The notes under the pieces: model-generated
The model's database searches: none
What the model saw: the letters and a program-made list of their open reading frames with translations, nothing else
What the model was told of the DNA's origin: nothing
Shown: piece by piece, positions 1 through 64,000 of the stretch
Numbering within the stretch: position 1 is the stretch's first letter
Layout of the letters: each line of letters opens with the position of its first letter
From: Enterococcus phage vB_OCPT_CCS1
Length of the DNA: 64,000 bases
Reading direction: 5' to 3' (one strand)
Sequence record: ON113170.1
Position numbers and translations under genes: made by a program

Positions 1-2
1 AT

Positions 3-1259
3 ATCCGTGTGACTATTCCTGCTAACTTTGCCACAGGTCAAGGATTCTCAACGATTAAAACCGTTCAAGCCTCTTTAGGTGGTGCTACCAAGACAGCAAA
101 CTATGATGCTTCTGGATTTAATATTGATATTGGAGCACCAAATGAAGGAACAGCTTCTACATTAGTTGTTACTGTGTTAGATAGTCGTGGATTCAATACT
201 TCATGGACAAAAACAGTTCAAGTATATCCGTATACAAATCCGGATGTTGCTTACACGATTGCTCGTAGAAACAACTTTGAAGTAGACACGGAGTTAACAG
301 TTTCAAGTAGTTGGGCACCCGTTACTATTAGTGGGGTAAACAAAAACGCAATTACTGCTGTAACTTACGCAACAAAACGAGCAGGTACTGATACTTGGGG
401 TTCAGAAACACCCGTTACTTTTAGTACTGATGGTACAAAAGTTATTGTTCCTACCACTGTTGTTCAGATACCTAACGAATATAGTTGGAATTTCCGTCTA
501 ACTATTAAGGATAAATTTGGTAGTTTTTCTAGGGAAGCAAATATTCCTGCCGGAAAGCCTATCATGTTCATTGATGCGGTTCGTGAATCTGTAGGTTTTG
601 GTAATTTAACCGGTACAGGAGAAAGCCGTAATCTTAATGGTGTTATTGAGATTGAACCTGATAGATACCACAGCACAGGTAAAACTGGTATTCAGATGAA
701 TAATAGTGATATTTCTGGTCTGAATGGTCTATTCTTCTCTAATGACGTAATGGATAATGACGGGGAAGGTCTTCACTTTATTAAGTCAGGTAAAAATATT
801 AACTCCCCTAATCAAAGTCAAGATTACGATCGTATGTACATGAGAGATAACGGATTCTATGTTAACCATGATGGCACTCCAATATTTAAAGTTACTGATA
901 ATGGTCGTATGTACTATCCGGCTAACATGCTATGGTCAGGTGGTTGGTATATGTCAGCCAGTCAAGTTATAACACCATCTAAGCCTTTGTCTGAATGTAG
1001 AAATGGTTGGGTGCTTATGTGGGTTAAATACATGAATGGTGCTTCTTCATGGAACGACATGATTCAAACTTACATTGGAAAAGATATGGTAACTACTGCA
1101 TCTACTTCGGGCGTTCGATTGTTGTTCGGTGGATATGGTGACGTTGTTGCTCATAAATATCTCTATGTTACTGATACGCAAATAAAAGGTAATGACAACA
1201 ATTTTAAAGGTGAAAACTACGCTAACCGAGCGGTACTAGTAAGGGTACACGAATTTTAA
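3..1259 (+). CDS. virion structural protein (tail/baseplate region), 5' end truncated by window edge
   Basis: Frame open from nt 3 with no upstream stop in window (tool start at 9 is GTG). Sits at the head of the baseplate module. No catalytic motif recognised. Confidence 0.4.
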   Translation: MRVTIPANFATGQGFSTIKTVQASLGGATKTANYDASGFNIDIGAPNEGTASTLVVTVLDSRGFNTSWTKTVQVYPYTNPDVAYTIARRNNFEVDTELTVSSSWAPVTISGVNKNAITAVTYATKRAGTDTWGSETPVTFSTDGTKVIVPTTVVQIPNEYSWNFRLTIKDKFGSFSREANIPAGKPIMFIDAVRESVGFGNLTGTGESRNLNGVIEIEPDRYHSTGKTGIQMNNSDISGLNGLFFSNDVMDNDGEGLHFIKSGKNINSPNQSQDYDRMYMRDNGFYVNHDGTPIFKVTDNGRMYYPANMLWSGGWYMSASQVITPSKPLSECRNGWVLMWVKYMNGASSWNDMIQTYIGKDMVTTASTSGVRLLFGGYGDVVAHKYLYVTDTQIKGNDNNFKGENYANRAVLVRVHEF

Positions 1260-1273
1260 GAGGAGGTGCACAT

Positions 1274-2002
1274 GTGGTTATCTATGTTGAATTAGACGAA
1301 AACAACGTAGTTCTTGGGTGGAGTAGCAGTTACTCCGAAGGTTTAACGGAAGTAGAAATACCGGAAGACCACCCAATCATTGTTTTAAATGACTTCTTCG
1401 GAAACTACGTATTTAAAGATGGTAAACTAATAAAAGACCCCTCCAAAGAACTAGCTAACTTAAAAGAATACGTTAAAGATACTTTAGCGGATTCTTGCTA
1501 CCAAGAGACGTTAAAAGGTTTTGACTACCCATTTTCTGATAGTGAAACCTATCATGTCTCCTACTCTAAAAATAAACAACAATACTTCGAAGAGATTAAG
1601 TCGCTCTTCGAACGTAAAGTTGTTACGCATATTAACTGGGAGTTTATTAATGCTGATGGGGGAACTATCTTAAAAGAATTAGATGAAATAAGTTTCTTAA
1701 CGCTTTATACTTTTGCTAGTTTAGTAAAAACAGCTAAAATGAGCAAACTAAAAGAAAAGCTGTACCCATTAGTAGACAGTCAAACTGATAAGGACGAGCT
1801 ACTTAAAATTACGTGGGATTCTATTCCTGATGAACCGTTACCAGAAAAACCTGTAATTGATTTAGATGGAGACGGAGAAATCAGCCAAGAAGAGTTTGAT
1901 GCACTGGCTAAAGAAAACAAAGAGTTAAAACAAAAAGTAGAATTAAATGAGTTAGCTCTAATGGATGCAATCAATATGCTGTCAAGCATGATTACAGGTT
2001 AA
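1274..2002 (+). CDS. hypothetical protein of tail/baseplate module, acidic coiled-coil C-terminus
   Basis: ATG 8 nt after GAGGAGGTG. 242 aa, no recognisable motif. Confidence 0.5.
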   Translation: MVIYVELDENNVVLGWSSSYSEGLTEVEIPEDHPIIVLNDFFGNYVFKDGKLIKDPSKELANLKEYVKDTLADSCYQETLKGFDYPFSDSETYHVSYSKNKQQYFEEIKSLFERKVVTHINWEFINADGGTILKELDEISFLTLYTFASLVKTAKMSKLKEKLYPLVDSQTDKDELLKITWDSIPDEPLPEKPVIDLDGDGEISQEEFDALAKENKELKQKVELNELALMDAINMLSSMITG

Positions 2003-2022
2003 CTTTAAAGGAGGTGATAACT

Positions 2023-2169
2023 GTGTATCCACATCTATCAATGCTATATGCAACGTATGTCATGAAAGACCCAACGGTATGGACAATGGACAAAGTTCCT
2101 GCTATGATTCGAGACGATGTACAAAGAATTGTAGACGAAATGGCAAAAAAAGAACAAACACCCGAGTAG
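2023..2169 (+). CDS. small 48-aa protein, XkdX-like; absent from ORF track
   Basis: GTG start 6 nt after AAAGGAGGTGA, directly behind the preceding gene. Size, Trp-containing composition and position in the fibre region recall XkdX-family small phage proteins. Confidence 0.3.
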   Translation: MYPHLSMLYATYVMKDPTVWTMDKVPAMIRDDVQRIVDEMAKKEQTPE

Positions 2170-2287
2170 TCTTTCTAACACTGGGGATTTCCATTGGCTT
2201 AGTCGCAGGACTAGCTATTGGGTTCTTCCTATAATGCTCGGGGAGAGGAAGAGGGTGGCTTAGGCTGTCCTCTTTTTTCTTAGTTAA

Positions 2288-3025
2288 TTGTACTATATTA
2301 ATGGACGAAAGGACGTGATAAGTGTGGGACAATCAGATGGAATGGGTGGAACATTAAAAAGAATTGCTATTCAAGTTGGGGACGACCCAAACACAGGTTG
2401 GTATAGATTTCAAGTTAACCCAACTCAATATAAATACAGCAAACCACACCGTGTAACAATCTTTAAAACAAAGTCTAACATTATCACTGAGGACTTTGGT
2501 AAAGATATTGAAACCATTCAATTCTCTGGTACAACTGGATTTAGAAAAGACTCTAGAGGAATGAACGGTGCTGATAGATTAAGAGAACTATCAGATATGA
2601 TAGACGACTACGCAAATAAAGGTGGGAATGGGAACCGTCCAAAAGTAGAAATGAAGTTCTATAATTTTACTGATGACCAGTACTTTGTGGTTCATTTAGC
2701 CCCAGAGGGTCTCATAATAGAACGTTCTGCGGAACAGCCATTACTATTTACTTATACATTAAGCTTAGTTGTATTAAGAAAAGCAGGGGAACCTGCTGAA
2801 CGTGACCAAGTTAACCCAGAAATCGGAAATAAAAATCCTAGTGTAGGAGACAAAGACAAAGACACAAGAAGTGGTATAATTAGAACACCTGCACAGTTAC
2901 TACATGAACAGTATAAAAATTCTGTGTTGCCAAATATAGCAGTAAACCCTAGTGGTACATCTGGTGCCTATAACTACGGTTTAGTTGAGCTAAAAAGATT
3001 AATTGGTTACGGAGGTGGTCAATAA
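2288..3025 (+). CDS. baseplate/tail structural protein
   Basis: 245-aa ORF. An alternative GTG at 2333 has a better RBS (AAAGGA). Stop overlaps next start (ATAATGG). Confidence 0.45.
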   Translation: MYYINGRKDVISVGQSDGMGGTLKRIAIQVGDDPNTGWYRFQVNPTQYKYSKPHRVTIFKTKSNIITEDFGKDIETIQFSGTTGFRKDSRGMNGADRLRELSDMIDDYANKGGNGNRPKVEMKFYNFTDDQYFVVHLAPEGLIIERSAEQPLLFTYTLSLVVLRKAGEPAERDQVNPEIGNKNPSVGDKDKDTRSGIIRTPAQLLHEQYKNSVLPNIAVNPSGTSGAYNYGLVELKRLIGYGGGQ

Positions 3026-3561
3026 TGGCAACTGTATATCAATCTGCGGACTTGCTAAGATTCTTTCGTTACTTAAACGTAAACGTGCAAGGAGATGTCG
3101 TTAGTAATGTCATAGACGACCAACCTAACTTTATTTCTAGATTTTACACACCGCACACAAGAGTGAATAAAATATCTAGTACCTTATTAGATATTGTGAA
3201 AGACAATAACATTAGTGAAACAAATAAAGAGTTATCCAAGGATTCACTAACCTATAAGTTCTTGAAGAGTGGACTACGATTAACAGCTCCTGACATTTAC
3301 CAGTTAGCTCAAATCGTAGTACTTGAATCTTTTGCTTTAATTTATGCAATTGAAGAAAAACCTGAAATGTTCAAAATGATTAATGAATCAGATGTGAAAC
3401 AAACACGTGAAAACGTGAAGTATCTTGTGGACTACTTAGGGGAGAAAAAAGATTATACTGATATTGTAATGGATTTACACTCTATGGATATTGCCCTTGG
3501 TTATATTCAAGAACAGATTCCATTAATTCAAGGAGGGTTACCAGTAAATGGCACGATATAA
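3025..3561 (+). CDS. baseplate-associated protein
   Basis: Translationally coupled to both neighbours by overlapping stop/start. Confidence 0.45.
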   Translation: MATVYQSADLLRFFRYLNVNVQGDVVSNVIDDQPNFISRFYTPHTRVNKISSTLLDIVKDNNISETNKELSKDSLTYKFLKSGLRLTAPDIYQLAQIVVLESFALIYAIEEKPEMFKMINESDVKQTRENVKYLVDYLGEKKDYTDIVMDLHSMDIALGYIQEQIPLIQGGLPVNGTI

Positions 3562-4252
3562 GAAACATACAATCGTTTATGGAGAAACCATGCAATCCAT
3601 TGCTCAAATGGAGACAGGTTCTGTAAATGACTGGATAAAGATTGCTGAGTATAACTCCTTGGTTTATCCATACATAGTAGACACTATGCAGGAGAAGATG
3701 GCTAATATTGAACACCTAGCAACACCGGGAGACACCTTAGTGATTCCTGTAGAAGCTAATCTGTTAGACATGGATATTAACCACTTAAACCAACGAGACA
3801 TGGACTTCTTGCTTAGCCTCTCTTTAGGTAGAGATTTAGACATGACAAGTGAGACAGAGTACTACGAAAATCATGGTACAAGTGATGAGGTGTTCTCATT
3901 GACCCATAACGGGCACGGAGACCTTAAGACAGCCAGCGGAGCAGACAATATAAGGCAAGCTACTATCTCTCGTCTAATGACCGCTAAGGGGTCTTTAATG
4001 CTACACCCCGAATACGGAAGTAATTTACATTTGCTTTTCGGTAAAACCACTATTGAGCAGATGAAACTAATCAGCTTAGAAGTGTGCGAAACGGTACTAA
4101 AAGATACTCGAGTAGCTGAGTGTGTATTAGTCAGTCACTACATCGAAGAAGACCATTATGTAGGGAACTACAGAGCAACCATACAATCTACAAAAGACCA
4201 GTTTGAATTTGTAGTACAAAATGATAGTGTGGGCGCAATTGTGATAGAGTAG
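3548..4252 (+). CDS. baseplate wedge protein (gp25/GpW-like) with N-terminal LysM-like domain
   Basis: N-terminal YKKHTIVYGETMQSIA...PGDTLVIP fits the LysM pattern. The C-terminal half sits where a gpW/gp25-like protein precedes a J-like gene. Confidence 0.5.
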   Translation: MARYKKHTIVYGETMQSIAQMETGSVNDWIKIAEYNSLVYPYIVDTMQEKMANIEHLATPGDTLVIPVEANLLDMDINHLNQRDMDFLLSLSLGRDLDMTSETEYYENHGTSDEVFSLTHNGHGDLKTASGADNIRQATISRLMTAKGSLMLHPEYGSNLHLLFGKTTIEQMKLISLEVCETVLKDTRVAECVLVSHYIEEDHYVGNYRATIQSTKDQFEFVVQNDSVGAIVIE

Positions 4253-4266
4253 AAAGGAGTATCCCT

Positions 4267-5319
4267 GTGAGACTAAAGAAAATTTCAGAAATTTTAGGTA
4301 GACTAATTGACGTAACCATGATTAACACTCATGAGTTAAACGACTTCTCTGTAGGGTCTACGATTCGTTCCATTTATGAAGCTGTATCAATGGAACTTGA
4401 ACAATACTACATTTTAGGAAGAGAAAATATTTTATGGGGGATTGAGCAGGGGGTACTAAATGCTTTCGACTTTAGAAAACGTGAAGCCAAACGAGCTTAC
4501 GGTATGGTGACTCTAGAGTTCCATACTGTAACACAAACCCCTGTTTATGTCCCTACAGGTACAACTTTTGACTCTAGCTTGTCTGGTGCACCTAGTAACT
4601 TGACATTCCAAACAATGCGAGACTATGTGATTCCTGCCGGAGTTGTTACAGCAAAAGTAGAAGTTTACTGTACGACAGTAGGTTCGAAAGGGAACATTGC
4701 TAAAGGTAGAATCAATCGTGTTATTAACAACATCTCTAACCTGAAAAAAGTGTATAATGAATATGACATACTTACTGGTACAGATGAAGAAAGTATTGAA
4801 TCTGTGAAGAAAAGGTTCCATGCTTTTGTTGAGTCCCGTGGTAGAGCTACGATTAAAGCTTTAGATTACGGTACACGACAAGTAGAAGAGGTATCCGGTG
4901 TGTATATCAAAGAGGAAGTTGGTTATGTACGTATTTACGCTCATGACTTGAACGGGGACTTAAAAGGTGAAACACTAGCTAAAATCAAAACAGCTATTGA
5001 AGACTATCGACCTGCGGGAATTAAACTAGATGTGTTCCCTGTAGTCAAACTTACAGTACCAATTGATGTAACAATCACAATTAATAATAAAAACAGAATT
5101 AACACTGCACTAGAAGAAAGAATTGAACTAACTATCAGAAACTATCTAAACAGTCGTACAGTATCTCAAACATTAGTGAAAGCTGACTTGTTACAGGCTA
5201 TCATGAATATTGATGATAACTTAATATATGACTGCGTAATTAATAACTTGGATGGTAACTTAGATATTAGAGACGAGGAAATCATTCGTGCAGGAGATGT
5301 AACAATAGAATTAATCTAG
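4267..5319 (+). CDS. baseplate J-like protein (gp6 family)
   Basis: 350 aa, follows the gp25-like gene as in myovirus baseplate cassettes. GTG start after AGGAGTA. Confidence 0.5.
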   Translation: MRLKKISEILGRLIDVTMINTHELNDFSVGSTIRSIYEAVSMELEQYYILGRENILWGIEQGVLNAFDFRKREAKRAYGMVTLEFHTVTQTPVYVPTGTTFDSSLSGAPSNLTFQTMRDYVIPAGVVTAKVEVYCTTVGSKGNIAKGRINRVINNISNLKKVYNEYDILTGTDEESIESVKKRFHAFVESRGRATIKALDYGTRQVEEVSGVYIKEEVGYVRIYAHDLNGDLKGETLAKIKTAIEDYRPAGIKLDVFPVVKLTVPIDVTITINNKNRINTALEERIELTIRNYLNSRTVSQTLVKADLLQAIMNIDDNLIYDCVINNLDGNLDIRDEEIIRAGDVTIELI

Positions 5320-5330
5320 GAGGTAAAATT

Positions 5331-8300
5331 GTGAGTAATTTTTTCAGAAACATACACCCACTCTTGCGAAGAAATAAACGTCCGGAGAAGTACGATGACA
5401 CGAATTTCGCTGTGTTAAATGCGTTGAATTATGAATTAACACAGGCAGAGCAAGAAACCATTGCTAGTAAAATACAATCCTCCTTAGAGTCTGCTACAGA
5501 TACGTACCTAGACACTTGGGGAGATTGGTTCGGGGTGTACCGTAAGGACGGTTGGGACGATGAGTACTATCGTGCACGTATCATACGGGAACTACTTCTT
5601 AAGCGTGGTACAATTCCTGCTATCATTGATGCACTAGTAGATTTTCTTAATGATAATGATGCAGTTGTTCAAATCTACGAACCATGGAGAAACATCTTCT
5701 ATACAAATAAATCTAAATTAAACGGTGATGACCACTTAATGGGTTATTACTACCGTTTTGCAATTATTGACATTTCAATTGACAGACCGTTTCCTCCTGA
5801 AATCGTAGAAATTATCAAGGCTTTCAAACCTGCGGGTGTTTTATTCTATCTAAGACTAGATACAAGCTTAGACAAGAATAAAACAACTGTAGAAAGTCCT
5901 TATGTATACTTAGACGTAACAAATAAAACAGAATTAGAGTTCCTTAACGGTTTGTATTATGACCTACGAGGTAACATTAACCTGTCTGACCAACGAACAC
6001 AAGTTGTGGGGAACAACATCTTCCACACAAATAACTCTAAGCTAAACGGAGAAGACGTGCTTGCAGGGGCGTTTAACCATGGACGAGGCTATATTCACTT
6101 AGCAAGTACCACATTGCTTGATTACACACCAAAAGCTACTGATTCTATGAGTAACTTAAAAACAACTCTAGGTGAAGCAGGCTCTGACATGTACAATCAA
6201 ACAAAAGAAAAAGACGGAAGAACAGCTTCTATTCAAGTACCTGCAACAAAAAATGTACACACCCTATACTCCAACAGTTTAGACTTTGGTGACTATGATT
6301 ATTCAACCGCACCAAACCTTTTGCCTACATTAGATTATTCTAAATTGAGTAAAAACGGCTCAGCTTTACAAACACCTTTACCATATATTAAAGACTATGG
6401 TGACTACTTTGTACTTGACTCTAATGACGCATCAGCGGTTGGAACGTCTAGAAACTGTTTTGTACCGTTTCTAACACGTTTAACTAAAGGTAAAACGTAT
6501 ACACTAAGCGTTAGTATGATGGTTGATGATGAGTTTGCGAACAATCAAGGTTATTATAATTCACCATTAAATTATACAATATCCACAACAAACCCAGCTA
6601 AATCAGATATAATAGCTAGTATATATTCGAGTGCTGATATGCGTAACCAATGGAAACGAGTGTCTAAAGTATTTACTGTACCAGCAAACCAAACAGACGG
6701 TGACTATGTATATTTACAACTATATCAAACCGCAGGTGTCAAAGGTAAATTATACATTCGTTATGATATGATGATTCAAGAAGGAGACCAAACCAGTTCT
6801 CAAGCACCAGCTAACCAAATGCCAAAAGTCGCAACTGATGATTATATGTTTTCACACCAGAATGTTACTAAGACTGAGGAAGATGGTAATATAACTAGTT
6901 TTAATAATTTACCAACTAGCGAACCTATTCGCAATATATACGTTAGGAACACAGAGGGTACTAAAAAACTAATTCCTTTGTTATCAGATAAAAAACAATA
7001 TACCATGAGCGTTGAAATGTGGTCTGAAAAAGAAGTAACACCAGTAATAAGATACCGTGTTAATGATAGTAATAACACACCCAAGTTCCCTTTAGAAATA
7101 GCTAATAAAAAAATACCAGCTAAACAATGGACTGAGGTGTCTGTTACGAACACGCTTGACTTACCAAGTAATCTCAATATGATTAAACCTGAGTCACAAA
7201 AACCAGTTACTAATAGTAACTATCTTATTAAAATCTATAACATTGAACCAATGGTAAAAGGCAAGAAGTATACCATCACATTGAAAGGTACAAAGCCAGA
7301 TACACAATCGTTTAGACCCTTCTTTACACGTGAAACTGGTACTCCGTGGGGTTTTGGTGATATGAAACTAGTTTCTGGTACTACAGACATTTATAGCGGA
7401 ACATTCACCGCTGCTGCAGATGCTCACCCAACTAGTCCGCAAGTTCAAATATATCAAGTACCAAATACTACAGTAGATGAGTGTACGATAGAATGGTTAA
7501 AACTAGAAGAAGGTGAAACTTATACACCTGACTACCCTCAACACTGGTTGCACATTGCTATTCCACAAGCATATGAAGGTACTATTAAAATCAAAAATGA
7601 TAGTATCAAAATCCAAGAGGGAGCAACAACAACAAAACCGGCTTGGAAACCTAATTTACTAGACGCTCCATATTATTTGAGTAAGGTGCCTTTGGGTGAG
7701 AATATTGCTAATAAAGATATTCAGTTTCCAATCAAAACCAGTGAATATCTTTCATATATCGCTAGAATGATAGAACCTTTTGTTGTAGGAGAAACTTATA
7801 CAATTACCATAAAAGCAACAAAACCAACCAGTCAAACGTTTATGGTTTATAACAGCGGTGTAGGGACTACTTATTACGGAAACCTAAAACCAGTTGAGGG
7901 ATTGACAGATGTATGGTCACTAACATTCACACCAACGAATGTTTCGTCAGTTAATCCTAGCGATTTACGTATATTTCAGTATCCATCATCAACAGTAGGC
8001 GCTGTTCAAATTGATTGGTTAAAAATCGAAAAAGGAGATACAAGAACTCCTAACATTGATTCCTACGACTATGTAGGCTCTCTGATAGAAGATACGGAAA
8101 CACCTACATTAGACCCGACTAAGTATACATGGACGGTAAATGGGGATGTAACAAATAAAAAGGCATATATGATATTTGACATTAAAACATTTATCGAAGA
8201 AAATTATGCTACAGAATTTGAAAAACTTGTTGCTGACCTAGGTGAAGACCAAGCGTTGAACGCTGTATTTGAAAATTTCAACATCTCTACAGCGCTTAAA

Positions 8301-8906
8301 GCTTTAGTGAGCCCAAGTTCACCAATTAATTTCTCAGTTGAGCTATACGACTTTTCTACAAGTGCATGGCACAAACTAAACACGGATAGTTTAGACCTAC
8401 GTATGCGTACGTTTAACTTAGTAGCGAATCGTATTACAGACTATTTAAACGACTACAAGCTGTTATTTGTTCGTTACGTTTTTGATAACGAAACAGATAA
8501 AGATGTGACAGTTGAACTAGACATGCTAAACGTACTATGCAATTATCGTTTAGGTGACGGGTACAGCGTTGGTTTACAGAGCAAAGTAGAAACATTAACA
8601 GATATACCGGCAAGTAATGTAAGTTTGTCAAAAGAATCATTAGTACTAGGGATAGGCGAATCAGAGGCAGTAACTGCAACTCTTTTACCTGCTAATACAA
8701 CTAATACTAATTTAGAATGGTTAATTCTAGACCCTAACATTGCTAAGGTATCCAGTTCGGGTAATATTACGGGGTTGTCCGAAGGGAAAACAAAACTTGT
8801 AGTTTACGGGGATGACCGAAACGTAAGTGCTGAGTGTGATGTAAAAGTCGTAATTAGACCTACAGCAATTGCACTAGACAAGGAAACAATAAATATCAAT
8901 ATCTAG
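5331..8906 (+). CDS. large baseplate/tail fibre protein with four ~100-aa carbohydrate-binding-like repeats and a C-terminal Ig-like (Big_2) domain
   Basis: 1191 aa. Internal repeats begin YTLSVSMMVDD, YTMSVEMWSEK, YTITLKGTKPD and YTITIKATKPT; the last two end in WLK[LI]E.G.T.TP. A second duplicated motif is IFYTNKSKLNGDD / IFHTNNSKLNGED. The C-terminal LVLGIGESEAVTATLLPANTTNTNLEW...GKTKLVV is Big_2-like. Confidence 0.55.
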   Translation: MSNFFRNIHPLLRRNKRPEKYDDTNFAVLNALNYELTQAEQETIASKIQSSLESATDTYLDTWGDWFGVYRKDGWDDEYYRARIIRELLLKRGTIPAIIDALVDFLNDNDAVVQIYEPWRNIFYTNKSKLNGDDHLMGYYYRFAIIDISIDRPFPPEIVEIIKAFKPAGVLFYLRLDTSLDKNKTTVESPYVYLDVTNKTELEFLNGLYYDLRGNINLSDQRTQVVGNNIFHTNNSKLNGEDVLAGAFNHGRGYIHLASTTLLDYTPKATDSMSNLKTTLGEAGSDMYNQTKEKDGRTASIQVPATKNVHTLYSNSLDFGDYDYSTAPNLLPTLDYSKLSKNGSALQTPLPYIKDYGDYFVLDSNDASAVGTSRNCFVPFLTRLTKGKTYTLSVSMMVDDEFANNQGYYNSPLNYTISTTNPAKSDIIASIYSSADMRNQWKRVSKVFTVPANQTDGDYVYLQLYQTAGVKGKLYIRYDMMIQEGDQTSSQAPANQMPKVATDDYMFSHQNVTKTEEDGNITSFNNLPTSEPIRNIYVRNTEGTKKLIPLLSDKKQYTMSVEMWSEKEVTPVIRYRVNDSNNTPKFPLEIANKKIPAKQWTEVSVTNTLDLPSNLNMIKPESQKPVTNSNYLIKIYNIEPMVKGKKYTITLKGTKPDTQSFRPFFTRETGTPWGFGDMKLVSGTTDIYSGTFTAAADAHPTSPQVQIYQVPNTTVDECTIEWLKLEEGETYTPDYPQHWLHIAIPQAYEGTIKIKNDSIKIQEGATTTKPAWKPNLLDAPYYLSKVPLGENIANKDIQFPIKTSEYLSYIARMIEPFVVGETYTITIKATKPTSQTFMVYNSGVGTTYYGNLKPVEGLTDVWSLTFTPTNVSSVNPSDLRIFQYPSSTVGAVQIDWLKIEKGDTRTPNIDSYDYVGSLIEDTETPTLDPTKYTWTVNGDVTNKKAYMIFDIKTFIEENYATEFEKLVADLGEDQALNAVFENFNISTALKALVSPSSPINFSVELYDFSTSAWHKLNTDSLDLRMRTFNLVANRITDYLNDYKLLFVRYVFDNETDKDVTVELDMLNVLCNYRLGDGYSVGLQSKVETLTDIPASNVSLSKESLVLGIGESEAVTATLLPANTTNTNLEWLILDPNIAKVSSSGNITGLSEGKTKLVVYGDDRNVSAECDVKVVIRPTAIALDKETININI

Positions 8907-8920
8907 ATAAGGAGTTACTC

Positions 8921-11455
8921 ATGATATATACAGCTTACGCAAATTCAGCCGATGGCACAAAAGACTTTACTAAAGTGAGACCTAAACCAAACCTGTATAA
9001 TTCCAGTCTCCTAAATTCTGACTCCTCTATTATTGTAGAGGAGACAGGGTTTAAGCTTTTGGGAGGTTGGGCTAAAACAGTAATCAACCATGCAAATCTT
9101 CGGAAAATTCTGAAAGTGGGGCATACGTATCATTTTTCCTATGACTTCGAATTACTAACCCTGCAAGAAGGGACTGTTCCATATGACCAACCTCAACATA
9201 CAACTCTGCTTTTATATAGTGAAAAAGATGTAAGAAATTATCCGGTAATTGTACTTACACAGTATAGTAATTCTGATAACCGTGAATTAATAAACAACCT
9301 AAGAGTAGGAGATATTGTACACCACACGAAATCGGTAACAATACCAGAATGTGTGGGGGATGTGTTTGCTGATTATCGTATTCTTGCTTATGGTAGACGA
9401 AGTATTAACCCAGACGGTACATTAAATCGTGTGGAAGACGGACGATTTATGAACATCAAAATCGAGGACTCTCAAACAGGAGAGACTGTTTACCTGCAAA
9501 ATGCTATTGATAATCTAGGCAAATCCTATATGCGTTATATTGGTACCTCAAACACTGATAGTAACAATCCTAGTGATTACACATGGAAATTAAACTTAGT
9601 AGGAGAAGCACGCCATACAATAACACCAGAAAATGCAACAGTGAAAGATGTAACTTATAGTGTAGCAGATAAATCAGTGGTTACCATTACACAGAATGAC
9701 GACCATACCGGCGTTTTACTATCTCCGGAAAGTTACGGGAAGACAATTCTAACAGCTAAAACTGTGGATAGCGGTAAAATTGCAAATTTAACGGTAAACA
9801 CCATAAAAACATTGAACCTAGACCATAGTAATCGTATTTCCTTATCACCGGTGGGAGATGCACACAAGATACTTACGGATATTAGAAACTCTGGTACAGT
9901 TAACTTACTAAAAGGTACAGGAGATGCTAGATACTCAAGAGTTTACTCAGTAAGGTCAAATAATTCATCGGTGTCCCCAATAACCTCTGAAGATATAGTT
10001 GAATCAGATACATTAGCCTATACCCGTGTCAGACGTGCAAAGCTAGAAGATGGTACATGGGGTTCTAAATCCTTTAGTCTATACATGGCAGGTGCACCTG
10101 TAGAGCAGTGGGCAACAGAAGACTTTATTGGAACAGGATATTGGTTCTCAGTTATGATACGAAGTAACATAGAACTAACAATATCTAAATCTAAAATGAG
10201 TGTTAGAGAATTTACAGGAGGTACCGATTACGGTAGAGCAGACACACTCGAAGACGTACCGTTAGAGGCAGATAAATGGAAAATGATTAAAGTATGGGTG
10301 CCAGAATCCGAGGAAAGTGCTAGATTAGCTACTAATATTCGGTTTATTCTATGGACACGCGATTTAACAGATACACAATTAGCTACTACATCATTAGACG
10401 TAAGCAGACCTATGGTATCTAAAGAAGAACCATACTATTGGTTACCTGCTCCGGAGGATGTTGGGGTACCTCACGGTCAACCAAATTTAGCTAATAATAC
10501 CTTTAAGGATTGGAAAAGCTACACATTTACTTATTGGAGACCTGATGACATGTTGCGTTCTATAAACCCCGTAGACTTAGGACTATCTGTTGGAGATGTA
10601 TTAACTGTTAAATCAGAGATTACGAATCCTGCGGACAGTAATGTAAAATTAGCCGTAGAAATTTCACAAATGCATGAGGGAGTACGTATTGCTGGAACAC
10701 CAAATGAAATCATCAGTGGTACTAGTGGAACTTCTGTTGCATCTCTTACAGTTAAAAACCTAGAAAACCCTATTAAAGTAGGAGAAATAGTAAAGAGTGA
10801 TTTAAGTACTACCGTAACTGGTGCGCAAGCTAGAAGATTAAAATTAATAAAGGGAGACGAAACCCTAATGGACTTCTGGACACCGAGTTTTGCTGATTTT
10901 AGCGCAGGTAAATATCTACTAAATCCTTATTTTGAAGTAGCACAGGAAAACTATTCTAAGTTAACTACAACTGCTGAACTTACCAATACTACTAAAATTA
11001 TTGGAACAAAAGCGGAAACACAAATAGTATTTGATACTGTTAATACGGTTCGTGACTACTTCCCTAGAGAGTTTTCAGGATTGACAACTAATGAGAGTAT
11101 ATTAGTTAAATTTGCAACCATTGTTAAAAGTATTAAAGTGGTTATCCCGTTCAAAGGGGTTTCCAGTACTCGAACGTACGCTGAACGAGGTATCATAAGC
11201 AATACAGGAGAATATAACGGAATAAGCACAAATGTAACTACAAATTTAGATAGTAGAGAACATGTGCTAACAAGTAATTATGCACCGTATATTCAACAAG
11301 ACATGACTATGAAATATTTTGTCTGCACAGATGCTACGAATGGGTTGGTGGCTAGCTCAGTTACAGTAGGTAAACCTGTTCAAACGGTTATTGTGCAACC
11401 AAGTGAAAATCCAAATGGTGAGGCTGTAGAAATTACAGTCTCCCCTAAAGTATAA
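8921..11455 (+). CDS. tail fibre / receptor-binding-like protein with Big_2 domain
   Basis: 844 aa. The ITPENATVKDVTYSVADKSVVTI...GKTILTAKTVDSGKIANLTVN segment is Big_2-like. Confidence 0.5.
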   Translation: MIYTAYANSADGTKDFTKVRPKPNLYNSSLLNSDSSIIVEETGFKLLGGWAKTVINHANLRKILKVGHTYHFSYDFELLTLQEGTVPYDQPQHTTLLLYSEKDVRNYPVIVLTQYSNSDNRELINNLRVGDIVHHTKSVTIPECVGDVFADYRILAYGRRSINPDGTLNRVEDGRFMNIKIEDSQTGETVYLQNAIDNLGKSYMRYIGTSNTDSNNPSDYTWKLNLVGEARHTITPENATVKDVTYSVADKSVVTITQNDDHTGVLLSPESYGKTILTAKTVDSGKIANLTVNTIKTLNLDHSNRISLSPVGDAHKILTDIRNSGTVNLLKGTGDARYSRVYSVRSNNSSVSPITSEDIVESDTLAYTRVRRAKLEDGTWGSKSFSLYMAGAPVEQWATEDFIGTGYWFSVMIRSNIELTISKSKMSVREFTGGTDYGRADTLEDVPLEADKWKMIKVWVPESEESARLATNIRFILWTRDLTDTQLATTSLDVSRPMVSKEEPYYWLPAPEDVGVPHGQPNLANNTFKDWKSYTFTYWRPDDMLRSINPVDLGLSVGDVLTVKSEITNPADSNVKLAVEISQMHEGVRIAGTPNEIISGTSGTSVASLTVKNLENPIKVGEIVKSDLSTTVTGAQARRLKLIKGDETLMDFWTPSFADFSAGKYLLNPYFEVAQENYSKLTTTAELTNTTKIIGTKAETQIVFDTVNTVRDYFPREFSGLTTNESILVKFATIVKSIKVVIPFKGVSSTRTYAERGIISNTGEYNGISTNVTTNLDSREHVLTSNYAPYIQQDMTMKYFVCTDATNGLVASSVTVGKPVQTVIVQPSENPNGEAVEITVSPKV

Positions 11456-11470
11456 AAGGAGAAATAGACT

Positions 11471-11980
11471 ATGCCAGATAAAACTAATCTAGTTGATGTT
11501 GAGTTAAAAATTCCATTAACTGAAATTTCACAACCTGTATATAGTAAGGTACGGGTTCGTGTTCCACAAGTATTGATTGAGGATGAAATTGTACTAGTTG
11601 AAGACTCGGAAGGTAACCCTATACTAACAAGACTAGCTCTTGAAGTAGAATTAGAAAAATATGTAAAGAACTATTCTGAGCTAGGTACAAAGATAGCTAA
11701 CTTTCGAAAAGTAGCAAGTGAGCTATTGCCAGATGGGTTGGGCGTAACAGACTTTGTTAGTGTCGGAATAACCCATGCAACAGTTATTGACCAGTTTTTA
11801 AAATCGAAATCAAGTGAGGCAAAGGTTATTTACCTTGCAGTTTGGGACGATGTTACGAAGGTAGATGCACCTATTATTAAAGAAGCGGATACACCTACAA
11901 CAGACTCCGATTTTCCTAGTACAGAGATACCTACTGAAACTGAGGAGGAACCTAACCCTGACGAGGGCGTAACAGAATAA
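11471..11980 (+). CDS. hypothetical protein with acidic Thr/Glu/Pro-rich C-terminus
   Basis: ATG after AAAGGAGAAATAG. A strong terminator follows. Confidence 0.45.
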   Translation: MPDKTNLVDVELKIPLTEISQPVYSKVRVRVPQVLIEDEIVLVEDSEGNPILTRLALEVELEKYVKNYSELGTKIANFRKVASELLPDGLGVTDFVSVGITHATVIDQFLKSKSSEAKVIYLAVWDDVTKVDAPIIKEADTPTTDSDFPSTEIPTETEEEPNPDEGVTE

Positions 11981-11997
11981 TATGCTATAATATAAAT

Positions 11998-12024
11998 AGG
12001 GCACGATGCTGTGCCCTATTTTTT
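11998..12024 (+). terminator. rho-independent terminator
   Basis: AGGGCACGATGCTGTGCCCT hairpin followed by TATTTTTTAAT. Confidence 0.7.
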
Positions 12025-12075
12025 AATTGAATGCTATATTATCTAATGAAACCATAGAAGAAAAGAGGTTATAAA

Positions 12076-12621
12076 GTGGCTATTGCAACTAATAATTCCC
12101 GAGTGTATGCTTCATTACAACTTAAAAACAAAAAAGACAGCATGTACTTAGTTATCGGTAAAACCTCACCTTGGACAAACGAAGATGCTCCACCTGCTAC
12201 TGACCCAAATACTTCAACATTACAAGAAGTTGTCGGTTACAAAAAAGTAAGTAAAGCATCTCTATGTCGTGAATACGTTGCAGATGACGAAAACAAGTAC
12301 CCAGTAATCAGTTACGGTGCTCGCAAATTTACTTTGATACCAGATGAGGATGCTTATAGAGAAAAAGCATGGATGGTATATATCGAATCTGAAATCGTAG
12401 GTGACGAATTACCTTTAGGTACATTTAGACAAGTAGGACTCCATACTGACCTAGTACCAAAAACAGGTGTAGATAAAGATGCACTATTACCTAGCGAGGT
12501 AACAAATGCAGGTATTTTACAATTCTTTGAAAACAGACAACAACAAAACAGAACTGCCGATGTAACAATCCGAGAAAAATTTATCGTTACAATGGAAAAC
12601 GGCAAAACATTAAAAGCGTAA
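12076..12621 (+). CDS. hypothetical protein (181 aa)
   Basis: GTG start after GAAAAGAGG. Confidence 0.45.
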   Translation: MAIATNNSRVYASLQLKNKKDSMYLVIGKTSPWTNEDAPPATDPNTSTLQEVVGYKKVSKASLCREYVADDENKYPVISYGARKFTLIPDEDAYREKAWMVYIESEIVGDELPLGTFRQVGLHTDLVPKTGVDKDALLPSEVTNAGILQFFENRQQQNRTADVTIREKFIVTMENGKTLKA

Positions 12622-12637
12622 GAGAGGATGATAAGCA

Positions 12638-15600
12638 TTGGCAAAAGAAATTACAAATGACGATTTAAGTAAAGACCCATACCTTGACCGCTTTGAGGAA
12701 GACCAGAACAGAACCATGGTTCTGTTCAAACCAGATAAGCCCCTACAACAAGCAGAACTTAACGAAATGCAATCTATGCAAAACTATGCGTTATCTAACG
12801 TAGCAGAAGCTATTTTCAGTGATGGGGATATTCAAACAGGTATGGAGTATATCCTTCAAGGAACTACGCTTACTGTTAAAAAAGGTAAAGTATTCCTTGG
12901 TGGTAAAATGCGTAACTTTAACGAACAAAGTATTGAAATCACAGGTAGAGGTACTGAGTACATTGGTGTTAAACTTGTTCAAAAGGTAATTACCGCAGAA
13001 GATGACCCAACCTTGTTAGACCAAACAAGTGGCGTTCCTAGTCATTTCTCAGAAGGTGCAGACCGTCTAGAGGAAACAGTTGTACTAGGAGTAAACGATG
13101 ATGAAGCTTCAAACATTTATCGTTTTGAGAACGGTCAATTATATATTAACCCAGATACACCAGAAATGGACAAAATCAATAAAGTATTAGCAGAACGTAC
13201 TTATGATGAATCCGGTTCTTATCGTGTACGTGGATTTGATATGTATACAGAAGTGCACCCAACAGACCCTAATAACAAAATCCAATTAGTTATTGACTCT
13301 GGACGTGCATATGTACTAGGCTTTAAAGTAGACAAACCTACAACTACTCGTATTGACATTGATAAGTCTCGTGATTTAGAAACAATCAATAACGAAGGTT
13401 TCTACTACAGTAATGAAACTCGTTTAAACAAACTAGGTAACGCACCTGTATCTAGCGTAGACCGTGTAACAGCCCAAGTGGAAGTTGCAAAAGAACAAGT
13501 GTCTCGTGGAGTTGTTGGTGGGGGTACTGATTACCTTAAAAATACTTCGGTAACAAGAGTTGTTCGTGTATGGACGGAAGGTTCCGGAGCGCACGAATAT
13601 ACACAGGGAGAAGACTTCCAATTAGTTAATGGTCAAGCTATCTCATGGGCACCTACAGGGCAAGAACCACCTGCCGGAGGTACTTACTTTGTACAATACG
13701 TTTACAACAAAACAATGATTGAAAACACTGATTATAAAGTAACTGTTAAAGGTGAAGGAGATAACCGTGAATGGTATATTGACTTTAACGAAATGACAGG
13801 TTCTAAACCAGTAGACGAATCATTAGTTAACGTAGACTACAAATACTTCTTAGCTCGTAAAGACCTTATTGTATTAGACCATAACGGAAACTTTACAGTT
13901 CATAAAGGGCAACCTAACGCAATGCGTTTAGTAGATTCTCCTAACCATATTGACCCATTGACACTGAATATTGGTACAGTGCTTGTTTACCCAGATTCAA
14001 GCACGGCAGAAGCTAAGCAATGGACAATCACTCGGTTAACGATGGAAGAGCTACAAAAATTATCTGTACGTGTAGACAACATGGAATACAACCAAGCGGT
14101 ATTCTATCTTGACCAACCTGCGATGGCAGGAGAAAACCCAATCTATTTACGTGGTGTGTTCTCTGATGCGTTTATCTCTTTAGATAAATATGATACAAGT
14201 CATCCAGATGCTACAATTGCTTTTGACTTTGATACAGCAGAAATTACTTTACCATATGCGGAAATCAACAAAACAGTACCATCTATTATCGAAGGTTCTA
14301 GTGAAGCGCATGTATGGGGACGATTAGTAACTGCACCATTTACCGAAGAAGTCGGTATTAGACAGCCGTTTGCTACAGAGGCAATGAATGTTAACCCATA
14401 CAATACGTTCAATAAGCAAGGTGTTCTAACACTAAATCCTAGTGCAGATAACTGGATTGAAGAAGAACGTATCACTATCACCAAAGAAGAAACATCTACA
14501 ATGACTATTCGTCAATGGTGGAGACACGGTGGAGCTTCTTGGACAAATGACGAAATGAACCTTGTATCTAACGTAGACCTAGACAACGGTATGAATTGGA
14601 GCGACCTAAAAGACGACTATCGTAAGTCTGGATTGTCTGGTACTACACTATCTAGTGGTGGACAACAAACAAAAGAGTCTATGATTGAGTTCATGAGACA
14701 AATTGACGTTGAAATCTACGCTGAGAACTTAGAGCCAAATGCAAACAACTTAGTTGTGTCATTTGATGGACTACGTGTCCCTGTAACACCATCTTCTGGT
14801 TACCGTAGAGGTTCACAAGAGGGTACTGGTATGGCAAATGCTGATGGTACGTTCAAAGGTGTATTCAAGATTCCTGCGGGTGTACGCTGTGGTACTCGTG
14901 AAGTATCTATCCGAAACGATACGAACTTAGCAAGTACAACGTTCACTGCACAAGGAACAATGAAAACTACTGAGGACATTATTATCCGTACTCACGTAAC
15001 AATTAACCTAGTTGACCCGTTGGCACAATCATTCAGCTTCAATACAAACCGTATTGCTACAAGCTTTGATGTGTTCTTCGCTTCTAAGGATAGCAGTACA
15101 AACATTATCTGTCAAGTACGTGGTATCTCAGAAGGTGGTCAACCAAACAAAACGGTTTATGCAGAACGTGTATTAAAACCTTCTGAAATCAATGTATCTG
15201 ACGATGCTAGTGTAGCAACTAAGATTACGTTTGATGACCCATTGATGTGTAAAGCAGGTCAAGAGTACTGTTTAGTGTTCATTACTGACTCTGATAAATA
15301 CACAATGTGGATTGCTACAATGGGACAAAACAGAATTGACGACCCAACTCAAAGTGTGAACTCTAACCCTTACTTAGAAGGTGTGCTTTACAGTTCATCT
15401 AATGCGAGTGCATGGTCTATTCACCAAATGTCTGACTTGAAATTTACTGTGTACACAGCTAAATTTAACGAAGAAGCTGTCTTGGAGTTCGATGTAATGA
15501 GAAACATCAACGTAGACCGTGTGGTTCTTATGTCCACATATTTAACTCCTGCGAATACAGGATGTAAATGGGACATGAAGATTGTTCTCAACAACGAACC

Positions 15601-16096
15601 TTCCGGAACAACCGTCAATGACAAGCCTTGGGTTCCAATTGCGAACTACGTAGACTTAGATGTTAACCAGATTGCTCGTGAAGTTAAACTTCGTGCAACG
15701 TTTAAAGCAAACCAATATATTTCTCCAATGCTTGCATTAGACGATATTATGTTTGCCGGTTTCTTAACTGCCTTGAAGGGTAGCTACGTATCTCGTACAA
15801 TTGATTTATCCGAGGCTCCATACAACACTGTTAAAATGTCTTACGAACAGTTTACTCCTGCTGGAACTACTGTTGTTGCAAAATACAGTACTGACGAAGG
15901 TAAAACATGGAAGACATTCACTGCTCATCCTACAACAACACAACGTACGCAAGATTTCGTTCGTGTAGATTACGTTGAGAAGATTAATACGGGTGGAACA
16001 TTTAAATCCATTAAGTTCCGTCTTGACATGTCAACCCAGAACTCATTCCTTCGCCCGAGGGTGAGACGCTTAATGACGAATATGACCGACAAATAG
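12638..16096 (+). CDS. large virion protein (1152 aa), adsorption-associated/tail protein-like
   Basis: TTG start after AGAGAGGATG. Long uninterrupted ORF. It lies between the fibre genes and the replication module, as in SPO1-like myoviruses. Confidence 0.45.
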   Translation: MAKEITNDDLSKDPYLDRFEEDQNRTMVLFKPDKPLQQAELNEMQSMQNYALSNVAEAIFSDGDIQTGMEYILQGTTLTVKKGKVFLGGKMRNFNEQSIEITGRGTEYIGVKLVQKVITAEDDPTLLDQTSGVPSHFSEGADRLEETVVLGVNDDEASNIYRFENGQLYINPDTPEMDKINKVLAERTYDESGSYRVRGFDMYTEVHPTDPNNKIQLVIDSGRAYVLGFKVDKPTTTRIDIDKSRDLETINNEGFYYSNETRLNKLGNAPVSSVDRVTAQVEVAKEQVSRGVVGGGTDYLKNTSVTRVVRVWTEGSGAHEYTQGEDFQLVNGQAISWAPTGQEPPAGGTYFVQYVYNKTMIENTDYKVTVKGEGDNREWYIDFNEMTGSKPVDESLVNVDYKYFLARKDLIVLDHNGNFTVHKGQPNAMRLVDSPNHIDPLTLNIGTVLVYPDSSTAEAKQWTITRLTMEELQKLSVRVDNMEYNQAVFYLDQPAMAGENPIYLRGVFSDAFISLDKYDTSHPDATIAFDFDTAEITLPYAEINKTVPSIIEGSSEAHVWGRLVTAPFTEEVGIRQPFATEAMNVNPYNTFNKQGVLTLNPSADNWIEEERITITKEETSTMTIRQWWRHGGASWTNDEMNLVSNVDLDNGMNWSDLKDDYRKSGLSGTTLSSGGQQTKESMIEFMRQIDVEIYAENLEPNANNLVVSFDGLRVPVTPSSGYRRGSQEGTGMANADGTFKGVFKIPAGVRCGTREVSIRNDTNLASTTFTAQGTMKTTEDIIIRTHVTINLVDPLAQSFSFNTNRIATSFDVFFASKDSSTNIICQVRGISEGGQPNKTVYAERVLKPSEINVSDDASVATKITFDDPLMCKAGQEYCLVFITDSDKYTMWIATMGQNRIDDPTQSVNSNPYLEGVLYSSSNASAWSIHQMSDLKFTVYTAKFNEEAVLEFDVMRNINVDRVVLMSTYLTPANTGCKWDMKIVLNNEPSGTTVNDKPWVPIANYVDLDVNQIAREVKLRATFKANQYISPMLALDDIMFAGFLTALKGSYVSRTIDLSEAPYNTVKMSYEQFTPAGTTVVAKYSTDEGKTWKTFTAHPTTTQRTQDFVRVDYVEKINTGGTFKSIKFRLDMSTQNSFLRPRVRRLMTNMTDK

Positions 16097-16176
16097 AAGA
16101 TGTAACTGTAATGTAACATTTCTATGCCTCTTACTGTGGTATACTTATTGTATACGAAATAGTAGGAGGTTTTTTA

Positions 16177-17139
16177 ATGGTTAAAGCATTACAATTAGCA
16201 GGTACTACATTTGGTAAATGGCACGTAAAAGAACGAGATACTTCTAAGAAAGGTAGAGCATACTGGATTTGTGAATGCTCTTGTGGAAGAACAGTTCAAT
16301 CTATTCCGAGCGGTACTCTTACTACAGGCTCATCTGTGATGTGTAAACAATGTGCAAATGAGAAATCTTTAGTGGGTAAGACTTTTGGTAGGTTGACCGT
16401 CATTAAAGATTCAGGTGAACGAGCAACTAATGGTAGTATCCTTTGGGAGTGTAAATGTTCCTGTGGGAAGACAAGCCTTGTCAGGGGTTCAGAGTTAACA
16501 GGGGGTCGCACAAAGAGTTGTGGTTGTTACTCCACGGATGTACTCAAAAAAGTAGCCACTAAACATGGATTGTCTAAAGTGAACGGAAAACCCACAAAAT
16601 TATTCCGGGCATGGGCTTCGATGAAACAACGGTGTTACAACAAGAACCATGCGAGTTATAAAGATTACGGTGGAAGAGGTATAACCATATGTTCTGAATG
16701 GCGTGAAAACTTTGAAGCTTTCCATGATTGGGCTATGACTAACGGATTTTCCGATGACTTGTCTATTGATAGAATTGACAATGACAAAGGCTATTCACCA
16801 GATAACTGTCGATGGGTAGATGCTAAAACCCAGATTCGAAATAGACGAAATACAGTTACTTATGAGTGGCAAGGAAAGGAGTATACTCGAGCTGAGTTAA
16901 GTAGGTTGACAGGTATAAATGAGCAAACCATTGCTTCAAGATTGAACAAAGGTTTTTCCCTTGAAGAAACCCTTTCTTCAAAAGTAGGCACTTCTGTATT
17001 ACTTATGACCTATAAAGGGGAGACTAAACCTGTCAAACAATGGTGTAAAGAACTAGGGTTGAACTATGCAACTGTACGTAACAGACATTATAAGGGTTGG
17101 ACTGATGAAGAAGCTTTGACTGGTATACGTAATAAATAG
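16177..17139 (+). CDS. free-standing HNH homing endonuclease with tandem Cys-rich modules and duplicated C-terminal DNA-binding repeats
   Basis: Two WxCxCSCG...C..C modules. HNH core YKDYGGRGITICSEW...GYSPDNCRWV...NRRN. Two C-terminal repeats (TYEWQGKEYTRAELSRLTGIN / TYKGETKPVKQWCKELGLNYATV). Confidence 0.7.
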   Translation: MVKALQLAGTTFGKWHVKERDTSKKGRAYWICECSCGRTVQSIPSGTLTTGSSVMCKQCANEKSLVGKTFGRLTVIKDSGERATNGSILWECKCSCGKTSLVRGSELTGGRTKSCGCYSTDVLKKVATKHGLSKVNGKPTKLFRAWASMKQRCYNKNHASYKDYGGRGITICSEWRENFEAFHDWAMTNGFSDDLSIDRIDNDKGYSPDNCRWVDAKTQIRNRRNTVTYEWQGKEYTRAELSRLTGINEQTIASRLNKGFSLEETLSSKVGTSVLLMTYKGETKPVKQWCKELGLNYATVRNRHYKGWTDEEALTGIRNK

Positions 17140-17155
17140 TCAACCAAGTTGAATA

Positions 17156-17196
17156 GCCTCTATATGCTATACTAGGCATATAGGGGTTATTTTTTA
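17156..17196 (+). terminator. rho-independent terminator
   Basis: CCTCTATATGC...GCATATAGGGG stem followed by TTATTTTTTAT. Confidence 0.6.
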
Positions 17197-17216
17197 TGTA
17201 AAGGAGACTTATTTAT

Positions 17217-17423
17217 ATGCCAGAATCATTTAGACAAAAATCATCAGGAGCTTTAATTTTTAGACCTACAGTTTCTGAGAAAATTCATTCTAACCAGATG
17301 AAAGCTCTTGCTAAAGATAAAGAGAAATTGAACAGAGACATACAAGAGGTTAATAATTTAAAACAAGAATTGACTAAGGAACTAGAAGAAATTAGAGAAC
17401 TAAAAAACAGGTTAAAAGGATAA
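17217..17423 (+). CDS. small coiled-coil protein (68 aa)
   Basis: ATG after AAGGAGA. Heptad-rich KEKLNRDIQEVNNLKQELTKELEEIRELKNRLK. Confidence 0.4.
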   Translation: MPESFRQKSSGALIFRPTVSEKIHSNQMKALAKDKEKLNRDIQEVNNLKQELTKELEEIRELKNRLKG

Positions 17424-17553
17424 AATGTCCTATTTTAAATTTTTGACCTCCTTATATATTTAATATTATATATTTAACTATTTATCTAAGTTATATGTAT
17501 TTATATATTATATATTTATATATAAGGGAACCAAAAATGGAAAATAGGACATT
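17422..17553. promoter_or_regulatory. AT-rich simple-sequence block flanked by ~14-bp inverted repeats; candidate origin/unwinding element or regulatory region
   Basis: AAAATGTCCTATTTT (17422-17436) and AAAATAGGACATT (17541-17553) are reverse complements. The interior is TATATATTTAATATTATATATTTA... Confidence 0.35.
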
Positions 17554-17580
17554 GACACACACTTACAGTACTGGTACAAT
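17552..17580 (+). promoter_or_regulatory. sigma-A-type promoter
   Basis: TTGACA-17 nt-TACAAT, 37 nt upstream of the helicase ATG. Confidence 0.6.
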
Positions 17581-17616
17581 AGTATTGTAAGGTGTGAGAC
17601 ATTATTAGGAGGACTT

Positions 17617-19392
17617 ATGAGACTAGTAATAGATGTAATGCACACTCAGATTAGATTTGATGAAAACGAAGGTAGCCTTCGTAGCACTATACATAAAGTA
17701 ATGCACGAAGAACTTGGAGTAAAAGCAGATGGCTATCAATTTAGTCCTGCATATAAATCAGGCTACTGGGATGGAATTATTGATTTTTACAATAAGGACA
17801 ACGATACGTTCCCTACAGGTCTAGTACCTAAAGTAGAGGAAATCCTAGGAAGACTACAAACTGCTATGGGTAGTAGAGGTTACATGTTTCAATTTGAGAT
17901 TATTGATGACAGACCTGACAAATTCATGGAAGTTGAGGAAATGGATTCAGAAATTAAATTGAATGGTGACAATGGAGAAGTAATTACTCTACGTGACTAT
18001 CAATATGATTCTGTAAAAAGTATTATTGAGAAGCAAACAGGTATTATCAATGTTGCTACTAACGGTGGTAAAACTGAGATTGCTTCTGGGTTAATACAGC
18101 AAATCTTACCTGCTTTAGAGTCAGGAGAAAGAATTGCATTCTTCACAAACAGCTCCTCTATCTTCACTCAATCTATCGACCGTATTGAAAAACGATTAGG
18201 CATTAAAGTAGGTGCCTTTGGAGCAGGTAAAAAGGATATTCAACAAGTTACATTTGTGATGATTCCAACAATTACCTCTGCTATTTCAGCAGACCCAGAA
18301 GCTAAACTTAAACTTACACCAAAAGAGCGTATGTACAAAAAGTTAGCTAAAGAAATTGCTCCTAAGTTCCTTACAGGGTTTAATCAAAAAGGACTACTTG
18401 AAGGTTACATTCGTAACTTCCAAGTTAAAACAAAAGCTGACTTACAGTTGAAACATGAATTGGAAGAAGCTTACTACAGTTGTGGAACTAACAAACAGGT
18501 AGTGATGAAAATGCGTAGCTATCAAGCTGAGTATGAAAAGGTAGTCGAGAAAAAGAACGGGAAGGTCTTGAAGAAATACAACGAAGCAAAAGAGTTTTTA
18601 GAATCTGTTGCTGTTATGATTGTAGACGAGGCACACCATACTAGTTCTGATACTTGGTACCAAGCACTAACTGCTTGTTCTAATGCTCAGTATCGTATGG
18701 CTTTAACAGGTTCTATTGACATGAAAAACCATGTGTTATGGCAAAGAATGCAAGCCATTTTTGGTTCCATTACTACCAAGGTTTCGAATGATACCTTAAT
18801 CAGCTTAGGTCACTCTGCAAAACCTAAAATTACCATTTTCCCAATTATTGCCCCTACAGACATCGAAAACTCCAATTACATGGATGCTTACAAGATGGGG
18901 ATAGTGGACAATGTATACAGAAACTCTTTGATTGCTAAACTTACAAAGAAAATGTACGAGAGTGGTAGTGGAGTACTGGTAATTATTAATCGTATTGAAC
19001 ACGGGGAAACGATTAGTGAGTTATTAGATGCAGAAGGTGTACCACATTACTTCATTCACGGAGAGCTTGACAATGACTTACGTGATGAAAAGTTACAAGA
19101 AATGCGTGACGGACATTTGAAGGTGATGATTTCCTCAACAATTATTGATGAGGGGGTTGACATCTCCGGTATTGATACCTTAATATTAGGTGCAGGTGGT
19201 AAGTCCTTACGTCAAACCTTGCAACGGGTAGGTCGTGGCTTACGTAAGAAAAAGACAGGTGAAAACAAGGTATCTGTTTTTGATTTTTACGACTTGACAA
19301 ATAAACACTTGAAGAAACATTCGGAAGAGAGAAGAAAAATCTATGAGAAAGAACAATTTGAGATTGTTGACATCCCTCTTCCAACGAAATAA
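17617..19392 (+). CDS. SF2 DNA helicase (DEAH-type)
   Basis: ATNGGKTEIA (motif I), MIVDEAHH (II), LTGS (III), QTLQRVGRGLR (VI). Confidence 0.75.
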   Translation: MRLVIDVMHTQIRFDENEGSLRSTIHKVMHEELGVKADGYQFSPAYKSGYWDGIIDFYNKDNDTFPTGLVPKVEEILGRLQTAMGSRGYMFQFEIIDDRPDKFMEVEEMDSEIKLNGDNGEVITLRDYQYDSVKSIIEKQTGIINVATNGGKTEIASGLIQQILPALESGERIAFFTNSSSIFTQSIDRIEKRLGIKVGAFGAGKKDIQQVTFVMIPTITSAISADPEAKLKLTPKERMYKKLAKEIAPKFLTGFNQKGLLEGYIRNFQVKTKADLQLKHELEEAYYSCGTNKQVVMKMRSYQAEYEKVVEKKNGKVLKKYNEAKEFLESVAVMIVDEAHHTSSDTWYQALTACSNAQYRMALTGSIDMKNHVLWQRMQAIFGSITTKVSNDTLISLGHSAKPKITIFPIIAPTDIENSNYMDAYKMGIVDNVYRNSLIAKLTKKMYESGSGVLVIINRIEHGETISELLDAEGVPHYFIHGELDNDLRDEKLQEMRDGHLKVMISSTIIDEGVDISGIDTLILGAGGKSLRQTLQRVGRGLRKKKTGENKVSVFDFYDLTNKHLKKHSEERRKIYEKEQFEIVDIPLPTK

Positions 19393-19407
19393 ACGAGGAG
19401 GTACAAG

Positions 19408-21051
19408 ATGACAAGTCAATGCTTAACAAATGAAATTCGAGCACAATATAGTCTAGGCAACGGAATTGTTGAGTTCGTTGAAAGATTAGCTAAAAAAGCA
19501 CAGCAATGGGGAGAAACATTTGCTACCCCTATACGCAAGACAACTGTAGCTGAGGAGATGGGACGTGACACACGTACTGTTACTCGGTATCTAGGACAAC
19601 TTGAAGAGTTGGGTCTTGTTAGTACAGAAGCAAAACGTGGTAGAAATGGAGGAACTGTTGTCGTGTTTAATACTGATATTCTAAATTTTGAACCAACTGA
19701 TAACCCGATTACTTCGGAGACAAAGGAAGCTAAGGAGATTCGTGAACGTGTCTTCCCAAAAGCACCAACTCCGAAGCCTAAAAGACGGTACCGTACAAAA
19801 TTAGAGATTGCAGAAGCTCGCATTTTAGAACAAAAGCAAAAAAGCTTTGAAGAACGCTTAAACGACTTACTTGAACGTACCTTCTTGGATAGAGACTTTT
19901 TTGATAATTTCGAAGAACCTCGTTTGTATTTCCAAGGGTATTTAATTGCACAAATGTACAATGCTTATGCAGTTATTTTCCCAAAGAATAGACATGAGTT
20001 CTTCAAAGATATTGATGTTAAAAAATCAGAGGAAGGTTTACGTAGTATGAACAAAGCTAAATCATACAACGTGTTACCTGCTCGTTTTGTAGGAACCCCA
20101 CAGTACAACAAATTTGTTGAAGTAGCTAGGTACTGTAATGAGAATAATATTAACCCATTATCTTATCTAACTGTTCAATTTGAGCGTGCAGAGCATTTAG
20201 CTGACATTGGTAAAGCTCGTGTAGGGGCTATTCCTTATGTAAACACTCTACTGTGTGAAGAAGCTCGTAAAGCTTATTCTGACAATGTAATGTTTTATCG
20301 TAAAATGCGTAATAGCTTTAACTTATTCGGTATGAGTAGTAGTTCTGTTCCGTATAAAGGGGCTAAATATGAGATTATTGTAGCTCTACGTACTGCGTAC
20401 GAATTAGATAGAACAACGAGAGATACTTTCAACTACTTATTAGACGAATTAGCTAGTGGTGCACAACAATCAGTGAAACAAGCAACCTTGTTAGGTTATT
20501 ACAATACTACTTTAAATGCTCTTTCAGAAAGTGATTTAGCAGATGAAGACCAACAATTAATCAGAGATTTCTTAAAAGAGCAAGTATTGCTATATTCACG
20601 TAAGAACTCATTGAGCAGTACTATCTATGCTTTAGCTTTCCCATTACAAATTAGCGCTGTTAATTCAGTTGCGACCCTAAAAGGTCTTGACAAAGAGATG
20701 TATTACACTTATATTGGTAATATGTACAAGGTTACAGATGTTAACGATGATGAATACGATAGTTTCACGGAACGTGGTCGAACAATTGACTTCTCTTACA
20801 ATGCTAATGATACTTTCTTTAGTACAATGCGATTAATTGCAGATTGTAAGGGTCTAGGAGTTCCGGCAGGTAAGCTAGGAAGCGCCTTACAAAAATTCGG
20901 TGAAGAAAAAGTTCCGTTAGATACTTTTGGTATGTTAGATATTGAACGTATCTATGATAAATTGATTGATTCGGATGAGTTAGCCAAAGACCGATATATT
21001 CAAGACAAAGATGCAACCATGATGAGTATGGTTGTGACTGACGAGGGGTAG
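19408..21051 (+). CDS. replication initiation (Rep)-like protein
   Basis: N-terminal winged-HTH-like segment TVTRYLGQLEELGLVSTEAKRGRNGGTVV. Conserved position between the two helicase genes. Confidence 0.4.
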   Translation: MTSQCLTNEIRAQYSLGNGIVEFVERLAKKAQQWGETFATPIRKTTVAEEMGRDTRTVTRYLGQLEELGLVSTEAKRGRNGGTVVVFNTDILNFEPTDNPITSETKEAKEIRERVFPKAPTPKPKRRYRTKLEIAEARILEQKQKSFEERLNDLLERTFLDRDFFDNFEEPRLYFQGYLIAQMYNAYAVIFPKNRHEFFKDIDVKKSEEGLRSMNKAKSYNVLPARFVGTPQYNKFVEVARYCNENNINPLSYLTVQFERAEHLADIGKARVGAIPYVNTLLCEEARKAYSDNVMFYRKMRNSFNLFGMSSSSVPYKGAKYEIIVALRTAYELDRTTRDTFNYLLDELASGAQQSVKQATLLGYYNTTLNALSESDLADEDQQLIRDFLKEQVLLYSRKNSLSSTIYALAFPLQISAVNSVATLKGLDKEMYYTYIGNMYKVTDVNDDEYDSFTERGRTIDFSYNANDTFFSTMRLIADCKGLGVPAGKLGSALQKFGEEKVPLDTFGMLDIERIYDKLIDSDELAKDRYIQDKDATMMSMVVTDEG

Positions 21052-21064
21052 GGAGAAAAGCAGA

Positions 21065-22537
21065 ATGAGTCAAATTCACAAACAAACCATTTATAAAGCC
21101 ATTAGTGAACCTTTGTTCGCAAAGGATGTTTTTAGTCGATTACCAATTGAAGATTTTAAAGAGGATGGATACGACATGATTGTATCCACCTTAAATCTTT
21201 ATTATCGTACACATGATGCTCCACTAGAGGAACAAACGTTGTTAACTCTTGTGGAAGACAAAATGTTGAAACAAAACAAAAGTTTAGAAGCACAGCAAGT
21301 TGCTTTTAACTTAGTAAGTGACCTTTACAAATTAGAGGAAGCAGAAACAGATTCGGAAGCAATTAGTGAAAGTGTTCAGAACTATGTACGTAAGACTTTA
21401 ACACGTGAAGCTATCATGGAAGCTGTAACGAATGATGGAGCATTAGGTTCTGACCAAAACATTCAGAGCCTTATGGAGTCTTTGCGTGGAATCATGACAA
21501 TCGACACAGGCGGACATGGAGCAGAACTTTTAGATTTCTTTGCTGATATTGATAAGAAAAAAGAACATCTACGTAATTTACAGCAAAACAAATATCCAAC
21601 AGGTTTCATGGCTATTGATGCTATCTCTGATGGTGGTTTAGCCCGTGGTGAGGTTGGTATGGTTATTGCACCTACAGGTGGTGGTAAAACTACTTGGGCA
21701 GTAAACCAAGCTAGAAATTATGTTGTACGAGGTTTAAACGTGTTATACGTTCCTTTGGAGGAGAAAATTGACCGTATGATTGTTCGTTTTGAACAGCTTC
21801 TATCTCAACAAAGTAAGAACAGTATCCTAGTTGATGGGGAGTTAAACGAACAGTTATATGACCAAATTCAACAAGCGTATGGTGCAGGTAAAGAACAGTT
21901 AAACTGGGGGAACTTATGGATTCGTAAATACAAACCCCAAGAGCTAACTCCTAGTGGGCTATCTCAATTGATTTCTGACGTAATGATTCGTAAAGGACAA
22001 CAAATTGACGTAGTTATTATTGACTACCCTGATTTGATGAAGAATCCCCATTCAAGTGGTGGTAACGGAGAGTCAGATGCGGGTGGTAAATTATACGAAG
22101 ATATTCGTTCAATTGCCCAAGAATATGACTTTGTTTGTTGGACTCTATCTCAGTTGAACCGTGCTAGTTATGGTCAAGAAGTGAAGAATGCCGGAGCAAT
22201 TGAGGGTTCAAAACGTAAAATGAATGCGGTAGAATTAATCTTCACACTTAACCAAACACCAGAAGAGTTCCAAAGTGGGTTTATTCGTGCTTACGTAGAC
22301 AAGTTACGTAATAACAGTGGTGTAGCTTATGATAAAATGTTGTATTTTAAAGTTATCCCCGAAACAATGACAATTCGTGATGAGACCCAAGAAGAACGAA
22401 TGGCTCATGCGAACTTGTTAGAACAAACAATGGAAGTAGCCAGAGATAACTACAAGAAGGAAAACAATTTTACACCAAAGGATGCCCAAAGTAAAATTAA
22501 CAACTTAAACGCACAGCTAGCAGGAGGTCTAAAATAA
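21065..22537 (+). CDS. DnaB-like replicative helicase (RecA-fold ATPase)
   Basis: Walker A GMVIAPTGGGKTTWAV. Walker B DVVIIDYPD. Confidence 0.65.
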   Translation: MSQIHKQTIYKAISEPLFAKDVFSRLPIEDFKEDGYDMIVSTLNLYYRTHDAPLEEQTLLTLVEDKMLKQNKSLEAQQVAFNLVSDLYKLEEAETDSEAISESVQNYVRKTLTREAIMEAVTNDGALGSDQNIQSLMESLRGIMTIDTGGHGAELLDFFADIDKKKEHLRNLQQNKYPTGFMAIDAISDGGLARGEVGMVIAPTGGGKTTWAVNQARNYVVRGLNVLYVPLEEKIDRMIVRFEQLLSQQSKNSILVDGELNEQLYDQIQQAYGAGKEQLNWGNLWIRKYKPQELTPSGLSQLISDVMIRKGQQIDVVIIDYPDLMKNPHSSGGNGESDAGGKLYEDIRSIAQEYDFVCWTLSQLNRASYGQEVKNAGAIEGSKRKMNAVELIFTLNQTPEEFQSGFIRAYVDKLRNNSGVAYDKMLYFKVIPETMTIRDETQEERMAHANLLEQTMEVARDNYKKENNFTPKDAQSKINNLNAQLAGGLK

Positions 22538-23577
22538 TGAAACATATTATTAACTTTTCTGATTTTCATATGCACTTTTTTAAGGACTTCTCTAAGCCAG
22601 ATGCTGTTTATGTTACTGACCGAGCAAAAGAACAAATAAAGGTTCTCGAAGACTTAATGAATTACGCTCGTGAAGTTAAAGGAGATGTTTTATTTAATGG
22701 AGACCTGTTTCATAAACGGGTTTCTATTGATGTCAGAATATTCAACATGATGTTCGAGGTATTTAGTTCATACCCAGATGTACCAATAATCATGGTTAGT
22801 GGTAATCACGATAAGGTAACGAATGCTCTAGCCTCTGACAGCGCCCTAGAAGCGTTTAATGCTTTACCTAATGTAACTGTCATCTCTACAATGGAAAAGC
22901 TTGTACGGGACGAATACACGCTTTATGGAGTGAGTTACGGGGAAGAAGTAGATGAAATGAAGGAATGGATTGCAGAAGAGGCTAAGAAGTTAGACCCTAA
23001 CACAATCAACATACTTTGTGCTCATATCGGTGTTGATGGTTCTTCTACTGGACAGTATTCCCATACACTTAGTGGAGCATTCAAGGTAGCTGACCTGTAT
23101 CCTGATAATTTTGATATTGTTACGCTTGGTCACTATCATAAACGACAATTCTTAGGTGGACTATCTAATGTATTTTACGTAGGTAACACCTTACAGACTT
23201 CTTTTGCTGATGAAGGTCAAGCTAAAGGCTTTATGGATATTACCTTAGATGGTAAAGAATGGAGTATGGAATTTGTCAAAGCAAACTATACCCCATTTAT
23301 GACTGTAACAGCAGATACAGTACCAGAAGATTTAAGCGGAGCATTTATCCAGTTTGTTGGTAACGTTACTGAAACCGAAGCTGTTAAAAAGCTTAAAGAA
23401 GACAATGACCTGTCTAACTTACGAATTAAAGTGCAGAAGGACTATTATGTACCTCCACGTATTGAAATTACAGCAGGTTCCACCCCAGAAGAAGTTGTAC
23501 GAGCATTTACCGATAAGAAATACCCCGATTTACAGGACAAAGCTTTAGAATGTTTACGTATAGCTACAGAGATATAA
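22537..23577 (+). CDS. sbcD: SbcD/Mre11-family nuclease
   Basis: Metallophosphoesterase motifs DFHMH, NGDLFH, GNHD, GHYH. Start overlaps previous stop (TAATG). Confidence 0.8.
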   Translation: MKHIINFSDFHMHFFKDFSKPDAVYVTDRAKEQIKVLEDLMNYAREVKGDVLFNGDLFHKRVSIDVRIFNMMFEVFSSYPDVPIIMVSGNHDKVTNALASDSALEAFNALPNVTVISTMEKLVRDEYTLYGVSYGEEVDEMKEWIAEEAKKLDPNTINILCAHIGVDGSSTGQYSHTLSGAFKVADLYPDNFDIVTLGHYHKRQFLGGLSNVFYVGNTLQTSFADEGQAKGFMDITLDGKEWSMEFVKANYTPFMTVTADTVPEDLSGAFIQFVGNVTETEAVKKLKEDNDLSNLRIKVQKDYYVPPRIEITAGSTPEEVVRAFTDKKYPDLQDKALECLRIATEI

Positions 23578-23592
23578 ATTAATAGATTTTTT

Positions 23593-23620
23593 AAGCCCAG
23601 AACATTCTGGGCTTTTTTGG
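23593..23620 (+). terminator. rho-independent terminator
   Basis: AAGCCCAGAACATTCTGGGCTT hairpin followed by TTTTTG. Confidence 0.7.
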
Positions 23621-23629
23621 CATACACCC

Positions 23630-23658
23630 TTGACATGTAAGTGCTTGTAATGTATACT
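23630..23658 (+). promoter_or_regulatory. sigma-A-type promoter
   Basis: TTGACA-17-TATACT. Confidence 0.6.
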
Positions 23659-23695
23659 TATGTTAGTAACAGACATACACTTACAGGAGGTAAAA

Positions 23696-25588
23696 ATGTT
23701 AAAGTTTAAACGTGTAAGCGCAAAGAACTATCTCTCTATTGGAGAAGTATCTATCGACTTAGATAATCGAGGGCTTGTTTTAATCGAGGGAATTAATGAC
23801 ACGAACGAAACGTTCCAGAGTAATGGTTCAGGTAAAAGTACGTTGCTGTCAACTGTCACTTATGCACTATATGGCACTACACCTAGTGGCTTAAAAGCGG
23901 ATGCTGTAATTAATAGACAGGTCAAAAAGAACATGTCTGTTATTTTAGAGTTTGAAAAAGACGGTATCCCATATAGAATTGAACGTTATCGTAAACATAG
24001 TAAATTTAAAAATACAACGAAGTTATTTCAAGGAGATACTGATTTAACACAAAAATCTGTAGCCGATACAGACAAAAAAATCTTAGACATCTTCGGGATT
24101 GATTACCTTACATATGCAAATAGCATCATGTACGGACAAGGAAACGTAGAAATATTTGCTACTGCTACAGATAAGGGTAAGAAGCAAATATTAGAAAATC
24201 TAGCTGATATTGGTGTATACCGATATGCACAGGATGTAGCAAAAGAAAAAGAAAAAGAAGCTAATGCTTTAGTAGAAGAACTTGGTAGACAGCACATGAC
24301 TAAGGTAGCTGAGATAGAAACATTAAAACAAGTTTATTCTAGTGCATTAGAACAATACGCTAATACAGAAAGAATGATTGTTGCTCGGAAACAAGAGTAT
24401 GAAGAAGCCAGATTAAAATATACCGAGGCAGAAGACATGCTCGCTCAAATGGAACAAGAAGTAACACCAAAGATTGAACAACTAACTAAAGAGTTGGAAG
24501 CTTGCGCAGTCCCAGAAGATAGCTTTGCAATATCAGAGGAATTGCGAGAACAGCAGGCTAATCTGTTTAAGTTAAATCAAGCAAAAACTACTACACAACA
24601 AGCTATTAATAAAGCACAAGTAGATTTGAGTAACACTGAGCAAGCTACAAATTGTCAGTTATGTGGTGCACCTCTAGATGCGGAACATCGGCAAAAAGAG
24701 ATGTTACGATTGCAACAAGAAATTCAGGAGAAACAAGCTTTCATTACACAATTAGATTCAGCAATTGTTGCTTACTCTGATTTGGAACAGAAAGCTAAAG
24801 AAAAACAGGCAAGGGTACAGCAAGAAGTTAATGAAGTTGTTACAAAACAACGCAATATACAGTCAGCTATTAATGAATTAAACAATCGTTTACGTACGGC
24901 TGAAAATGCTGTAGCACTTACACGGAACAATGTAACTAATCTATCAGGAGCCATAGCTCACTTAGAGGGCATTCCGAAACCAGAATATGACACGGAAGCG
25001 GAAGCTCGTATTAAAGCAGAAATGGAAGACATTACTAAACGAAAAGAATTAGCAGAACAAGAAGCAAGACAATACCATATTTTAGCACTAGAAGTCTTCT
25101 CAAATAAAGGGATTCGTTCGGAGGTATTAGACCTAGTAACACCATTCTTAAATGAACGAGCTAACCACTATTTGTCTACTTTATCCGGTTCTGATATTGA
25201 AATTAGATTTAGTACACAGACAGAAAATGCAGACGGAAGTCTAAAAGATAAATTTGATTTAGAGGTAATTAACGGTTCTGGTGGAGACACCTACCAAGCA
25301 AACTCTGAGGGTGAGAAGAAGAGAATTGATTTAGCTATCTCCTTTGCCATCCAAGACTTGGTACAATCAAAAGCAAACATTGCTGTGAACCTAGGCTTAT
25401 ACGATGAATGTTTTGATGGCTTAGATTCTATCGGCTGTGAAAATGTGATTAAGATTTTGAAAGAAAGACAGAAAAACATTAGCAGTATCTTTGTTATTAC
25501 ACATAATGACAATCTCAAACCATTGTTCGAAAATGTAGTTACTATGCAAAAAACAGAAGGAAATTCCTTCTTAGTTGAAAATAAGTAA
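23696..25588 (+). CDS. sbcC: SbcC/Rad50-family ATPase
   Basis: Walker A QSNGSGKST. Long coiled coil with CQLCGAP zinc hook. Walker B LYDECFDGLD. The ATG at 23696 has an AGGAGGT RBS; the tool's 23660 start has none. Confidence 0.8.
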   Translation: MLKFKRVSAKNYLSIGEVSIDLDNRGLVLIEGINDTNETFQSNGSGKSTLLSTVTYALYGTTPSGLKADAVINRQVKKNMSVILEFEKDGIPYRIERYRKHSKFKNTTKLFQGDTDLTQKSVADTDKKILDIFGIDYLTYANSIMYGQGNVEIFATATDKGKKQILENLADIGVYRYAQDVAKEKEKEANALVEELGRQHMTKVAEIETLKQVYSSALEQYANTERMIVARKQEYEEARLKYTEAEDMLAQMEQEVTPKIEQLTKELEACAVPEDSFAISEELREQQANLFKLNQAKTTTQQAINKAQVDLSNTEQATNCQLCGAPLDAEHRQKEMLRLQQEIQEKQAFITQLDSAIVAYSDLEQKAKEKQARVQQEVNEVVTKQRNIQSAINELNNRLRTAENAVALTRNNVTNLSGAIAHLEGIPKPEYDTEAEARIKAEMEDITKRKELAEQEARQYHILALEVFSNKGIRSEVLDLVTPFLNERANHYLSTLSGSDIEIRFSTQTENADGSLKDKFDLEVINGSGGDTYQANSEGEKKRIDLAISFAIQDLVQSKANIAVNLGLYDECFDGLDSIGCENVIKILKERQKNISSIFVITHNDNLKPLFENVVTMQKTEGNSFLVENK

Positions 25589-25601
25589 GGATGGTAATTA
25601 C

Positions 25602-26261
25602 ATGAAATTATATTCAGTAGATAAAGGGCGTAACCTTGGAACGGTACTCGTCCCAACAAATGTAGGCTACACACAACGTTTAGATTTCCCACTTGACACA
25701 TTGTTTGATTGGTACCCATGTTGCCCAAGATATGATTACAAGTACAGTGATACACGAGATAAGATGTACATTGTAATGATTGAGGAAAATGAAAAGCTTC
25801 CGTTACGTTACAATGTACCACCAACAAAAAAACGTGTAAAGTCAAAAACTGCTTGCTTTATTACAAATACTTGGTATAATCAAGAAGTAGCTGACGAAAA
25901 TAAAAAGTTATTCAGCTTTGCAGAAAACTATGACATTGTAACACCTAACAAAGAGAATTATACTCTGGAAGACATAAACAAGAGTATTGAACGTGTACAG
26001 GACATTTTAGACATGCTGTACACAGTTCAAGAAAAACAAGTAGAAAAAGACTTGATTGTTCGAGTTGGTACTTTGGAAAAAGAAGCTCCTGATTCAGAAG
26101 AATTGAAGGCAGTACATCAGGAAATTAAAGAATACATGCAGTTAGACCGAGAGGGAAAAGCTTCACATGTATTAAGCTTATTGCCCCAACATGTCGAAGA
26201 GTTATATGCAAACTTTGGAGAAGTTTACACAATGTTAAATCTAATGAAGAAAGTAGTGTAG
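25602..26261 (+). CDS. hypothetical protein
   Basis: ATG after TAAGGATGG. Overlaps the sbcC stop. Confidence 0.4.
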   Translation: MKLYSVDKGRNLGTVLVPTNVGYTQRLDFPLDTLFDWYPCCPRYDYKYSDTRDKMYIVMIEENEKLPLRYNVPPTKKRVKSKTACFITNTWYNQEVADENKKLFSFAENYDIVTPNKENYTLEDINKSIERVQDILDMLYTVQEKQVEKDLIVRVGTLEKEAPDSEELKAVHQEIKEYMQLDREGKASHVLSLLPQHVEELYANFGEVYTMLNLMKKVV

Positions 26262-26264
26262 GAA

Positions 26265-27320
26265 ATGTTCTCAGACCTTCTAACAAATGAACTAGGCATA
26301 CCAAAAGACATTGAACACGAATTGCGATATAACTGTCCGTTCTGTGAACCAAATCATGACTATAAATTATACGTCAAGGTTAGTGATGATAATACGAATG
26401 GATTGTGGATTTGTTTTAAGTGTGGTCGTAAAGGTAACCCTATATCGTTTGTAATGGAATACTTTGGTGTCTCTTTTGAAGAAGCATTAGAGATTCTAGA
26501 GGGTTATGGTTACAGATTCCAGAATAAGAACTACATTCCAAAAGATGATTCATTAACGGATGAAGAGTACTTATTGTTACTACTTGATACTGTAGGGAAA
26601 CCTAAGACGGTAGAAGAGGAGGAAGAAGAAAACCTCACGCCCCCTCCTTTACCACAAGGATTCCAACTATTATCACAAAATCTCTACAATCCAGAAGCAT
26701 ACCCATTTTTAGTTTATTGTCATAAACGAGGTTTTACTTTAAATGACATTATCCGACACAATATTGGGTATGTACTAGATAGCACAGTCAATCTTCCATC
26801 AGGAAGACAGATTAGGTTAAAGAACCATTTAGTATTCCTTACACATGGTGACGATGGACAGTATCAGTATTGGAATACACGTGCGATTGCTGATAGCTAT
26901 ATAAAGTCTTTTAATGCACCTAGTAAGGATGGAGAGTACTCCAAGAAGAATACTATATTCAATCTTAACATTGCGTGTAAAACTCCACAAGTAGTAATTA
27001 CTGAGGGGGTTCCTGATGCACTAACTTTAGGAGAATCTGGTGTAGGTACATTTGGTAAACAGGTTACAGATGCGCAGATTAATTTAATACTTAAGAGTGT
27101 TACTCCTGAGCAACCAATTTATGTGTACCTAGACAAGGATGCAAAGAATGAGATAAAAAAACTTGCAGAGCGTTTGTATGAACGACATAAAGAAACTTAT
27201 ATTGTTATAAGTCCTACAGACAAAGACCCGAATAGTATTGGTAAAGAGAGTGCTTGGGAAATTATTAAGAACCATTCTGTAAGAGCAGATGGCGTAGGTA
27301 TAATTAAATTGATGTTATAG
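26265..27320 (+). CDS. DNA primase (zinc-binding + TOPRIM)
   Basis: CPFCEPNHDYKLYV...CFKCGRKGN zinc ribbon. TOPRIM ITEGVPDALT...YLDKD. Confidence 0.75.
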   Translation: MFSDLLTNELGIPKDIEHELRYNCPFCEPNHDYKLYVKVSDDNTNGLWICFKCGRKGNPISFVMEYFGVSFEEALEILEGYGYRFQNKNYIPKDDSLTDEEYLLLLLDTVGKPKTVEEEEEENLTPPPLPQGFQLLSQNLYNPEAYPFLVYCHKRGFTLNDIIRHNIGYVLDSTVNLPSGRQIRLKNHLVFLTHGDDGQYQYWNTRAIADSYIKSFNAPSKDGEYSKKNTIFNLNIACKTPQVVITEGVPDALTLGESGVGTFGKQVTDAQINLILKSVTPEQPIYVYLDKDAKNEIKKLAERLYERHKETYIVISPTDKDPNSIGKESAWEIIKNHSVRADGVGIIKLML

Positions 27321-27329
27321 GAGGTACGT

Positions 27330-27992
27330 ATGGAGACAATTAAATATGAAGTACATTGGGTACACCATCAATTAGACGAAGACAAAACTCATGGTGTTTT
27401 TGATACATTGGAAGAAGCTATTCAGTCCGTATACGATTGGTGGAATCAGCATGATTATGAACCACCATATGTGCGTATGTGGACAAAAGACGGTGTAACT
27501 ACATTGGACTATGGCTTCCATTACATGTTTTACAAAATAAAAGAGATAAAGGAGACTAATGAATTGAATCCAGTAGTTAAGTTTACTAAGAGTGAGGGAG
27601 CCATTGCTCCAAAACGAGGACGAGAAGCTGATGTAGCACATGACTTGTTTACAGATAAGGATGCTGTAATTGTACCGGGAAGGCTAGGAGCAACAGTAGT
27701 TACTACAGGAATTAGAACAGCTTTTGACCCTAATTTGTATGGTCTGTTTATCAACCCACGTGGGGGCATGATGAAGTACCCATTAACTCTAGGTAACACA
27801 CAAGGTGTTGTTGAAGGAGAATACCGTGGGGATGTCGGACTTCCTCTTAAGAATACTTTCTCTTTACAATTCGGAGAATATACTAACGCTACTCATGTTT
27901 TAGTTATTACCGAAGACGGTAAGCTTGTAGGGAAACCAGTTAAAGAAGTACGTGAAAGCTATCCAGAATTTGATAAGCTTTATGAAGAATAA
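27330..27992 (+). CDS. dut: dUTPase, N-terminal 220 codons (motifs I-III) ending at an in-frame TAA
   Basis: AHDLF (motif I), INPRGG (II), GVVEGEYRGDVG (III). Preceded by a ~90-aa N-terminal extension. Confidence 0.7.
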   Translation: METIKYEVHWVHHQLDEDKTHGVFDTLEEAIQSVYDWWNQHDYEPPYVRMWTKDGVTTLDYGFHYMFYKIKEIKETNELNPVVKFTKSEGAIAPKRGREADVAHDLFTDKDAVIVPGRLGATVVTTGIRTAFDPNLYGLFINPRGGMMKYPLTLGNTQGVVEGEYRGDVGLPLKNTFSLQFGEYTNATHVLVITEDGKLVGKPVKEVRESYPEFDKLYEE

Positions 27993-28211
27993 CTAACTAA
28001 ATTAGGTAATGAGCTGGATTTAATCTATGGCAATATGTTTACTGGTGTTTCTGAAACCTATGTTGTTGCAGGAACTATCTTTATTCCAAAGGGTACTCGT
28101 TTATGCCAAGCATTCTTGCTTCCACGTTACGCTACTAATTTTGTTGAAGTAGACGAATTAGATGAAACAGAACGTGGTGAAGGTGCATACGGTTCGTCTG
28201 GTGTTAAATAA
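27993..28211 (+). other. dut: in-frame continuation of the dUTPase reading frame encoding motifs IV-V, with no start codon of its own
   Basis: Same frame as the 27330 ORF. Translates to ...IFIPKGTRLCQAFLLPRYATNFVEVDELDETERGEGAYGSSGVK*, which matches the E. coli Dut C-terminus pattern (RIAQ...RGEGGFGHSG). Confidence 0.7.
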
Positions 28212-28447
28212 TGGCTAGCCGTATCCCAGATTTAAAGATGCCACTTCTTTATCTTGTAGGAAATGCTTCTATTGGTACTCGTGAGCGTGGCTGTGATGTA
28301 ACAGTTACCTTACGAGACTTTTATGTAGACACCCCTGATGACAAGTTAGAACAACTAATAACTTTGACATACAAAGAAGACAAAATTGAAAATTTTACAC
28401 GAATTAGTGCAGATAAATGTTCATTTCGTGTTATACTAGGAGAGTAG
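28211..28447 (+). CDS. hypothetical protein (78 aa)
   Basis: Start overlaps the end of the dUTPase frame (TAATG). Confidence 0.45.
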   Translation: MASRIPDLKMPLLYLVGNASIGTRERGCDVTVTLRDFYVDTPDDKLEQLITLTYKEDKIENFTRISADKCSFRVILGE

Positions 28448-28450
28448 ACA

Positions 28451-28762
28451 ATGAAAGAATCACCAAGTGTAAAACTTACAGAAACTCATACAGTTACTCT
28501 TGTAAACACTGACGTACTTAAAGTAGGACAGGTTATTGGCTTTAGGGTTAACAGTCCTAAACAAGTAGGCACAGAAGTAGTAGATGTTTATTCCGAAGCT
28601 GTTGGGGTCATTGAACGTATCTGGTCAGAACGAATTGAGGTTTTAAACCTGATTACCGGTGGTCGTACAGACCTATGGGCAAATACGTTCGATTGGAGAG
28701 AAATTGAAATACTGTCAGATGCGGAACACCTGTTGGAGGCGTATAAGAATGGAATTTGCTGA
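28451..28762 (+). CDS. hypothetical protein (103 aa)
   Basis: ATG after GGAGAGTAGACA. Confidence 0.45.
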   Translation: MKESPSVKLTETHTVTLVNTDVLKVGQVIGFRVNSPKQVGTEVVDVYSEAVGVIERIWSERIEVLNLITGGRTDLWANTFDWREIEILSDAEHLLEAYKNGIC

Positions 28763-29060
28763 GTATTTCAATAAAATGCAAGAACATTATGCAAAAGGTG
28801 AAACTATTGAGGTAGAAAAGCTTATTAAAAGCGATGGTTCCAAACTAGTTACCTATGCTGAGTTTGAGGATGCTTTAGCTACTGTAGCACAGATTACTAC
28901 ACTTGCTATTGAAGAAGCATTTCAAGCACAGGAAGCCAAGTTTGGTCTTGTACTAAAAACATTAAGAGAACAAAAAGTTATCTCAGAAGATACTGAAAAA
29001 GCTATTCTTGCTGAGTTTAATAATATAAATGAACTTATGGAGGACGACATTAATGAGTAA
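28749..29060 (+). CDS. hypothetical protein
   Basis: ATG at 28749 (MEFAEYF...) overlaps the upstream stop. The tool's 28659 start lies inside the previous gene. Confidence 0.4.
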   Translation: MEFAEYFNKMQEHYAKGETIEVEKLIKSDGSKLVTYAEFEDALATVAQITTLAIEEAFQAQEAKFGLVLKTLREQKVISEDTEKAILAEFNNINELMEDDINE

Positions 29061-29421
29061 AAAAGCAAAACGTGTAGGATTTATTTCTGAGGAAGATATG
29101 AGAACATGGACAGAGTATTTAGCTACAGGACATGTTCATGATAAAAACCATGCAAAACAATTAGAACGTTTAAGTAAACGTGATATTAGCTTAGGGGACG
29201 TAGCTACTATCGTAGATTTCATGTCAAGACGTAATGATGGTTACATTACTGCTTTAATCGAACAAAACTCTGTTAACGAAAAATTATTTAATAAATTGGG
29301 CGTAACAGATGAAATGCGTAATGAAGCAAAAGCTGAATACGAAGTTGAATTGAAACAGGCACAGGAAGAAATTAAAAAGTTACAAGAAGAGCTAGCTGAA
29401 AAACTACAAAAGGGTGAGTAA
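29053..29421 (+). CDS. hypothetical coiled-coil protein
   Basis: ATG at 29053 (MSKKAKR...) after GGAGGACGAC. Confidence 0.4.
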   Translation: MSKKAKRVGFISEEDMRTWTEYLATGHVHDKNHAKQLERLSKRDISLGDVATIVDFMSRRNDGYITALIEQNSVNEKLFNKLGVTDEMRNEAKAEYEVELKQAQEEIKKLQEELAEKLQKGE

Positions 29422-29422
29422 T

Positions 29423-30070
29423 ATGAGCACACATGAGGAATTACGTGAACTTGGTTTAGTTGACGAACAAGGTAGCTTAAAGATAGAAGCTAGAAAAACA
29501 ATGGAAACTCCGTTACAAGCACTAGCTGATTTATTAAACGATAAGGTATCCAGTGATTCTGGGGTATACGTAAGCGACTGCTTTCAAAGTGTTATGATTC
29601 GGGAGGAAAGACCTTATCGAGTAGTTAAGGGGTTGCATGATATTCCTACGTTGGTATTTTCGGGAACAGTTTATCCATTAGACAGATTAACATGTTATCC
29701 AGACATTCATAATATTAACTATCAGGATGTAAGTTTATTTAAACCTGTTAAAGAGGAACATGTAGACCAAGTAATTTTCATGGTACAACACCTTTATAAT
29801 TTGAACAATAGAAACAACAATTTGTATATGCAGTTTAAGAGATACCAATGTGGAAAAGTTACCTATGAAGAAATAATGAACACACTTAAGTCTAATATGG
29901 AGTTCTGGTCTGTACCTAATTATGTAGAATCATTAGTTGAAGAGTATTATGTGAACCCACATCTATTCGATGTTAAAACACCTGTAGAACAACTAATTGA
30001 ACAAGTAGAACTTATTGAGTCTAGACGTAAACGTGTTAAAGAAAGGGATGACGAGAGTACCCATGACTGA
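29423..30070 (+). CDS. hypothetical protein
   Basis: ATG at 29423 after AAGGGTGAGTAAT. Confidence 0.45.
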   Translation: MSTHEELRELGLVDEQGSLKIEARKTMETPLQALADLLNDKVSSDSGVYVSDCFQSVMIREERPYRVVKGLHDIPTLVFSGTVYPLDRLTCYPDIHNINYQDVSLFKPVKEEHVDQVIFMVQHLYNLNNRNNNLYMQFKRYQCGKVTYEEIMNTLKSNMEFWSVPNYVESLVEEYYVNPHLFDVKTPVEQLIEQVELIESRRKRVKERDDESTHD

Positions 30071-30740
30071 TTACAGTGCAGTAGGAAGAAAGTCAAAATC
30101 TAAAGGTGCTCGGTTTGAACTAGAAACAGCTAAAAATTTATCTAAGTGGTGGGGACATGACTTTCACCGTGTCCCTGCTTCTGGTGGCTTACATTGGAAA
30201 GGGAGTAACAATGTTGTTGGAGATATTGTAGCTCCTATAGAGGCAGGATTTCCTTTTGTTGTTGAATGTAAAAACCGTGAAGAATGGACTATAGAAAACT
30301 TATTCCTCAATAATAAAGAAATAAAAAATTGGTGGGCACAGGTTGTTGGTGATGCTAAAGAATCTGGTAAGATTCCTATGCTTATCTTTACCCGTAATCG
30401 TGCTAAAACTTTTGTGATGATGGCTTACAACGAAGACCTCATCAAAGAAATTGAAGACCGTGGTTATCCTCTTATGGTCTCTAATGTAGAATATGTAGAC
30501 GGGTATAAAGATACCCATTGTTATAAAACATTTACTACTGTGTTAGAAGCTATTACAAGCTTTAAACCTCGTAAGAGCCAAGGGGAAGAACATCTACTTC
30601 ATTATTTTAACCCAAAAGAGTATGATTGGCAAAAATCTGGTCTTGTCAGAGAAACAAAAAAAATGGAAGAAGCAAAACAACTTGATGTTGAGGAGTCTTT
30701 GGACTTACTTGTTAATTCCTATTTAGAAGGAGAAAAATAA
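30063..30740 (+). CDS. PD-(D/E)xK nuclease, Holliday-junction-resolvase-like
   Basis: GARFELETAK...GDIVAPIEAGFPFVVECKNRE (E, D and ExK triad) in the N-terminal 100 aa. Confidence 0.5.
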   Translation: MTDYSAVGRKSKSKGARFELETAKNLSKWWGHDFHRVPASGGLHWKGSNNVVGDIVAPIEAGFPFVVECKNREEWTIENLFLNNKEIKNWWAQVVGDAKESGKIPMLIFTRNRAKTFVMMAYNEDLIKEIEDRGYPLMVSNVEYVDGYKDTHCYKTFTTVLEAITSFKPRKSQGEEHLLHYFNPKEYDWQKSGLVRETKKMEEAKQLDVEESLDLLVNSYLEGEK

Positions 30741-31105
30741 TGGCAGAAATAAACTTTCCAGAAGCGATTAAAACCTACTATTCTTACTTACGTGTTCCTG
30801 ATTTAAAAGAACAAGTATCTAGTATCTCTATTGATTTTGTAGAGAACTGGACAGGTCAAGAAGAACGGTATGTACTTGATACGCTCACTTCTGAAATTAA
30901 GCCTCGTTTATATAGCTTAGAAACAGCGTATATCATTGAGGACTTTTCACTACCGGAAAAAGAAGCTGACGTAAACGTAGATGAATTGAGCAAAGAAGTA
31001 GCAGAGTTCTTTAAAAAAGCATCTACAGACTTGAAAGAAGCAATTGAGGCATCTAATGACAATCAACCAAGTCATTCAGAAGATACTGAACCGATTAACG
31101 ATTGA
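30740..31105 (+). CDS. hypothetical acidic protein
   Basis: Start overlaps the previous stop (TAATGG). Confidence 0.45.
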   Translation: MAEINFPEAIKTYYSYLRVPDLKEQVSSISIDFVENWTGQEERYVLDTLTSEIKPRLYSLETAYIIEDFSLPEKEADVNVDELSKEVAEFFKKASTDLKEAIEASNDNQPSHSEDTEPIND

Positions 31106-31265
31106 CCAATTAGAAGTCACTCCTGCGATGGTAGATATTGTTCTCGAATATCTACCCGCAGGATTGCTTTTAACAGCCAATAACGAGGGTTGGGATGCGG
31201 TAGAGCCTGACCTGCAAGAAGTGGTTATTTCCAATTTGGAAAAAATGAGAGGAGCATCTAAATGA
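31056..31265 (+). CDS. hypothetical small protein
   Basis: ATG at 31056 after GAGG. The tool's TTG at 31044 is less likely. Confidence 0.35.
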   Translation: MTINQVIQKILNRLTIDQLEVTPAMVDIVLEYLPAGLLLTANNEGWDAVEPDLQEVVISNLEKMRGASK

Positions 31266-31684
31266 TTGAATCAAGTAATGTAAATCATCCAAAACACTAT
31301 ACACAGGGAGGCACAGAAGTAATTGACGTTATTGAATACCTAACTTCTAAGTATCCCCCATCAATTCGTTACTCATTAGGCAACGTGATTAAATATGTTT
31401 GTCGTGCACCGTACAAAGGAAAAGAGGAAGAAGACTTAAATAAGGGTCATTGGTACTTGAATCGCAGTCAGTCAGATATTACTGCAAGCGTAAGTAAAAC
31501 TACGTGTTCTATTCCTACTTTTGACATGGAAGCTTTCATCCAAGATACTGCAAAAGGCTATCGTGAAGAACAGCAACCATTCTTTAAATCCATTATGTAC
31601 ATGTTGGACGATACAGAAGGCACTCCTGTGTTCCGAATATTAAAACTTGTTGAGCGTGACCTTAAGGCTCTTAAAATTGCATAG
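31262..31684 (+). CDS. DUF3310-like phage protein
   Basis: N-terminal NHPKHYTQGGTEVIDVIE resembles the conserved DUF3310 opening motif. Confidence 0.45.
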   Translation: MIESSNVNHPKHYTQGGTEVIDVIEYLTSKYPPSIRYSLGNVIKYVCRAPYKGKEEEDLNKGHWYLNRSQSDITASVSKTTCSIPTFDMEAFIQDTAKGYREEQQPFFKSIMYMLDDTEGTPVFRILKLVERDLKALKIA

Positions 31685-31789
31685 TTACTACTAGGTAGTA
31701 CAGAGTTTTACTCCTTTTGCTTGTAAGGCGTTCCTGTCAGTTATGTTATAATAGAGATAGGAAAACTAAATAGCAAAAGGAGTTTAATT

Positions 31790-32584
31790 ATGAGTAGCAC
31801 ACCTCGAGTAAAGCGGTTAAATATCTATAATACCGACCGACACTTTAATATAAACTTAATGAAACGTGAAGACATTGCAAGTAAAATTAAAGTGAATCGG
31901 TTAAATGAAAAAGAAATTGAAAAAGAGATGGACGAATTAAGCAAAGTATCGGTTGTCACACCAGTTTGGACAATGAACATGAAGAATGAAAAGTCCTATC
32001 TCCTATACCAAGAAAAATATACAAATGATACATTGATACAGAAATTATTTAAACATGCAGGGTCTGTTTCTTACTATACAGATACAATTGTACCTTACTA
32101 TGTTATTGAACAGATTGCTAAAAATCTAACAAGTGAAGTAATTTATCCAACAAAACCTAAATATGAAAATAGAGAGATTGAAAATATCCAGCTAGCATTT
32201 ACGGCTTGTCCTGTAACCATTGATTGTCCGGTAGTTATTCCAGATGTTAGTCCTTATGACGTTTTATTTGCTTTACACCCCTTAAAAACAAGTGTAGACA
32301 AAGTACAAATTTCATTTCCGTGGCTGTCAGAATCAGAAATATCTGACAGACATAGACGTTATTATCATAAGGTTGGAGACCATTATGAGGTTAAAGCAAA
32401 ATATAAATATCAATTCTTTAAATATGTCCAGACCTCACTATCCATCTGGGCTATGAACATTTGGATTGTTTGTGATAGTGATGAGGATTTTGCCAATGTC
32501 GATTACTATGTACAAAAAGAAAAAAATAAAAGAAACGTCAATAGAGAACGTGCTCTCCAACGAAAGGAGAAGTCCGATGAGTAA
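31790..32584 (+). CDS. hypothetical protein (264 aa)
   Basis: ATG after AAAAGGAGTTTAATT. Confidence 0.45.
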   Translation: MSSTPRVKRLNIYNTDRHFNINLMKREDIASKIKVNRLNEKEIEKEMDELSKVSVVTPVWTMNMKNEKSYLLYQEKYTNDTLIQKLFKHAGSVSYYTDTIVPYYVIEQIAKNLTSEVIYPTKPKYENREIENIQLAFTACPVTIDCPVVIPDVSPYDVLFALHPLKTSVDKVQISFPWLSESEISDRHRRYYHKVGDHYEVKAKYKYQFFKYVQTSLSIWAMNIWIVCDSDEDFANVDYYVQKEKNKRNVNRERALQRKEKSDE

Positions 32585-32888
32585 AGATAAAACAATGAAC
32601 CGGACTGATGTTGCACGTGCCATCTCTCAATATACAGGTTATCGTATGAAAGACGTGTTAGCTATCTTACAAATGGAAGACGAAGTTATCACACAAGCAA
32701 TTTCACAAGGAATATCAATTAAAAACCATAAATTATGGAAATTGAATATTAAGAAAAAACCTGAGAAGGTCGCATGGGATGGCATTTCTAAGAAGACGTT
32801 TATTCAACCAGAAAAATATGTAGTTAAGTTTGTGCCACTTTCTAGGTTAAAAGAAGCTATAGATACTTACAACGAAGAGAATGATTAG
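32577..32888 (+). CDS. HU/IHF-family (TF1-like) DNA-binding protein
   Basis: MNRTDVARAISQYTGYRMKDVLAIL...ISIKNHKLWKLNIKKKPEKVAWDGISKKTFIQPEKYVVKFVPLSRLKEAI matches HU topology (N-terminal helices, long beta-arm, C-terminal helix). The ATG at 32577 overlaps the upstream stop. Confidence 0.5.
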   Translation: MSKDKTMNRTDVARAISQYTGYRMKDVLAILQMEDEVITQAISQGISIKNHKLWKLNIKKKPEKVAWDGISKKTFIQPEKYVVKFVPLSRLKEAIDTYNEEND

Positions 32889-32904
32889 TCATTCTCTTTT
32901 TTTT
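32876..32904 (+). terminator. rho-independent terminator
   Basis: AGAGAATGA-TTAG-TCATTCTCT followed by TTTTTTTTG. Overlaps the HU-like stop codon. Confidence 0.65.
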
Positions 32905-32908
32905 GTCC

Positions 32909-32936
32909 TTGACATACCTTACAAAAATGCTATACT
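32909..32936 (+). promoter_or_regulatory. sigma-A-type promoter
   Basis: TTGACA-16-TATACT. Confidence 0.5.
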
Positions 32937-32969
32937 GAAATAGTAGAATTACAGAAGGGGGAAGAGAGC

Positions 32970-33809
32970 TTGAAAATACTGTTCTTACAAGATTATATCA
33001 GAGAGACCCATGTACATAACAGTCAGAATGGACAATATGTAGACTATAAACGTACTGACATGGGTAAAAAGCTTACAAGTTTACTTAACGACATAGGTCT
33101 AACAGGTCGTGATTACATGATTGACTACGACTATGACCTAATTCCTGAACCACAGAAGGTAAATACTAAAACAGGTAAAGTTATTAAATACAAGGAGCCT
33201 GTATTAAAACTCCGGAAAGAACCTGAAAAACGTCTATTAAAACGATTAATGAAAACAAAACCAGACATCATTATTCCTATGGGAGGAATGGGATGTAAGA
33301 ACTTATTGAATAGTACTTCTATTACGAAAGCACGTGGTGTTCCTGTACAAAAAACAATCACTGATGAAGAAACAGGAGAGTTTTTTGATACATGGATTCT
33401 ACCAATGTTTAGTATGGAATACCTGTCAATGAATCCTAATATTGAGAACTTGGTTAAAGCAGACATTTCTACTTTATCTCGTTTTATTGCAGAGGGCGCA
33501 CAAGCATTCGAGCCAAAGAAAGTCGAATATGAGCTTGTTATGACAATTGAACGAGTGAAACAAATCTTTGAGTTCTTGTCTCGGTTTAAACCTCTTACTG
33601 CATGGGACTTGGAAACAAACAGTCTACGTGGAGATGTATTGGGTGCGAAACCACTAGTTATGTCTCTTAGTTGGGAAGAGGGACAAGGTGTTACGATTCC
33701 CTTAGAACATCATGAATCCCCTTGGAATGAAGAAGATTTAGCTATTGTATACAATCATTTACAAGCTTTTGTAGCTGATGCACAGCAACCAAAGGTAGGA
33801 CACAACATT
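32970..33809 (+). CDS. DNA polymerase (family A) exon 1: N-terminal domain plus 3'-5' exonuclease motifs Exo I and the start of Exo II
   Basis: TTG start after GGGGGAAGAGAGC. Exo I AWDLETNSL. Ends ...KVGHNI immediately before an in-frame stop, i.e. midway through Exo II. Confidence 0.7.
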
Positions 33810-34540
33810 TAACAACATGGGTGTTGTAAAATCCCTCTCATATCGGTGAACGCTAAGGGAGAAATCCTATGCCAATACCGAGCCTACATTAACGGTGACG
33901 TTAGATGGGGTGTAGAGACTGAGCCGAGTCCTTGCAGGACAAGGTGAGAAGTGGTGTATCATGACAGAAAGGTTGTGATACTATGAAGAAATGTAAAGTA
34001 TGCGGAAAAGAAAAGGATTTAGACCAATACTACACATATAAAAAATATGGCAAAACCTATATCAATGGTAAGTGCAAAGTGTGTACTCTAGCTCAAAACA
34101 AGAAATATAGAGATACTACTGGTTATGACAGAGCACGTTACCAAAAAGATAAGGAAAAAATTAGACAACTACAAAGAGAGTACAGTAAAACAGAGGAAGG
34201 GCGTAAAGCTCGACTAGAAGCTTCAAGACGTTATCGAGAATCAGAACACGGTAAACTTAAGCAGAAAGCACGAGCAGTAGTTAACCATGCAATTAGAGAT
34301 GGTAAGCTAATTAAGCCAGAAACCTGTATGGATTGTGGTAGAAGCACTCAGTTAGAGGCACACCATAAAGATTACAACAAGCCCTTAGATGTAGATTGGA
34401 TTTGTAAAAATTGTCATGAAAATAGACACCACTTAAATGAGGGAAGTACATCTGAGTAGGTACCTGCAAGCAAACCTACTGAATTACCACAGGTGTACTA
34501 AGGTATAGTCCACTCCTTTAGGAAACTAGAGGGTACAGTG
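33810..34540 (+). mobile_element. group I intron interrupting the DNA polymerase gene
   Basis: Exon 1 ACAACATT pairs with the intron guide sequence GGTGTTGT (33820-33827), with a U-G wobble at the 5' splice site. The intron ends in G at 34540. Splicing joins GHNI+QFDIRFL, restoring Exo II. CTTGCAGG (33935) pairs with CCTGCAAG (34465), bracketing the HNH ORF. Confidence 0.6.
33983..34459 (+). CDS. intron-encoded HNH homing endonuclease
   Basis: CKVCGKEKDLD...CKVCTL zinc finger and HNH core CMDCGRSTQLEAHHKDYNKPLDVDWICKNCHENRHH. Confidence 0.7.
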   Translation: MKKCKVCGKEKDLDQYYTYKKYGKTYINGKCKVCTLAQNKKYRDTTGYDRARYQKDKEKIRQLQREYSKTEEGRKARLEASRRYRESEHGKLKQKARAVVNHAIRDGKLIKPETCMDCGRSTQLEAHHKDYNKPLDVDWICKNCHENRHHLNEGSTSE

Positions 34541-36727
34541 CAATTTGATATTCGTTTCTTAATGAACACAAAAGGGTTTGCTTATTTTGAGAATAACCGT
34601 GATACATTGATTGGGTACTACTTAATCGTAGCACAGAAAATTGAAAGCTCTAAACGTTTGTCAGACCTTGCTTATGAATTAACTGATATGGGCGGTTATG
34701 ATAACCCGTTAGAAGACTATAAGAAGAAATACAAGGAAGACTACATTGCTCGTAAGAAAGCTGAAATTGATGAGTTAAAAGCTTCTGAGAAAGCACGTGT
34801 AGAGAAGGAATACAAACTAGCACAGGCTAAATACAAAGAAGAAGTGGCAAAAGCTAAGAAATTAGGTAAGTCTACTAAATCAATTTTGAAACCTGTAAAA
34901 GAAAAAGTAGTTGTTCCTTCTAAGACAGAAGTTAAAACTGTGAATGAAATTGATGGAGGGGACTTTAACTATGATTGGATTCCATTAGAAATTATGCACC
35001 CATACGCAAGTGGAGATACAGATTGTTGCTTACGTATTTATAACGTACTATACCAACGAATTGCTCCTCATGAAAAGATTCTAGCTCTTTGGACAGACTT
35101 CTATCCTAAACTTACACGGACACTTGCTCATCTAGAAGCAGAAGGTATCTTCGTTGATAAAGAATATGCGAAAGTTCTTGAAAAGGTATATGCAGAAGAG
35201 GAAGAACGTCTTATTGAAGAACTACGTAAGTTCCCCGCTGTTAAAGAGTTAGAAGCAGAGCACATGGCACTCTATAAAGCAGGTCTAGAAGAATGGAAGA
35301 AACCCAAGTCAGAACGAGACGAAGAGGTTGCTAAACTTCGTGATAAATATAAGATTTCTGATAAGGAAAACAAAGTTAAGTTCAATCCCGGCTCTGCTGT
35401 CCATAAAGGAAAAGTTCTTTATAAGATTCTTGGTCTAACATTACCTTATGACAAAGAGTCCATTAAAGAAAAACCTTTTGATAATGGTGTTCCTGAAAAT
35501 GAATTAACTTGGGAAGACTACAAGACAGATAAACATGCTTTGGGCTATATCGCAGAGCACAATGAAGATGCAAAAGAATTAGCAGAAATGCTACTGGAAT
35601 ACTCTAAAGTAAACACCTTGAAGAACAACTTTGCTCAGAAACTTCCGTTACTAGCTTCAAACAAAGATGGAAAAGTACATGGTTCGTTCAAGATTACTGG
35701 TACAGAAACAAGCCGTTTATCTTCTAAAGAACCTAATATGCAACAAGTACCATCTAAAGTTGGAGACCCTAAACGTTTTGACTATACGTACCCAATTAAG
35801 CGTATGTTTAAAACAAGCTTTGAAAACGGAGCTTTATTACAGCTCGACTACTCAGCCCTAGAAATGCGTATTCTAGCTTTAGTAGCCGGAGACGAAGCTA
35901 TGACCCAAGCTTTCTTAGATGGAGAGGACTTACACAAATCAACCGCTTCTATTGTTTGGAAAGTACCTGTATCAGAAGTATCTAAGGATATGCGTAAGAA
36001 TGCTAAGAGTGTTAACTTTGGTATTGCTTATGGGGAAACACCTTTCTCTATTGCTCCTAAATTAGGTGTAACACCCGAGGAAGCTGAACGTATTTTTGAA
36101 GACTACTTTGCAAATAAACCACGTATTAAATCCTTTATTGATGAAACACATGAGTTTGTTAAAGAAAACGGATATGTAGATACCTTACAAGGACATCGTA
36201 GATTAATTCGTGATGCGTTCTCTAAAGACCGTAACACATTCAATGGCGCTTTACGTAAATCAGTAAACACAATCATTCAAGGAACTGGTGCATATTTAAC
36301 AAACATGTCTCTGGTGTATATTGACGATTATCTAAGAACTAAAGGTATGAAGTCTCGTATTGCTATTACAGTACATGACTCCATTGTAATTGATTGTCCT
36401 CGTGAAGAAGTAGACGAAGTAGCAAAAGTAGCTTGTTTTATCATGGAAAACCTACCGATTGATTTCTTAACAATTAATTGGAAAGGGGAACAAATGCGAT
36501 TTCCTATTGTAGCCGATGTAGAAATCGGGGAAAACTACAATGACATGGTAGACTATGATGCAGACGAAGTGAACAAATTTGCTTCTTATAAAGGATATGT
36601 TAAGTATTACAAAGACCAAGCTAAATTTGAGGACTATAAGAACGCAGGTATGATTAGTGAGGAACAAATGGAAGTCGGTATTAATGCAGTTAAGGCTTCT
36701 ATAGAACAGTACAAACTAATTGTGTAA
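34541..36727 (+). CDS. DNA polymerase (family A) exon 2: rest of the exonuclease domain plus polymerase domain
   Basis: Begins QFDIRFL (Exo II). Pol motif A LLQLDYSALEMRILAL, motif B KSVNFGIAYG, motif C VHDSIVIDC. Confidence 0.8.
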   Translation, partial: QFDIRFLMNTKGFAYFENNRDTLIGYYLIVAQKIESSKRLSDLAYELTDMGGYDNPLEDYKKKYKEDYIARKKAEIDELKASEKARVEKEYKLAQAKYKEEVAKAKKLGKSTKSILKPVKEKVVVPSKTEVKTVNEIDGGDFNYDWIPLEIMHPYASGDTDCCLRIYNVLYQRIAPHEKILALWTDFYPKLTRTLAHLEAEGIFVDKEYAKVLEKVYAEEEERLIEELRKFPAVKELEAEHMALYKAGLEEWKKPKSERDEEVAKLRDKYKISDKENKVKFNPGSAVHKGKVLYKILGLTLPYDKESIKEKPFDNGVPENELTWEDYKTDKHALGYIAEHNEDAKELAEMLLEYSKVNTLKNNFAQKLPLLASNKDGKVHGSFKITGTETSRLSSKEPNMQQVPSKVGDPKRFDYTYPIKRMFKTSFENGALLQLDYSALEMRILALVAGDEAMTQAFLDGEDLHKSTASIVWKVPVSEVSKDMRKNAKSVNFGIAYGETPFSIAPKLGVTPEEAERIFEDYFANKPRIKSFIDETHEFVKENGYVDTLQGHRRLIRDAFSKDRNTFNGALRKSVNTIIQGTGAYLTNMSLVYIDDYLRTKGMKSRIAITVHDSIVIDCPREEVDEVAKVACFIMENLPIDFLTINWKGEQMRFPIVADVEIGENYNDMVDYDADEVNKFASYKGYVKYYKDQAKFEDYKNAGMISEEQMEVGINAVKASIEQYKLIV

Positions 36728-36764
36728 GTCTTACAAGTTTATTTAAAAAAGTTACAAAATGATG

Positions 36765-36793
36765 TTGCCCTAACTTGTAATGTGTGCTATAAT
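36765..36793 (+). promoter_or_regulatory. candidate promoter with extended -10
   Basis: TTGCCC-17-TATAAT preceded by TGTGC. Flanked by the ACAAGTT/AACTTGT inverted repeat. Confidence 0.4.
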
Positions 36794-36849
36794 AATAGAG
36801 CAGACAGGTTAGGGAATGTCTGTAATACCGGAAAGGAGAATAAGACAGT

Positions 36850-37380
36850 GTGCTAGACTTACGAGTGAACGACCTTGAATTTCGTAAGATACGAGTTACC
36901 GATGAGAACGGTGAAACAATTGTGTTTGACCTTACAGAGGAACTACAGGTAAACGAGTTTAGTGTACGCCAAGCGTTCTTAGAACAACCGGCTAAATACA
37001 CGTATTGGACTTCTTTACTTGAACGCTTACGAATGTACCAAGAAAACTACGAGTTACAAGCTGAGAAGCGTAAAGCAGAACTGTATGAGCCTTCTAGAAA
37101 GTCTTTGATTGAGCAAGGGGTAACTAAGCCAACAAAAGACCAAATAGAAGCACAGATTATGCTTGACGAACAGTATTATGCTCTGAGACAGAACATAATC
37201 AGTTTAACATTTAATGTTAGACAAGTGCAATATGTAGTAAAAGCCTTTGAACAAAGGAAAGACATGTTGATTCAGTATGGTGCAGACTTACGGAGGGATT
37301 TCGAGTATAGCCAGAAAGTGTCTATGCCAGACCCACTAAAAGGTCAAAGGACAAGTTATAGCAATCCATATAACACATAA
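36850..37380 (+). CDS. hypothetical protein (176 aa)
   Basis: GTG start after GGAAAGGAGAATAAGACA. Confidence 0.45.
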   Translation: MLDLRVNDLEFRKIRVTDENGETIVFDLTEELQVNEFSVRQAFLEQPAKYTYWTSLLERLRMYQENYELQAEKRKAELYEPSRKSLIEQGVTKPTKDQIEAQIMLDEQYYALRQNIISLTFNVRQVQYVVKAFEQRKDMLIQYGADLRRDFEYSQKVSMPDPLKGQRTSYSNPYNT

Positions 37381-37452
37381 CCTTAGAACCTAGTTGAACA
37401 ACACATAATTCGAGAAACCAAAATAAAAAAACAAAAGAATGGAGAAATTAAA

Positions 37453-38769
37453 GTGAACTTTCAAGAACAATTAAAACAACAACTTGCCCAACAAAACCGA
37501 GGAGAACGTGCTGAGGTAGACTATCCTTCCAATCATCTTAAACATAAAGAGTTATTTATTCCAAAAGAAACTAATCACGTATTAGTTCGTATCTTACCTC
37601 CTAGTGTTTCTGGTGAGAACTACAACCAAATGGTTCGTGAAATCTTTTTACAAGCTCGTAACCAAAATGGTAAAGAACTAAAATTAAATGCTGTCTTATC
37701 TGCATTCCCTAACGTAGAAGACCCATTAGACCAAGCACTTATTAACTGGAATGCACAAAACCGTGTTCCTAACAAATGGAACAAGAACGCAACTCCAACT
37801 AAAAAGTATCTGGCTAATGTTATCCAATTGATTAAAGACCCACAAACAAATCAATACCGATATGAAACTGACGAGCAAGGAAACTTAATGATTCGTCTAT
37901 TTAAGCTATCACATTCAGCTTGTCAAGCAATCAATGCTAAACTAACTGATACTATGTTAACACCAAACTTTAGCCCTGATGTTCCTGATTCTGTTAAACA
38001 ATACAGCTTCATCTCATCTGCGGAAGCATTCCCAATCATGATTAGCAAACCTGCTAAAGGCTCTGGTCAAATGTCTTATGGCGTAGATGTTTATAGTAAC
38101 ATGCCTCTAGGAGCTTTACCACAAGGTTGGGAAACTCAACTAGAAGACTTAGCTTACCAAGCTACACCTTCATACAGTTACAATAAAGATTACATTGATT
38201 ACTTTATTGATGTAGTAAACGGTGTTGAACCTGTGAGCCAAGCACAAGGTGGACAACAAGCACAACCACAACAAGGTTACCAAGCTCCTGCAATGGGACA
38301 AGGCTTTGCTTCTGCTCCACAACAACCTGCTTACAACATGGCACAACCACAGCAACCAATGAATACTGGTTTTAACCAACAACCTGTAGCTCCAGTTCAA
38401 CCACAAGCTACAAACATGGGTACCCCTTCATTTGGTCAAACAAATATGGGAACAGCACCTACAATGAACGGTGGATTTGCACAAGCACCACAACAACCTG
38501 TACAACCTGCTCCAATTGCAGACCCTATGGGTTTTCAAATGCCAATGAATCAAGCACCAGTAACTGACCCATCTACTATTTCAGATGCTGATATGCCTTT
38601 TAACATGCAAGCAATGCCAGATGTAACACCGCAAGCAACAAGTGTTCCTGAGCAACCAGTAGTTGCAACTCCTGAACCACTACAACAAGCTCCTGTAGCA
38701 CCGGTAGAAACAGCTACAAATACTACTTTACCAGATGTTGATAGCTTGCTACAACAAATGCAAGGTTAG
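37453..38769 (+). CDS. DNA-binding protein candidate (possible SSB) with long Q/P-rich low-complexity C-terminal tail
   Basis: GTG start after ATGGAGAAATTAAA. The C-terminal ~180 aa are Gln/Pro/Ala-rich with a DADMPF segment resembling the SSB acidic tip. Sits between the polymerase and RecA-like genes. Confidence 0.35.
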   Translation: MNFQEQLKQQLAQQNRGERAEVDYPSNHLKHKELFIPKETNHVLVRILPPSVSGENYNQMVREIFLQARNQNGKELKLNAVLSAFPNVEDPLDQALINWNAQNRVPNKWNKNATPTKKYLANVIQLIKDPQTNQYRYETDEQGNLMIRLFKLSHSACQAINAKLTDTMLTPNFSPDVPDSVKQYSFISSAEAFPIMISKPAKGSGQMSYGVDVYSNMPLGALPQGWETQLEDLAYQATPSYSYNKDYIDYFIDVVNGVEPVSQAQGGQQAQPQQGYQAPAMGQGFASAPQQPAYNMAQPQQPMNTGFNQQPVAPVQPQATNMGTPSFGQTNMGTAPTMNGGFAQAPQQPVQPAPIADPMGFQMPMNQAPVTDPSTISDADMPFNMQAMPDVTPQATSVPEQPVVATPEPLQQAPVAPVETATNTTLPDVDSLLQQMQG

Positions 38770-38780
38770 TAATAGAGGGA

Positions 38781-38812
38781 CAGGGGGCTGAAATAGCCCC
38801 TTCTTCTATTTA
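38781..38812 (+). terminator. rho-independent terminator
   Basis: AGGGGGCTGAAATAGCCCCT followed by a T-rich tract. Confidence 0.65.
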
Positions 38813-38849
38813 AATTTGATATGTAATTCATTACTAGGAGGAACAAATC

Positions 38850-40097
38850 TTGGCAAGAAAAAGACAAAGTGAAACAGTAGAAGCAGGTACAATTGATTTA
38901 ACAAAAGAATTGGGCTTAACTTCTTTTAGAGATACAAAATTTTCTAGTGTAGCAGACCGACTACCTACAATGATTCCTCAATTAGACTACATCTTAGGCG
39001 GAGGACTTCCATTTGGACGTATGGTAGAAGTTATCGGAAAGAACTCTAGTGGTAAATCTACTTTTGCAGTACACCTTACTAAAATTGCTCAACTATTGAA
39101 GGTGCCAACATTGTGGATTGACGTAGAGGGAACTGCTGACCCTGACCGTTTAGCTGAACTGGGAGTAAACCCTGATGCAGGGGATGTATTCATGGTAGAG
39201 CCTGCTTTGAAAAAAGATGGTACTAAGGATACAATGACAGTAGAACGGGTAGCAGAAGAACTACAACGTATCCTACCAGTAATTAATAAGACAGGTAAAC
39301 CTATTTTAATCATCTGGGATTCCGTAGCACAGACTGCCGCTGAAAAAGAAATTGAACGTGGTGTAGGTAACCAACAACCGGGTATTAAAGCTAAAGCAAT
39401 GGCACAATTCTCACAAATCATTGCACCTTTAATGACTAATTCGAAAGCATTATTTGTTGCAATTAACCAAGCTCGTGATGAGATGGGTAGTATGTTCGGA
39501 GGTATTGATTCTCCGGGAGGACATGCACTTCACCACTGGGCAAGCCTACGACTAGAAGTCCAAAAAGCAAGTAAGATTGAAAATAGTGAAGTAAACGCCT
39601 TTGGTGTAGAAGAGAAGTCTTATATCGGACACATCATGCGTATTAAGACGTTAAAATCTAAAGTATCTAGACCACAGCAAAAAGCTGAAATGTACCTAAT
39701 GGCTGATTCCGGTTTAGACCTTGAAGAAAACATCTACCGTGCATGTTTCGCAACTAATAAGCAATATGGATTTATTAGCGGTGGTGCATGGAAAGCTTAC
39801 ACAACAGATTCAGGTCAAGAAATCAAGTTTAATTCTGAAAAGAATTGGGTAGACTTCCTGAAATCAGAAGAAGGGCAACCTGTACGTGATGAACTATTTG
39901 CTAAAATGATGGCTCGTAGTTTCCCTAATGGATATGCACCTTATAAAAATGAAGAGATTGACATTTGTCAAATACCATTATATAAATACGTTAAAGATTA
40001 CATGGAAACTCATAAAGAAGAAGCACAACCTGTAGAAGAGCAAACAGCTCCTGTATCTGCAACAGATGTTTCAGACTTATTAGACCAAATTAAGTAA
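38850..40097 (+). CDS. RecA/UvsX-like recombinase
   Basis: Walker A EVIGKNSSGKST. Walker B LWIDVEG. RecA-like core length. TTG start after CTAGGAGGAACAAATC. Confidence 0.75.
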   Translation: MARKRQSETVEAGTIDLTKELGLTSFRDTKFSSVADRLPTMIPQLDYILGGGLPFGRMVEVIGKNSSGKSTFAVHLTKIAQLLKVPTLWIDVEGTADPDRLAELGVNPDAGDVFMVEPALKKDGTKDTMTVERVAEELQRILPVINKTGKPILIIWDSVAQTAAEKEIERGVGNQQPGIKAKAMAQFSQIIAPLMTNSKALFVAINQARDEMGSMFGGIDSPGGHALHHWASLRLEVQKASKIENSEVNAFGVEEKSYIGHIMRIKTLKSKVSRPQQKAEMYLMADSGLDLEENIYRACFATNKQYGFISGGAWKAYTTDSGQEIKFNSEKNWVDFLKSEEGQPVRDELFAKMMARSFPNGYAPYKNEEIDICQIPLYKYVKDYMETHKEEAQPVEEQTAPVSATDVSDLLDQIK

Positions 40098-40117
40098 GGG
40101 GCGTTATGCCCCTTTTT
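40098..40117 (+). terminator. rho-independent terminator
   Basis: GGGGCGTTATGCCCC followed by TTTTTAT. Confidence 0.65.
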
Positions 40118-40139
40118 ATAAGAGATGGAGGAAACCTAA

Positions 40140-40514
40140 TTGCGTAAAACTACACCAGTTAACACTGTACTAGAAGCCTTAGAAATGTTTCAACAAGGAA
40201 CAACAACTACAGAGGTTCGTATGCCTGTTTCTTTACAATCTGTACGTAAACGTTTCTTAGATGCTAAAGAAGCGGGAAAACGTGTATTGATTGAAAACTC
40301 TGATTTAAGTAGTGCAAACTCTGTTGTTGTTGATATTGACTATGTAGGTAGCCGTTGGTGCTTAGGTTATCAAAAAGTATTGTACTTTGGAGAAGAGATA
40401 CGCATTCCACATACTATTCACTTTTGCGATGTATATGGGGCTTATGGTAATGAAGCACAAAGGAGTAAACGACAAGTGAAAATCATTTTTGAAGGAGAGA
40501 ACCCTTTTGAGTAG
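40140..40514 (+). CDS. hypothetical protein (124 aa)
   Basis: TTG after GAGATGGAGGAAACCTAA. Confidence 0.4.
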   Translation: MRKTTPVNTVLEALEMFQQGTTTTEVRMPVSLQSVRKRFLDAKEAGKRVLIENSDLSSANSVVVDIDYVGSRWCLGYQKVLYFGEEIRIPHTIHFCDVYGAYGNEAQRSKRQVKIIFEGENPFE

Positions 40515-41124
40515 AGACCTTAACAAAGAGGAACGTGAGATTAGAAACGGAAATCGTTTCATTACTGAGGTTCACGGTAAGGGGGTCTTTCCACGAGATG
40601 TTGATAGACTGTACCACCGTTATGCCAACTTACGTTACAAGGTCTATAACACTCATAAAGACTCTTTTCGAAGTGAAGCCTCACGAAAAGAACTAAGAAG
40701 TTATATTGATGAACAGTTTATCAAGTTAACGAAAGAATATGATATTAACGGAGAGGTTGACTTTCCGGGATATATCAAAAAGGCTCTTAATCTAAGAGTT
40801 AGACATAGTTTTGTGAAAGGACGTTTCCGTGATAGTGCTCGTGAACGTCTGGGCGCAGAGGACAATGAGATTGAAACCTTACTGGGAACAGATACCTCTT
40901 CTCAGGAAGCGATTGAAGATGCTGAACTAATTGATGATTTACTATCTAAAGCGAAGTTTAGCCCTGTAGAGTTAGCCGTGTTCAGCTACTTACTACGAGG
41001 CAAGGTAAAAGATGCCAACATCATTAAAGAGGTGTCAGCGAAGTATAAAGTATCTCAAAAGTCCGTTAGAGATGCAATCAAAAACGTGCGAGAGTACGTT
41101 GCGTTAAATCTTAAAGACCGATAG
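40489..41124 (+). CDS. sigma-70-family sigma factor (phage late/middle sigma)
   Basis: Region-2-like YHRYANLRYKVYNTH. C-terminal region-4 HTH LAVFSYLLRGKVKDANIIKEVSAKYKVSQKSVRDAIKNVREYV. The true start may be the TTG at 40510. Confidence 0.55.
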   Translation: MKERTLLSRDLNKEEREIRNGNRFITEVHGKGVFPRDVDRLYHRYANLRYKVYNTHKDSFRSEASRKELRSYIDEQFIKLTKEYDINGEVDFPGYIKKALNLRVRHSFVKGRFRDSARERLGAEDNEIETLLGTDTSSQEAIEDAELIDDLLSKAKFSPVELAVFSYLLRGKVKDANIIKEVSAKYKVSQKSVRDAIKNVREYVALNLKDR

Positions 41125-41132
41125 AATTAGTT

Positions 41133-41187
41133 AAAATCCTCCTTGTGTGTATGCTATATTAGCAGTAGAAACACAAAGGAGGATTTT
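41133..41187 (+). promoter_or_regulatory. 17-bp-stem hairpin acting as a terminator for the sigma gene and sequestering the RBS of the next gene
   Basis: AAAATCCTCCTTGTGTGT ... ACACAAAGGAGGATTTT followed by TGTAATG. The AAAGGAGGA RBS of the 41192 gene is the 3' arm. The loop contains TGCTATATT. Confidence 0.5.
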
Positions 41188-41191
41188 TGTA

Positions 41192-41470
41192 ATGGAAGAA
41201 CAAAATAACACTGGCAAATACGCTCCATTTATTCGACTAATTGTAATGGGTATCTCCTTCGTGGCTACTGGTTTAACAACTATGTTTGGTTGGGAACCAC
41301 TACCTTTTACAGACGAACAAATGAACCAAGGTTTAATGCTTGTACTTTCTGTTGGGCTTGCTATCTATAACTGGTACAAGAACAACGCTGTTACTAAGTA
41401 CGGTAAAGCTAAAGAGCAAGCAGGTAAAGAAGTTGTCGGAACTCGACAAGACTTCAAACAACAAGGCTAA
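41192..41470 (+). CDS. small membrane protein (two predicted TM helices)
   Basis: ATG at 41192 after AAAGGAGGA. FIRLIVMGISFVATGLTTMF and LMLVLSVGLAIYNWY hydrophobic spans. The tool's 41147 start is upstream of the RBS. Confidence 0.5.
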   Translation: MEEQNNTGKYAPFIRLIVMGISFVATGLTTMFGWEPLPFTDEQMNQGLMLVLSVGLAIYNWYKNNAVTKYGKAKEQAGKEVVGTRQDFKQQG

Positions 41471-41519
41471 GCTTGAGGGGGTAAGACCCCTCCTTAGTTG
41501 ATATTAAAGGAGTATGACA

Positions 41520-42716
41520 ATGGAACTAATAAATTTAAGTGCTAGAACACTACCCGAATTACACGGGAAGTTTCTTGTTGTAGAGACTCTATCAGACGGA
41601 TACACAGGAACCGTAAACGGTCATTATAACTATGAAGTTGTTACTAAAGGTGAGGACTATGAAATCTATCCCACACTTTGGAACAGCGAAAAAGCGCAGT
41701 TTGTAAAAGCTGACGAAATGGTTGTGTATACAAACGGAGATACTGTATTCTATGTAACAAGAACAACAAAAGACCCTTATAATCATGCTGTTATCAGTGA
41801 GTTAATCGTTGAAGAAGGAATGGACAAGGCTAAGCGTACCCTTCAAGCTTTCCGACTATTCGCAGACGATTTATTCTCTATTGGAAACTATAACGTGTTC
41901 TTAACACACCAAATTGGTGTAGTAGACAGCCCAAGTAACGTAAAAGTTGAATCAGTTTCCTTAGACAAAGAATCCGGAACATTATATGTAGGTGACACAG
42001 TAGAATTAACAGCAACTGTACTACCAGAAAATGCCACAGTCAAAGACGTAACATTCTCTGTTGTTCCAGAAGGAATCGCTACTGTAACTGCTACTGGTGC
42101 CAAGGCAACAGTTACAGCTAAAGTAAAAGGCTCAACTAACGTTATCGTAACTACATTAGACGGAGACAAAACAGCTCAATATGCTTTAACAGTGAAGGAA
42201 CACGTTTTAGTTTCTGGTATTACTTTAAACAAAGAAGCTACTTCAATTGTTAAAGGTGCTACAGAAACACTTGTTGCAACAGTAACTCCACCAGATGCAG
42301 AAAACAAAGCTGTAACATGGGCATCTGATAAACCTGCCGTAGCTATAGTAGACCAAAACGGGGAGGTCACAGCAGTAGATGGCGGTACAGCTAATATTAC
42401 TGCAACAACAGTTGACGGTAATAAAGTAGCAACTTGTGTTGTGACAGTAACTGTTCCTGTAACAAGCGTTACTTTAAACAAAGAAGCTACTTCAATTGTT
42501 AAAGGCGCTACAGAAACACTTATTGCAACAGTTGCCCCTACTAACGCAACAAATAAAAAAGTAACATGGAAATCTGATAACATGGGCATTGTTACTGTAG
42601 CCCAAAGCGGAGAGGTCACAGCAGTAGATGGCGGTACAGCTAACGTAACAGCAGAAACAGAAGATGGTAAGAGAGTAGCTACTTGTGCGGTAACAGTTAA
42701 CCCTGCACAAGCATAA
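41520..42716 (+). CDS. virion-associated protein: N-terminal domain paralogous to the 42743 gene, fused to three Ig-like (Big_2) repeats
   Basis: N-terminus FLVVETLSDGYTGTV...DPYNHAVISE...FLTHQIG. Three Big_2 units, the last two nearly identical at the DNA level (LNKEATSIVKGATETL[VI]ATV.P). Confidence 0.5.
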   Translation: MELINLSARTLPELHGKFLVVETLSDGYTGTVNGHYNYEVVTKGEDYEIYPTLWNSEKAQFVKADEMVVYTNGDTVFYVTRTTKDPYNHAVISELIVEEGMDKAKRTLQAFRLFADDLFSIGNYNVFLTHQIGVVDSPSNVKVESVSLDKESGTLYVGDTVELTATVLPENATVKDVTFSVVPEGIATVTATGAKATVTAKVKGSTNVIVTTLDGDKTAQYALTVKEHVLVSGITLNKEATSIVKGATETLVATVTPPDAENKAVTWASDKPAVAIVDQNGEVTAVDGGTANITATTVDGNKVATCVVTVTVPVTSVTLNKEATSIVKGATETLIATVAPTNATNKKVTWKSDNMGIVTVAQSGEVTAVDGGTANVTAETEDGKRVATCAVTVNPAQA

Positions 42717-42742
42717 TATATTAGGAAAAGAGGAATACTAAA

Positions 42743-43183
42743 ATGGCTAAAGAAATTGCAAATATTGCAGACCTATTAAAACCAAGCGTAGGTGCTGTTG
42801 AATTGGATGGTAAATATCTTGTAGTATCTACCCTATCAGATGGGTATACAGGTACAGTACAAGGTGCTTACGCTTATGAAGTGAAGAAATCAGGAACAGA
42901 TTACAAAGTGAGTGAACTTATCTATGATAAAGGCAAGAACAAGTTTACTCCTGCGGATGCTCCAATTATCATGACAGATGACGATACAATTTTCTTCGTT
43001 ACTCGTACGTTGATTGACCCTTATAATTACCCAGTAATTAGTGAAGCTACAGTTAAGGCTCACGAAATTAAAGAAAAACAAGTACTTCAAGCGTTTATTG
43101 CCTTTGCAGAAGACAGATTCAAACTAGGAGTATACAACGTATTCTTAGCAGACGACCCTTACATTCTACAAGACAAAGCATAA
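42743..43183 (+). CDS. paralog of the N-terminal domain of the preceding gene (146 aa)
   Basis: YLVVSTLSDGYTGTVQGAYAYEV...DPYNYPVISE...YNVFLADDP aligns with the upstream protein. Confidence 0.5.
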   Translation: MAKEIANIADLLKPSVGAVELDGKYLVVSTLSDGYTGTVQGAYAYEVKKSGTDYKVSELIYDKGKNKFTPADAPIIMTDDDTIFFVTRTLIDPYNYPVISEATVKAHEIKEKQVLQAFIAFAEDRFKLGVYNVFLADDPYILQDKA

Positions 43184-43205
43184 GAAGGAATCGGCGGATA
43201 ATAAA

Positions 43206-43232
43206 AAGAGACCAAAAAGGTCTCTTTTTTTG
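43206..43232 (+). terminator. rho-independent terminator
   Basis: AAGAGACCAAAAAGGTCTCTT followed by TTTTTT. Confidence 0.7.
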
Positions 43233-43261
43233 TTGACAAACAAAATACTCTCTGATATACT
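43233..43261 (+). promoter_or_regulatory. sigma-A-type promoter
   Basis: TTGACA-17-TATACT immediately after the terminator. Confidence 0.6.
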
Positions 43262-43293
43262 TTAGGTATAAGATAAATGAAGGAGAGATTTAT

Positions 43294-43698
43294 ATGGCTA
43301 TAGTATTAATGGGACTTACACTTTTGTTTATGGTTTTGAACATTGTGGTATGGGATGTTAAGAGCAAAAAAGGAGAAAAAAGTTTTAATAAGTTATTATT
43401 TATATTACCAAGTATATTCGGTATCATGGCTTTCGTTATTGTGCTAACTATTTCACCAACACTTAACCGAGCTGGCATTATTAAATATGAAGTACGCTCT
43501 GCTGAAAACTATGTAACTAGCTACACAGAGGAAGTAAAGGCTTGGGAAGCACGAGACACCAAAGACCCTGTAATTTTTAACTACCTACAAGAGTCAAAAC
43601 AAGACCTTTCTAGAGCTAAAGTTCAACTAGAAGATGCAAAGGATGAACTTAACAAATTAGAACAGGCAAAATGGTGGTGGAACTTTAACTTGTTCTAG
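43294..43698 (+). CDS. membrane protein (two N-terminal TM helices) with coiled-coil C-terminus
   Basis: ATG after GAAGGAGAGATTTAT. LMGLTLLFMVLNIVVW and LFILPSIFGIMAFVIVL spans. Confidence 0.45.
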   Translation: MAIVLMGLTLLFMVLNIVVWDVKSKKGEKSFNKLLFILPSIFGIMAFVIVLTISPTLNRAGIIKYEVRSAENYVTSYTEEVKAWEARDTKDPVIFNYLQESKQDLSRAKVQLEDAKDELNKLEQAKWWWNFNLF

Positions 43699-43731
43699 TA
43701 CAAAAAACCTGTACAAAATTTAAATAAAGTG

Positions 43732-43760
43732 TTGACGACTTACACCTCTCTTGGTATACT
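43732..43760 (+). promoter_or_regulatory. sigma-A-type promoter embedded in a 10-bp inverted repeat
   Basis: TTGACG-17-TATACT. CACCTCTCTT (43744) and AAGAGAGGTG (43776) flank the -10 element and the start site. Confidence 0.5.
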
Positions 43761-43792
43761 TAGACTATACTAAATAAGAGAGGTGTTTTATT

Positions 43793-44029
43793 GTGGTTAA
43801 AGCTAAAAAACCTGTACAAAGACGTAGAGGAACTTACAATAGTTGTGATGTGCTTGTTGAAGAAGAAAATGGGTTCTTTTTCTATAGTGTACTTAATTCA
43901 GAGGGTACAGAAATCATGAGTGGCTTTAGAGATAAAGGCTCACAAGATATTTTAACCTTCTACAACTATTTGCTTAAGCTAGTAGATGACTACATTAAAT
44001 ATCCGGAGGGTTTTATTGCGGATGTTTAA
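43793..44029 (+). CDS. hypothetical protein (78 aa)
   Basis: GTG after AAGAGAGGTGTTTTATT. Confidence 0.4.
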   Translation: MVKAKKPVQRRRGTYNSCDVLVEEENGFFFYSVLNSEGTEIMSGFRDKGSQDILTFYNYLLKLVDDYIKYPEGFIADV

Positions 44030-44291
44030 ACGTAAAAAATACTATGTAATTCAGTTAGTCGTTCAACCAGACAGTAAGCCTTGGTACCGAGAAATTCTTA
44101 TCCAAAGAGAAGATGGGTACCTATTAACAGGAGCTTACAACAGGGAGTGTAAAGTAGAGCCTAAATACTCAACTTTGGATACGGAGTACAAACAGGTGTT
44201 TACTGAAAAAGAAATACGTGCAATCAATCCAGATTACATGTACTTTGCAGTGGAGGTAACCAAAGATGGCAGACCTATTGATGATAACTAA
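44022..44291 (+). CDS. hypothetical protein
   Basis: ATG (MFKRKKYY...) inside the tool ORF 43986-44291. Start uncertain. Confidence 0.35.
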   Translation: MFKRKKYYVIQLVVQPDSKPWYREILIQREDGYLLTGAYNRECKVEPKYSTLDTEYKQVFTEKEIRAINPDYMYFAVEVTKDGRPIDDN

Positions 44292-45204
44292 GAAAAATGT
44301 TCAAGGTTACGTATTAAACTATTTGTTTAAGCAACTAGCTGTAAAGAGTGGGCATAACTATACTTGTGAGTTTTTGGATAAGTTTAATCTGCCCGATATT
44401 GGAAACTATGCAGACAAAGCAGACATCCTTATTGTTGCAGGCTTCCCTTTTTATGAGAGCCAACGCACCGCTTTAGATGAAGCACTACAAGCTATGAACA
44501 ACCCATTCAGTCAGTTTTATCACTTAGCAACTTTCGGAGATACTTATAGCAACGAGGGTGCTTTCCACTCTTACGTGGATACAACAGTAAGCCCTGTAGG
44601 TAACTTCTCAAAAGTAGTTAAAGAACTAAAGAACTTTTTGAAATTTGCTGATGCTATTCAGCCCTTACTTTTAAGTGATATGGAAAGTATCATCGAAGCA
44701 ACCGATGCGTATAATCGTTATGAGGTAACAGATACTACTTTAGATTGGATTTCTCTTGTAGAAACATACAGAGACCAGTTATACGCAAGATACGGAGTAG
44801 GTACAGACTTAGAGGAAATACTTGATAAGGATAAAACCTTAGTCAAAGCATTGCGAGAGAAAAGAGACGACTATATTAAACGAATACTTGGCAGAACTTC
44901 TGCACAGGTAGTCAATGGTACAGTCATATGCTTTACTTACGCAGAGGAATATGTAAATGAGGTAGCCCACAAACTGATTGAGTTCTATCAGTCATATAAT
45001 TATACCCGAATAGCTGTATTTGTTGGAAGACATACCAAAGGTGATGACATGTTCAGCATTCGTACATCGGGAATAGATGCGGGAGAACTTGCCTATAAGG
45101 TAAACAGAGGTAGAGGAAAACCTACTACAGCAACTGTTTTCTTAGGCAATTCTGGTCAATCCACATTTAACGCATTACTTAACACACTTGCTCAAATTGT
45201 ATAA
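44266..45204 (+). CDS. hypothetical protein (312 aa)
   Basis: No confident motif. A DHH/DHHA1 assignment was considered and rejected. Confidence 0.45.
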   Translation: MADLLMITKKNVQGYVLNYLFKQLAVKSGHNYTCEFLDKFNLPDIGNYADKADILIVAGFPFYESQRTALDEALQAMNNPFSQFYHLATFGDTYSNEGAFHSYVDTTVSPVGNFSKVVKELKNFLKFADAIQPLLLSDMESIIEATDAYNRYEVTDTTLDWISLVETYRDQLYARYGVGTDLEEILDKDKTLVKALREKRDDYIKRILGRTSAQVVNGTVICFTYAEEYVNEVAHKLIEFYQSYNYTRIAVFVGRHTKGDDMFSIRTSGIDAGELAYKVNRGRGKPTTATVFLGNSGQSTFNALLNTLAQIV

Positions 45205-45252
45205 CAAGTAAGTGTGTTATAATAATGTTAGGTATAAAACAATACACAGGGA

Positions 45253-46545
45253 GTGTGCTACTTGAAAAAGAATAAAATGCTAGAAGACCTAATGAAACAA
45301 TTAGACAACCCATATGTAATTGGGGCAATTATTGCAGGAACTTTGCAACATGACTTTAACCGTATACACGTTAGCAAATATAATAAATATGCTCGTGAAT
45401 TTGGTTTAGACCGAGAAAACAAAGATAGCTTAGAAGCATTAATCGACCATTTTGATTCTGATAAGTTATTAAAGGAATTATACATGTCAAGTATTGCAGG
45501 AGAAATTAATGTGGACATGCTTCGTTCATTTAAAGATAAAACGAAAAAATCTGCATTCCAGACTTTATCTCCATTCGTGGTAGACAACCAAGCTGTTTTA
45601 GCTCGTAATCGTGAGTTCAACAAGATTCAACGTGAGGGTGCTTACTTAGACCACTTAATTGAGGGCTTGAAAGAACATTTATCCGAAGAACTTGAAAATA
45701 CTAATACGCTTAAATACATTGAACCAGAATTACGAGTAAAAGGCAAGCCAAGTGACCGTGAAATGATTCTATGTTTATCTGACTGGCATATTGGAGCATT
45801 TGTTAACAATATTGATACAGGCGGATATAATTACGACATTTTCCGTGAACGGTTAAACAGTCTATTGTCAGAAGCTTTCCGTATTGTGAAAGAACAAAAC
45901 ATTCGAACAGTACATGTTTACCATATTGGAGACATTATTGAACATATCAATATGCGTAATGTAAACCAAGCGTTTGAAGCAGAGTTTCCGGCAACAGAAC
46001 AAATTGCTAAAGGGATTCGAGTATTAGTTGAAACACTAAACGTACTAGCTAAAGCGGGTCTAGATGTAACCTTTGGTATGGTAGGTGGTAACCACGACCG
46101 ATTCCAAGGAAATAAGAATGATAAAATTCATAATGATAACGTTGCTTACTTAGTAGTTGACCAATTACATTTCATGCAGGACTTAGGTTCTCTACACAAA
46201 AATGTAACTCTAATTGACAACCGTAAAGATGTTTACAGCTTCAAAGACAATGTAGCAGGTAAACGAATTAAAGTAGTACATGGAGACAACGAAGGTAAGA
46301 AAGTAGACGTTAAAATTCCAAAACATATTAAAGAAGAAGTTATTGAGTATCTAATTATGGGACATATCCACACAACACGTATTATTCAAGAAGACTACTC
46401 ACGATTCCATGTATACGTTGGGTCTCCAATGGGAGCAAATAACTACTCAGCAGAAAACAACCTACCAACAACAAGTCCGGCACAATTAATTATGGTTTTA
46501 GACCCTAAAGTGGATAGTCCACAATTTATGCCAATCTTTTTGTAG
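45253..46545 (+). CDS. calcineurin-like metallophosphoesterase with ~150-aa N-terminal extension
   Basis: LCLSDWHIG, HIGDIIEH, GGNHD, VVHGDNEG and MGHIHT form the metallophosphatase motif series. Confidence 0.6.
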   Translation: MCYLKKNKMLEDLMKQLDNPYVIGAIIAGTLQHDFNRIHVSKYNKYAREFGLDRENKDSLEALIDHFDSDKLLKELYMSSIAGEINVDMLRSFKDKTKKSAFQTLSPFVVDNQAVLARNREFNKIQREGAYLDHLIEGLKEHLSEELENTNTLKYIEPELRVKGKPSDREMILCLSDWHIGAFVNNIDTGGYNYDIFRERLNSLLSEAFRIVKEQNIRTVHVYHIGDIIEHINMRNVNQAFEAEFPATEQIAKGIRVLVETLNVLAKAGLDVTFGMVGGNHDRFQGNKNDKIHNDNVAYLVVDQLHFMQDLGSLHKNVTLIDNRKDVYSFKDNVAGKRIKVVHGDNEGKKVDVKIPKHIKEEVIEYLIMGHIHTTRIIQEDYSRFHVYVGSPMGANNYSAENNLPTTSPAQLIMVLDPKVDSPQFMPIFL

Positions 46546-46557
46546 GAGAGTGATAGA

Positions 46558-46926
46558 ATGAACCCAATTTATTTTTTACTATCTATCATGTATGTATTCG
46601 AGTTTGGACAAGCATTCTTGAATACTAAACGAAAAGAACGATATATGATTGAAGACGGTGGAGAACCTCTTCCTAGAAGCTCTTATGTGTTCTTATTCAT
46701 TCAATATGTATTGCGTACTCTTTTCGCAATCTTGCTTATTTTTATTGTACCGGAGAGCCTACAGTTCAACGTAGGAGGTATTACTGCCTTTATAGTAGTT
46801 TTGCTTATCATTCCATTTATCTCTCGGTTCATTGAAGTTGGTATTCGAGTATTGATTATTAAATACTTACAAGCCAAGCACATAAAACGTATTAAAGAAC
46901 AAGGGGACGAAAAAGAGACTAATTAG
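46558..46926 (+). CDS. membrane protein (three or more TM helices)
   Basis: Hydrophobic spans IYFLLSIMYVF, FLFIQYVLRTLFAILLIFIV and ITAFIVVLLIIPFI. Confidence 0.45.
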   Translation: MNPIYFLLSIMYVFEFGQAFLNTKRKERYMIEDGGEPLPRSSYVFLFIQYVLRTLFAILLIFIVPESLQFNVGGITAFIVVLLIIPFISRFIEVGIRVLIIKYLQAKHIKRIKEQGDEKETN

Positions 46927-46938
46927 AGTCTCTTTTTT
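46915..46938 (+). terminator. rho-independent terminator
   Basis: GAGACTAATTAGAGTCTC followed by TTTTTTG. Confidence 0.65.
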
Positions 46939-46970
46939 GTTATGTTATATTAAGTATTGAGGTGAAAAGA

Positions 46971-47615
46971 ATGAAATATACAGAAATCCAAGTAGGTGAC
47001 GGACAAAGCACCCTATTAGATGTAAAAAGTAAACCTGCTTTAATTCGTAGAGGCACATTAACAATGAAAGTTAAATCAAGAGATAGTTTAATCAGCAAGG
47101 TAGAAGAAAAACCTGTATATATTGTTGAGTTAGCAGAAGAATCCTATGGTACAAGCGTTGTTTCTGTTTTTAGTGCAGTACAGGAGAGGAGCGGAGACCA
47201 TGTAGTTGTTCAGAAGGCTTACACAGAGAATATCACTAAACCATCATTCAAAGGAACCACGTTTTTAGGTAAGGTTGCTCAAAAGGTTCATGAAAAGAGC
47301 TTAAAACCAAAACGGGTAGTAACAACTAAACCTCCTGTTTTTCTAGCGCCTGTTGTCATGGGAGTAGACACATTTACACAGGAACATGGACTAGGGTTTT
47401 ATGAACGGGAACCAGATAAATTTGTTATGAAAGACGGGCATCCTAGCATTGAGTATGGGAAGAACACAGGAGTCTTTATTTGCTTAAACTCTATTAAGTG
47501 GGATAAAGCTTATGTCAATGCAGGACAATTGATTCAAGACTATGTAGCAGACAAACAACTATGGTTTAATCTGGGAGGAACTAAACCACAATTTAAGAGT
47601 GAAGTTAATCAATGA
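46971..47615 (+). CDS. hypothetical protein
   Basis: ATG at 46971 after GAGGTGAAAAGA. Stop overlaps next start. Confidence 0.45.
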   Translation: MKYTEIQVGDGQSTLLDVKSKPALIRRGTLTMKVKSRDSLISKVEEKPVYIVELAEESYGTSVVSVFSAVQERSGDHVVVQKAYTENITKPSFKGTTFLGKVAQKVHEKSLKPKRVVTTKPPVFLAPVVMGVDTFTQEHGLGFYEREPDKFVMKDGHPSIEYGKNTGVFICLNSIKWDKAYVNAGQLIQDYVADKQLWFNLGGTKPQFKSEVNQ

Positions 47616-48352
47616 CCGATAACCGTTTCTATGAGGCAGACATACAAGAACTAATCTTGAACAAAAAACGTATTTTTGGAGACATCGGGGAAAGTGCTAT
47701 TGTATTTGAGAAAGCAGTTATGAGAGGTAATACTATTTGTGATTGCTTAATCTTTACAGAAAAACGAGGCGTTATTGGTATTGAAATCAAGACAGAACGT
47801 GATTCAACTAAACGTTTGAATAAGCAACTTAAAGACTATGAAAAAGTCTGTGATTTTGTTTATGTTCTTTGCCATGATACACATGTACCAAAAGTGGAAC
47901 AGATTCTAAATAGATACAATCATAGACATGTTGGTATTTTAGCTTACACGGAGTTCATGGGTGAAGCTATGTTAGGAATATACAAAGAAGCAACCCCTTC
48001 ACCAAGTAAGAGTGCTTATCATATGCTAGACATTCTTTGGAAAGAAGAAATTCTAAAGATGTTAGGTACATTCAGACATTACGGTATTCGAGTAGAGACA
48101 GCTACAGGAACCAAATTTATGCACACAGCTAATCGTAGCGGAGGTGTGAGTGGTCTTTATACGAAGTCTGCGACCGGTAGGACGATGCGAAAGCCAGACT
48201 TGATAAGAAACCTTATAAATCGTGTAGGAGGTGCTGAGGAGGCTACTAGGGTCTTCTGTGACGTGTTCATTCATAATAGACAGCATCCAGAGAAAGCTAT
48301 TAAGTTAAGACACTTTAAACAGCAACCAATAAGGAGTGATAACAATGAGTAA
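47612..48352 (+). CDS. PD-(D/E)xK-fold nuclease, VRR-NUC-like
   Basis: GESAIVFEK...GNTICDCLIF...GVIGIEIKTERD fits the E / hhhD / hhExK triad. Confidence 0.45.
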   Translation: MTDNRFYEADIQELILNKKRIFGDIGESAIVFEKAVMRGNTICDCLIFTEKRGVIGIEIKTERDSTKRLNKQLKDYEKVCDFVYVLCHDTHVPKVEQILNRYNHRHVGILAYTEFMGEAMLGIYKEATPSPSKSAYHMLDILWKEEILKMLGTFRHYGIRVETATGTKFMHTANRSGGVSGLYTKSATGRTMRKPDLIRNLINRVGGAEEATRVFCDVFIHNRQHPEKAIKLRHFKQQPIRSDNNE

Positions 48353-48848
48353 ACAAGGACTGCCTTTCGGTACTTGGGAGAACTCCGCAGGAAGAAACTA
48401 CTCGGGGTTAGGTAATACAGATAATGGACATAATAAGAAACGAATGTCCACAAGAGGGTATTATCACGTAGCTCTGACAAAAGAGTATAGAGGACTAACA
48501 GAGAGGGACTTTGAACTAAAACTTGAATATGGGAAAGACCTTGTTTCTCAATATACAGGTGTACCGATTGATATGCTTGTTCTTCGTAAAAAAACAGAAA
48601 AACAAACACTTTCGTCTATAGATAGTGTATACTATGTTTGTCGAGGAAAGGAACCTATCGGTAAGCTGTCTGTAAGGGCACAGAGACGGTTTAAAGACCT
48701 TGGACTCACATTTGTATACCTAGAGAAGAACTATGCCCCTAAAGTAGTGAGAAGGGTGTCTAAGGGACAACGTAGTTTATTAGGGCAAACAAAGTCGGAT
48801 AAACGTAAAGCCAATCGAAAACAGAAGAAACCAAAAACAACAAACTAG
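48348..48848 (+). CDS. hypothetical protein with basic C-terminal tail
   Basis: ATG at 48348 overlapping the upstream stop. C-terminus KRKANRKQKKPKTTN. Confidence 0.4.
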   Translation, partial: SKQGLPFGTWENSAGRNYSGLGNTDNGHNKKRMSTRGYYHVALTKEYRGLTERDFELKLEYGKDLVSQYTGVPIDMLVLRKKTEKQTLSSIDSVYYVCRGKEPIGKLSVRAQRRFKDLGLTFVYLEKNYAPKVVRRVSKGQRSLLGQTKSDKRKANRKQKKPKTTN

Positions 48849-48858
48849 GAGGACAAAC

Positions 48859-49725
48859 ATGTTAAGTAAGGGGAAACTAGCTACACTTAAAAAATTAAAT
48901 AATATTGTAACAAACAAGGAATACATTCTAGTGGGTGCTCGATATACAAATGATTCACTAGAAAGAGATATTCCAATTACAACTGTGATTGATGATGTTG
49001 TTATTGACTTAAAGAGAGACACTATGGCAGGCTGTGTGTTTTTTAGACCTGTTGGGGATGCGCAACGAAATGCCCTGTCCTTATTAAAAGATGCTTGTAT
49101 GCACTTTGGTTATGGGGAGTTCTTAGACGAAGCAATCGAACCACCTGCTATGTACGCAGGACTGAAAGCCAATGTCATGCTACCTGATACAGCTTTCTCT
49201 AATATTCAAGAAATTCCTTTTAATATTTACTTCACTGCACCAGAAGTGTTCTGTGAAGAAGTGACCATAAAAGGGCGAAAACATAGTCAGTACACCATTT
49301 TAGACCGTATTAGTTTAAACGAGGGTGACCATGTAGAACAATCACTTGTATTGCTTTTCCGTAAAGCGGAATATGACGGGGAAACTTTGTTAGGAGCATA
49401 TACAGACACAAAGCTTACTCGGACAGAAGCTATTAAGCTACTTCAATTTGTTAGTAATGGTTCCTTACTTGAACAAGTAGTTGGGGCAGTTACCGTATTC
49501 TCAAATAAAGTAGTGTCTACACTTATTCCTTTGTTTAATGATGTAGATATAAGCTTTATGAAATCAGGAGAAGGAAACCCTGTTGTCTCTATTACAGCAG
49601 ATACAGGAGGCATTACTTTTGATGAAAAAGATTTAGATGGTATGTCTATTGAATCTCCTAGTTTCGGAGCTTACCGTCTTGTGTTACATGTAGGAAAGGA
49701 TACAGTAAGTATTTTAATTGGATAA
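48859..49725 (+). CDS. hypothetical protein (288 aa)
   Basis: ATG after CTAGGAGGACAAAC. Confidence 0.45.
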   Translation: MLSKGKLATLKKLNNIVTNKEYILVGARYTNDSLERDIPITTVIDDVVIDLKRDTMAGCVFFRPVGDAQRNALSLLKDACMHFGYGEFLDEAIEPPAMYAGLKANVMLPDTAFSNIQEIPFNIYFTAPEVFCEEVTIKGRKHSQYTILDRISLNEGDHVEQSLVLLFRKAEYDGETLLGAYTDTKLTRTEAIKLLQFVSNGSLLEQVVGAVTVFSNKVVSTLIPLFNDVDISFMKSGEGNPVVSITADTGGITFDEKDLDGMSIESPSFGAYRLVLHVGKDTVSILIG

Positions 49726-49737
49726 ATTTTTTTGTAA

Positions 49738-49770
49738 GGGAGTCAAATTATATATTGACTCCTTTATTTT
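49738..49770 (+). terminator. rho-independent terminator overlapping a promoter -35
   Basis: GGGAGTCAA...TTGACTCC stem followed by TTTATTTTT. TTGACT-17-(TGC)TAAGAT follows. Confidence 0.6.
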
Positions 49771-49836
49771 TGTGTGCTAAGATAAGTTCAGTTGTTGTAC
49801 AGGGTTACAACGACAGCATGTACAGGAGGGAAAGAA

Positions 49837-50385
49837 ATGAGTATAGCATCAAGTTTAGATAGAGCAGATGATTGGTTGTTGTCGCACTTATGTGATATGC
49901 GTTTATTGTCCTTGTCCCAGAAGGAAGAATTAACTTCTAATGATAAAGCAGAAATAGAACTTATTAAAGACCTTAATATGAGGCTGATTTGTAATTCTCA
50001 GAAGAAAGAAGTTAAAACTGTAAATGTCTGTACACCAGACCTTACAGAGGGGCTTTTAAGTAACGCCTATTCAAACACTGTTGATATGAAGTCAGAAGAA
50101 GCATGGTATGCAACGTTGTTGAAGAGAACCTTAGATGTTATAGATGGTATTCCTTATGTAGGAAATATCTCGGTATTTGTAGAGTCGGATGACGTTTGTA
50201 TTACGCTTATGGGGCATGTAAGACACGACAATGACTTAGACTGTAATTTATACGAAATTTCTTTCGAAAATCTCGGTGGTTATGAAGACATAGCTATTTG
50301 TGTTGAAGGTGTTGACATATCGTTCCCTGAGTATTTAACCTTTATTGAAGAGGAACTTCCTGACATCTTAAAAAAATCATTATGA
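49837..50385 (+). CDS. hypothetical protein
   Basis: ATG at 49837 after CAGGAGGGAAAGAA. Confidence 0.4.
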   Translation: MSIASSLDRADDWLLSHLCDMRLLSLSQKEELTSNDKAEIELIKDLNMRLICNSQKKEVKTVNVCTPDLTEGLLSNAYSNTVDMKSEEAWYATLLKRTLDVIDGIPYVGNISVFVESDDVCITLMGHVRHDNDLDCNLYEISFENLGGYEDIAICVEGVDISFPEYLTFIEEELPDILKKSL

Positions 50386-50397
50386 GGAGAGAGAATA

Positions 50398-51246
50398 ATG
50401 GATTTAAAACAAGCTTACAACTATGCAGTAGAACATTTAAATGAAAATGTAACAACCGAAAGTGAACGTATTTACGTATTGGCTGTTTTCCAACTAGGAA
50501 GCCGATATGCAGGATACGATGTTGAATCAAGTGATTACGATTTTACAGTCGTTTACATGCCGTCTGCTTATGATTTATTAAACCGTGAGTATGGACGTAG
50601 CAAAATTAAGTTTGAACATAATGATTATGAAGTGGAAATGTCTTTCATGGATATTCGCAAATATGTGAACCGCTTGCTGTCAAGTGCGTTAGAAACCCTA
50701 CAAATGGTGTTTGCACCAGCTAGCATGAGCTACTATGCTAAATTTGGAGACGATAACTTATCATTACGAGCAGAAGAACTTGTAGGTTTTATGCTAAAAT
50801 TACGAGACAATCGTAAATCCTTTGTCTACTTGAACACAGATAAGCTATATGATTCAATTTCAGGAAGAGCAAAGTCTTCTATGGGTAATGCTAGCATTAG
50901 TTACACAAATGATGAATATGGTCGAACAATTAAGTATGCGATTGGTGTTGAATACATGCAAGACCTACTTCAAGCATTATACTACAATGAAGACATTCGA
51001 GAAGGTTTAACTGTTTCACCTATGCAAGCCCCTGTTTATAAGGAACATCGAAACAATCCTAGCTATGAAATTGCTCGTTTGTATCATTCTCGTGCTGTTA
51101 ACCTTATTGAGAAAATGGTTTTAAACAAAGAAGTGGTTCGTGAAACTTTACGAAAATTACAGCCGACCGCAGGTATGATTAGAGCAGTAAGAGAAGTATG
51201 GACAGAAGAGTTTGTAAACATTATCTTGGGAGGTTATGACGACTAA
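50398..51246 (+). CDS. Pol-beta-superfamily nucleotidyltransferase
   Basis: Signature hGS-x10-DhDh: VFQLGSRYAGYDVESSDYDFTVVY. Confidence 0.55.
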   Translation: MDLKQAYNYAVEHLNENVTTESERIYVLAVFQLGSRYAGYDVESSDYDFTVVYMPSAYDLLNREYGRSKIKFEHNDYEVEMSFMDIRKYVNRLLSSALETLQMVFAPASMSYYAKFGDDNLSLRAEELVGFMLKLRDNRKSFVYLNTDKLYDSISGRAKSSMGNASISYTNDEYGRTIKYAIGVEYMQDLLQALYYNEDIREGLTVSPMQAPVYKEHRNNPSYEIARLYHSRAVNLIEKMVLNKEVVRETLRKLQPTAGMIRAVREVWTEEFVNIILGGYDD

Positions 51247-52973
51247 TGATGGCAACAGCAGTGAAAGAAAGAACATTAGATGAAATCTTAACCAATCCTA
51301 AGAAACCAATGACAGAGAAACTGGTTGAAGCTGAACAGCTAATTAAGAGCAGTGAACATGTTTACGACTTTGGGTTAGGTACAATTAAAGAAACTATGGT
51401 GATGTCTGGCAAAAACTGGTTAGCTAGTCACTTATATATCAAAGAAGTTACTACTTACGGGTTTATCTTGCAAGCCGTTGTATACAAACAGTCCTTAGTT
51501 GAGCAGGCTATTACTAACGATGAAGGTGAAGAAATAAAACCTGCTTCTTATGACTATGAGCTAAACCGTGTCTATGAGTTAGAATACAGTCTACGAGATA
51601 AGTATACTAGACTGCTTAAAAATGGTAGTCCCTTGAAATTCTCAGAGAACAACATCAAAAACATGTTTTCAGGTCAAGAAGGTGTTATTCAAAAACTAGA
51701 TTCATGCTGTAACACTGAGATGTACTCTTCTATGTATGACGTGTTTAGTTGTATTGGAAATGAATCAGTACCCCAAGTAGCTCGCTTTCTTGTTAGATTT
51801 ATGCAATTGAACGTGGTTGAATTAATCTATAAAAGTGGGGTTCCTGTTCCTTTTGCTAAAGGCTTTGCTAGAGACCAAGCTAGGAAACTTGAGAAAGGTG
51901 GCAATTGGTATGCTAGCCCAGAGCCTAATGCTAACTGGGTAGATTGTACAGCTACTGCACCTGCAAAGGTTCTTGACATTCCAAAGTCCTTATTTAAGAT
52001 TATCTGTCAAGGTGATATTAGCTTCAATGAATATGTTTCAATGCACAGAGCTATAGAAAGAGCTGAAAGTGTGGGTTTTGAAAAGGAACCTCGTAAGGAA
52101 TGGAACAGGGAACTACGAATGTATATTAAACCCGAAGAAGACGAAGCTATTGTACAAAAAAGGGAGAAGTACAATGAGAAATGTCTAAAACGAAATAAAC
52201 AAGGAATCATTCGAGCTTGCGGTGCACTGTATCATTTGTTTACCTTTGCTGTGGAACTAGATAATGAATATGGAATTAAAAAAGCAAGTAATTTAGCTTC
52301 TCATGAGTTTGAAGACATGTTATCTAGGGAAGTAAAGCCTAACTGTGTAAACAATCTACAAAATAACTCAGCAGTTTGTATTGCCTTTTCTCTAGGATTG
52401 GAATTGAACCGTGTTGCTAGATACATGTATTATCAGTTACATGTGGAGCAGGGATTTACTAATGGATATTATAATGCAACTTACCGTGACTACCTGCGTA
52501 TGATGCGACAACTAGAAATTGCAGATAAAGGTAATTATCCTAAATCATTGAAAACAGTGCATGATGTAGCTGAAATGAATACCAGAATGATTGAGGACAA
52601 AGAACTAGCAGATAACTTTGCGGAACAAACTAAGCATTACCGAGAGTGGGAAGACGTTAAAGTTCGAGGTAGTAAGTACATTATGCGTGCACCTGAGAGT
52701 ATAGACGACCTTGCCAAAGAAGGTTCTAGTCTAAGCCACTGTGTATTCAGTTATGCTCGTTCAGTAGCCCTAGGAGAAACTACGATTATGTTCTTACGTA
52801 CTAAAGCTTCTCCAGATGATAGCTTGGTTACAGTTGAGATTAAGTACAGCCCTAGTCGAGAATGCTATAGAATTGTGCAAGCTCGTGGGCATTCCAACCG
52901 ACCATTAACGACTGCGGAAAACGAGTTTTTAGAGAAATGGTGCAAAAAATCGGGAAATGTGGAGAGAAAATAG
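51246..52973 (+). CDS. large protein with C-terminal Cys/His-containing domain (PcfJ-like by recollection), translationally coupled to the nucleotidyltransferase
   Basis: TAATG overlap with the upstream gene. C-terminus SSLSHCVFSYARSVALGETTIMFLR...ECYRIVQARGHSNRP. Confidence 0.4.
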   Translation: MMATAVKERTLDEILTNPKKPMTEKLVEAEQLIKSSEHVYDFGLGTIKETMVMSGKNWLASHLYIKEVTTYGFILQAVVYKQSLVEQAITNDEGEEIKPASYDYELNRVYELEYSLRDKYTRLLKNGSPLKFSENNIKNMFSGQEGVIQKLDSCCNTEMYSSMYDVFSCIGNESVPQVARFLVRFMQLNVVELIYKSGVPVPFAKGFARDQARKLEKGGNWYASPEPNANWVDCTATAPAKVLDIPKSLFKIICQGDISFNEYVSMHRAIERAESVGFEKEPRKEWNRELRMYIKPEEDEAIVQKREKYNEKCLKRNKQGIIRACGALYHLFTFAVELDNEYGIKKASNLASHEFEDMLSREVKPNCVNNLQNNSAVCIAFSLGLELNRVARYMYYQLHVEQGFTNGYYNATYRDYLRMMRQLEIADKGNYPKSLKTVHDVAEMNTRMIEDKELADNFAEQTKHYREWEDVKVRGSKYIMRAPESIDDLAKEGSSLSHCVFSYARSVALGETTIMFLRTKASPDDSLVTVEIKYSPSRECYRIVQARGHSNRPLTTAENEFLEKWCKKSGNVERK

Positions 52974-53100
52974 GCTATTTTAAAATGAAAAAATACTACT
53001 AGTTAGTTTGTGTTCTTAAGTTAGCTAAAACGAGTTATTTCAAATAACAATTTTCTACCTACAAATGTTTCATATATAATTCACAGAAAAAACACAAAAA

Positions 53101-53127
53101 ACCCTACAGTTATGTGGGGTTTTCTTG
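53101..53127 (+). terminator. rho-independent terminator (stem with one G-U pair)
   Basis: ACCCTACAGTTATGTGGGGT followed by TTTCTTG. Confidence 0.5.
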
Positions 53128-53250
53128 CGTTTCATTTATATCTGAAATTTAACAGTTATGTGTGCTATATTAACAGTAGAACCTAAGAAGGGCGGGCTTT
53201 ATCCGTGTTCTTAGAATATAGACATGTTGAAGGAGTTTGTATTTGAAATG

Positions 53251-53943
53251 GCTAAAAAAGACTTAAATAACAGTTCAGTATTGCTGAACCTATATCACAA
53301 TAAACTATTGGTATCAAAGGTTGATGAAGCCCTAGACGAGGGTAAACCTTATGATTTTATTATTGCTTTTTGTAAAGAGAAATTTGACTTTGAAATCAGT
53401 AAACCTGCATTATCTCGTTATAAAGAAAAACGTAGAGAGGCAATCGAACAGGGTGTAGACCTTGAATCTCTACTTGACAAAAGACGAAAATCTGGTAAAG
53501 TTATAGACCTAAAGGGAAAAGAGGTTGAAACTCTACCAAACACGAACACGTCTTATGACCAAACGTTTAATGCAGTAGAGCAAATTTATAATGACGTTGA
53601 AGTGTTAGACACTATCATTCAAAAAGGCTTTGCTAGCTTGAAAGAAGTCGATTATGTAGAAGCACCTCTTGCCATGAAAGCTATCGAGGTTAAAGCAAAG
53701 GTTACGGGTAATCAACTGCAAGGGTTAAGTCTAGTGGGATTGCGTGAACTAAGATTACGTCAGTCTGCTAAAGAACAAGCAATGACCGAAGTTATCTTAC
53801 GTTTTATCCCAGAGGAACAACACGAAGAAGTTTACCAAGCAATTGAAGAAGCAGAAGCAGAGTTCTATGAAAACTTAGACCTAACAGCAGAAGATGCACG
53901 TATCACTAGCGCACTCGAACAAGCGGGCATGAACATTATCTAA
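53251..53943 (+). CDS. hypothetical protein, helical/acidic
   Basis: ATG at 53251 (MAKKDLNN...). No motif recognised. Confidence 0.45.
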   Translation, partial: AKKDLNNSSVLLNLYHNKLLVSKVDEALDEGKPYDFIIAFCKEKFDFEISKPALSRYKEKRREAIEQGVDLESLLDKRRKSGKVIDLKGKEVETLPNTNTSYDQTFNAVEQIYNDVEVLDTIIQKGFASLKEVDYVEAPLAMKAIEVKAKVTGNQLQGLSLVGLRELRLRQSAKEQAMTEVILRFIPEEQHEEVYQAIEEAEAEFYENLDLTAEDARITSALEQAGMNII

Positions 53944-53955
53944 GGGGGCATTTAA

Positions 53956-54420
53956 ATGGCAGAAAATCTAGTGGAAGTAGACTATAAAGGGCTGACTTTA
54001 CAAGAAGCACTTCAAGCGCTACTAGACAAAAAAGTACTGTTAGTCAAAGGACTGGAACAAAGTCGGAATTTAGACGTATTGATACGTCTTTACACCGAAG
54101 GAGTCGTACCTGTTACTCAAATCAGCTATGATGTTGTTCCTGCTGATGGGCATTGGAGAGAAGAATATTGGCAGATATTTGATATATCTGTTAATGCACT
54201 AAGTACGTATCCGTGTTACGTATACGATGCTGAAACGGCTAATAAAGCACCTAAGTTCCTGATTGGAACAACAGTTTATTACACCAGTAAGATGGATAGC
54301 ACTCGGGATTCAGCTATTGTTATTGGTTTGTACAAAGATGAAGAAGGTAACTGGCACTACAAGTTAAGTAGAGACCAAGAAATTTATGCAGAGACAGAGC
54401 TTACAGCAGACAGGTTGTAA
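53956..54420 (+). CDS. hypothetical protein (154 aa)
   Basis: ATG after AAGGGGGCATTTAA. Confidence 0.45.
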   Translation: MAENLVEVDYKGLTLQEALQALLDKKVLLVKGLEQSRNLDVLIRLYTEGVVPVTQISYDVVPADGHWREEYWQIFDISVNALSTYPCYVYDAETANKAPKFLIGTTVYYTSKMDSTRDSAIVIGLYKDEEGNWHYKLSRDQEIYAETELTADRL

Positions 54421-54436
54421 GCCTGTCTTTTTTTTG
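54407..54436 (+). terminator. rho-independent terminator
   Basis: AGACAGG-TTGTAAG-CCTGTCT followed by TTTTTTTT. Confidence 0.7.
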
Positions 54437-54447
54437 TAATTAAAATG

Positions 54448-54476
54448 TTGACAATAAACAATAAGCCTGATATACT
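54448..54476 (+). promoter_or_regulatory. strong sigma-A-type early promoter
   Basis: TTGACA-17-TATACT. Confidence 0.6.
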
Positions 54477-54508
54477 CTAAGTATAGATTAAGAGAAGGAG
54501 AACTAAGC

Positions 54509-55213
54509 ATGAAAAAACCCTATGAAATACCCAATTATTTGCTAAACATGTTGAAGAATTACAAGGACGGTATTAAATATGGTAGTCCGTCATTAGACGA
54601 TTTTTTAGAAAAAAATTCAGACTATGAAGGCTACGTTAGACTAATTAAAGAGCGTACAAAAAGTGACGTAGACTTTAAAGCTATAGCAGGTAAGTTCCTT
54701 ATTGATGGTGATGTCACAGGTTATGATACAGAATTTGATAAACTATTGTTTTTGATAGACTCAATAAATCAACAAATAGCCAAATTTGTTACAGAAGCAA
54801 ATGAGCTAGCTGTATCAGGAAATTACTTTGGTAAGCCTAGTCGAAGTGATAAGGTATCCCGTGTATTTCTACGAGTTAAACCGGGTAAATGTTTAGATAA
54901 TATTGAAATCTATATCTATCCCAGTAGCTCACCATTTGCGGGCTTAGTTAGTGGAGTTGACTTCACCAATAAAGAAGGGTGCTCAACGGTTATTACACTT
55001 AAAGGGAAGCAGGGTTGCATAGATTTTAATGGGTTAACCACACATAAGTTATACTCAGCCTCTTGTTTTAAGACTGTACAGGGTAAAGCTAAAAAATACA
55101 TGGAATCTAAACTTTTTAGCCCCGAGTTTCGAGATTTAATTAGTACATTAAATGATTCGTTGTATTATATTTATCAGGGAGAAAAGAATCCAATGGATAT
55201 TTTAATTAAATAA
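54509..55213 (+). CDS. early protein, paralog A (234 aa)
   Basis: Shares N-terminal (K.YE.PNY.L.M...Y) and C-terminal (NPMDILIK*) blocks with the 55227 gene. Confidence 0.5.
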   Translation: MKKPYEIPNYLLNMLKNYKDGIKYGSPSLDDFLEKNSDYEGYVRLIKERTKSDVDFKAIAGKFLIDGDVTGYDTEFDKLLFLIDSINQQIAKFVTEANELAVSGNYFGKPSRSDKVSRVFLRVKPGKCLDNIEIYIYPSSSPFAGLVSGVDFTNKEGCSTVITLKGKQGCIDFNGLTTHKLYSASCFKTVQGKAKKYMESKLFSPEFRDLISTLNDSLYYIYQGEKNPMDILIK

Positions 55214-55226
55214 AGGAGAGATAATC

Positions 55227-55907
55227 ATGGAGAAAACTTATAAAATGCCTAATTACATGTTAACCATGTTTAATGAATACCTAGAAAAAAATGAAAGACC
55301 TTCTTTAGAAGATTTTTTAAAGAAGTACCCCAAGTATAAAGAATATGCGTATCTCATTAGTAATTACACTACTAATGGAGATGATTTATTAGCTTTAGCC
55401 GGAAAGGCACTTATTGATAATGACTCTATTCAGGGATACAGAACAGAGTTTGATGCAATTATTGGTCGTATGCGTAATATTAACAATATGTTGGAAAATG
55501 TAGCGTTAGGTGTGGTGGATAAAGTCAGCTTTTTTAGGCGCTCAAGAGTAGTTACCCCACAATTTGAACTTGACCTAGACATAGAGCAGAAAAAGGACGA
55601 AGCGATAGTTTTCTGGACAAGCTGTACGTGTAAAAAGTTTTTTGCGGGTTACCCAGAACAATATCAGTGGGGCAATGGGTACGTAAATGTAAGTCTCTAT
55701 GCAAAAAGAGGTAACATAACGTTTACTAATTTAACTATGGAGACTCTATGTCGTCTTTTTTGTGAAAAAGATGGAGACCAAGAAATCCAAGAGGGAGTAG
55801 AGCGCATATTGTTAAGACCAGAGTTTGTTGCCTCGGTTGAAGAATTTAGCAATAAGTTGTATGCAAGTTCAAGAAAACAAAACCCAATGGATATTTTAAT
55901 CAAGTAA
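55227..55907 (+). CDS. early protein, paralog B (226 aa)
   Basis: Tandem paralog of the 54509 gene with an identical RBS context (AAAGGAGAGATAATCATGG). Confidence 0.5.
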   Translation: MEKTYKMPNYMLTMFNEYLEKNERPSLEDFLKKYPKYKEYAYLISNYTTNGDDLLALAGKALIDNDSIQGYRTEFDAIIGRMRNINNMLENVALGVVDKVSFFRRSRVVTPQFELDLDIEQKKDEAIVFWTSCTCKKFFAGYPEQYQWGNGYVNVSLYAKRGNITFTNLTMETLCRLFCEKDGDQEIQEGVERILLRPEFVASVEEFSNKLYASSRKQNPMDILIK

Positions 55908-55920
55908 AGGAGAGATAATC

Positions 55921-56055
55921 ATGAAAGACATGAAAGACTTTAAACATAGAGACGATATTGATTCTGATATTTTTGCCCTACTTCTCAAACTTACTAATAT
56001 CAGTACGAGTTTGTTTCCGGGAAGTATTCTAATAAGTACTTCACACGAAAAGTAG
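55921..56055 (+). CDS. small 44-aa ORF behind a third copy of the shared RBS
   Basis: GTAAAGGAGAGATAATCATG, identical to the RBS of the 55227 gene. Not in the ORF track (<60 aa). Confidence 0.35.
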   Translation: MKDMKDFKHRDDIDSDIFALLLKLTNISTSLFPGSILISTSHEK

Positions 56056-56126
56056 TTGACAGTACTAGTACAAGATGTTAACATGTTTATGTACAAGAAA
56101 ACAAATCAAGGAGAGATGTACAGATG
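56056..56126 (+). repeat. 71-bp promoter/operator/RBS cassette, copy 1
   Basis: TTGACA-GTACTAGTAC palindrome-TAACAT...AAGGAGAGATGTACAGATG. Identical to 56424-56494. Confidence 0.7.
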
Positions 56127-56423
56127 GAAGAAAAAAAGACTTATACTTTAGAGGAAGTTAGAGAGGAAATTAAGGTGAGAGAGAGAGAAGCTAAAAAATT
56201 AGAAGAGTTGCTTGCAGAACTACCAGACGATGTCTTATGTAAGGAATATGATGCAATGACATACGACAGGTTTTATGCTTGGGGAAATGATTCTTGTAGA
56301 CAAGTGCAGGAATTATTGAGTAAACATAATTATAACTTGGACTCAATTCAATTGGTTCACGACGTATTCTATATACTGGAAGATTGGGTAGAAGGGGAAA
56401 TAGCTTACAGGGAAGATAAGTAA
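56124..56423 (+). CDS. hypothetical acidic protein (99 aa)
   Basis: Driven by cassette copy 1. Confidence 0.45.
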   Translation: MEEKKTYTLEEVREEIKVREREAKKLEELLAELPDDVLCKEYDAMTYDRFYAWGNDSCRQVQELLSKHNYNLDSIQLVHDVFYILEDWVEGEIAYREDK

Positions 56424-56494
56424 TTGACAGTACTAGTACAAGATGTTAACATGTTTATGTACAAGAAAACAAATCAAGGAGAGATGTACAGATG
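56424..56494 (+). repeat. 71-bp promoter/operator/RBS cassette, copy 2
   Basis: Exact duplicate of 56056-56126. Confidence 0.7.
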
Positions 56495-58894
56495 AAACCA
56501 TTCGAAGACATTCTTGATGTGTTGAACAAAGCACGTCAGGACAAAGACAAGGTAACACTTACTTTTATTGAAGGACTAGATAATATTGCTAAACTTCAAA
56601 TTGAGGATTCTTCTGCTACAGCAGGAATCACTCGTTACGTAAAGTTTTATAACAATGACATCCGTAAGTTCCATTACGTTGACCAAGCTGATTTTGAAGA
56701 AATGTATGCAGGCTTAGAAATGAAAACAGGTAAACCAAAAGAAGAAACAATTGAGTTTCCTTCTGAGGAAGTGGGTATTATCAGTGCTTTAAAAATCTTG
56801 CAACAAAGTGGTGTCTTTAGTGATGAAGATGGAATGCTAACTCTAGGAATTAACACGTCTACATTGAAAGATGCTCACTATATCTTACAGTATATTGAGC
56901 CTGCAATTGACCGTTACTTTGAATCTTTGAATAAGGATATTGAAGAATTAGACCGTGTAACGATTGACCAATCAGATGAACTTAAACAAAAAATCTGGGA
57001 AAGCTTTGTATTTAGCAAAGATAATCTAAGCAAAATGCTAGATGACTTTGAATTGGCAACTCTAGACACGTTCCCAAATGTACCGTCTAATTTAATTGTT
57101 GAGACTTGTTCAGAAGTGAAGAAAACTCTTGAAGGGTTATTGATTAAAGATGCGGAAGAAAATCCTATTGAGTGTCATGATTACCTTGTTGAAGGTTTCG
57201 TTGGTGCTATTATCCGTATTGAACAATTTATTATTTCTGTTGCAACATTACCTTACCGTAGAACAGAACTAGAACTTAGAGAATCAAGAGAAGCTTATAT
57301 CAAAGAGCTTGCTTCAAATCTATTTATCTTTGCAGAAGCTATTGCTCAGGCGTATACTAGACTTGTATGCTCTATCTTAATGGAAAATTCTATTGATATG
57401 CACAATGCTTCTGAATATATCCAAGTTATGGAAACAAAAGCGGTTCACTGGGTAAAAGAAGAAGCATTAGGTGGAACTATGTTAGCTAACAATGAGGAAG
57501 ACCTCGTTGAGTTATCCCAAGCTTTAAACTCTATGACACTAGATGACGTACGTGAAACCCGAGAAGACCCCGAGAAGGCTGAGTTTAAAGAAGCTTTGGA
57601 AGAATTGCTTAATGAGTTGGCAGATGTTTTTTCAGAAGACGAGGACGACGAAGAAGTTGACGAAACAGAAGACGAAGATGAGGAAGAAATAAAACAAGCC
57701 TTATTAGAATCACTAGAAGACCTGTTACGTTCAATTCAAGCCCCTACTATGGAAGAAGGGGAAGAAGACAATGAGGCACTTTTCGAAGCACCTATGGTAG
57801 ACATGGATGACCTCCTTGGATATTCACTATCGAAGGAACCTACAGAAAAAGAAGAACCTGTAGAACTTTCAGATGATGCAAAAGCAGAGTTTGAGGAATA
57901 CTTTGCAGATGAAATCTACGAGCTTCAAGAACTCCGTAAAAAGGTAGAAGATGCTTTAACCATGTACGATAAGGTTACCGGTGAACTAGCATTAAACGAG
58001 TTAGATTCAGTAGCTATGGGAAATATTCAATTAGCAATTTCAACGTTACGAAGAGCGCTAGATAACACAGAGCTTGACTACACTAAGAAAGGCTTACTTG
58101 AATCGTTAGCTATTCTTAAAGGAGACAAACATACTTTTTATGTTGAATCCATTAGTGTTTTAGGAGATGCGTACGAGCTTTACAAAACACTTGGTGTAGG
58201 TATTACGGACTATGCACATGCAGTTGTTGAGGGCATTGAATGTTCTGTTGCGAATAAACGGGGTACAAACCCAGAAACACAATTTGTGTTGAGTACAGTT
58301 ACCCGTTTAATCGAACGTGAAATCGAAGCCTTAGAGGATGCTGAAGAATACTCAGATTTATTAGCCTTTTCTCTAGCCCTTTCACTGACTGCTGTGTTAG
58401 CAGATTGGAATAATTCATTTGGTGTAGTAAATGTTGATGTAAATGACTTTATCCCTAAGAAACGACCTTCTGTTGTTGTCGAAGGAGACGAAGAGGATGA
58501 AGAAGAAACAACAGACCTAGCTAAAGAGTTAAAAGACTTAATTCGTGGAACAGCACTAGATGCTGATACACAATCAGCTAGTGATATAGACGAAGAAGCC
58601 TTGATTGCTGACTACAAGAACGGTGTCTCACAGAGAGAACTCACAAAATGTTATAATATAAGTACAGGGAAGTTCTACTCAATTCTACGTAGACACGGTA
58701 TCGCAGTAGATAGCTCTAAAGTAGCTAAGAAAGTTGCGCATGTAGAAGAGAATCCAGAAGTACTTGAACGAGTTCTTAAAGATTATATTGAAGGTAAAAC
58801 ACTAGCATATATTTACTCAAATTACAATCTATATAAGAACGGCTTGTTCTATTTGCTAGACAAATACCAAGTTCCACGTAGAAACAAACGTTAA
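56492..58894 (+). CDS. 800-aa highly acidic protein with two C-terminal HTH-like motifs
   Basis: Asp/Glu tracts (DEDDEEVDETEDEDEEE; EGDEEDEEETTD). C-terminal LIADYKNGVSQRELTKCYNISTGKFYSILRRHGI and a second HTH-like repeat. Confidence 0.5.
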   Translation: MKPFEDILDVLNKARQDKDKVTLTFIEGLDNIAKLQIEDSSATAGITRYVKFYNNDIRKFHYVDQADFEEMYAGLEMKTGKPKEETIEFPSEEVGIISALKILQQSGVFSDEDGMLTLGINTSTLKDAHYILQYIEPAIDRYFESLNKDIEELDRVTIDQSDELKQKIWESFVFSKDNLSKMLDDFELATLDTFPNVPSNLIVETCSEVKKTLEGLLIKDAEENPIECHDYLVEGFVGAIIRIEQFIISVATLPYRRTELELRESREAYIKELASNLFIFAEAIAQAYTRLVCSILMENSIDMHNASEYIQVMETKAVHWVKEEALGGTMLANNEEDLVELSQALNSMTLDDVRETREDPEKAEFKEALEELLNELADVFSEDEDDEEVDETEDEDEEEIKQALLESLEDLLRSIQAPTMEEGEEDNEALFEAPMVDMDDLLGYSLSKEPTEKEEPVELSDDAKAEFEEYFADEIYELQELRKKVEDALTMYDKVTGELALNELDSVAMGNIQLAISTLRRALDNTELDYTKKGLLESLAILKGDKHTFYVESISVLGDAYELYKTLGVGITDYAHAVVEGIECSVANKRGTNPETQFVLSTVTRLIEREIEALEDAEEYSDLLAFSLALSLTAVLADWNNSFGVVNVDVNDFIPKKRPSVVVEGDEEDEEETTDLAKELKDLIRGTALDADTQSASDIDEEALIADYKNGVSQRELTKCYNISTGKFYSILRRHGIAVDSSKVAKKVAHVEENPEVLERVLKDYIEGKTLAYIYSNYNLYKNGLFYLLDKYQVPRRNKR

Positions 58895-58952
58895 CTTCCA
58901 AATAACTTTAGGCAGTGGCTACTATGGTCACTGCCTTTAATAAGGAGAATAT

Positions 58953-59405
58953 TTGTTGGAAGAGACGGTTTATAATTTTATACAAGGTTTAACTAACACA
59001 CAGTTAGTTATACTAGAAGATATATTTGCTTTACTAGGACTAATCTTTATACTTATAGGAATACATCTTTTGGTAGAAGATACAGTTGAGTGGGTGAAAC
59101 TAGTTAAGAATCCAAAAGTTTCCACGTTTGCAACAATACACATGTATTTTACTTTTTATCTACCGATGTTCATTTTCTTTTTGGTAGATGGTAGTACGGT
59201 TACTACTTTTGTTGTTTCATTACTGATGTTTGCTGTTGTGTATACATGGATTGTCTGGTTTCGGGTGGGTAGATACACAGAAAATTGGTCAGTAGTACGT
59301 CCATTTGTTACCTACATTAAAGCACAAGACCATGTGTGTACGTTAGTTATTGGTTCAATACTTTTAAGAACAGTACTATTTTTTATAAAGATTAGGATAG
59401 GTTAA
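58953..59405 (+). CDS. polytopic membrane protein (about four TM helices)
   Basis: TTG after AATAAGGAGAATATTTG. Hydrophobic spans LVILEDIFALLGLIFILIGIHLL, YFTFYLPMFIFFLV, FVVSLLMFAVVYTWIVWF. Confidence 0.5.
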   Translation: MLEETVYNFIQGLTNTQLVILEDIFALLGLIFILIGIHLLVEDTVEWVKLVKNPKVSTFATIHMYFTFYLPMFIFFLVDGSTVTTFVVSLLMFAVVYTWIVWFRVGRYTENWSVVRPFVTYIKAQDHVCTLVIGSILLRTVLFFIKIRIG

Positions 59406-59432
59406 GATAGGATAGGATGGAGGATAAGATAG
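59395..59432. repeat. TAGGATAGGA-type short array immediately upstream of a start codon
   Basis: GATTAGGATAGGTTAAGATAGGATAGGATGGAGGATAAGATAGATG. Confidence 0.55.
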
Positions 59433-59993
59433 ATGAATGAAATAATGAGTTATGTTTGGTTGGGTGTGTTTATTGCTATACCTGTAATTGGCTTTATCTA
59501 TGTATATAACTACAATAAAAAAAATCCACGTTGGTACCTTCGTAAAAGCTATTGGGCGCCACTAGTGCTAGACTTAGTTGTTTTTGGTGTTTGGGCGTTT
59601 ATAGGTATAGGTACATTGGATGTTGGACATACAGAGACAATTGTTAAAACCTTTAACATTGAGCCACTTACTGTTTATAGCTCACCAGAAAATATTTATG
59701 CAAAGATAGGTAGCACGGATAACAGTTATGTTAACTTTGCAATTACAGGTAAGGGAACTCACTCTGCACCACTTGGTAACACTAGTATCCATTACGTTGA
59801 GTACGAAGGTAGACCGAAAGTCATGGTTACTTACTACAAATTAGATTCCCCTCTCTCAGCATTTATGGGAATACAAGGGATGCTTGTAGACAGTAAAACT
59901 CGTATAGACATTCAAGTTCCTATAGGCGGAGTCGATGTTACAAATACAGGTAGCACCTTTGAAGAGCAATCAGTAAACGACTTACTCAAATAA
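59433..59993 (+). CDS. N-terminally membrane-anchored protein (186 aa)
   Basis: One or two N-terminal TM helices (VWLGVFIAIPVIGFIYV; LVLDLVVFGVWAFIGIG) followed by a soluble domain. Confidence 0.5.
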   Translation: MNEIMSYVWLGVFIAIPVIGFIYVYNYNKKNPRWYLRKSYWAPLVLDLVVFGVWAFIGIGTLDVGHTETIVKTFNIEPLTVYSSPENIYAKIGSTDNSYVNFAITGKGTHSAPLGNTSIHYVEYEGRPKVMVTYYKLDSPLSAFMGIQGMLVDSKTRIDIQVPIGGVDVTNTGSTFEEQSVNDLLK

Positions 59994-59996
59994 TTC

Positions 59997-60060
59997 CCTA
60001 AGTAGCAGGCTACAAAAATCCTCTAAGTAGCAGGTTACAAAAAAACCTAAGTAGCAGGCT
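59997..60060. repeat. three direct ~25-bp repeats, CTAAGTAGCAGGCTACAAAAA type
   Basis: Each unit contains GTAGC-N2-GCTAC inverted arms. Same family as the 62444-62615 array. Confidence 0.6.
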
Positions 60061-60092
60061 AGAGACATCTTTTATAGGTGTCTCTTTTTTTG
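60061..60092 (+). terminator. rho-independent terminator
   Basis: AGAGACATCTTTTATAGGTGTCTCT followed by TTTTTTTG. Confidence 0.7.
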
Positions 60093-60171
60093 TTGACATC
60101 CCTATACAATCATGCTACGATATACATGTAGATAAGGGAAGCCAGAATAAATAAAAAATTTGAGCTTACCT

Positions 60172-60200
60172 ATTGACATTAAACAATGCAGGCTGTACAA
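60172..60200 (+). promoter_or_regulatory. strong sigma-A-type early promoter with conserved leader
   Basis: TTGACA-17-TACAAT followed by AGACTTGTAAGATAAAA. Confidence 0.6.
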
Positions 60201-60235
60201 TAGACTTGTAAGATAAAACAAAGGAGGAAATTACA

Positions 60236-60472
60236 ATGGAAAAACAAAAACAAGTGATTACAAGAAAACAATACGAGGAAATTATGGCACGTTATGACAA
60301 GGTAGACTATGCTATCATCGCAGGGTTCATTATCTTTGGTACAGTTATCTTTGGTTTCGGGGGATTTGTCTTTATGGCTGTTGTTGGTGCGTTTACGTTC
60401 CCACGTATGAAACAAAAAAGCATTAATTTAATAGAGCAAGACTACATTGTTAGAGATGACATTCAACAGTAA
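60236..60472 (+). CDS. small membrane protein (78 aa)
   Basis: Central hydrophobic span AIIAGFIIFGTVIFGFGGFVFMAVVGAF. Confidence 0.45.
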   Translation: MEKQKQVITRKQYEEIMARYDKVDYAIIAGFIIFGTVIFGFGGFVFMAVVGAFTFPRMKQKSINLIEQDYIVRDDIQQ

Positions 60473-60533
60473 GCTTAATTGTTGACTATGGAAATTACAG
60501 GTGTTAATATAATGGTACAAGGAGGACAAAGAA

Positions 60534-60782
60534 ATGGCAGAGGCAAAGAAAAGCTATGCTGACATGACAGAGGAGGAAGCACAATATGCAATGGTATTAG
60601 GTGCTAGAATCGCTCATGCACGAGAAGGGTTAGGTATTAGTCAAGGAGAACTAGGTAAGTTAGCAGGTTTCAATCAAACAACTATCTCTTTAATTGAGAC
60701 CGGTAAACGGCTACCTAACTTAAAGACCCTTATCAGATTGAGTAAGATTCTTAAAAAAAGTTTGAAAATTACATTGGAATGA
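60534..60782 (+). CDS. XRE-family helix-turn-helix regulator (82 aa)
   Basis: LGISQGELGKLAGFNQTTISLIETGKR is a Cro/CI-type HTH. Confidence 0.55.
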   Translation: MAEAKKSYADMTEEEAQYAMVLGARIAHAREGLGISQGELGKLAGFNQTTISLIETGKRLPNLKTLIRLSKILKKSLKITLE

Positions 60783-60814
60783 GGTAGAGAAAATAAAACA
60801 GGGGGAGATTTATT

Positions 60815-60925
60815 ATGACAACGAAAGTAAAAGAAACAAAATCAAAAGTAAAGAATGGTGAACGTACACCAATAGTAGGATTCTATTTATATAATTTAAG
60901 AGTCCTGATTCTACCGTATATTTAA
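60815..60925 (+). CDS. small 36-aa ORF with strong RBS
   Basis: GGGGGAGATTTATTATG. Its end is embedded in a 9-bp-stem hairpin. Confidence 0.3.
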   Translation: MTTKVKETKSKVKNGERTPIVGFYLYNLRVLILPYI

Positions 60926-60950
60926 CAGGAATGTGCGGTAGAATTTTATT
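60908..60950 (+). terminator. stem-loop terminator
   Basis: ATTCTACCG-17 nt-CGGTAGAAT followed by TTTTATTTAT. Confidence 0.5.
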
Positions 60951-60963
60951 TATACAAACCTAT

Positions 60964-60992
60964 TGACAATAAACAATAGAAGAGTTATACTA
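60964..60992 (+). promoter_or_regulatory. sigma-A-type early promoter
   Basis: TTGACA-17-TATACT. Confidence 0.55.
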
Positions 60993-61017
60993 TGTATGAA
61001 GATAAGGAAAGGGAGAG

Positions 61018-61350
61018 ATGACAATGTTAAACTTTAACAAACATGTAACAGTAGAGGATATTATTAGAGATGGAGAATATGACGATGCAGTGGTAGAACA
61101 TATTATTGCTGAACTAGAATCGAGTGACAAGAAGAAACTAGCTTTGTTCAAACAGTGGGTCGCAGACAAGAAGGAAGACGGAGACACGGAAGCTGTTGAA
61201 CACTTTAAAGATATGACGGACAAAGAAGTATTAGTATATATGGACTTAGATGAGATTGTAGAGTACTATGAAGAAACAGGTCTTGCAGATTTTGCAAACA
61301 GCTTGGACATTGATTGGACAGGTTTGCTAGAAAGTTTTGGAGTAGAATAG
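61018..61350 (+). CDS. hypothetical acidic protein (110 aa)
   Basis: ATG after AAAGGGAGAG. Confidence 0.45.
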   Translation: MTMLNFNKHVTVEDIIRDGEYDDAVVEHIIAELESSDKKKLALFKQWVADKKEDGDTEAVEHFKDMTDKEVLVYMDLDEIVEYYEETGLADFANSLDIDWTGLLESFGVE

Positions 61351-61363
61351 GGGGTTAAGACTA

Positions 61364-61852
61364 ATGTATGATATGGTAACTAAAAAGAAAAGAAATCAAG
61401 AAATTGTACGTATGAGACAAGCAGGAAAAACGTTTAAGGATATTGCTTCTGAGTATAACATTTCTCAACAACGAGTACAACAGATATACAAACGAGAAAC
61501 CTCGTTAAATAAGATTAGACCTAAAGCGGGTAGACCAAGAAAGGACGAAATTGATGAGAAACGAACAGACATTAGTACTTTTGCAGTAACGAAGAGACAG
61601 AGAGAAAGAATAGTTCAACAAGCTGAAAAGGAAGGAAAGCCAGTTAAGGAGGTAGTTGATTCTATTATTTTTAATACAATGAGTGGGAAATACAACAGCC
61701 TTTTCCATAAAAAAGGTGGAGATAACAAACAGGTTCCTATGGTAGGGAATAAACAACTGTTAGATGCTTTACGTGCATATCTTGGTGCATATGAGGAAAC
61801 CCCATCAGAGGCGTTAAGACTAGTTATAGATAGGATATACGGGGATGAATAG
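61364..61852 (+). CDS. HTH DNA-binding protein (sigma-70 region-4-like)
   Basis: EIVRMRQAGKTFKDIASEYNISQQRVQQIYKRE. Confidence 0.5.
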   Translation: MYDMVTKKKRNQEIVRMRQAGKTFKDIASEYNISQQRVQQIYKRETSLNKIRPKAGRPRKDEIDEKRTDISTFAVTKRQRERIVQQAEKEGKPVKEVVDSIIFNTMSGKYNSLFHKKGGDNKQVPMVGNKQLLDALRAYLGAYEETPSEALRLVIDRIYGDE

Positions 61853-61990
61853 CTATTAGGATAGGATGATAGGATACACTTAGGATAAGGTAGGATAGGA
61901 TAAGGTAGGATAGGTTTAGGATAGGATACACTTAGGATAGGTTTAGGATAGGATACACTTAGGATAGGATAGGATAGGATGAAAGGGGAT
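61852..61990. repeat. ~135-bp array of TAGGATAGGA/AGGATACACTTAGGATAGG units
   Basis: GGATAGGATACACTTAGGATAGG occurs three times; also GGTTTAGGATAGGATACACTT twice. Ends 10 nt before the ATG of the next gene. Related to 59395-59432. Confidence 0.65.
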
Positions 61991-61998
61991 ATGATACA

Positions 61999-62448
61999 AT
62001 GTTAGGTACAGCAGAATATGATACACTTAGAGAGTATTTAGTAGCCGTAATTCATAACCAAATTAGTGAGGGTGAGAGAGACACACAAAGCTTAGACGTA
62101 TGGAAGGAAGAGGTTGACAAGCTGACAGTAGACAATTGGAGAGAACGTTGCATGAACCTAGCAGATTTGTTATATGTAGACACTCCCGCTTCACTGGCAG
62201 ACATTTACAAAGACTATAAAGAGGAGCTAAATGAAATACTCAGAGATTACACAGATGAGTTACGTGCAGGAGCTACGTTCAATAAGGTAGCTGATGAGCG
62301 CCTAGGGTGGATGTGGGAAGATTATGACCCATTAATACTAGAAGCACATAATCAAGGTCTAGTGGCTCGTCTAGGGCTTCTAATCGTTGCTGAACAACTT
62401 GCTACTCAATTAGAACAAGGGACGTTTACAATACCATATGATAACTAA
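61999..62448 (+). CDS. hypothetical acidic protein (149 aa)
   Basis: ATG directly downstream of the TAGGATAGGA array (GAAAGGGGATATGATACAATG). Confidence 0.45.
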   Translation: MLGTAEYDTLREYLVAVIHNQISEGERDTQSLDVWKEEVDKLTVDNWRERCMNLADLLYVDTPASLADIYKDYKEELNEILRDYTDELRAGATFNKVADERLGWMWEDYDPLILEAHNQGLVARLGLLIVAEQLATQLEQGTFTIPYDN

Positions 62449-62615
62449 GTAACAGGCTAGCCTAAGTAACGGGCTAGCTTTTTTCTTCTAAGTAGCAGGT
62501 TAGCTAAAATTCTCTAAGTAGCGGGCTACAATAAAAAACCCTAAGTAGCGGGCTACAAAAATCCTCTAAGTAGCGGGCTACAAAAATCCTCTAAGTAGCG
62601 GGCTACAAACAGCTT
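62444..62615. repeat. seven direct ~25-bp repeats, CTAAGTAGCGGGCTACAAAAATCCT type (iteron-like array)
   Basis: Units at about 62444, 62467, 62497, 62520, 62545, 62570 and 62595. The last three are essentially identical. Each contains GTAGC-GG-GCTAC. Confidence 0.7.
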
Positions 62616-62700
62616 ATAAAGTTCCGAAGCGTGGCATCCGACCGCCAGACTTGCCACCTTTGCCCGTTTGATCTGCCACCACTTAAACCCGTTTTTTCCT
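62616..62700. other. GC-rich island (about 60% GC) directly after the iteron-like array
   Basis: GTTCCGAAGCGTGGCATCCGACCGCCAGACTTGCCACCTTTGCCCGTTTGATCTGCCACCAC with a GTGGCA/TGCCAC stem and repeated GCCACC. No ORF. Confidence 0.4.
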
Positions 62701-62832
62701 TATATATAGAAGAAAAAGTTTTTCATCTTTTTTAGTGTTTTATATTGACATTAAGAAATAAGCATGGTATAGTATAGACAGTTAAAGAAAGGAGCTAACA
62801 AAAAAATAAATAAAAAAATTTAAAAAAAGTTA

Positions 62833-62861
62833 TTGACAAAAAGAAATAGACCTGATACAAT
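62833..62861 (+). promoter_or_regulatory. strong sigma-A-type early promoter with conserved leader
   Basis: TATTGACAAAAAGAAATA...TACAAT followed by AAACTTGTAAGATAAATAA. Confidence 0.6.
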
Positions 62862-62898
62862 AAACTTGTAAGATAAATAAAAGAAAGAGGGACTAAAA

Positions 62899-63174
62899 AT
62901 GGAAAAACAAATTATTGTAAACTTTTTAAAAGAGATTGAAAAAAATATTAAAATGGTAAACAGGGGTTTAAAATCTGAAAATGAGGCATACAGCGAACTT
63001 GTCGGAATGTATAACGGTATTAAGTTAGCAATGAAAACAATCAATCCCGACACGGTAAACATGGATTTGCATTATACACGTAAAACACTTGACAACTTAT
63101 TTTTAGGAACAAACGAGCAAAAAGAAAACGCCTTAAAAGCTTTGGAAAATGCTTTACTAATTACAGAAAACTAA
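62899..63174 (+). CDS. hypothetical early protein (91 aa)
   Basis: ATG after AAGAAAGAGGGACTAAAA. Confidence 0.45.
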   Translation: MEKQIIVNFLKEIEKNIKMVNRGLKSENEAYSELVGMYNGIKLAMKTINPDTVNMDLHYTRKTLDNLFLGTNEQKENALKALENALLITEN

Positions 63175-63184
63175 CATATAAAAC

Positions 63185-63203
63185 GGCGGGACACGTTCCC
63201 GCC
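63185..63203. terminator. GC-rich stem-loop, probable terminator
   Basis: GGCGGGACACGTTCCCGCC. A-tract upstream but a weak T-tract downstream. Confidence 0.35.
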
Positions 63204-63239
63204 TTACATAAAAAAATAAAAAATTTTTATGTTTATCTA

Positions 63240-63268
63240 TTGACAAAAAGAAATATAGATGATAATAT
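63240..63268 (+). promoter_or_regulatory. sigma-A-type early promoter
   Basis: TTGACA-17-TAATAT. Confidence 0.5.
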
Positions 63269-63296
63269 AAAGACATAGAAAGAGAGAGGGGAAAAC

Positions 63297-63425
63297 ATGA
63301 AAAGAGTAAAAGCCTTTTTAATCGCAAGAAAGGAAAATAAAGAAGTAAAAGAGATTTTACAGACAAGAAGCAAGGCAATAAACGAGCTTAAAAATTTAAA
63401 TAAAAAACTTATACAAAACTATTGA
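63297..63425 (+). CDS. small 42-aa basic ORF
   Basis: ATG after AGAGAGAGGGGAAAAC. Not in ORF track. Its end overlaps the -35 of the next promoter. Confidence 0.3.
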   Translation: MKRVKAFLIARKENKEVKEILQTRSKAINELKNLNKKLIQNY

Positions 63426-63450
63426 CAAAAAGAAATAAACGATATATAAT
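63422..63450 (+). promoter_or_regulatory. strong sigma-A-type early promoter
   Basis: TTGACA-17-TATAAT followed by AAATATGTAAGGTAAAACAAGGAGG. Confidence 0.6.
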
Positions 63451-63485
63451 AAATATGTAAGGTAAAACAAGGAGGAAAAAGAAAC

Positions 63486-63674
63486 ATGCAAAAGAAACTA
63501 TACAAGAAAAGAGATTTTTATAAAAAGCTGGCTTCATTCGCTGTTATGTTTTTACTTGGTTCAGTTGTTACGGCGGTATTTTCGTTTACAGTGTCACTTA
63601 TTATCGGCTTGACTTTGTTCGTTTTTGCTTTTATGATTTTCGATGATTTAGATTATACAGTAAAAAATAAGTAA
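63486..63674 (+). CDS. small membrane protein (62 aa)
   Basis: Two hydrophobic spans (LASFAVMFLLGSVVTAVFSFTV; LIIGLTLFVFAFMIF). Confidence 0.45.
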   Translation: MQKKLYKKRDFYKKLASFAVMFLLGSVVTAVFSFTVSLIIGLTLFVFAFMIFDDLDYTVKNK

Positions 63675-63694
63675 AAAAAATTAATCAAATCTAT

Positions 63695-63723
63695 TGACAT
63701 TAAACAATAAACAATATATAATA
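63695..63723 (+). promoter_or_regulatory. strong sigma-A-type early promoter with conserved leader
   Basis: TTGACA-17-TATAAT followed by AAACATGTAAGATAAATAAG. Confidence 0.6.
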
Positions 63724-63758
63724 AACATGTAAGATAAATAAGAAAGAGAGTGATAAAA

Positions 63759-64000
63759 ATGGAAAACACAAAAAAATATACATTAGAGGACTTGAAACAA
63801 CTAGCAAAAGAAAGCGGGTTTGAAATTGAGGAGGTAAAACCAAAATTACACGATATTAATCGTTATTATTGGAGCGGTAGCATTTATGGCGGTTCAGACT
63901 TCATTTTTATTGACCACGATTTAAAAATTATTGTAACAGGTAACACACGAGCAACAAAAAGCGACATGTATACAAGAAATAACACGGAATGCAAACGAAA
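63759..64000 (+). CDS. early protein, 3' end truncated by window edge
   Basis: ATG after AAGAAAGAGAGTGATAAAA. Reading frame open to the end of the window. Confidence 0.4.
   Translation, partial: MENTKKYTLEDLKQLAKESGFEIEEVKPKLHDINRYYWSGSIYGGSDFIFIDHDLKIIVTGNTRATKSDMYTRNNTECKR

Follow-up and report, generated by a model that had tools for sequence, protein, structure and literature searches.

A premature ochre codon divides the dUTPase reading frame of Enterococcus phage vB_OCPT_CCS1

The dUTPase frame and its neighbours

The window, a stretch of 64,000 nucleotides from Enterococcus phage vB_OCPT_CCS1 (ON113170.1), contains a dUTPase reading frame that runs for 220 codons from the ATG at 27330, is closed by an in-frame TAA, and stays open beyond this codon for another 72 codons before the native stop (Table 1). 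A preliminary description, made from the letters alone, had placed motifs I–III of the enzyme upstream of the TAA and motifs IV–V downstream in the same frame, and the sequence matches this layout. It had further held that the downstream piece is served by neither a start codon nor a ribosome-binding site of its own. This also holds, as the sole Met of the piece, which begins 42 nt past the premature TAA, gives a product of 58 aa, and a search 5–13 nt upstream of this ATG found no Shine-Dalgarno-like sequence. Furthermore, the Met encoded at 28035 is replaced by Ile in many relatives.

Table 1. Features of the interrupted dUTPase gene in the vB_OCPT_CCS1 window
Feature	Position	Strand	Description
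Shine-Dalgarno sequence GGAGG	27320..27324	+	5 nt upstream of the dUTPase ATG; a ribosome-binding site is annotated at the equivalent site in phage 113
Truncated dUTPase ORF	27330..27992	+	220 aa and premature TAA; covers the N-terminal extension, motifs I–III and the insertion up to its 44th residue
N-terminal extension domain, aa 1–90	27330..27599	+	outside the dUTPase fold; PHROG 1174, E = 1.7e-17; model pLDDT 83–95
dUTPase core with motifs I–III, aa 91–176	27600..27857	+	Pfam PF00692 positions 3–83; under strong purifying selection among relatives
Lineage-specific insertion between motifs III and IV, aa 177–248	27858..28073	+	gap in Pfam and PDB alignments; contains the stop
Premature ochre codon TAA	27990..27992	+	CAA (Gln221) to TAA by a C-to-T transition at 27990
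Orphaned dUTPase 3' part	27993..28211	+	72 codons (27993–28208) and native stop TAA (28209–28211); end of the insertion, motif IV, motif V
58-aa ORF	28035..28211	+	from the sole in-frame ATG downstream of the premature TAA; without Shine-Dalgarno sequence

Both sides of the interruption are recognized as dUTPase. When the frame is joined across the TAA, it matches the trimeric dUTPase family Pfam PF00692 over motifs I–V with 41.6 bits against a cut-off of 22, residues 91–176 aligning to profile positions 3–83 and the downstream piece to positions 87–129. Each half alone reaches an E-value of approximately 9e-5, and the joined frame reaches 1.3e-10. Simultaneously, the dUTPase family PHROG 135 is matched by the upstream piece (E = 6e-34) and by the downstream piece (E = 2e-17), and solved dUTPases in the PDB match both halves with E-values down to 4e-15. 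Because PF00692 and PHROG 135 match both pieces, the homology is not a chance resemblance. All five motifs lie in one polypeptide in every relative, and in vB_OCPT_CCS1 they are separated by the TAA at codon 221.

On its 5' side the gene adjoins a primase gene (26265–27320), which is 85% identical to that of phage 163, the closest relative, compared with 99.8% for the adjoining dUTPase; judged from these sequence identities, a sharp recombination mosaic boundary is located just upstream of dut. Directly 3' of dut lies a 78-aa ORF (28211–28447), whose ATG overlaps the dut stop by one base. Several relatives name this ORF 'dUTPase' or 'trimeric dUTP diphosphatase' via PHROG 17092. Pfam gives no match for it, nor does it significantly resemble any solved dUTPase, and the name looks like a mis-annotation that has been propagated. 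In EfsSzw-1 (L003, 1758–2477), a 720-nt ORF annotated as a DNA methylase is situated between dut and the 78-aa ORF.

Elsewhere in the window, the DNA polymerase I gene is found in two pieces within 32970–36727. The first piece (32970–33809) gives a sub-threshold match to a 3'–5' exonuclease, the second (34538–36724) matches DNA_pol_A with E = 1e-89, and a 158-aa ORF without a Pfam match (33983–34456) lies between them. The split looks like an intron or a mobile insertion, as in other Herelleviridae polymerases, and no Rfam intron model reaches threshold at the split gene. Three stretches (6317–8921, 51246–53248, and 55907–56124) have little or no match in phage 163; among them are a portion of a 3.6-kb structural gene and another gene with an identity of only 66%. 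In addition, the phage 163 gene at L013 24235–24978 is missing from the window.

Domain layout and structural model

Three parts can be distinguished in the conceptual full-length protein. The preliminary description had recognized an N-terminal extension of about 90 aa, with which the Pfam coordinates agree, the family match starting at residue 91. The extension belongs to PHROG 1174, a 76-position family of unknown function, and against Pfam it yields a single match that lies below threshold. Among distant homologues, the extension is missing from P0027, P0031, and P0034, and in P0032 and P0033 the N-terminus is a different one. The extension is followed by the core with motifs I–III, and the core is in turn separated from motif IV by an insertion of about 72 aa (residues 177–248), close to the earlier estimate of about 75, which contains the stop as had been described. 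The insertion is in-frame coding in every homologue, but both its sequence and its length vary.

An AlphaFold2 model was made of P0002, a full-length homologue that is 97% identical, and has a mean pLDDT of 85.7. In this model, residues 1–75 form a separate compact domain of strands and helices, followed by the dUTPase barrel. The insertion contributes two strands (residues 189–193 and 199–203) paired as a hairpin, and two helices (residues 204–210 and 214–229). Behind it come the core strands of motif IV (residues 250–252 and 257–265), and then a flexible C-terminal arm with motif V. Foldseek assigns the jelly-roll fold of the dUTPases to the P0002 model with probability 1.00 to many solved dUTPases, at target TM-scores of 0.77–0.83. 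Residue 221 sits in the middle of helix 214–229 of the surface insertion.

In trimeric dUTPases, motifs IV and V take part in binding the substrate and in catalysis, and the C-terminal segment reaches across to adjacent subunits. In vB_OCPT_CCS1, translation would stop in the middle of the insertion helix, and the product would be without the two core β-strands of motif IV and without the motif V arm. Because these elements are lost, the 220-aa product is expected, from the model and from what is generally known of motifs IV and V, to be catalytically inactive, and on the model it is probably unable to form the trimer.

The closest structural matches are the trimeric dUTPases of staphylococcal phages 80alpha and phi11 (PDB 3zez and 4gv8), whose extra segment, the 'motif VI' insert, likewise separates motif III from motif IV. 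The 80alpha enzyme (3zez) aligns to residues 87–176 and 247–292 of the query, and about 28 of its residues fall between these two blocks. This alignment gap bears out the earlier remark that staphylococcal phage Dut proteins have an insertion at the same site. The two kinds of enzyme also differ. The insertion of vB_OCPT_CCS1 is about 72 aa long, as against about 28 residues in 80alpha, and no sequence similarity between the two was seen; furthermore, the staphylococcal proteins do not have the 90-aa N-terminal domain of the vB_OCPT_CCS1 protein.

The interrupted codon among related phages

The locus matches 30 records, all of them Enterococcus phages of the genus Schiekvirus (Herelleviridae, Brockvirinae), at 86–97% identity, and the best GenBank identity in the phage collection searched is 96–97% over 1.6–24 kb. 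The Bacillus myoviruses that had been guessed as relatives are thus replaced by Schiekvirus phages of Enterococcus. When the dUTPase gene was extracted from 24 distinct GenBank Schiekvirus genomes, it proved to be a single uninterrupted CDS in all 24, with a length of 882 nt, which is that of 27330–28211, in every genome except EFP01. The preliminary description had proposed a check of whether the TAA is a sense codon in related phages, and it is: codon 221 is CAA or CAG (Gln) in 23 of the 24, and the 24th, EFP01, has a longer and different insertion within an uninterrupted ORF of 921 nt. The equivalent codon is also CAA or CAG in two metagenome and two IMG/VR contigs. For instance, in phage 163 (CAD0300095.1), iF6 (gp124), and EFDG1 (AJP61466.1), the gene occupies the same place, between the DNA primase gene and the 78-aa ORF, and encodes one 293-aa protein with CAA or CAG at codon 221, where vB_OCPT_CCS1 has TAA.

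At the protein level, a search of a collection of 5.8 billion proteins yielded 34 clusters of the long-type dUTPase. All of them, the most distant at 47% identity, run without a break over the site and through motifs IV–V, and the shorter clusters (216–244 aa) owe their length only to a shorter N-terminus or to the end of a contig. In all homologues the downstream motifs are therefore part of one continuous ORF and not, as had been considered, of a separately initiated gene. A look-up of the exact 220-aa product found no record. For the TAA allele, a looser pattern matched the two metagenome and two IMG/VR contigs, all with CAA or CAG, and nothing in the genome collection.

Phage 163 provides the most direct comparison. 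Its dUTPase gene differs from that of vB_OCPT_CCS1 at two bases, a synonymous one at 27407 and position 27990, where phage 163 has C and vB_OCPT_CCS1 has T. The 219 nt after the premature stop are identical in the two phages, and at all 292 other residues the conceptual full-length product agrees with the phage 163 protein. With the sense codon of the other relatives, the two differences, and the 219 identical nucleotides, the stop is a private CAA-to-TAA transition without downstream decay.

Selection acts unevenly along the gene. Among relatives, the motif I–III core has accumulated 702 synonymous versus 41 non-synonymous differences (a ratio of 0.06), and the motif IV–V segment, within the same ORF, has accumulated 252 versus 54, which indicates purifying selection there as well. 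The insertion shows 432 synonymous versus 258 non-synonymous differences. This is where the gene evolves fast and is mosaic, with a ratio of non-synonymous to synonymous counts of 0.60 overall and 0.96 at residues 222–248. In EFP01 (L005, 831–1751), P0022, P0027, and P0031, a different and longer insertion is found in an otherwise near-identical protein.

Origin and consequences of the stop codon

Three explanations had been offered for the interruption: programmed readthrough or recoding, a recent nonsense mutation, and a sequencing error. The sense codon of the relatives supports the latter two and speaks against the first. In phage genes with programmed readthrough or recoding, as in vB_OCPT_CCS1, the frame stays open past an in-frame stop and encodes the homologous remainder of the protein, but in such genes the stop is conserved. 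Here the TAA is a Gln codon, or part of an uninterrupted ORF in EFP01, in the 24 GenBank relatives, and it is absent from the four environmental contigs and the 34 protein clusters as well. Furthermore, no stimulatory structure was detected in the RNA at 27985–28084, where the folding z-score is +0.62 and 146 of 200 shuffled sequences fold at least as well, and a search of the whole window gave no Rfam family above threshold. A bypass by frameshifting was rejected, as both alternative frames hit stops within a few codons of the site. On these comparisons, the stop can with high confidence be regarded as a private single-base change and not as programmed recoding.

A natural split into two genes was likewise rejected, there being no Shine-Dalgarno sequence for the downstream part, no conservation of its Met, and no split relative. 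A working enzyme might nevertheless be obtained from the interrupted gene, either by ochre suppression, for example through a UUA-anticodon derivative of a phage tRNA-Gln encoded outside the window, or context-dependent readthrough, or by reinitiation at ATG 28035, whereby the 58-aa fragment would complement the 220-aa fragment across the surface insertion. The position of the break is favourable to the two-piece route, since on the model it falls in the surface insertion and not in the core, which would be the likeliest site for split-protein reassembly, and an in-frame ATG is available close behind the stop. For the suppression route, phage 163 carries a tRNA-Gln(UUG) that is one anticodon base away from an ochre suppressor inserting the original Gln. 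However, none of the 21 tRNAs of phage 163 reads UAA, and the window contains no tRNA genes, the tRNA cluster of vB_OCPT_CCS1 lying outside it. Both release factors recognize UAA, which bacteria read through at a very low basal rate. No Shine-Dalgarno sequence precedes the reinitiation codon, whose Met many relatives replace by Ile. The stop is conserved in none of the relatives, and nothing has evolved here for recoding; no stimulatory RNA structure or Rfam element follows it, and the other frames are closed. The intact downstream frame, which would also suit a working enzyme, is explained by recency, given the zero differences from phage 163. Continued function by either route is therefore considered very unlikely.

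Even further from the evidence is the idea that the insertion of about 72 aa is a small self-splicing intron or intervening sequence, so that the stop never reaches the ribosome. Introns are frequent in Herelleviridae genomes, the polymerase gene of the same window is split by an intervening ORF, and the stop lies inside a segment missing from minimal dUTPases. Against these points, the Rfam search found no match in the window, and the segment is open and in-frame in every homologue, including those of 44–65% identity with different insertion sequences and lengths. It carries more synonymous than non-synonymous differences (432 versus 258), and it is confidently modelled as a folded hairpin and helices (pLDDT 85–95). 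Splicing thus seems almost out of the question.

The most probable rival is an error of sequencing, assembly, or consensus polishing, in which case the phage itself would carry CAA at 27990 and the stop would exist only in the deposited sequence. An error would reconcile the data simply, as a single base is concerned, in a gene otherwise protein-identical to that of phage 163 and intact in all relatives, and the allele is found nowhere else. Moreover, every other member of the genus has retained an intact dut, so its loss should cost something and a real knock-out is slightly surprising. The quality of the record argues in the opposite direction. When 63 phage 163 genes (46.7 kb) were compared end to end with the window, no frameshifts or indels were found, and the 917 substitutions in these CDSs comprise 692 synonymous and 221 non-synonymous changes, a ratio of approximately 3:1 that is the mark of real evolution. 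General poor sequence quality was rejected on both counts. Nonsense is expected for about 5% of random substitutions in the 63 genes, that is, about 47, and selection has removed essentially all but Q221*. The real stop gains number two, dut Q221* and a GAA-to-TAA change at 43181. The latter (43181–43183) trims the last residue of a 147-aa protein (42743–43186). Two further flags, at 26619 and 55665, arose because codons with several substitutions were scored one step at a time, and are no real stops. The clean frames and the synonymous excess imply that real substitutions far outnumber plausible errors, which favours a genuine mutation, and modern consensus assemblies seldom contain isolated substitution errors. 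An error is accordingly judged unlikely, though it carries appreciable weight, and Q221* is considered a real mutation of the phage with a probability of about 0.6, at odds of roughly 2:1.

The gene is an ordinary one-piece Schiekvirus dUTPase of 293 aa, composed of an extra N-terminal domain, the trimeric core, and a surface insertion of about 72 aa. Under the preferred reading, a genuine nonsense mutation, a single C-to-T transition at 27990 changed Gln221 (CAA) to an ochre stop (TAA) in vB_OCPT_CCS1 alone. The allele would then represent a very recent loss of function, a young pseudogene or knock-out. The 3' remnant would not be expressed to a useful level, and its intact look would merely reflect that it has had no time to decay. 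Simultaneously, we infer that the phage tolerates the loss of dut. A precedent exists in staphylococcal phage 80alpha, whose dut gene readily acquires nonsense and frameshift alleles under SaPIbov1 selection, and phages with these alleles are viable (PMC4619825).

A selective cause for such a mutation can also be imagined. If the Dut of these phages, through features such as its rapidly changing insertion and additional N-terminal domain, were sensed by an Enterococcus element, such as the repressor of a phage-inducible island or a defence system, Q221* could be a selected escape mutation instead of neutral decay, the knock-out evading the element. An Stl-like partner of this dUTPase is not known, and the proposal, which is made by analogy, is a highly speculative one. 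Its model is again 80alpha, whose dut nonsense and frameshift mutants evade SaPIbov1 (PMC4619825).

For annotation, where the value of the observation mainly lies, both fragments should be entered as a single disrupted dUTPase gene (pseudo), neither recoded nor split. The gene is already known as the annotated Schiekvirus dUTPase, of which vB_OCPT_CCS1 carries a probable null allele. In the tRNA cluster of phage 163, outside the window, ARAGORN predicts a tmRNA-like gene (L030, 41813–42160, minus strand) with the tag AKNEELLAVA*, for which the record has no annotation. The biological importance of the interrupted dUTPase is small. Meanwhile, the gene family is of modest interest in itself, combining a variable insertion of about 72 aa at the site of the staphylococcal Dut signalling segment with an N-terminal domain of unknown function. 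Those who use vB_OCPT_CCS1, for example in a therapeutic cocktail, should note that the phage is probably without a dUTPase of its own. If the allele is real, vB_OCPT_CCS1 would be a natural dut-null Schiekvirus, and its comparison with phage 163 or iF6 would gauge the contribution of dUTPase to these phages in Enterococcus.

Follow-up and report, generated by a model that had tools for sequence, protein, structure and literature searches.

The 64,000 nucleotides of Enterococcus phage vB_OCPT_CCS1 analyzed here (record ON113170.1, one strand; hereafter the window) contain two arrays of a direct repeat that, to judge from sequence comparisons, are a lineage-specific and strongly conserved cis-element common to the Herelleviridae of Enterococcus and Listeria. 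We take the arrays to be a selected protein-binding DNA element, with a probability of about 0.8 given their pattern of conservation. The clusters of the 16-bp sequence C-TAAGTAGC-N-GG-Y-TA-C would most likely be sites for a sequence-specific DNA-binding protein, probably encoded by the phages themselves. They form part of a module that is best read as conserved, largely nontranscribed DNA common to the Brockvirinae (Schiekvirus and Kochikohdavirus) and the Listeria Pecentumvirus, transcriptional silence having been observed by RNA-seq for the homologous Listeria-phage region only. As for the mechanism, our preference, a tentative one drawn from analogy, goes to an iteron-type replication origin. 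Protein binding, the identity of the binder, and origin function are all things that we infer.

Schiekvirus, Kochikohdavirus, and the Listeria phages of the P100/A511 type are therapeutic and biocontrol phages, and to our knowledge hardly any mapping exists of the origins from which they replicate or of their cis-acting control DNA. An origin, should the arrays prove to be one, would be of use in engineering, in building origin-trap vectors, and in the study of replication in Herelleviridae.

Two Arrays of a Directly Repeated Motif

Copies of CTAAGTAGC-N-GGYTAC occur three times at 59998–60062 and seven times at 62445–62606, all ten on the plus strand. A search for CTAAGTAGCRGGYTA with at most two mismatches finds 10 matches in the 64-kb window and no further match beyond the two arrays; shuffled sequences average 0.44 matches and never exceed 3. 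Because of this excess, and because the matches fall at two places only, the observation made in an earlier, sequence-only reading of this DNA is confirmed: these are nonrandom direct repeats, in a single orientation, that bracket a small gene block.

Array 1 (59998–60062, plus strand) consists of three units of the form CTAAGTAGCAGGYTAC/G starting at 59998, 60023, and 60047, with 25 and then 24 nt between unit starts. TRF calls it at 59997–60061 (period 25, 2.7 copies, 85% matches), and this call, together with the mismatch search against shuffles, bears out the three-unit array of 25-bp direct repeats that had been described. The array occupies the 3′ untranslated end of an ORF for a 186-aa membrane protein. 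Its unit 3 is fused directly to the stem of an intrinsic terminator (60061–60092, plus strand; stem-loop at 60061–60085 with 10 pairs, a loop of 5, and T7), which overlaps the last base pairs of the unit (RNA fold z = −3.7) and which the same reading had correctly placed against the array. The larger array of the same family that it had announced downstream is array 2 (62445–62606, plus strand), with seven units starting at 62445, 62462, 62488, 62514, 62541, 62566, and 62591, the first of which contains the TAA stop of a 149-aa ORF. Spacing between units is 24–28 bp in both arrays, except that the first two units of array 2 are 17 bp apart. Both have the make-up expected of iterons, i.e., at least three direct repeats, in one orientation and at near-regular spacing, of a motif of 15–22 bp.

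Array 2 also contains an intrinsic terminator (62454–62487, plus strand), made of the 3′ parts of units 1 and 2, with a hairpin at 62454–62480 followed by a T-run. Because units 1 and 2 form that hairpin, units 3–7 lie downstream of the terminator. A GC-rich hairpin followed by a T-run is found at 60061–60092 and at 62454–62487, and RNA folding of the remaining units forms no terminator-type structure.

Each unit had been said to carry GTAGC and GCTAC inverted arms, in the shape of a dimer-binding site. Perfect arms are present in unit 1 of array 1 and in no other unit of that array, the right arm being GGTTAC in unit 2 and GGCTAG in unit 3. The core is asymmetric (C-TAAGTAGC-N-GG-Y-TA-C/G): its left part, including TAAG, has about 2 bits per position, and its right arm is less strict. 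The dimer-site reading is only partly right, because the TAAG at the left of the core is as invariant as the dyad.

Conservation among Herelleviridae

The phage is a member of Schiekvirus (Herelleviridae, Brockvirinae), and 35 Enterococcus phage records of this genus match the region at 84–95% identity, with vB_Edu_21C1 the nearest. Among the Schiekvirus loci examined, an array is present at each covered site, with 2–3 units in array 1 and 5–8 in array 2, and the starts of the two arrays are 2.4 to 4.3 kb apart, a spread due to differences in the intervening genes. Kochikohdavirus has a single array of 4–14 units (4 in EF24C, 14 in phiEF7H) at the orthologous place, directly after the ortholog of the 149-aa ORF and its terminator. 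Among the Listeria Pecentumvirus (P100, A511, LP-083-2, and CKA15), six copies are dispersed across some 550 bp of noncoding DNA with irregular spacing (24, 34, 68, 69, and 334 bp) and unrelated flanks, and one further copy lies upstream of the gene for a DNA-binding protein. Single copies are also found within coding regions. At about 13 separate positions in the three genera, the motif is on the transcribed strand. The arrays are conserved in all relatives examined; their absence from close relatives, or a lack of conservation there, is what had been set beforehand as grounds for giving up the reading. A search for further genomic copies had been proposed as well and, run on the complete genome of the relative iF6 (156,592 bp), it finds the motif confined to the two arrays and one weak match, with 2 mismatches, in a coding region.

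With three units as a BLAST query, 68 Enterococcus and 53 Listeria phage records are matched and no Staphylococcus phage. Family-wide marker proteins are present in 68 Enterococcus and 54 Listeria records of the same collection, the comparison being one of totals. The region examined in Kayvirus G1 has neither the motif nor comparable arrays. A two-unit pattern, run against 185,579 bacterial and archaeal genomes, hits nothing but one contaminating Schiekvirus contig and a single chance match, a near-absence that argues for a phage-specific system, and pattern scans of IMG/VR find multicopy loci limited to the same Enterococcus and Listeria phages. A 16-bp core that stays the same in phages of Enterococcus and of Listeria, with matches in all 68 Enterococcus and 53 of the 54 Listeria records, and that bacterial chromosomes lack, points to an essential or strongly beneficial protein–DNA interaction that is as yet undescribed. 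A search of the searchable literature for the motif string found it in no paper.

Core positions of C-TAAGTAGC-N-GG-Y-TA-C contribute about 2 bits each in Schiekvirus, Kochikohdavirus, and Pecentumvirus, against 0–1 bit in the spacers; the variable parts across genera are the center base, spacer sequence, unit spacing, and copy number (2 to 14). As a pattern of conservation, a fixed core with free spacers and free copy number is the signature of a protein recognition site. One might ask whether the arrays are simply a neutral minisatellite without function, as their highly variable copy number would suggest. This is scarcely credible, as the 16-bp core does not change between three genera with otherwise unalignable intergenic DNA, the record counts come close in total to those of the marker proteins, and the Listeria copies are dispersed, nontandem, and set in unrelated flanks.

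A Module at the Late/Early Junction

The arrays belong to a module whose order is (TAGGA)n array, optional ORF, intrinsic terminator, motif array, spacer, and AT-rich stretch with tandem early promoters, and which is the junction of a long rightward block of middle/late genes and a cluster of strong sigma-A early promoters. It lies 5–7 kb ahead of the right terminal repeat, into which the early-promoter cluster continues. The window has two instances of TAGGA array, ORF, and motif array in succession, and the ORFs in them are unrelated. The first instance comprises TAGGA/TAGGATAGG array A (59393–59432, plus strand), just 5′ of the 186-aa ORF (59433–59993, plus strand; phrog_33649), which separates it from array 1. 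Directly after the terminator of array 1 come two tandem sigma-A-type early promoters (60093–60201, plus strand; TTGACA-17-TACGAT and TTGACA-17-TACAAT), which start at 60093 and 60173, and then the variable inter-array gene block (60236–61852, plus strand). This block has five elements: a 78-aa membrane protein, a 110-aa acidic protein, the remnant of a 146-aa gene that has been deleted, an 82-aa Cro/CI HTH protein (60534–60782, plus strand), and a 162-aa basic HTH_28/HTH_23 protein (61364–61852, plus strand).

The second instance comprises TAGGA/TAGGATAGG array B (61857–61986, plus strand), just 5′ of the acidic 149-aa ORF (61999–62448, plus strand; pI 4.2), which lies between it and array 2. 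The Kochikohdavirus ortholog of this ORF has the same position, and in phiEF7H an equivalent, degenerate TAGGA array lies upstream of it. Array 2 is followed by a noncoding spacer of about 50% GC (62607–62697, plus strand), conserved within Schiekvirus but not in sequence between genera, which separates it from an AT-rich zone of 18–24% GC (62698–62900, plus strand). This zone begins with an imperfect TATATA palindrome and continues with two tandem early promoters (62745–62773 and 62833–62861, plus strand). The order in phiEF7H is TAGGA-type array, ORF, terminator, 14 units, GC-rich spacer, TATATA palindrome, and early promoter.

In the P100-like Listeria phage CKA15, a 1.2-kb "relative transcriptional dead zone" with TAGGA repeats and a segment of 80% AT has been described and suggested to be an origin (PMC12282133). 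It appears to be a homologous module. The order there is (TAGGA)27, terminator, (TAGGA)33, terminator, six copies of CTAAGTAGC-N-GGCTAC, and an AT-rich stretch with tandem TTGACA promoters, at an equal place on the genome map. The features that mark it, (TAGGA)n, the 16-bp core, and tandem early promoters at the late/early junction, are all three present in the window, in CKA15, and in LP-083-2. The CKA15 zone differs in that the copies are dispersed and nontandem and in that its two repeat families have no ORF between them. The CKA15 paper describes the TAGGA repeats and the AT-rich segment without mention of the 16-bp motif, and its origin proposal is itself an inferred one (PMC12282133).

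This architecture raises the question of whether the two repeat families serve as conserved junctions on either side of exchangeable cassettes and promote their shuffling or deletion by homologous recombination. The recurrence of the same repeat order around unrelated ORFs would fit, as would the change of the inter-array block from 2.4 to 4.3 kb among relatives and the rapid change in unit number. So would the Listeria arrangement, where the repeat families are about 100 bp apart and the DNA between them is noncoding, with a terminator and no ORF. An analog exists in the promoter–stem-loop cassettes of T4-type phages. Yet the deletions seen in the window end in repeated promoter cassettes and not in the 25-bp units, and those selected during the experimental evolution of EfV12-phi1, considered here as possible inter-array events, are located elsewhere and not between arrays. 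Recombination substrates moreover need long identical tracts, whereas what is identical here is a 16-bp core between drifting spacers. We regard recombination linkers as unlikely, and the protein-binding element remains the preferred reading of the arrays.

Transcription Boundary or RNA Element

All arrays touch or adjoin a terminator, which fits a role at a transcription boundary at least as well as an origin. The main rival to the origin is that an array-bound protein and the adjoining terminators make up a roadblock or a silencing nucleation site, a transcription boundary or insulator that we hold to be possible but on balance doubtful. Its effect, which we rate just as cautiously, would be to keep middle and late transcription out of the early host-takeover genes or to shut these genes off later. 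Several observations agree with this. Unit 3 of array 1 overlaps a terminator stem and units 1 and 2 of array 2 are such a stem; the Kochikohdavirus terminator is immediately upstream of the array, and the solitary Listeria copy is followed by a T-run. The copies share the transcribed strand at all of the roughly 13 positions, the first tandem early promoters always come 30–170 bp after the arrays, the Listeria region is silent by RNA-seq, and direct reading of the sequence finds stop codons in two or three frames within both repeat families. However, intrinsic terminators work without a helper, and many other predicted terminators and early promoters of the region are free of the motif. The uniform orientation may just reflect local duplication where all genes point one way, and we know of no comparable phage roadblock or boundary protein in Herelleviridae.

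If the sense-strand orientation is instead taken as a sign of function in RNA, the arrays would be a 3′ UTR element, such as the target of an RNA-binding protein, a site of processing, or a REP-type mRNA stabilizer. Array 1 and the coding-region copies are indeed transcribed, and neighboring units can pair with one another. Against this, most copies come after predicted terminators (the Kochikohdavirus units, units 3–7 of array 2 in Schiekvirus, and the Listeria cluster, which is silent by RNA-seq), and a single unit forms a stem of 4–5 pairs at most. The folding energy of the array 2 region is ordinary (z = −1.15 against shuffles), the significant RNA fold at array 1 is the terminator, and region 58800–64000 has no match in Rfam 15 at E ≤ 1. 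Nor do the arrays resemble REP/BIME elements, given the short stem, the single orientation, the position of most copies after terminators, and a fold close to that of shuffles. An RNA-level element is accordingly quite improbable, and a DNA-level function through protein recognition is the best-supported reading.

Genome Ends and Partition Sites

Packaging or recombination sites and parS centromeres had also been put forward as what the arrays resemble. Direct-repeat arrays are typical of the binding sites of small terminases, and several GenBank records of relatives start or finish at the arrays. With a 2108-bp direct terminal repeat mapped in iF6 by restriction analysis and RAGE (PMC10054541), the position of the genome end can be compared with that of the arrays. 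The iF6 record has array starts at 145843 and 149290 and the right terminal repeat at 154485–156592; this repeat begins 5.06 kb to the right of array 2, and the motif is at neither of its borders. In phage 163, the terminal repeat as placed by PhageTerm has an equivalent relative position (PMC9860891). That records start at the arrays is more readily put down to assemblies that break at tandem repeats; arrays and (TAGGA)n tracts probably do break short-read assemblies and set arbitrary record starts. For A511, the cluster presumably lies about 7 kb before the terminal repeat, given the repeat length reportedly published by Klumpp et al. in 2008. A packaging or terminase recognition site, or a border of the terminal repeat, is thus largely refuted and highly improbable.

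The comparison with centromeres fares no better. F plasmid sopC, parS, and parC sites have tandem units with short inverted repeats and a variable, partly redundant copy number, and the present arrays share with them the tandem units, the short inverted repeat, and the variable copy number. They differ in that the phage has no ParA/ParB operon: no partition operon was found among the ORFs neighboring the arrays. The one ParB-like protein is about 115 kb from the arrays in iF6 and is found only in Schiekvirus, unlike the motif, being absent from the other motif-bearing genera. The relatives are described as strictly lytic Herelleviridae with long terminal repeats (PMC9860891, PMC10054541), a lifestyle at odds with a parS site of the kind that maintains plasmids or prophages, and the parS reading is not supported.

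Comparison with Replication Origins

If the arrays are an iteron-type origin, several copies of an initiator would load onto the repeats, bending or wrapping the DNA, and the loaded initiator would open the adjacent AT-rich stretch, possibly aided by transcription from the neighboring early promoters, as at lambda ori. The smaller, upstream array of Schiekvirus might then be an auxiliary site. The direct repeats with a period of about 25 bp and a partly dyad core, next to a stretch of 18–24% GC, speak for an origin; the location of a Rep-like gene 41 kb away, and a gradient of similarity of its product that is as overall phylogeny predicts, speak against it. The AT-rich zone is a possible unwinding element. 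It starts about 90 bp past array 2 and is built from early-promoter cassettes, other such regions being equally AT-rich, and its equivalent in iF6 is the fourth lowest-GC 200-bp window of that genome. One of the three iF6 windows with a lower GC content, at 44.4 kb, has 15.5% GC and a 48-nt inverted repeat around a TATA core. DnaA boxes are not enriched, and GC skew tracks only the direction of transcription. A copy number of 2–14, irregular spacing in Listeria phages, and single copies in coding regions make the arrays looser than classical iteron origins. Our confidence in an origin is modest because the AT-rich stretch consists of promoter cassettes and iF6 has windows of lower GC, and because of the irregular Listeria spacing, the coding-region copies, the lack of DnaA-box enrichment, and a GC skew that follows transcription only.

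The closest analog is the lambda-type origin, which in lambda has four 19-bp iterons with imperfect inverted repeats beside an AT-rich tract, and in Stx phages six (PMC7466680). The arrays resemble it in their direct repeats of one orientation, their partly inverted units, an AT-rich tract and a strong promoter nearby, and a unit number that differs between relatives, as it does between lambda and the Stx phages. They are unlike it in that the lambda iterons are inside the initiator gene, whereas these arrays have no adjacent initiator gene, and in that their 2–14 units have a much looser spacing, those of Listeria phages being dispersed. Array 2 and the AT-rich tract are also separated by about 90 bp of GC-rich DNA. 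In satellite phage P4, ori and crr are two separated repeat clusters whose octamers are bound by the alpha primase-helicase. Here too, two clusters of the same orientation bracket genes a few kilobases apart. The repeats of P4 are octamers, however, a single cluster suffices in Kochikohdavirus and Listeria phages, and there is no homology.

Within Herelleviridae, a putative origin has been proposed for the Kayvirus phage K in an untranscribed 450-bp region of 21% GC with two direct repeats (PMC9241854). Like the present, presumably largely silent module, it is an untranscribed, noncoding stretch put forward as an origin for its silence, AT-richness, and repeats; unlike it, it maps by the tRNA and lysis region. 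The iF6 window at 44.4 kb matches the position of the phage K origin and constitutes a competing candidate, near the tRNA genes of iF6 and at a switch of gene orientation.

The position of the module also recalls the injection stop of T5, a repeat-rich noncoding stretch at the inner edge of the first-step-transfer DNA. The module is likewise repeat-rich and noncoding, a few percent of the genome from one end (4.7% from the right end in iF6, about 7.6% in A511), and at the inner edge of the earliest-expressed genes. It differs in that we know of no two-step DNA entry in Herelleviridae, and there is no sequence similarity. One could then conceive of the two repeat families as a lineage-specific polar organizing center of the phage chromosome, for example a stop of DNA ejection or a polar barrier to forks or translocation, bound by small proteins encoded beside it; we think this very unlikely. 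In either form it would, by analogy with T5, hold the early region by the right end (about 5–8% of the genome) apart from the remainder. In CKA15, two module-adjacent proteins, one of them a basic protein of 96 aa, are present in virions despite their location outside the structural module (PMC12282133). Were the arrays a boundary or ejection element, they would represent a new kind of phage chromosome organizer.

Candidate Binding Proteins

No replication protein is encoded in or beside the arrays. If these are an origin, as we tentatively prefer, a candidate binder is the Rep-like protein with an N-terminal winged HTH (HTH_36) encoded at 19408–21051 (plus strand), 41 kb off, between the genes for a UvsW-like and a DnaB-like helicase. 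The three motif-bearing genera share its putative recognition helix, RTVTRYL; the helix is different in Kayvirus, a genus without the motif in every region and collection examined. Identity of the whole protein shows the same gradient (51%, 40%, 23%), and because of this the pattern of the helix is explained by phylogeny; the covariation of the winged HTH is compatible with binding.

Four other proteins were considered. The ParB-like protein was rejected as a binder, its restriction to Schiekvirus not being shared by the motif. The 149-aa ORF was rejected as an array-linked partner: it has an ortholog in Kochikohdavirus, but no homolog in Listeria phages, even by profile comparison. The 82-aa Cro/CI and 162-aa HTH proteins are encoded between the arrays, but in the variable block. 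A fifth, the 800-aa protein with a tandem-HTH C-terminus (56492–58894; phrog_1303), was rejected as well, as its distribution does not track the motif. Its gene is single-copy in 551 Herelleviridae records, including those of Staphylococcus and Bacillus phages, in which no motif was found, and Kayvirus conserves its HTH helices just as well, with no motif in the regions and collections examined. In the Listeria phages, the gene for the homolog of this tandem-HTH protein has one copy of the motif about 90 bp upstream, a solitary copy followed by a T-run.

Motif Copies, a Second Repeat Family, and Record Starts

Schiekvirus, Kochikohdavirus, and Listeria Pecentumvirus have a second repeat family in common, (TAGGA)n / TAGGATAGG, arrays of which lie at 59393–59432 and 61857–61986 in the window, at 4415–4760 in L026, and at 16027–16160 in L024 (the last two being sequences of relatives, in their own coordinates). 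In all three groups, the copies of the 16-bp motif are always found downstream of these arrays. The (TAGGA)n / TAGGATAGG arrays contain stop codons in all three frames, a Shine-Dalgarno–like AGGA recurs through them, and in the window an ORF starts directly 3′ of each one.

The motif array at 62445–62606 (array 2) overlaps the end of a 149-aa ORF. Its unit 1 contains the TAA stop codon of this ORF (window 62446–62448), and units 1 and 2, which have a 17-nt spacing and the GCTAGC variant, together make up the terminator hairpin for this ORF (62454–62487). Solitary copies of the motif occur in coding regions of relatives, all on the + strand, at 5642 in L002, 5633 in L003, 3658 in L016, and 43 and 7505 in L020, with the sequences GTAAGTAGCAGGCTAG, CAAGTAGCAGGCTAC, and CTAGTAGCAGGCTAC; about 0.05 such near-matches per genome are expected by chance.

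Several genomes deposited for relatives begin at or right beside the repeat arrays, namely the GenBank records PP582184 (position 30), JX126918 and KJ094029 (position 16), and MN939539 and MN939540 (position 1). These starts are likely explained by short-read assemblies breaking at tandem repeats, and therefore are likely not physical ends.

Low-GC Stretches as Other Candidates

The lowest GC content of any 200-bp stretch of the window (19%) is found at 17326–17525, within which there is a (TA)n-type tandem repeat (17452–17523). The first gene of the replication module, coding for a UvsW-like helicase (17617), lies just downstream of this repeat, and the stretch may represent a further candidate for an unwinding region or else a strong promoter. 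A rival origin candidate lies outside the window, at 44391–44600 of the complete iF6 genome, where the GC content is the lowest of that entire genome (15.5%). It has a TATA-rich core flanked by a 48-nt inverted repeat and adjoins the block of tRNA genes at which the genes change orientation, a position similar to that of the origin proposed for phage K (PMC9241854).

Early Region and Other Proteins

Nearly every small gene in the early region of the window is preceded by one early-promoter cassette, as is typical of host-takeover regions. The repeated cassettes (60153–60217, 60950–60998, 62743–62774, 62813–62877, 63210–63271, 63402–63466, and 63674–63738) are 50–110 nt long, with TTGACA-17-TATAAT, conserved flanks, and the common leader TGTAAGATAAA. 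Between two of their copies lies the site where the window lacks the 43-aa gene cassette of vB_Edu_21C1. Another loss concerns the 146-aa gene that in relatives follows the Cro/CI HTH gene: relative to 2819–3660 of one of them (L014), a deletion of ~385 bp leaves a 36-aa stump (window 60815–60945).

The 800-aa protein encoded at 56492–58894 (net charge of about −94) has an extremely acidic N-terminal part of 650 aa and a C-terminal tandem HTH domain. This domain corresponds to a single-copy gene across Herelleviridae, and the Kayvirus counterpart consists of it alone (147 aa). Elsewhere in the window, a coding region carries a 249-bp tandem duplication (42220–42687; 1.9 copies, 81% identical), which probably encodes a repeated Ig-like domain.

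Follow-up and report, generated by a model that had tools for sequence, protein, structure and literature searches.

A TAGGA repeat array between two early genes of an Enterococcus phage: a candidate 5' boundary element acting on mRNA

The stretch of DNA analysed here, a 64,000-nt window from Enterococcus phage vB_OCPT_CCS1 (ON113170.1; Schiekvirus, Herelleviridae), carries an array of TAGGA repeats between two small genes on the + strand. The upstream gene (61364-61852, +) encodes a 162-aa protein with an N-terminal HTH (HTH_28 / Sigma70_r4-like). The C-terminal part of this protein is common to an alternative 214-aa gene, and one record labels the 214-aa homolog as ribbon-helix-helix (RHH); a search of the 162-aa protein against PDB sequences revealed nothing meaningful. 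The downstream gene (61999-62448, +), with its ATG at 61999, encodes an acidic 149-aa protein (pI 4.2; PHROG 17103, function unknown), which was found in 33 phage records only, comprising Schiekvirus and three records filed under Kochikohdavirus. No toxin domain was detected in the 149-aa protein, and its single-sequence AlphaFold2 model was all-helical, with a pLDDT of 57, and unusable. The Shine-Dalgarno (SD) sequence of this gene, AAAGGGGA (61982-61989, +), is kept in all relatives, and the record of phage 113 annotates a ribosome-binding site (RBS) there.

A sigma-A-type early promoter (TTGACA-17-TATACT, 11/12) was predicted at 60963-60991 (+) and would drive transcription from 61018 through 61364 and the array to 61999. 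At the stop codon of the 149-aa gene begins a trailer (62445-62609, +) of seven CTAAGTA(G/A)C(G/A)GGCTA(C/G) units with a period of ~25 nt, inside which an intrinsic terminator was predicted (62454-62480, +). Within the main array itself, neither a promoter nor a terminator was predicted. The array was thereby placed inside an early operon, between the predicted consensus promoter and the predicted terminator, and the independent annotation of phage 113 agrees with this placement.

The main array (61857-61980, +) contains 16 exact TAGGA units, broken up by ACACT and GGTT blocks. From the base composition, ~0.2 exact TAGGA would be expected between 61852 and 61990, where all 16 lie. Similarly, TAGGATAGG showed 11 matches in the window, all on the + strand, vs 0.36 expected from shuffles; nine of these fall into the main array and two lie at 59393-59416. 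Tandem Repeats Finder assigned a period of 5 (TAGGA) with 24 copies to 61857-61980, together with higher-order periods of 11, 16 and 34, and a perfect 27-nt higher-order unit, TAGGATAGGTTTAGGATAGGATACACT, is present in two copies at 61906 and 61933. The spacing between TAGGATAGG starts varies among 5, 11 and 16 nt and is often 10-11 nt. The TAGGA array is real and strongly non-random, and the first-pass annotation, which had called its regularity far beyond chance, was correct on this point. The coordinates also agree with the extent it had given, from the upstream stop codon to the downstream RBS: the last codon of the upstream ORF occupies 61850-61852 and the first TAGGA follows five bases on. 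At the other end the SD adjoins the array as described, although the repeats proper stop at 61980 and the SD is a separate element. The repeat unit reported there in three copies is an exact 23-mer, GGATAGGATACACTTAGGATAGG, in two cases only (61919 and 61946), the third, near 61868, being imperfect, while GGTTTAGGATAGGATACACTT does occur twice. In the 146-nt intercistronic gap (61853-61998), 8 of 146 nucleotides are C and stop codons are found in all three frames.

A scan of ~155 kb of the genome revealed the TAGGATAGG motif at two places only, the main array and a mini-array that likewise precedes a start codon. This mini-array, TAGGATAGGTTAAGATAGGATAGGATGGAGGATAAGATAG (40 nt; 59393-59432, +), covers the stop codon of a 150-aa gene and the RBS (GGAGG, 59419-59423) of a 186-aa gene with a predicted N-terminal membrane segment (59433-59993, +; PHROG 33649). 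Behind the 186-aa gene lies the trailer of this first cassette (59997-60085, +), with three CTAAGTAGCAGG(C/T)TA units followed by a predicted terminator (60061-60085). The mini-array was kept in 14 of the 14 relatives examined (L001-L014), several of which differ by one unit.

Comparison with 21 related sequences showed that the main array is kept in every one of them, in 21 different arrangements of ~60-146 nt. The 3' end of the array and the SD are identical across these sequences; the interior differs each time. Copy-number variation among isolates, which the first-pass annotation had suggested looking for, is thus present. The same annotation had taken absence from all relatives, combined with no binding by phage proteins, as a sign of neutral slippage, a sign that was not seen, since the array is present in all 21. 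In some relatives the upstream HTH gene is exchanged for a TM2-domain gene and the array stays; altogether, three different genes adjoin its left edge. Two independent gene insertions were found within the array, an HNH endonuclease in iF6 and an 80-aa ORF in phage 156, and the array copies beside both insertions are degenerate. Of the 33 phage records, 29 encode the 162-aa protein, either complete or as a truncated remnant, or else the distant 214-aa homolog, and in the loci examined the 162-aa/214-aa-type gene sits directly upstream of the array. The genomes of PEF1, phiSHEF13, TJE1 and EfsSzw-1 contain no homolog of the HTH protein and keep arrays of ~60-130 nt. Judged from these sequences, the array is independent of the upstream gene.

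Similar arrays are present in Staphylococcus phages (Kayvirus and Silviavirus SA11), Brochothrix phage A9 (Klumppvirus) and Listeria phage P100 (Pecentumvirus), and no homolog of the 162-aa protein was found in these array-bearing phages. The motif lies on the sense strand at 7 of the 7 Herelleviridae sites examined. Kayvirus carries arrays at two adjacent junctions, and its array is located inside the terminal repeat, not at the edge. In Kayvirus, SA11 and A9 the array stands directly before an SD and an ATG; the P100 array has no downstream ORF. In the other genera the trailer consists of clustered TAAGTAGC-type repeats at a terminator, and the pair of leader (array) and trailer in five genera brackets non-homologous small ORFs, with none bracketed in P100. 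Two of the interruptions, CTTAGGATAGG and AAACTTAGGATAG, are common to Enterococcus and Staphylococcus phages, and P100 and MCE-2014 have 10-17 unbroken units. Among unrelated (GGATA)n arrays of viral contigs and bacterial genomes, those with an ORF start within 14 nt were oriented in sense in 27 cases and in antisense in seven (binomial p = 0.0008). In other genomes, (GGATA)n arrays mostly lie away from start codons, so the motif also acts as an ordinary microsatellite. No phage paper came up when the repeat strings were searched for in full-text literature.

Several candidate functions were considered and rejected. An Rfam search of 58500-64000 with E up to 5 gave no match, and the array RNA was no more stable than shuffled sequences. 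Pairing between leader and trailer RNA (the array with the CTAAGTAGC repeats), an idea that came from the shared ACTTAGG / CCTAAG, did not exceed that of dinucleotide shuffles in either cassette. A late or middle promoter was dismissed, neither of the late -10 motifs known from the family, TGTTATATTA and TGCTATATTA (PMC7698491, PMC12282133), being present. An extended -10 look-alike before the ATG, TGATACAAT, is not conserved, relatives having AGGATACAAT, AGGATATAAT or AGGATAGGAT instead, and transcription from it would begin within the ORF. An upstream mini-ORF overlapping the start codon (61979-62005) is not conserved either, since its ATG is CTG in PEF1. A two-tetrad G-quadruplex, (GG N3)4, would be unfavourable by a rough hand estimate of the ViennaRNA G-quadruplex energy term. 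Translational bypassing of the T4 gene 60 type (GGA-UAG) was dismissed because the upstream ORF ends before the array, which leaves no in-frame take-off codon. The locus also does not resemble a type III antitoxin (ToxI-like): its repeats measure 5 nt, or 27 nt for a larger unit present in just two copies, vs units of ~34-40 nt, no terminator precedes the gene, and the downstream protein is acidic and not a basic endoribonuclease.

We tentatively favour a reading in which a small early-gene expression cassette has the array as its 5' boundary element, acting on the mRNA, and give it somewhat less than an even chance. Each TAGGA unit, read directly from the sequence, fuses a UAG stop with an AGGA SD core, and a period of 5, being coprime with 3, places stops in all three frames. 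The early promoter at 60963 would transcribe the array as an untranslated gap between two cistrons. Given stops in all frames, any ribosome coming from the interchangeable upstream gene would be terminated in the array, and the C-poor array RNA would remain single-stranded and present ~16 weak sites to the 3' end of the 16S rRNA. The RNA of the array region is indeed predicted to be unstructured (-21 kcal/mol over 191 nt, z = -1.0 vs shuffles). Pairing with the anti-SD at -4 kcal/mol or better was calculated for 80% of the array 10-mers vs 16% window-wide; the array units reach -6 to -7 kcal/mol, weaker than canonical GGAGG, and the true SD reaches -11.8 kcal/mol. The units would keep 30S subunits or post-termination ribosomes beside the strong SD, as a standby or re-initiation track, and ribosome occupancy would shield the distal cistron against 5'-to-3' decay, by analogy with the STAB-SD and SP82 stabilisers. 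The TAAGTAGC/terminator trailer would close the cassette on its 3' side. Slippage or unequal recombination would let the length of the array drift, and the phage may do without much of the array; its repeats would also mark the junction at which upstream genes are swapped or inserted. Several observations count against this mRNA-level function. Promoter and terminator are predictions, the array units match the SD weakly and the P100 array lacks a downstream ORF. Given the strength of the true SD, ribosome recruitment does not require the array. Classical 5' stabilisers are near the RNA 5' end; the predicted primary 5' end lies ~870 nt upstream, and a stabiliser role would therefore require a putative processing event.

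The sense-strand orientation suits a DNA-level element less well but would be compatible with one. The suggestion of the first-pass annotation that the adjacent HTH protein binds the array in an autoregulatory manner did not hold up: the array follows the HTH gene within the operon, at no predicted promoter, and it outlasts replacement or absence of that gene, both in the several relatives with another upstream gene or no homolog and in the Staphylococcus, Listeria and Brochothrix phages, which argues against an autoregulatory operator. More generally, a phage DNA-binding protein, for example the adjacent HTH/RHH-like one, may bind the repeats cooperatively and block or modulate transcription into the 149-aa gene. 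The proximity of the 162-aa-type gene to the array, its occurrence in most of the records and the frequent distance of 10-11 nt between TAGGATAGG starts are in line with such binding, as is the RHH label of one homolog, RHH proteins typically binding tandem short repeats. We nevertheless consider it unlikely, because protein and array are not strictly co-inherited (4 of 33 genomes contain the array and no homolog, as do the array-bearing phages from the other three host genera), no promoter is predicted in or beside the array, the alternation of 5, 11 and 16 nt does not keep the sites on one helix face, the mini-array is 2.4 kb off in another operon, and the motif is in sense at all seven Herelleviridae sites. 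Classical phase variation, also raised in the first-pass annotation, fits the copy-number polymorphism among close isolates expected of a contingency locus and conflicts with the position of the repeats, which lie neither within coding sequence nor between -35 and -10 hexamers. A role as replication origin or as a site of packaging or terminal-repeat processing, the last of the functions proposed there, seems extremely improbable. In its favour, origins and pac sites typically contain direct repeats, the array belongs to the early-gene zone that precedes the terminal repeat, the cut points of several GenBank records are close by, and the TAAGTAGC trailer resembles the 12-bp TAAGTACCTGGG repeats bracketing the terminal repeats of K-like phages (PMC6022877). 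On the other side, we found no GC-skew inflection, the array is embedded in an operon in sense orientation, the Kayvirus array lies within the terminal repeat and off its edge, and the terminal repeats determined or predicted for the close relatives iF6 and phage 163 are ~5.5 kb downstream of the array (PMC10054541, PMC9860891).

Three further explanations share features with the proposed mRNA-level boundary element. A repeat-reading RNA-binding protein of the TRAP, HutP or CsrA type might use the array as a target, repressing translation by binding on the SD side, or as a sponge that titrates the protein. TRAP and HutP read (U/G)AG triplets and CsrA reads GGA motifs; in the gap 61853-61998, 18 (G/U)AG triplets are present along with 17 GGA motifs, a series that reaches up to the SD, the UAG-GA-UAG spacing of 2 nt is the one preferred by TRAP, and the unbroken units of P100 and MCE-2014 would suit such a protein. 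Measured against TRAP sites (at least nine (G/U)AG triplets with 2-3-nt spacers) or HutP sites (sets of three UAG with 4-nt spacers), however, the longest in-register run in the window comprises four triplets. A sponge of the CsrB/RsmZ type is not apparent either, as the RNA is unstructured, has no hairpins presenting GGA in loops, no promoter or terminator of its own and no Rfam match. Tblastn searches with approximate TRAP, HutP and CsrA queries against the window and the rest of the phage 113 genome gave only matches with E > 2, and the Enterococcus and Staphylococcus hosts are not known to encode TRAP or CsrA. We regard this explanation as very unlikely. Improbable, to a lesser degree, is a neutral micro- or minisatellite, in which an AGGA-containing seed was expanded by polymerase slippage and only the last unit and the SD matter. 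Such a repeat would account for the different length and arrangement in every relative, for the degenerate copies beside the iF6 and phage 156 insertions and for the pure (GGATA)n tracts that are common in unrelated viral and bacterial genomes, mostly away from genes. It accounts less readily for the loss of the main array in 0 of 21 relatives and of the mini-array in none of the 14 examined, for the equivalent positions in five genera of the family, for interruptions that are themselves repeated and shared (CTTAGGATAGG, AAACTTAGGATAG), for the absence of the motif from the remaining ~150 kb of the genome and for the sense-orientation bias. We are similarly doubtful that the array is in essence a recombination linker or mobile cassette boundary like the PeSLs, where homology in leader and trailer lets unrelated small genes swap. 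The three genes at the left edge, the two independent insertions in iF6 and phage 156, the bracketing of non-homologous ORFs in five genera (none in P100) and the PeSL precedent (PMC2839356, PMC4122927) point in this direction. Against it, the motif carries no promoter, unlike PeSLs, recombination at the repeats is deduced from end states, homology of this kind could come just as well from any conserved flank, and the sense-strand, SD-adjacent placement is left unexplained. A recombination linker is compatible with the mRNA-level boundary element and may be the evolutionary reason why the motif persists.

Leader and TAAGTAGC-type trailer could also form a paired cis-acting system across the Herelleviridae, with both motifs read by a putative common factor, an extension that we regard as rather unlikely. 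The sites behind it are those in Schiekvirus (twice), Kayvirus, Silviavirus, Klumppvirus A9 and Pecentumvirus P100. Candidates for such a factor would be a phage protein that is conserved or, on the host side, an RNA or a ribosome-associated component shared by the Bacilli. The system would define portable early-gene cassettes and control how they are translated and how long their mRNA lasts, or how they pass between phages that infect different host genera. A leader paired with a 3' repeat, in five genera on four host genera, is not described in the literature searched, and the pairing offers a testable handle on the expression and exchange of early ORFans in Herelleviridae. If the array does act on the mRNA as a boundary element, it would be a built-in, easily resized module of all-frame stops and ribosome landing sites that frees gene expression from whatever recombination places upstream, which would solve a problem of mosaic genomes in a simple way and offer a possible component for engineered therapeutic phages of Enterococcus and Staphylococcus. 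Even a neutral array would still be useful as a hypervariable typing marker for closely related therapeutic phages.

Among known systems, iteron- or centromere-like RHH arrays (omega heptads, parC) are similar in having short direct repeats beside the gene of a small DNA-binding protein; the TAGGA array differs in lying off a promoter, being kept without the protein, having irregular spacing and being oriented with transcription. TRAP/HutP sites and CsrB-type RNAs share many UAG/GGA motifs with short regular spacing that end at an SD, whereas the runs of the array are interrupted (four or fewer in register), no GGA is presented in loops and no cognate protein was detected in the phage. Ribosome standby sites and reinitiation tethers are likewise unstructured, lie upstream of an RBS and can hold a 30S or post-termination ribosome, and the array starts at the upstream stop codon. 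To our knowledge, known standby sites are not SD-like pentamer repeats, and 146 nt is long for bacterial re-initiation. For the trailer alone, the TAAGTACCTGGG repeats of K-like phages have the TAAGTA core, repetition and family in common (PMC6022877); they lie at terminal-repeat boundaries, in contrast to the Schiekvirus trailer, which is ~5 kb from the terminal repeat and consists of direct copies with a 25-nt period at an operon end. The PeSLs of T4-type phages are short conserved regulatory motifs around variable, often ORFan early genes at insertion or replacement junctions (PMC2839356, PMC4122927). A motif pair bracketing variable ORFs at indel junctions was found here as well, in another phage family and other hosts; instead of the PeSL composite of early promoter and stem-loop, a promoterless SD-like repeat stands on the 5' side and a TAAGTAGC repeat with a terminator on the 3' side. 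In the STAB-SD of cryIIIA and the SP82 polypurine sequence, ribosomes that bind without translating protect the mRNA from 5'-to-3' decay (PMC7509114, PMC3997798), and these two reviews, citing Hue et al. (1995) and Agaisse & Lereclus (1996), describe stabilisation of Bacilli mRNA, SP82 mRNA included, by SD-like sequences without translation. While ~16 weak tandem units stand here against one strong SD there, and the array is internal to a predicted polycistronic transcript whereas the known elements are at a mapped 5' end, it shares their sequence character, being purine-rich, complementary to the 3' end of 16S rRNA and not the RBS or start site of a gene, as well as their setting in Bacilli, SP82 being an SPO1-like phage.

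Tandem Repeats Finder revealed a period-5 array of 24 copies of the unit TAGGA at 61857-61980 (+ strand); higher-order periodicity was seen at 11, 16 and 34. The first-pass annotation had described an array spanning from the stop codon of the HTH gene to the RBS of the following gene, and this placement holds: the array starts 5 nt past the TAG stop of the 162-aa gene (61364-61852) and ends at the Shine-Dalgarno sequence (SD) AAAGGGGA (61982-61989, + strand) of the 149-aa gene, 10 nt from its ATG at 61999. The intercistronic gap of 146 nt contains 8 C bases and has stops in all three frames. The density and regularity of the array are indeed far beyond chance, with 16 exact TAGGA units in 139 nt (~0.2 expected) and TAGGATAGG matching the window 11 times, always on the + strand (0.36 expected from shuffles). 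A 23-mer reported to occur three times has two exact copies, the third being imperfect, and a perfect 27-nt unit is present twice, at 61906 and 61933. The two TAGGATAGG copies outside the main array lie in a mini-array of 40 nt (59393-59432, + strand), which runs from the stop of the 150-aa gene through the GGAGG of the 186-aa gene. The ~92 kb of the complete relative phage 113 that lie beyond the window contain no TAGGATAGG. The 18-nt block AGGATAGGATACACTTAG of the array is repeated with 89% identity as AGAATATGATACACTTAG at 62013-62030, near the start of the 149-aa ORF (within its first 30 nt; repeat family D12).

A sigma-A-type consensus promoter (11/12) is predicted at 60963-60991 (+ strand), with a predicted terminator ahead of it (60907-60945) and the next one downstream at 62454-62480; neither promoter nor terminator was predicted across the array. 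The independent annotation of phage 113 agrees with this layout, with an RBS before ORF78, a terminator after it and no feature between ORF77 and ORF78. Based on this layout and annotation, the array is predicted to be the untranslated gap between the 162-aa and the 149-aa gene of an early operon in which a 110-aa gene comes first. An HTH (HTH_28, HTH_23, Sigma70_r4) was identified at the N-terminus of the 162-aa protein; the product of the 149-aa gene is acidic and an ORFan, assigned to PHROG 17103. Near-identical promoter modules of ~60 nt, each ahead of a small ORF, were found at 60153-60217, 62813-62877, 63402-63466 and 63674-63738, and also at 60950, 62743 and 63238. They consist of an A-rich UP-like stretch, TATTGACA, a 17-nt spacer, TACAAT or TATAAT, and AAACTTGTAAGATAAA. 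Such modules are typical of host-takeover early genes in SPO1-like phages. Elsewhere in the window, a 249-nt tandem duplication within a coding region (42220-42687; 1.9 copies, 81% identity) looks like a duplicated protein domain, and a TA-rich low-complexity tract of 72 nt (17452-17523) comprises 9 TTATATAT-like copies.

The 2.5 kb around the array matched 33 Enterococcus phage records with 85-96% identity, phages 163 and 113 being closest. These phages belong to the genus Schiekvirus (Herelleviridae, Brockvirinae), as does the window. Schiekviruses are myoviruses with a strictly lytic life cycle, and their genomes of ~150 kb end in direct terminal repeats ~2.1 kb long (PMC10054541, PMC9860891). 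Comparison of the region 5' of the 149-aa gene in 20 related genomes or contigs detected the array in all of them, whereas the first-pass annotation had named absence from all relatives, together with a lack of binding by phage proteins, as the sign of neutral slippage. The last units and the SD are common to all; the interior is unlike in every relative (~60-146 nt, 9-19 TAGGA units), so that the suggested check for copy-number variation among isolates gave a positive answer. Slippage or unequal exchange among units of 5, 11, 16 and 27 nt best explains this variation. The mini-array is kept in 14 of 14 relatives examined, with a one-unit difference in several.

The gene left of the array is the 162-aa HTH gene in most relatives, a 214-aa gene in GVEsP-1, UTI-EfS3 and EA1, and a TM2-domain gene in PEF1, phiSHEF13, TJE1 and EfsSzw-1. 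The 214-aa and 162-aa proteins share only their C-terminal 106 residues (31% identity). Searches with tblastn revealed no homolog of the 162-aa protein in the whole genomes of the latter four phages, which retain arrays of ~60-130 nt, nor in any non-Enterococcus phage. The array thus travels with the site and the downstream RBS, not with the HTH gene. Two independent insertions were found within it, an HNH homing endonuclease gene on the opposite strand in iF6 (4258-4821 of the extracted locus L004) and an 80-aa ORF in phage 156 (1085-1327 of locus L092), both with array remnants on either side, the right-hand one more degenerate. Together with the exchange of the left gene, these insertions identify the array as a junction for gene replacement and insertion. 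Phage 156 (LR031359.1) and vB_EfaH_149 are filed under Kochikohdavirus, yet carry a Schiekvirus-type module (186-aa gene, remnant of the 162-aa gene, array, 149-aa gene).

Exact scans of IMG/VR with TAGGATAGGATAGGAT and CTTAGGATAGGATA detected, besides Schiekvirus contigs, four further groups of Herelleviridae. In the Staphylococcus Kayvirus phages MCE-2014, LM12 and Stab20, an array with phage-specific copy number occupies the gap between TreF and the next gene in the terminal-repeat early operon, and a second mini-array, TAGGATAGGAGGGATAGGATG, lies ahead of TreH. In Staphylococcus Silviavirus SA11, a predicted promoter (TTTACA-17-TACACT) is directly followed by TAGGATAGGATAAAGGAGG and a 135-aa ORF; here GATACACTTAGGATAGG, as found in the 18-nt block, forms the predicted -10 box and leader start. 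Brochothrix phage A9 has a complex TTAGGATA(G) array between the gp8 stop and the SD of gp9, and Listeria phage P100 a pure (GGATA)17 after gp102, then a hairpin and T-run; no ORF follows. All of these arrays have the G-rich sequence on the sense strand, and sequence detail is common across host genera, e.g. AAACTTAGGATAG in both phiSHEF13 and Kayvirus. The flanking proteins compared across genera had no Pfam or PHROG family in common and were not similar by BLAST. Outside phages, MAGs of Candidatus Gastranaerophilales / Melainabacteria are strikingly rich in (TAGGA)n of at least 19 nt, which occurs at several loci in each genome (genome contig scan, L165-L233), and in Candidatus Endomicrobiellum agilis (TAGGA)n stands 1 nt ahead of the ATG in paralogous genes (L236).

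Each gene behind a TAGGA array in the window is followed, from its stop codon on, by a second kind of repeat, CTAAGTAGC(G/A)GGCTAC, which recurs every ~25 nt. This trailer comprises three units at 59997-60061 and seven units at 62445-62609. Its unit includes the palindrome GTAGCnnGCTAC and does not recur in the rest of the genome; a predicted terminator lies at the end of, or within, each cluster. In the other lineages, [AT]AGTAG[CG] clusters with 22-30-nt spacing begin ~10 nt or less from where the last ORF behind the array stops. They were located at 4868-4942 in A9 (locus L163), 4702-4791 in Stab20 (L087), 5807-5878 in LM12 (L089), 3379-3450 in MCE-2014 (L036) and 4830-4915 in a further locus, L088. 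Only one or two copies occur in SA11 (990 and 1177 of L097, reverse strand) and in P100 (CTAAGTAGCCAGC and CCTAAGTAGCAGGCTAC, ~100-170 nt past the array). Since the trailer recurs at the same position, the order TAGGA array, zero to two unrelated small ORFs, TAAGTAGC-type repeats and terminator is conserved in five genera. In the window, a GC-rich and C-rich stretch of ~90 nt without an ORF (62610-62700, …CCGAAGCGTGGCATCCGACCGCCAGACTTGCCACC…) separates the trailer repeats from the first strong early promoter (62745); it has no Rfam match and an ordinary fold (z = -1.2).

Every TAGGA unit supplies both a UAG stop and an AGGA SD core, stops falling in all frames, and the array RNA is weakly folded (-21 kcal/mol over 191 nt, z = -1.0). 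Duplex energies against the Bacilli 16S 3' tail, its sequence taken from general knowledge, were -6 to -7 kcal/mol for array units and -11.8 for the real SD; 10-mers pairing with the anti-SD at -4 kcal/mol or better made up 80% in the array vs 16% in the window. We also scored the orientation of unrelated (GGATA)n arrays with an ATG-ORF start at most 14 nt away, which was sense in 15 of 18 cases in viral contigs and 12 of 16 in bacterial genomes (pooled, 27 sense vs 7 antisense, p = 0.0008). This bias indicates that (GGATA)n repeats touching a gene do so as ribosome-binding sequence. The only recognition partner that Enterococcus, Staphylococcus, Listeria and Brochothrix are known to share in identical form is the anti-SD, which would explain a motif conserved without any common phage protein.

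We tentatively favour an RNA-level leader, at somewhat less than even probability. Ribosomes arriving from the interchangeable upstream gene would be terminated in the array, others would be kept beside the strong SD of the 149-aa gene, the distal cistron would probably be protected, and trailer and terminator would close the 3' end. Any effect on translation or stability is extrapolated here from in silico anti-SD pairing. Against the leader stand the strength of the true SD, the predicted position inside an operon (classical stabilisers sit at the RNA 5' end), the P100 array without an ORF behind it, and the plain microsatellite character of most (GGATA)n tracts elsewhere.

A DNA operator bound by the neighbouring HTH/RHH-like protein is unlikely: arrays are kept in phages without the 162-aa protein and in other genera, where its homolog was not found, no promoter is predicted in the array, and the sense-strand rule applies. 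The same points weaken the autoregulatory binding first suggested for the adjacent protein. Another protein may bind the array, though with low probability. We give low probability to a PeSL-like recombination linker (PMC2839356, PMC4122927), which fits the gene swaps and insertions as well as the bracketing of non-homologous ORFs and is compatible with a leader. Neutral slippage accounts for the variability, but we doubt it because no relative lacks the array at either of two sites and five genera retain it. A target of TRAP, HutP or CsrA type would fit the UAG and GGA content; however, the longest in-register run is 4 triplets, no loops present GGA and a homolog is not detectable in the phage, which makes such a target very unlikely. 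An origin or pac site is extremely improbable, since no support was found for the replication or packaging element proposed earlier and the Schiekvirus terminal repeat lies ~5.5 kb further on.

Full-text literature searches with the repeat strings found no phage paper, and term searches in the text of papers that describe the genomes and transcriptomes of iF6, phage 163, Kayvirus 515A1 and P100-like CKA15 gave no description of the repeats. The array is real, conserved and testable, and occurs in therapeutic phage genera; its mechanism we infer, and part of the repeats may be neutral. The unexpected part is the conserved pairing of array and trailer. K-like phages carry 12-bp TAAGTACCTGGG repeats at their terminal-repeat boundaries (PMC6022877) and these share the TAAGTA core with the trailer unit, whereas the Schiekvirus terminal repeat lies ~5.5 kb beyond the trailer (PMC9860891, PMC10054541). 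In Bacilli, an SD-like sequence can protect mRNA from 5'-to-3' decay without being translated, one classic case being an early mRNA of the SPO1-like phage SP82; the primary work cited for this is Hue et al. 1995, Agaisse & Lereclus 1996 and Daou-Chabo et al. 2009 (PMC7509114, PMC3997798). The array is best filed as akin to such SD-like leader or stabiliser elements and to the boundaries of regulatory cassettes.
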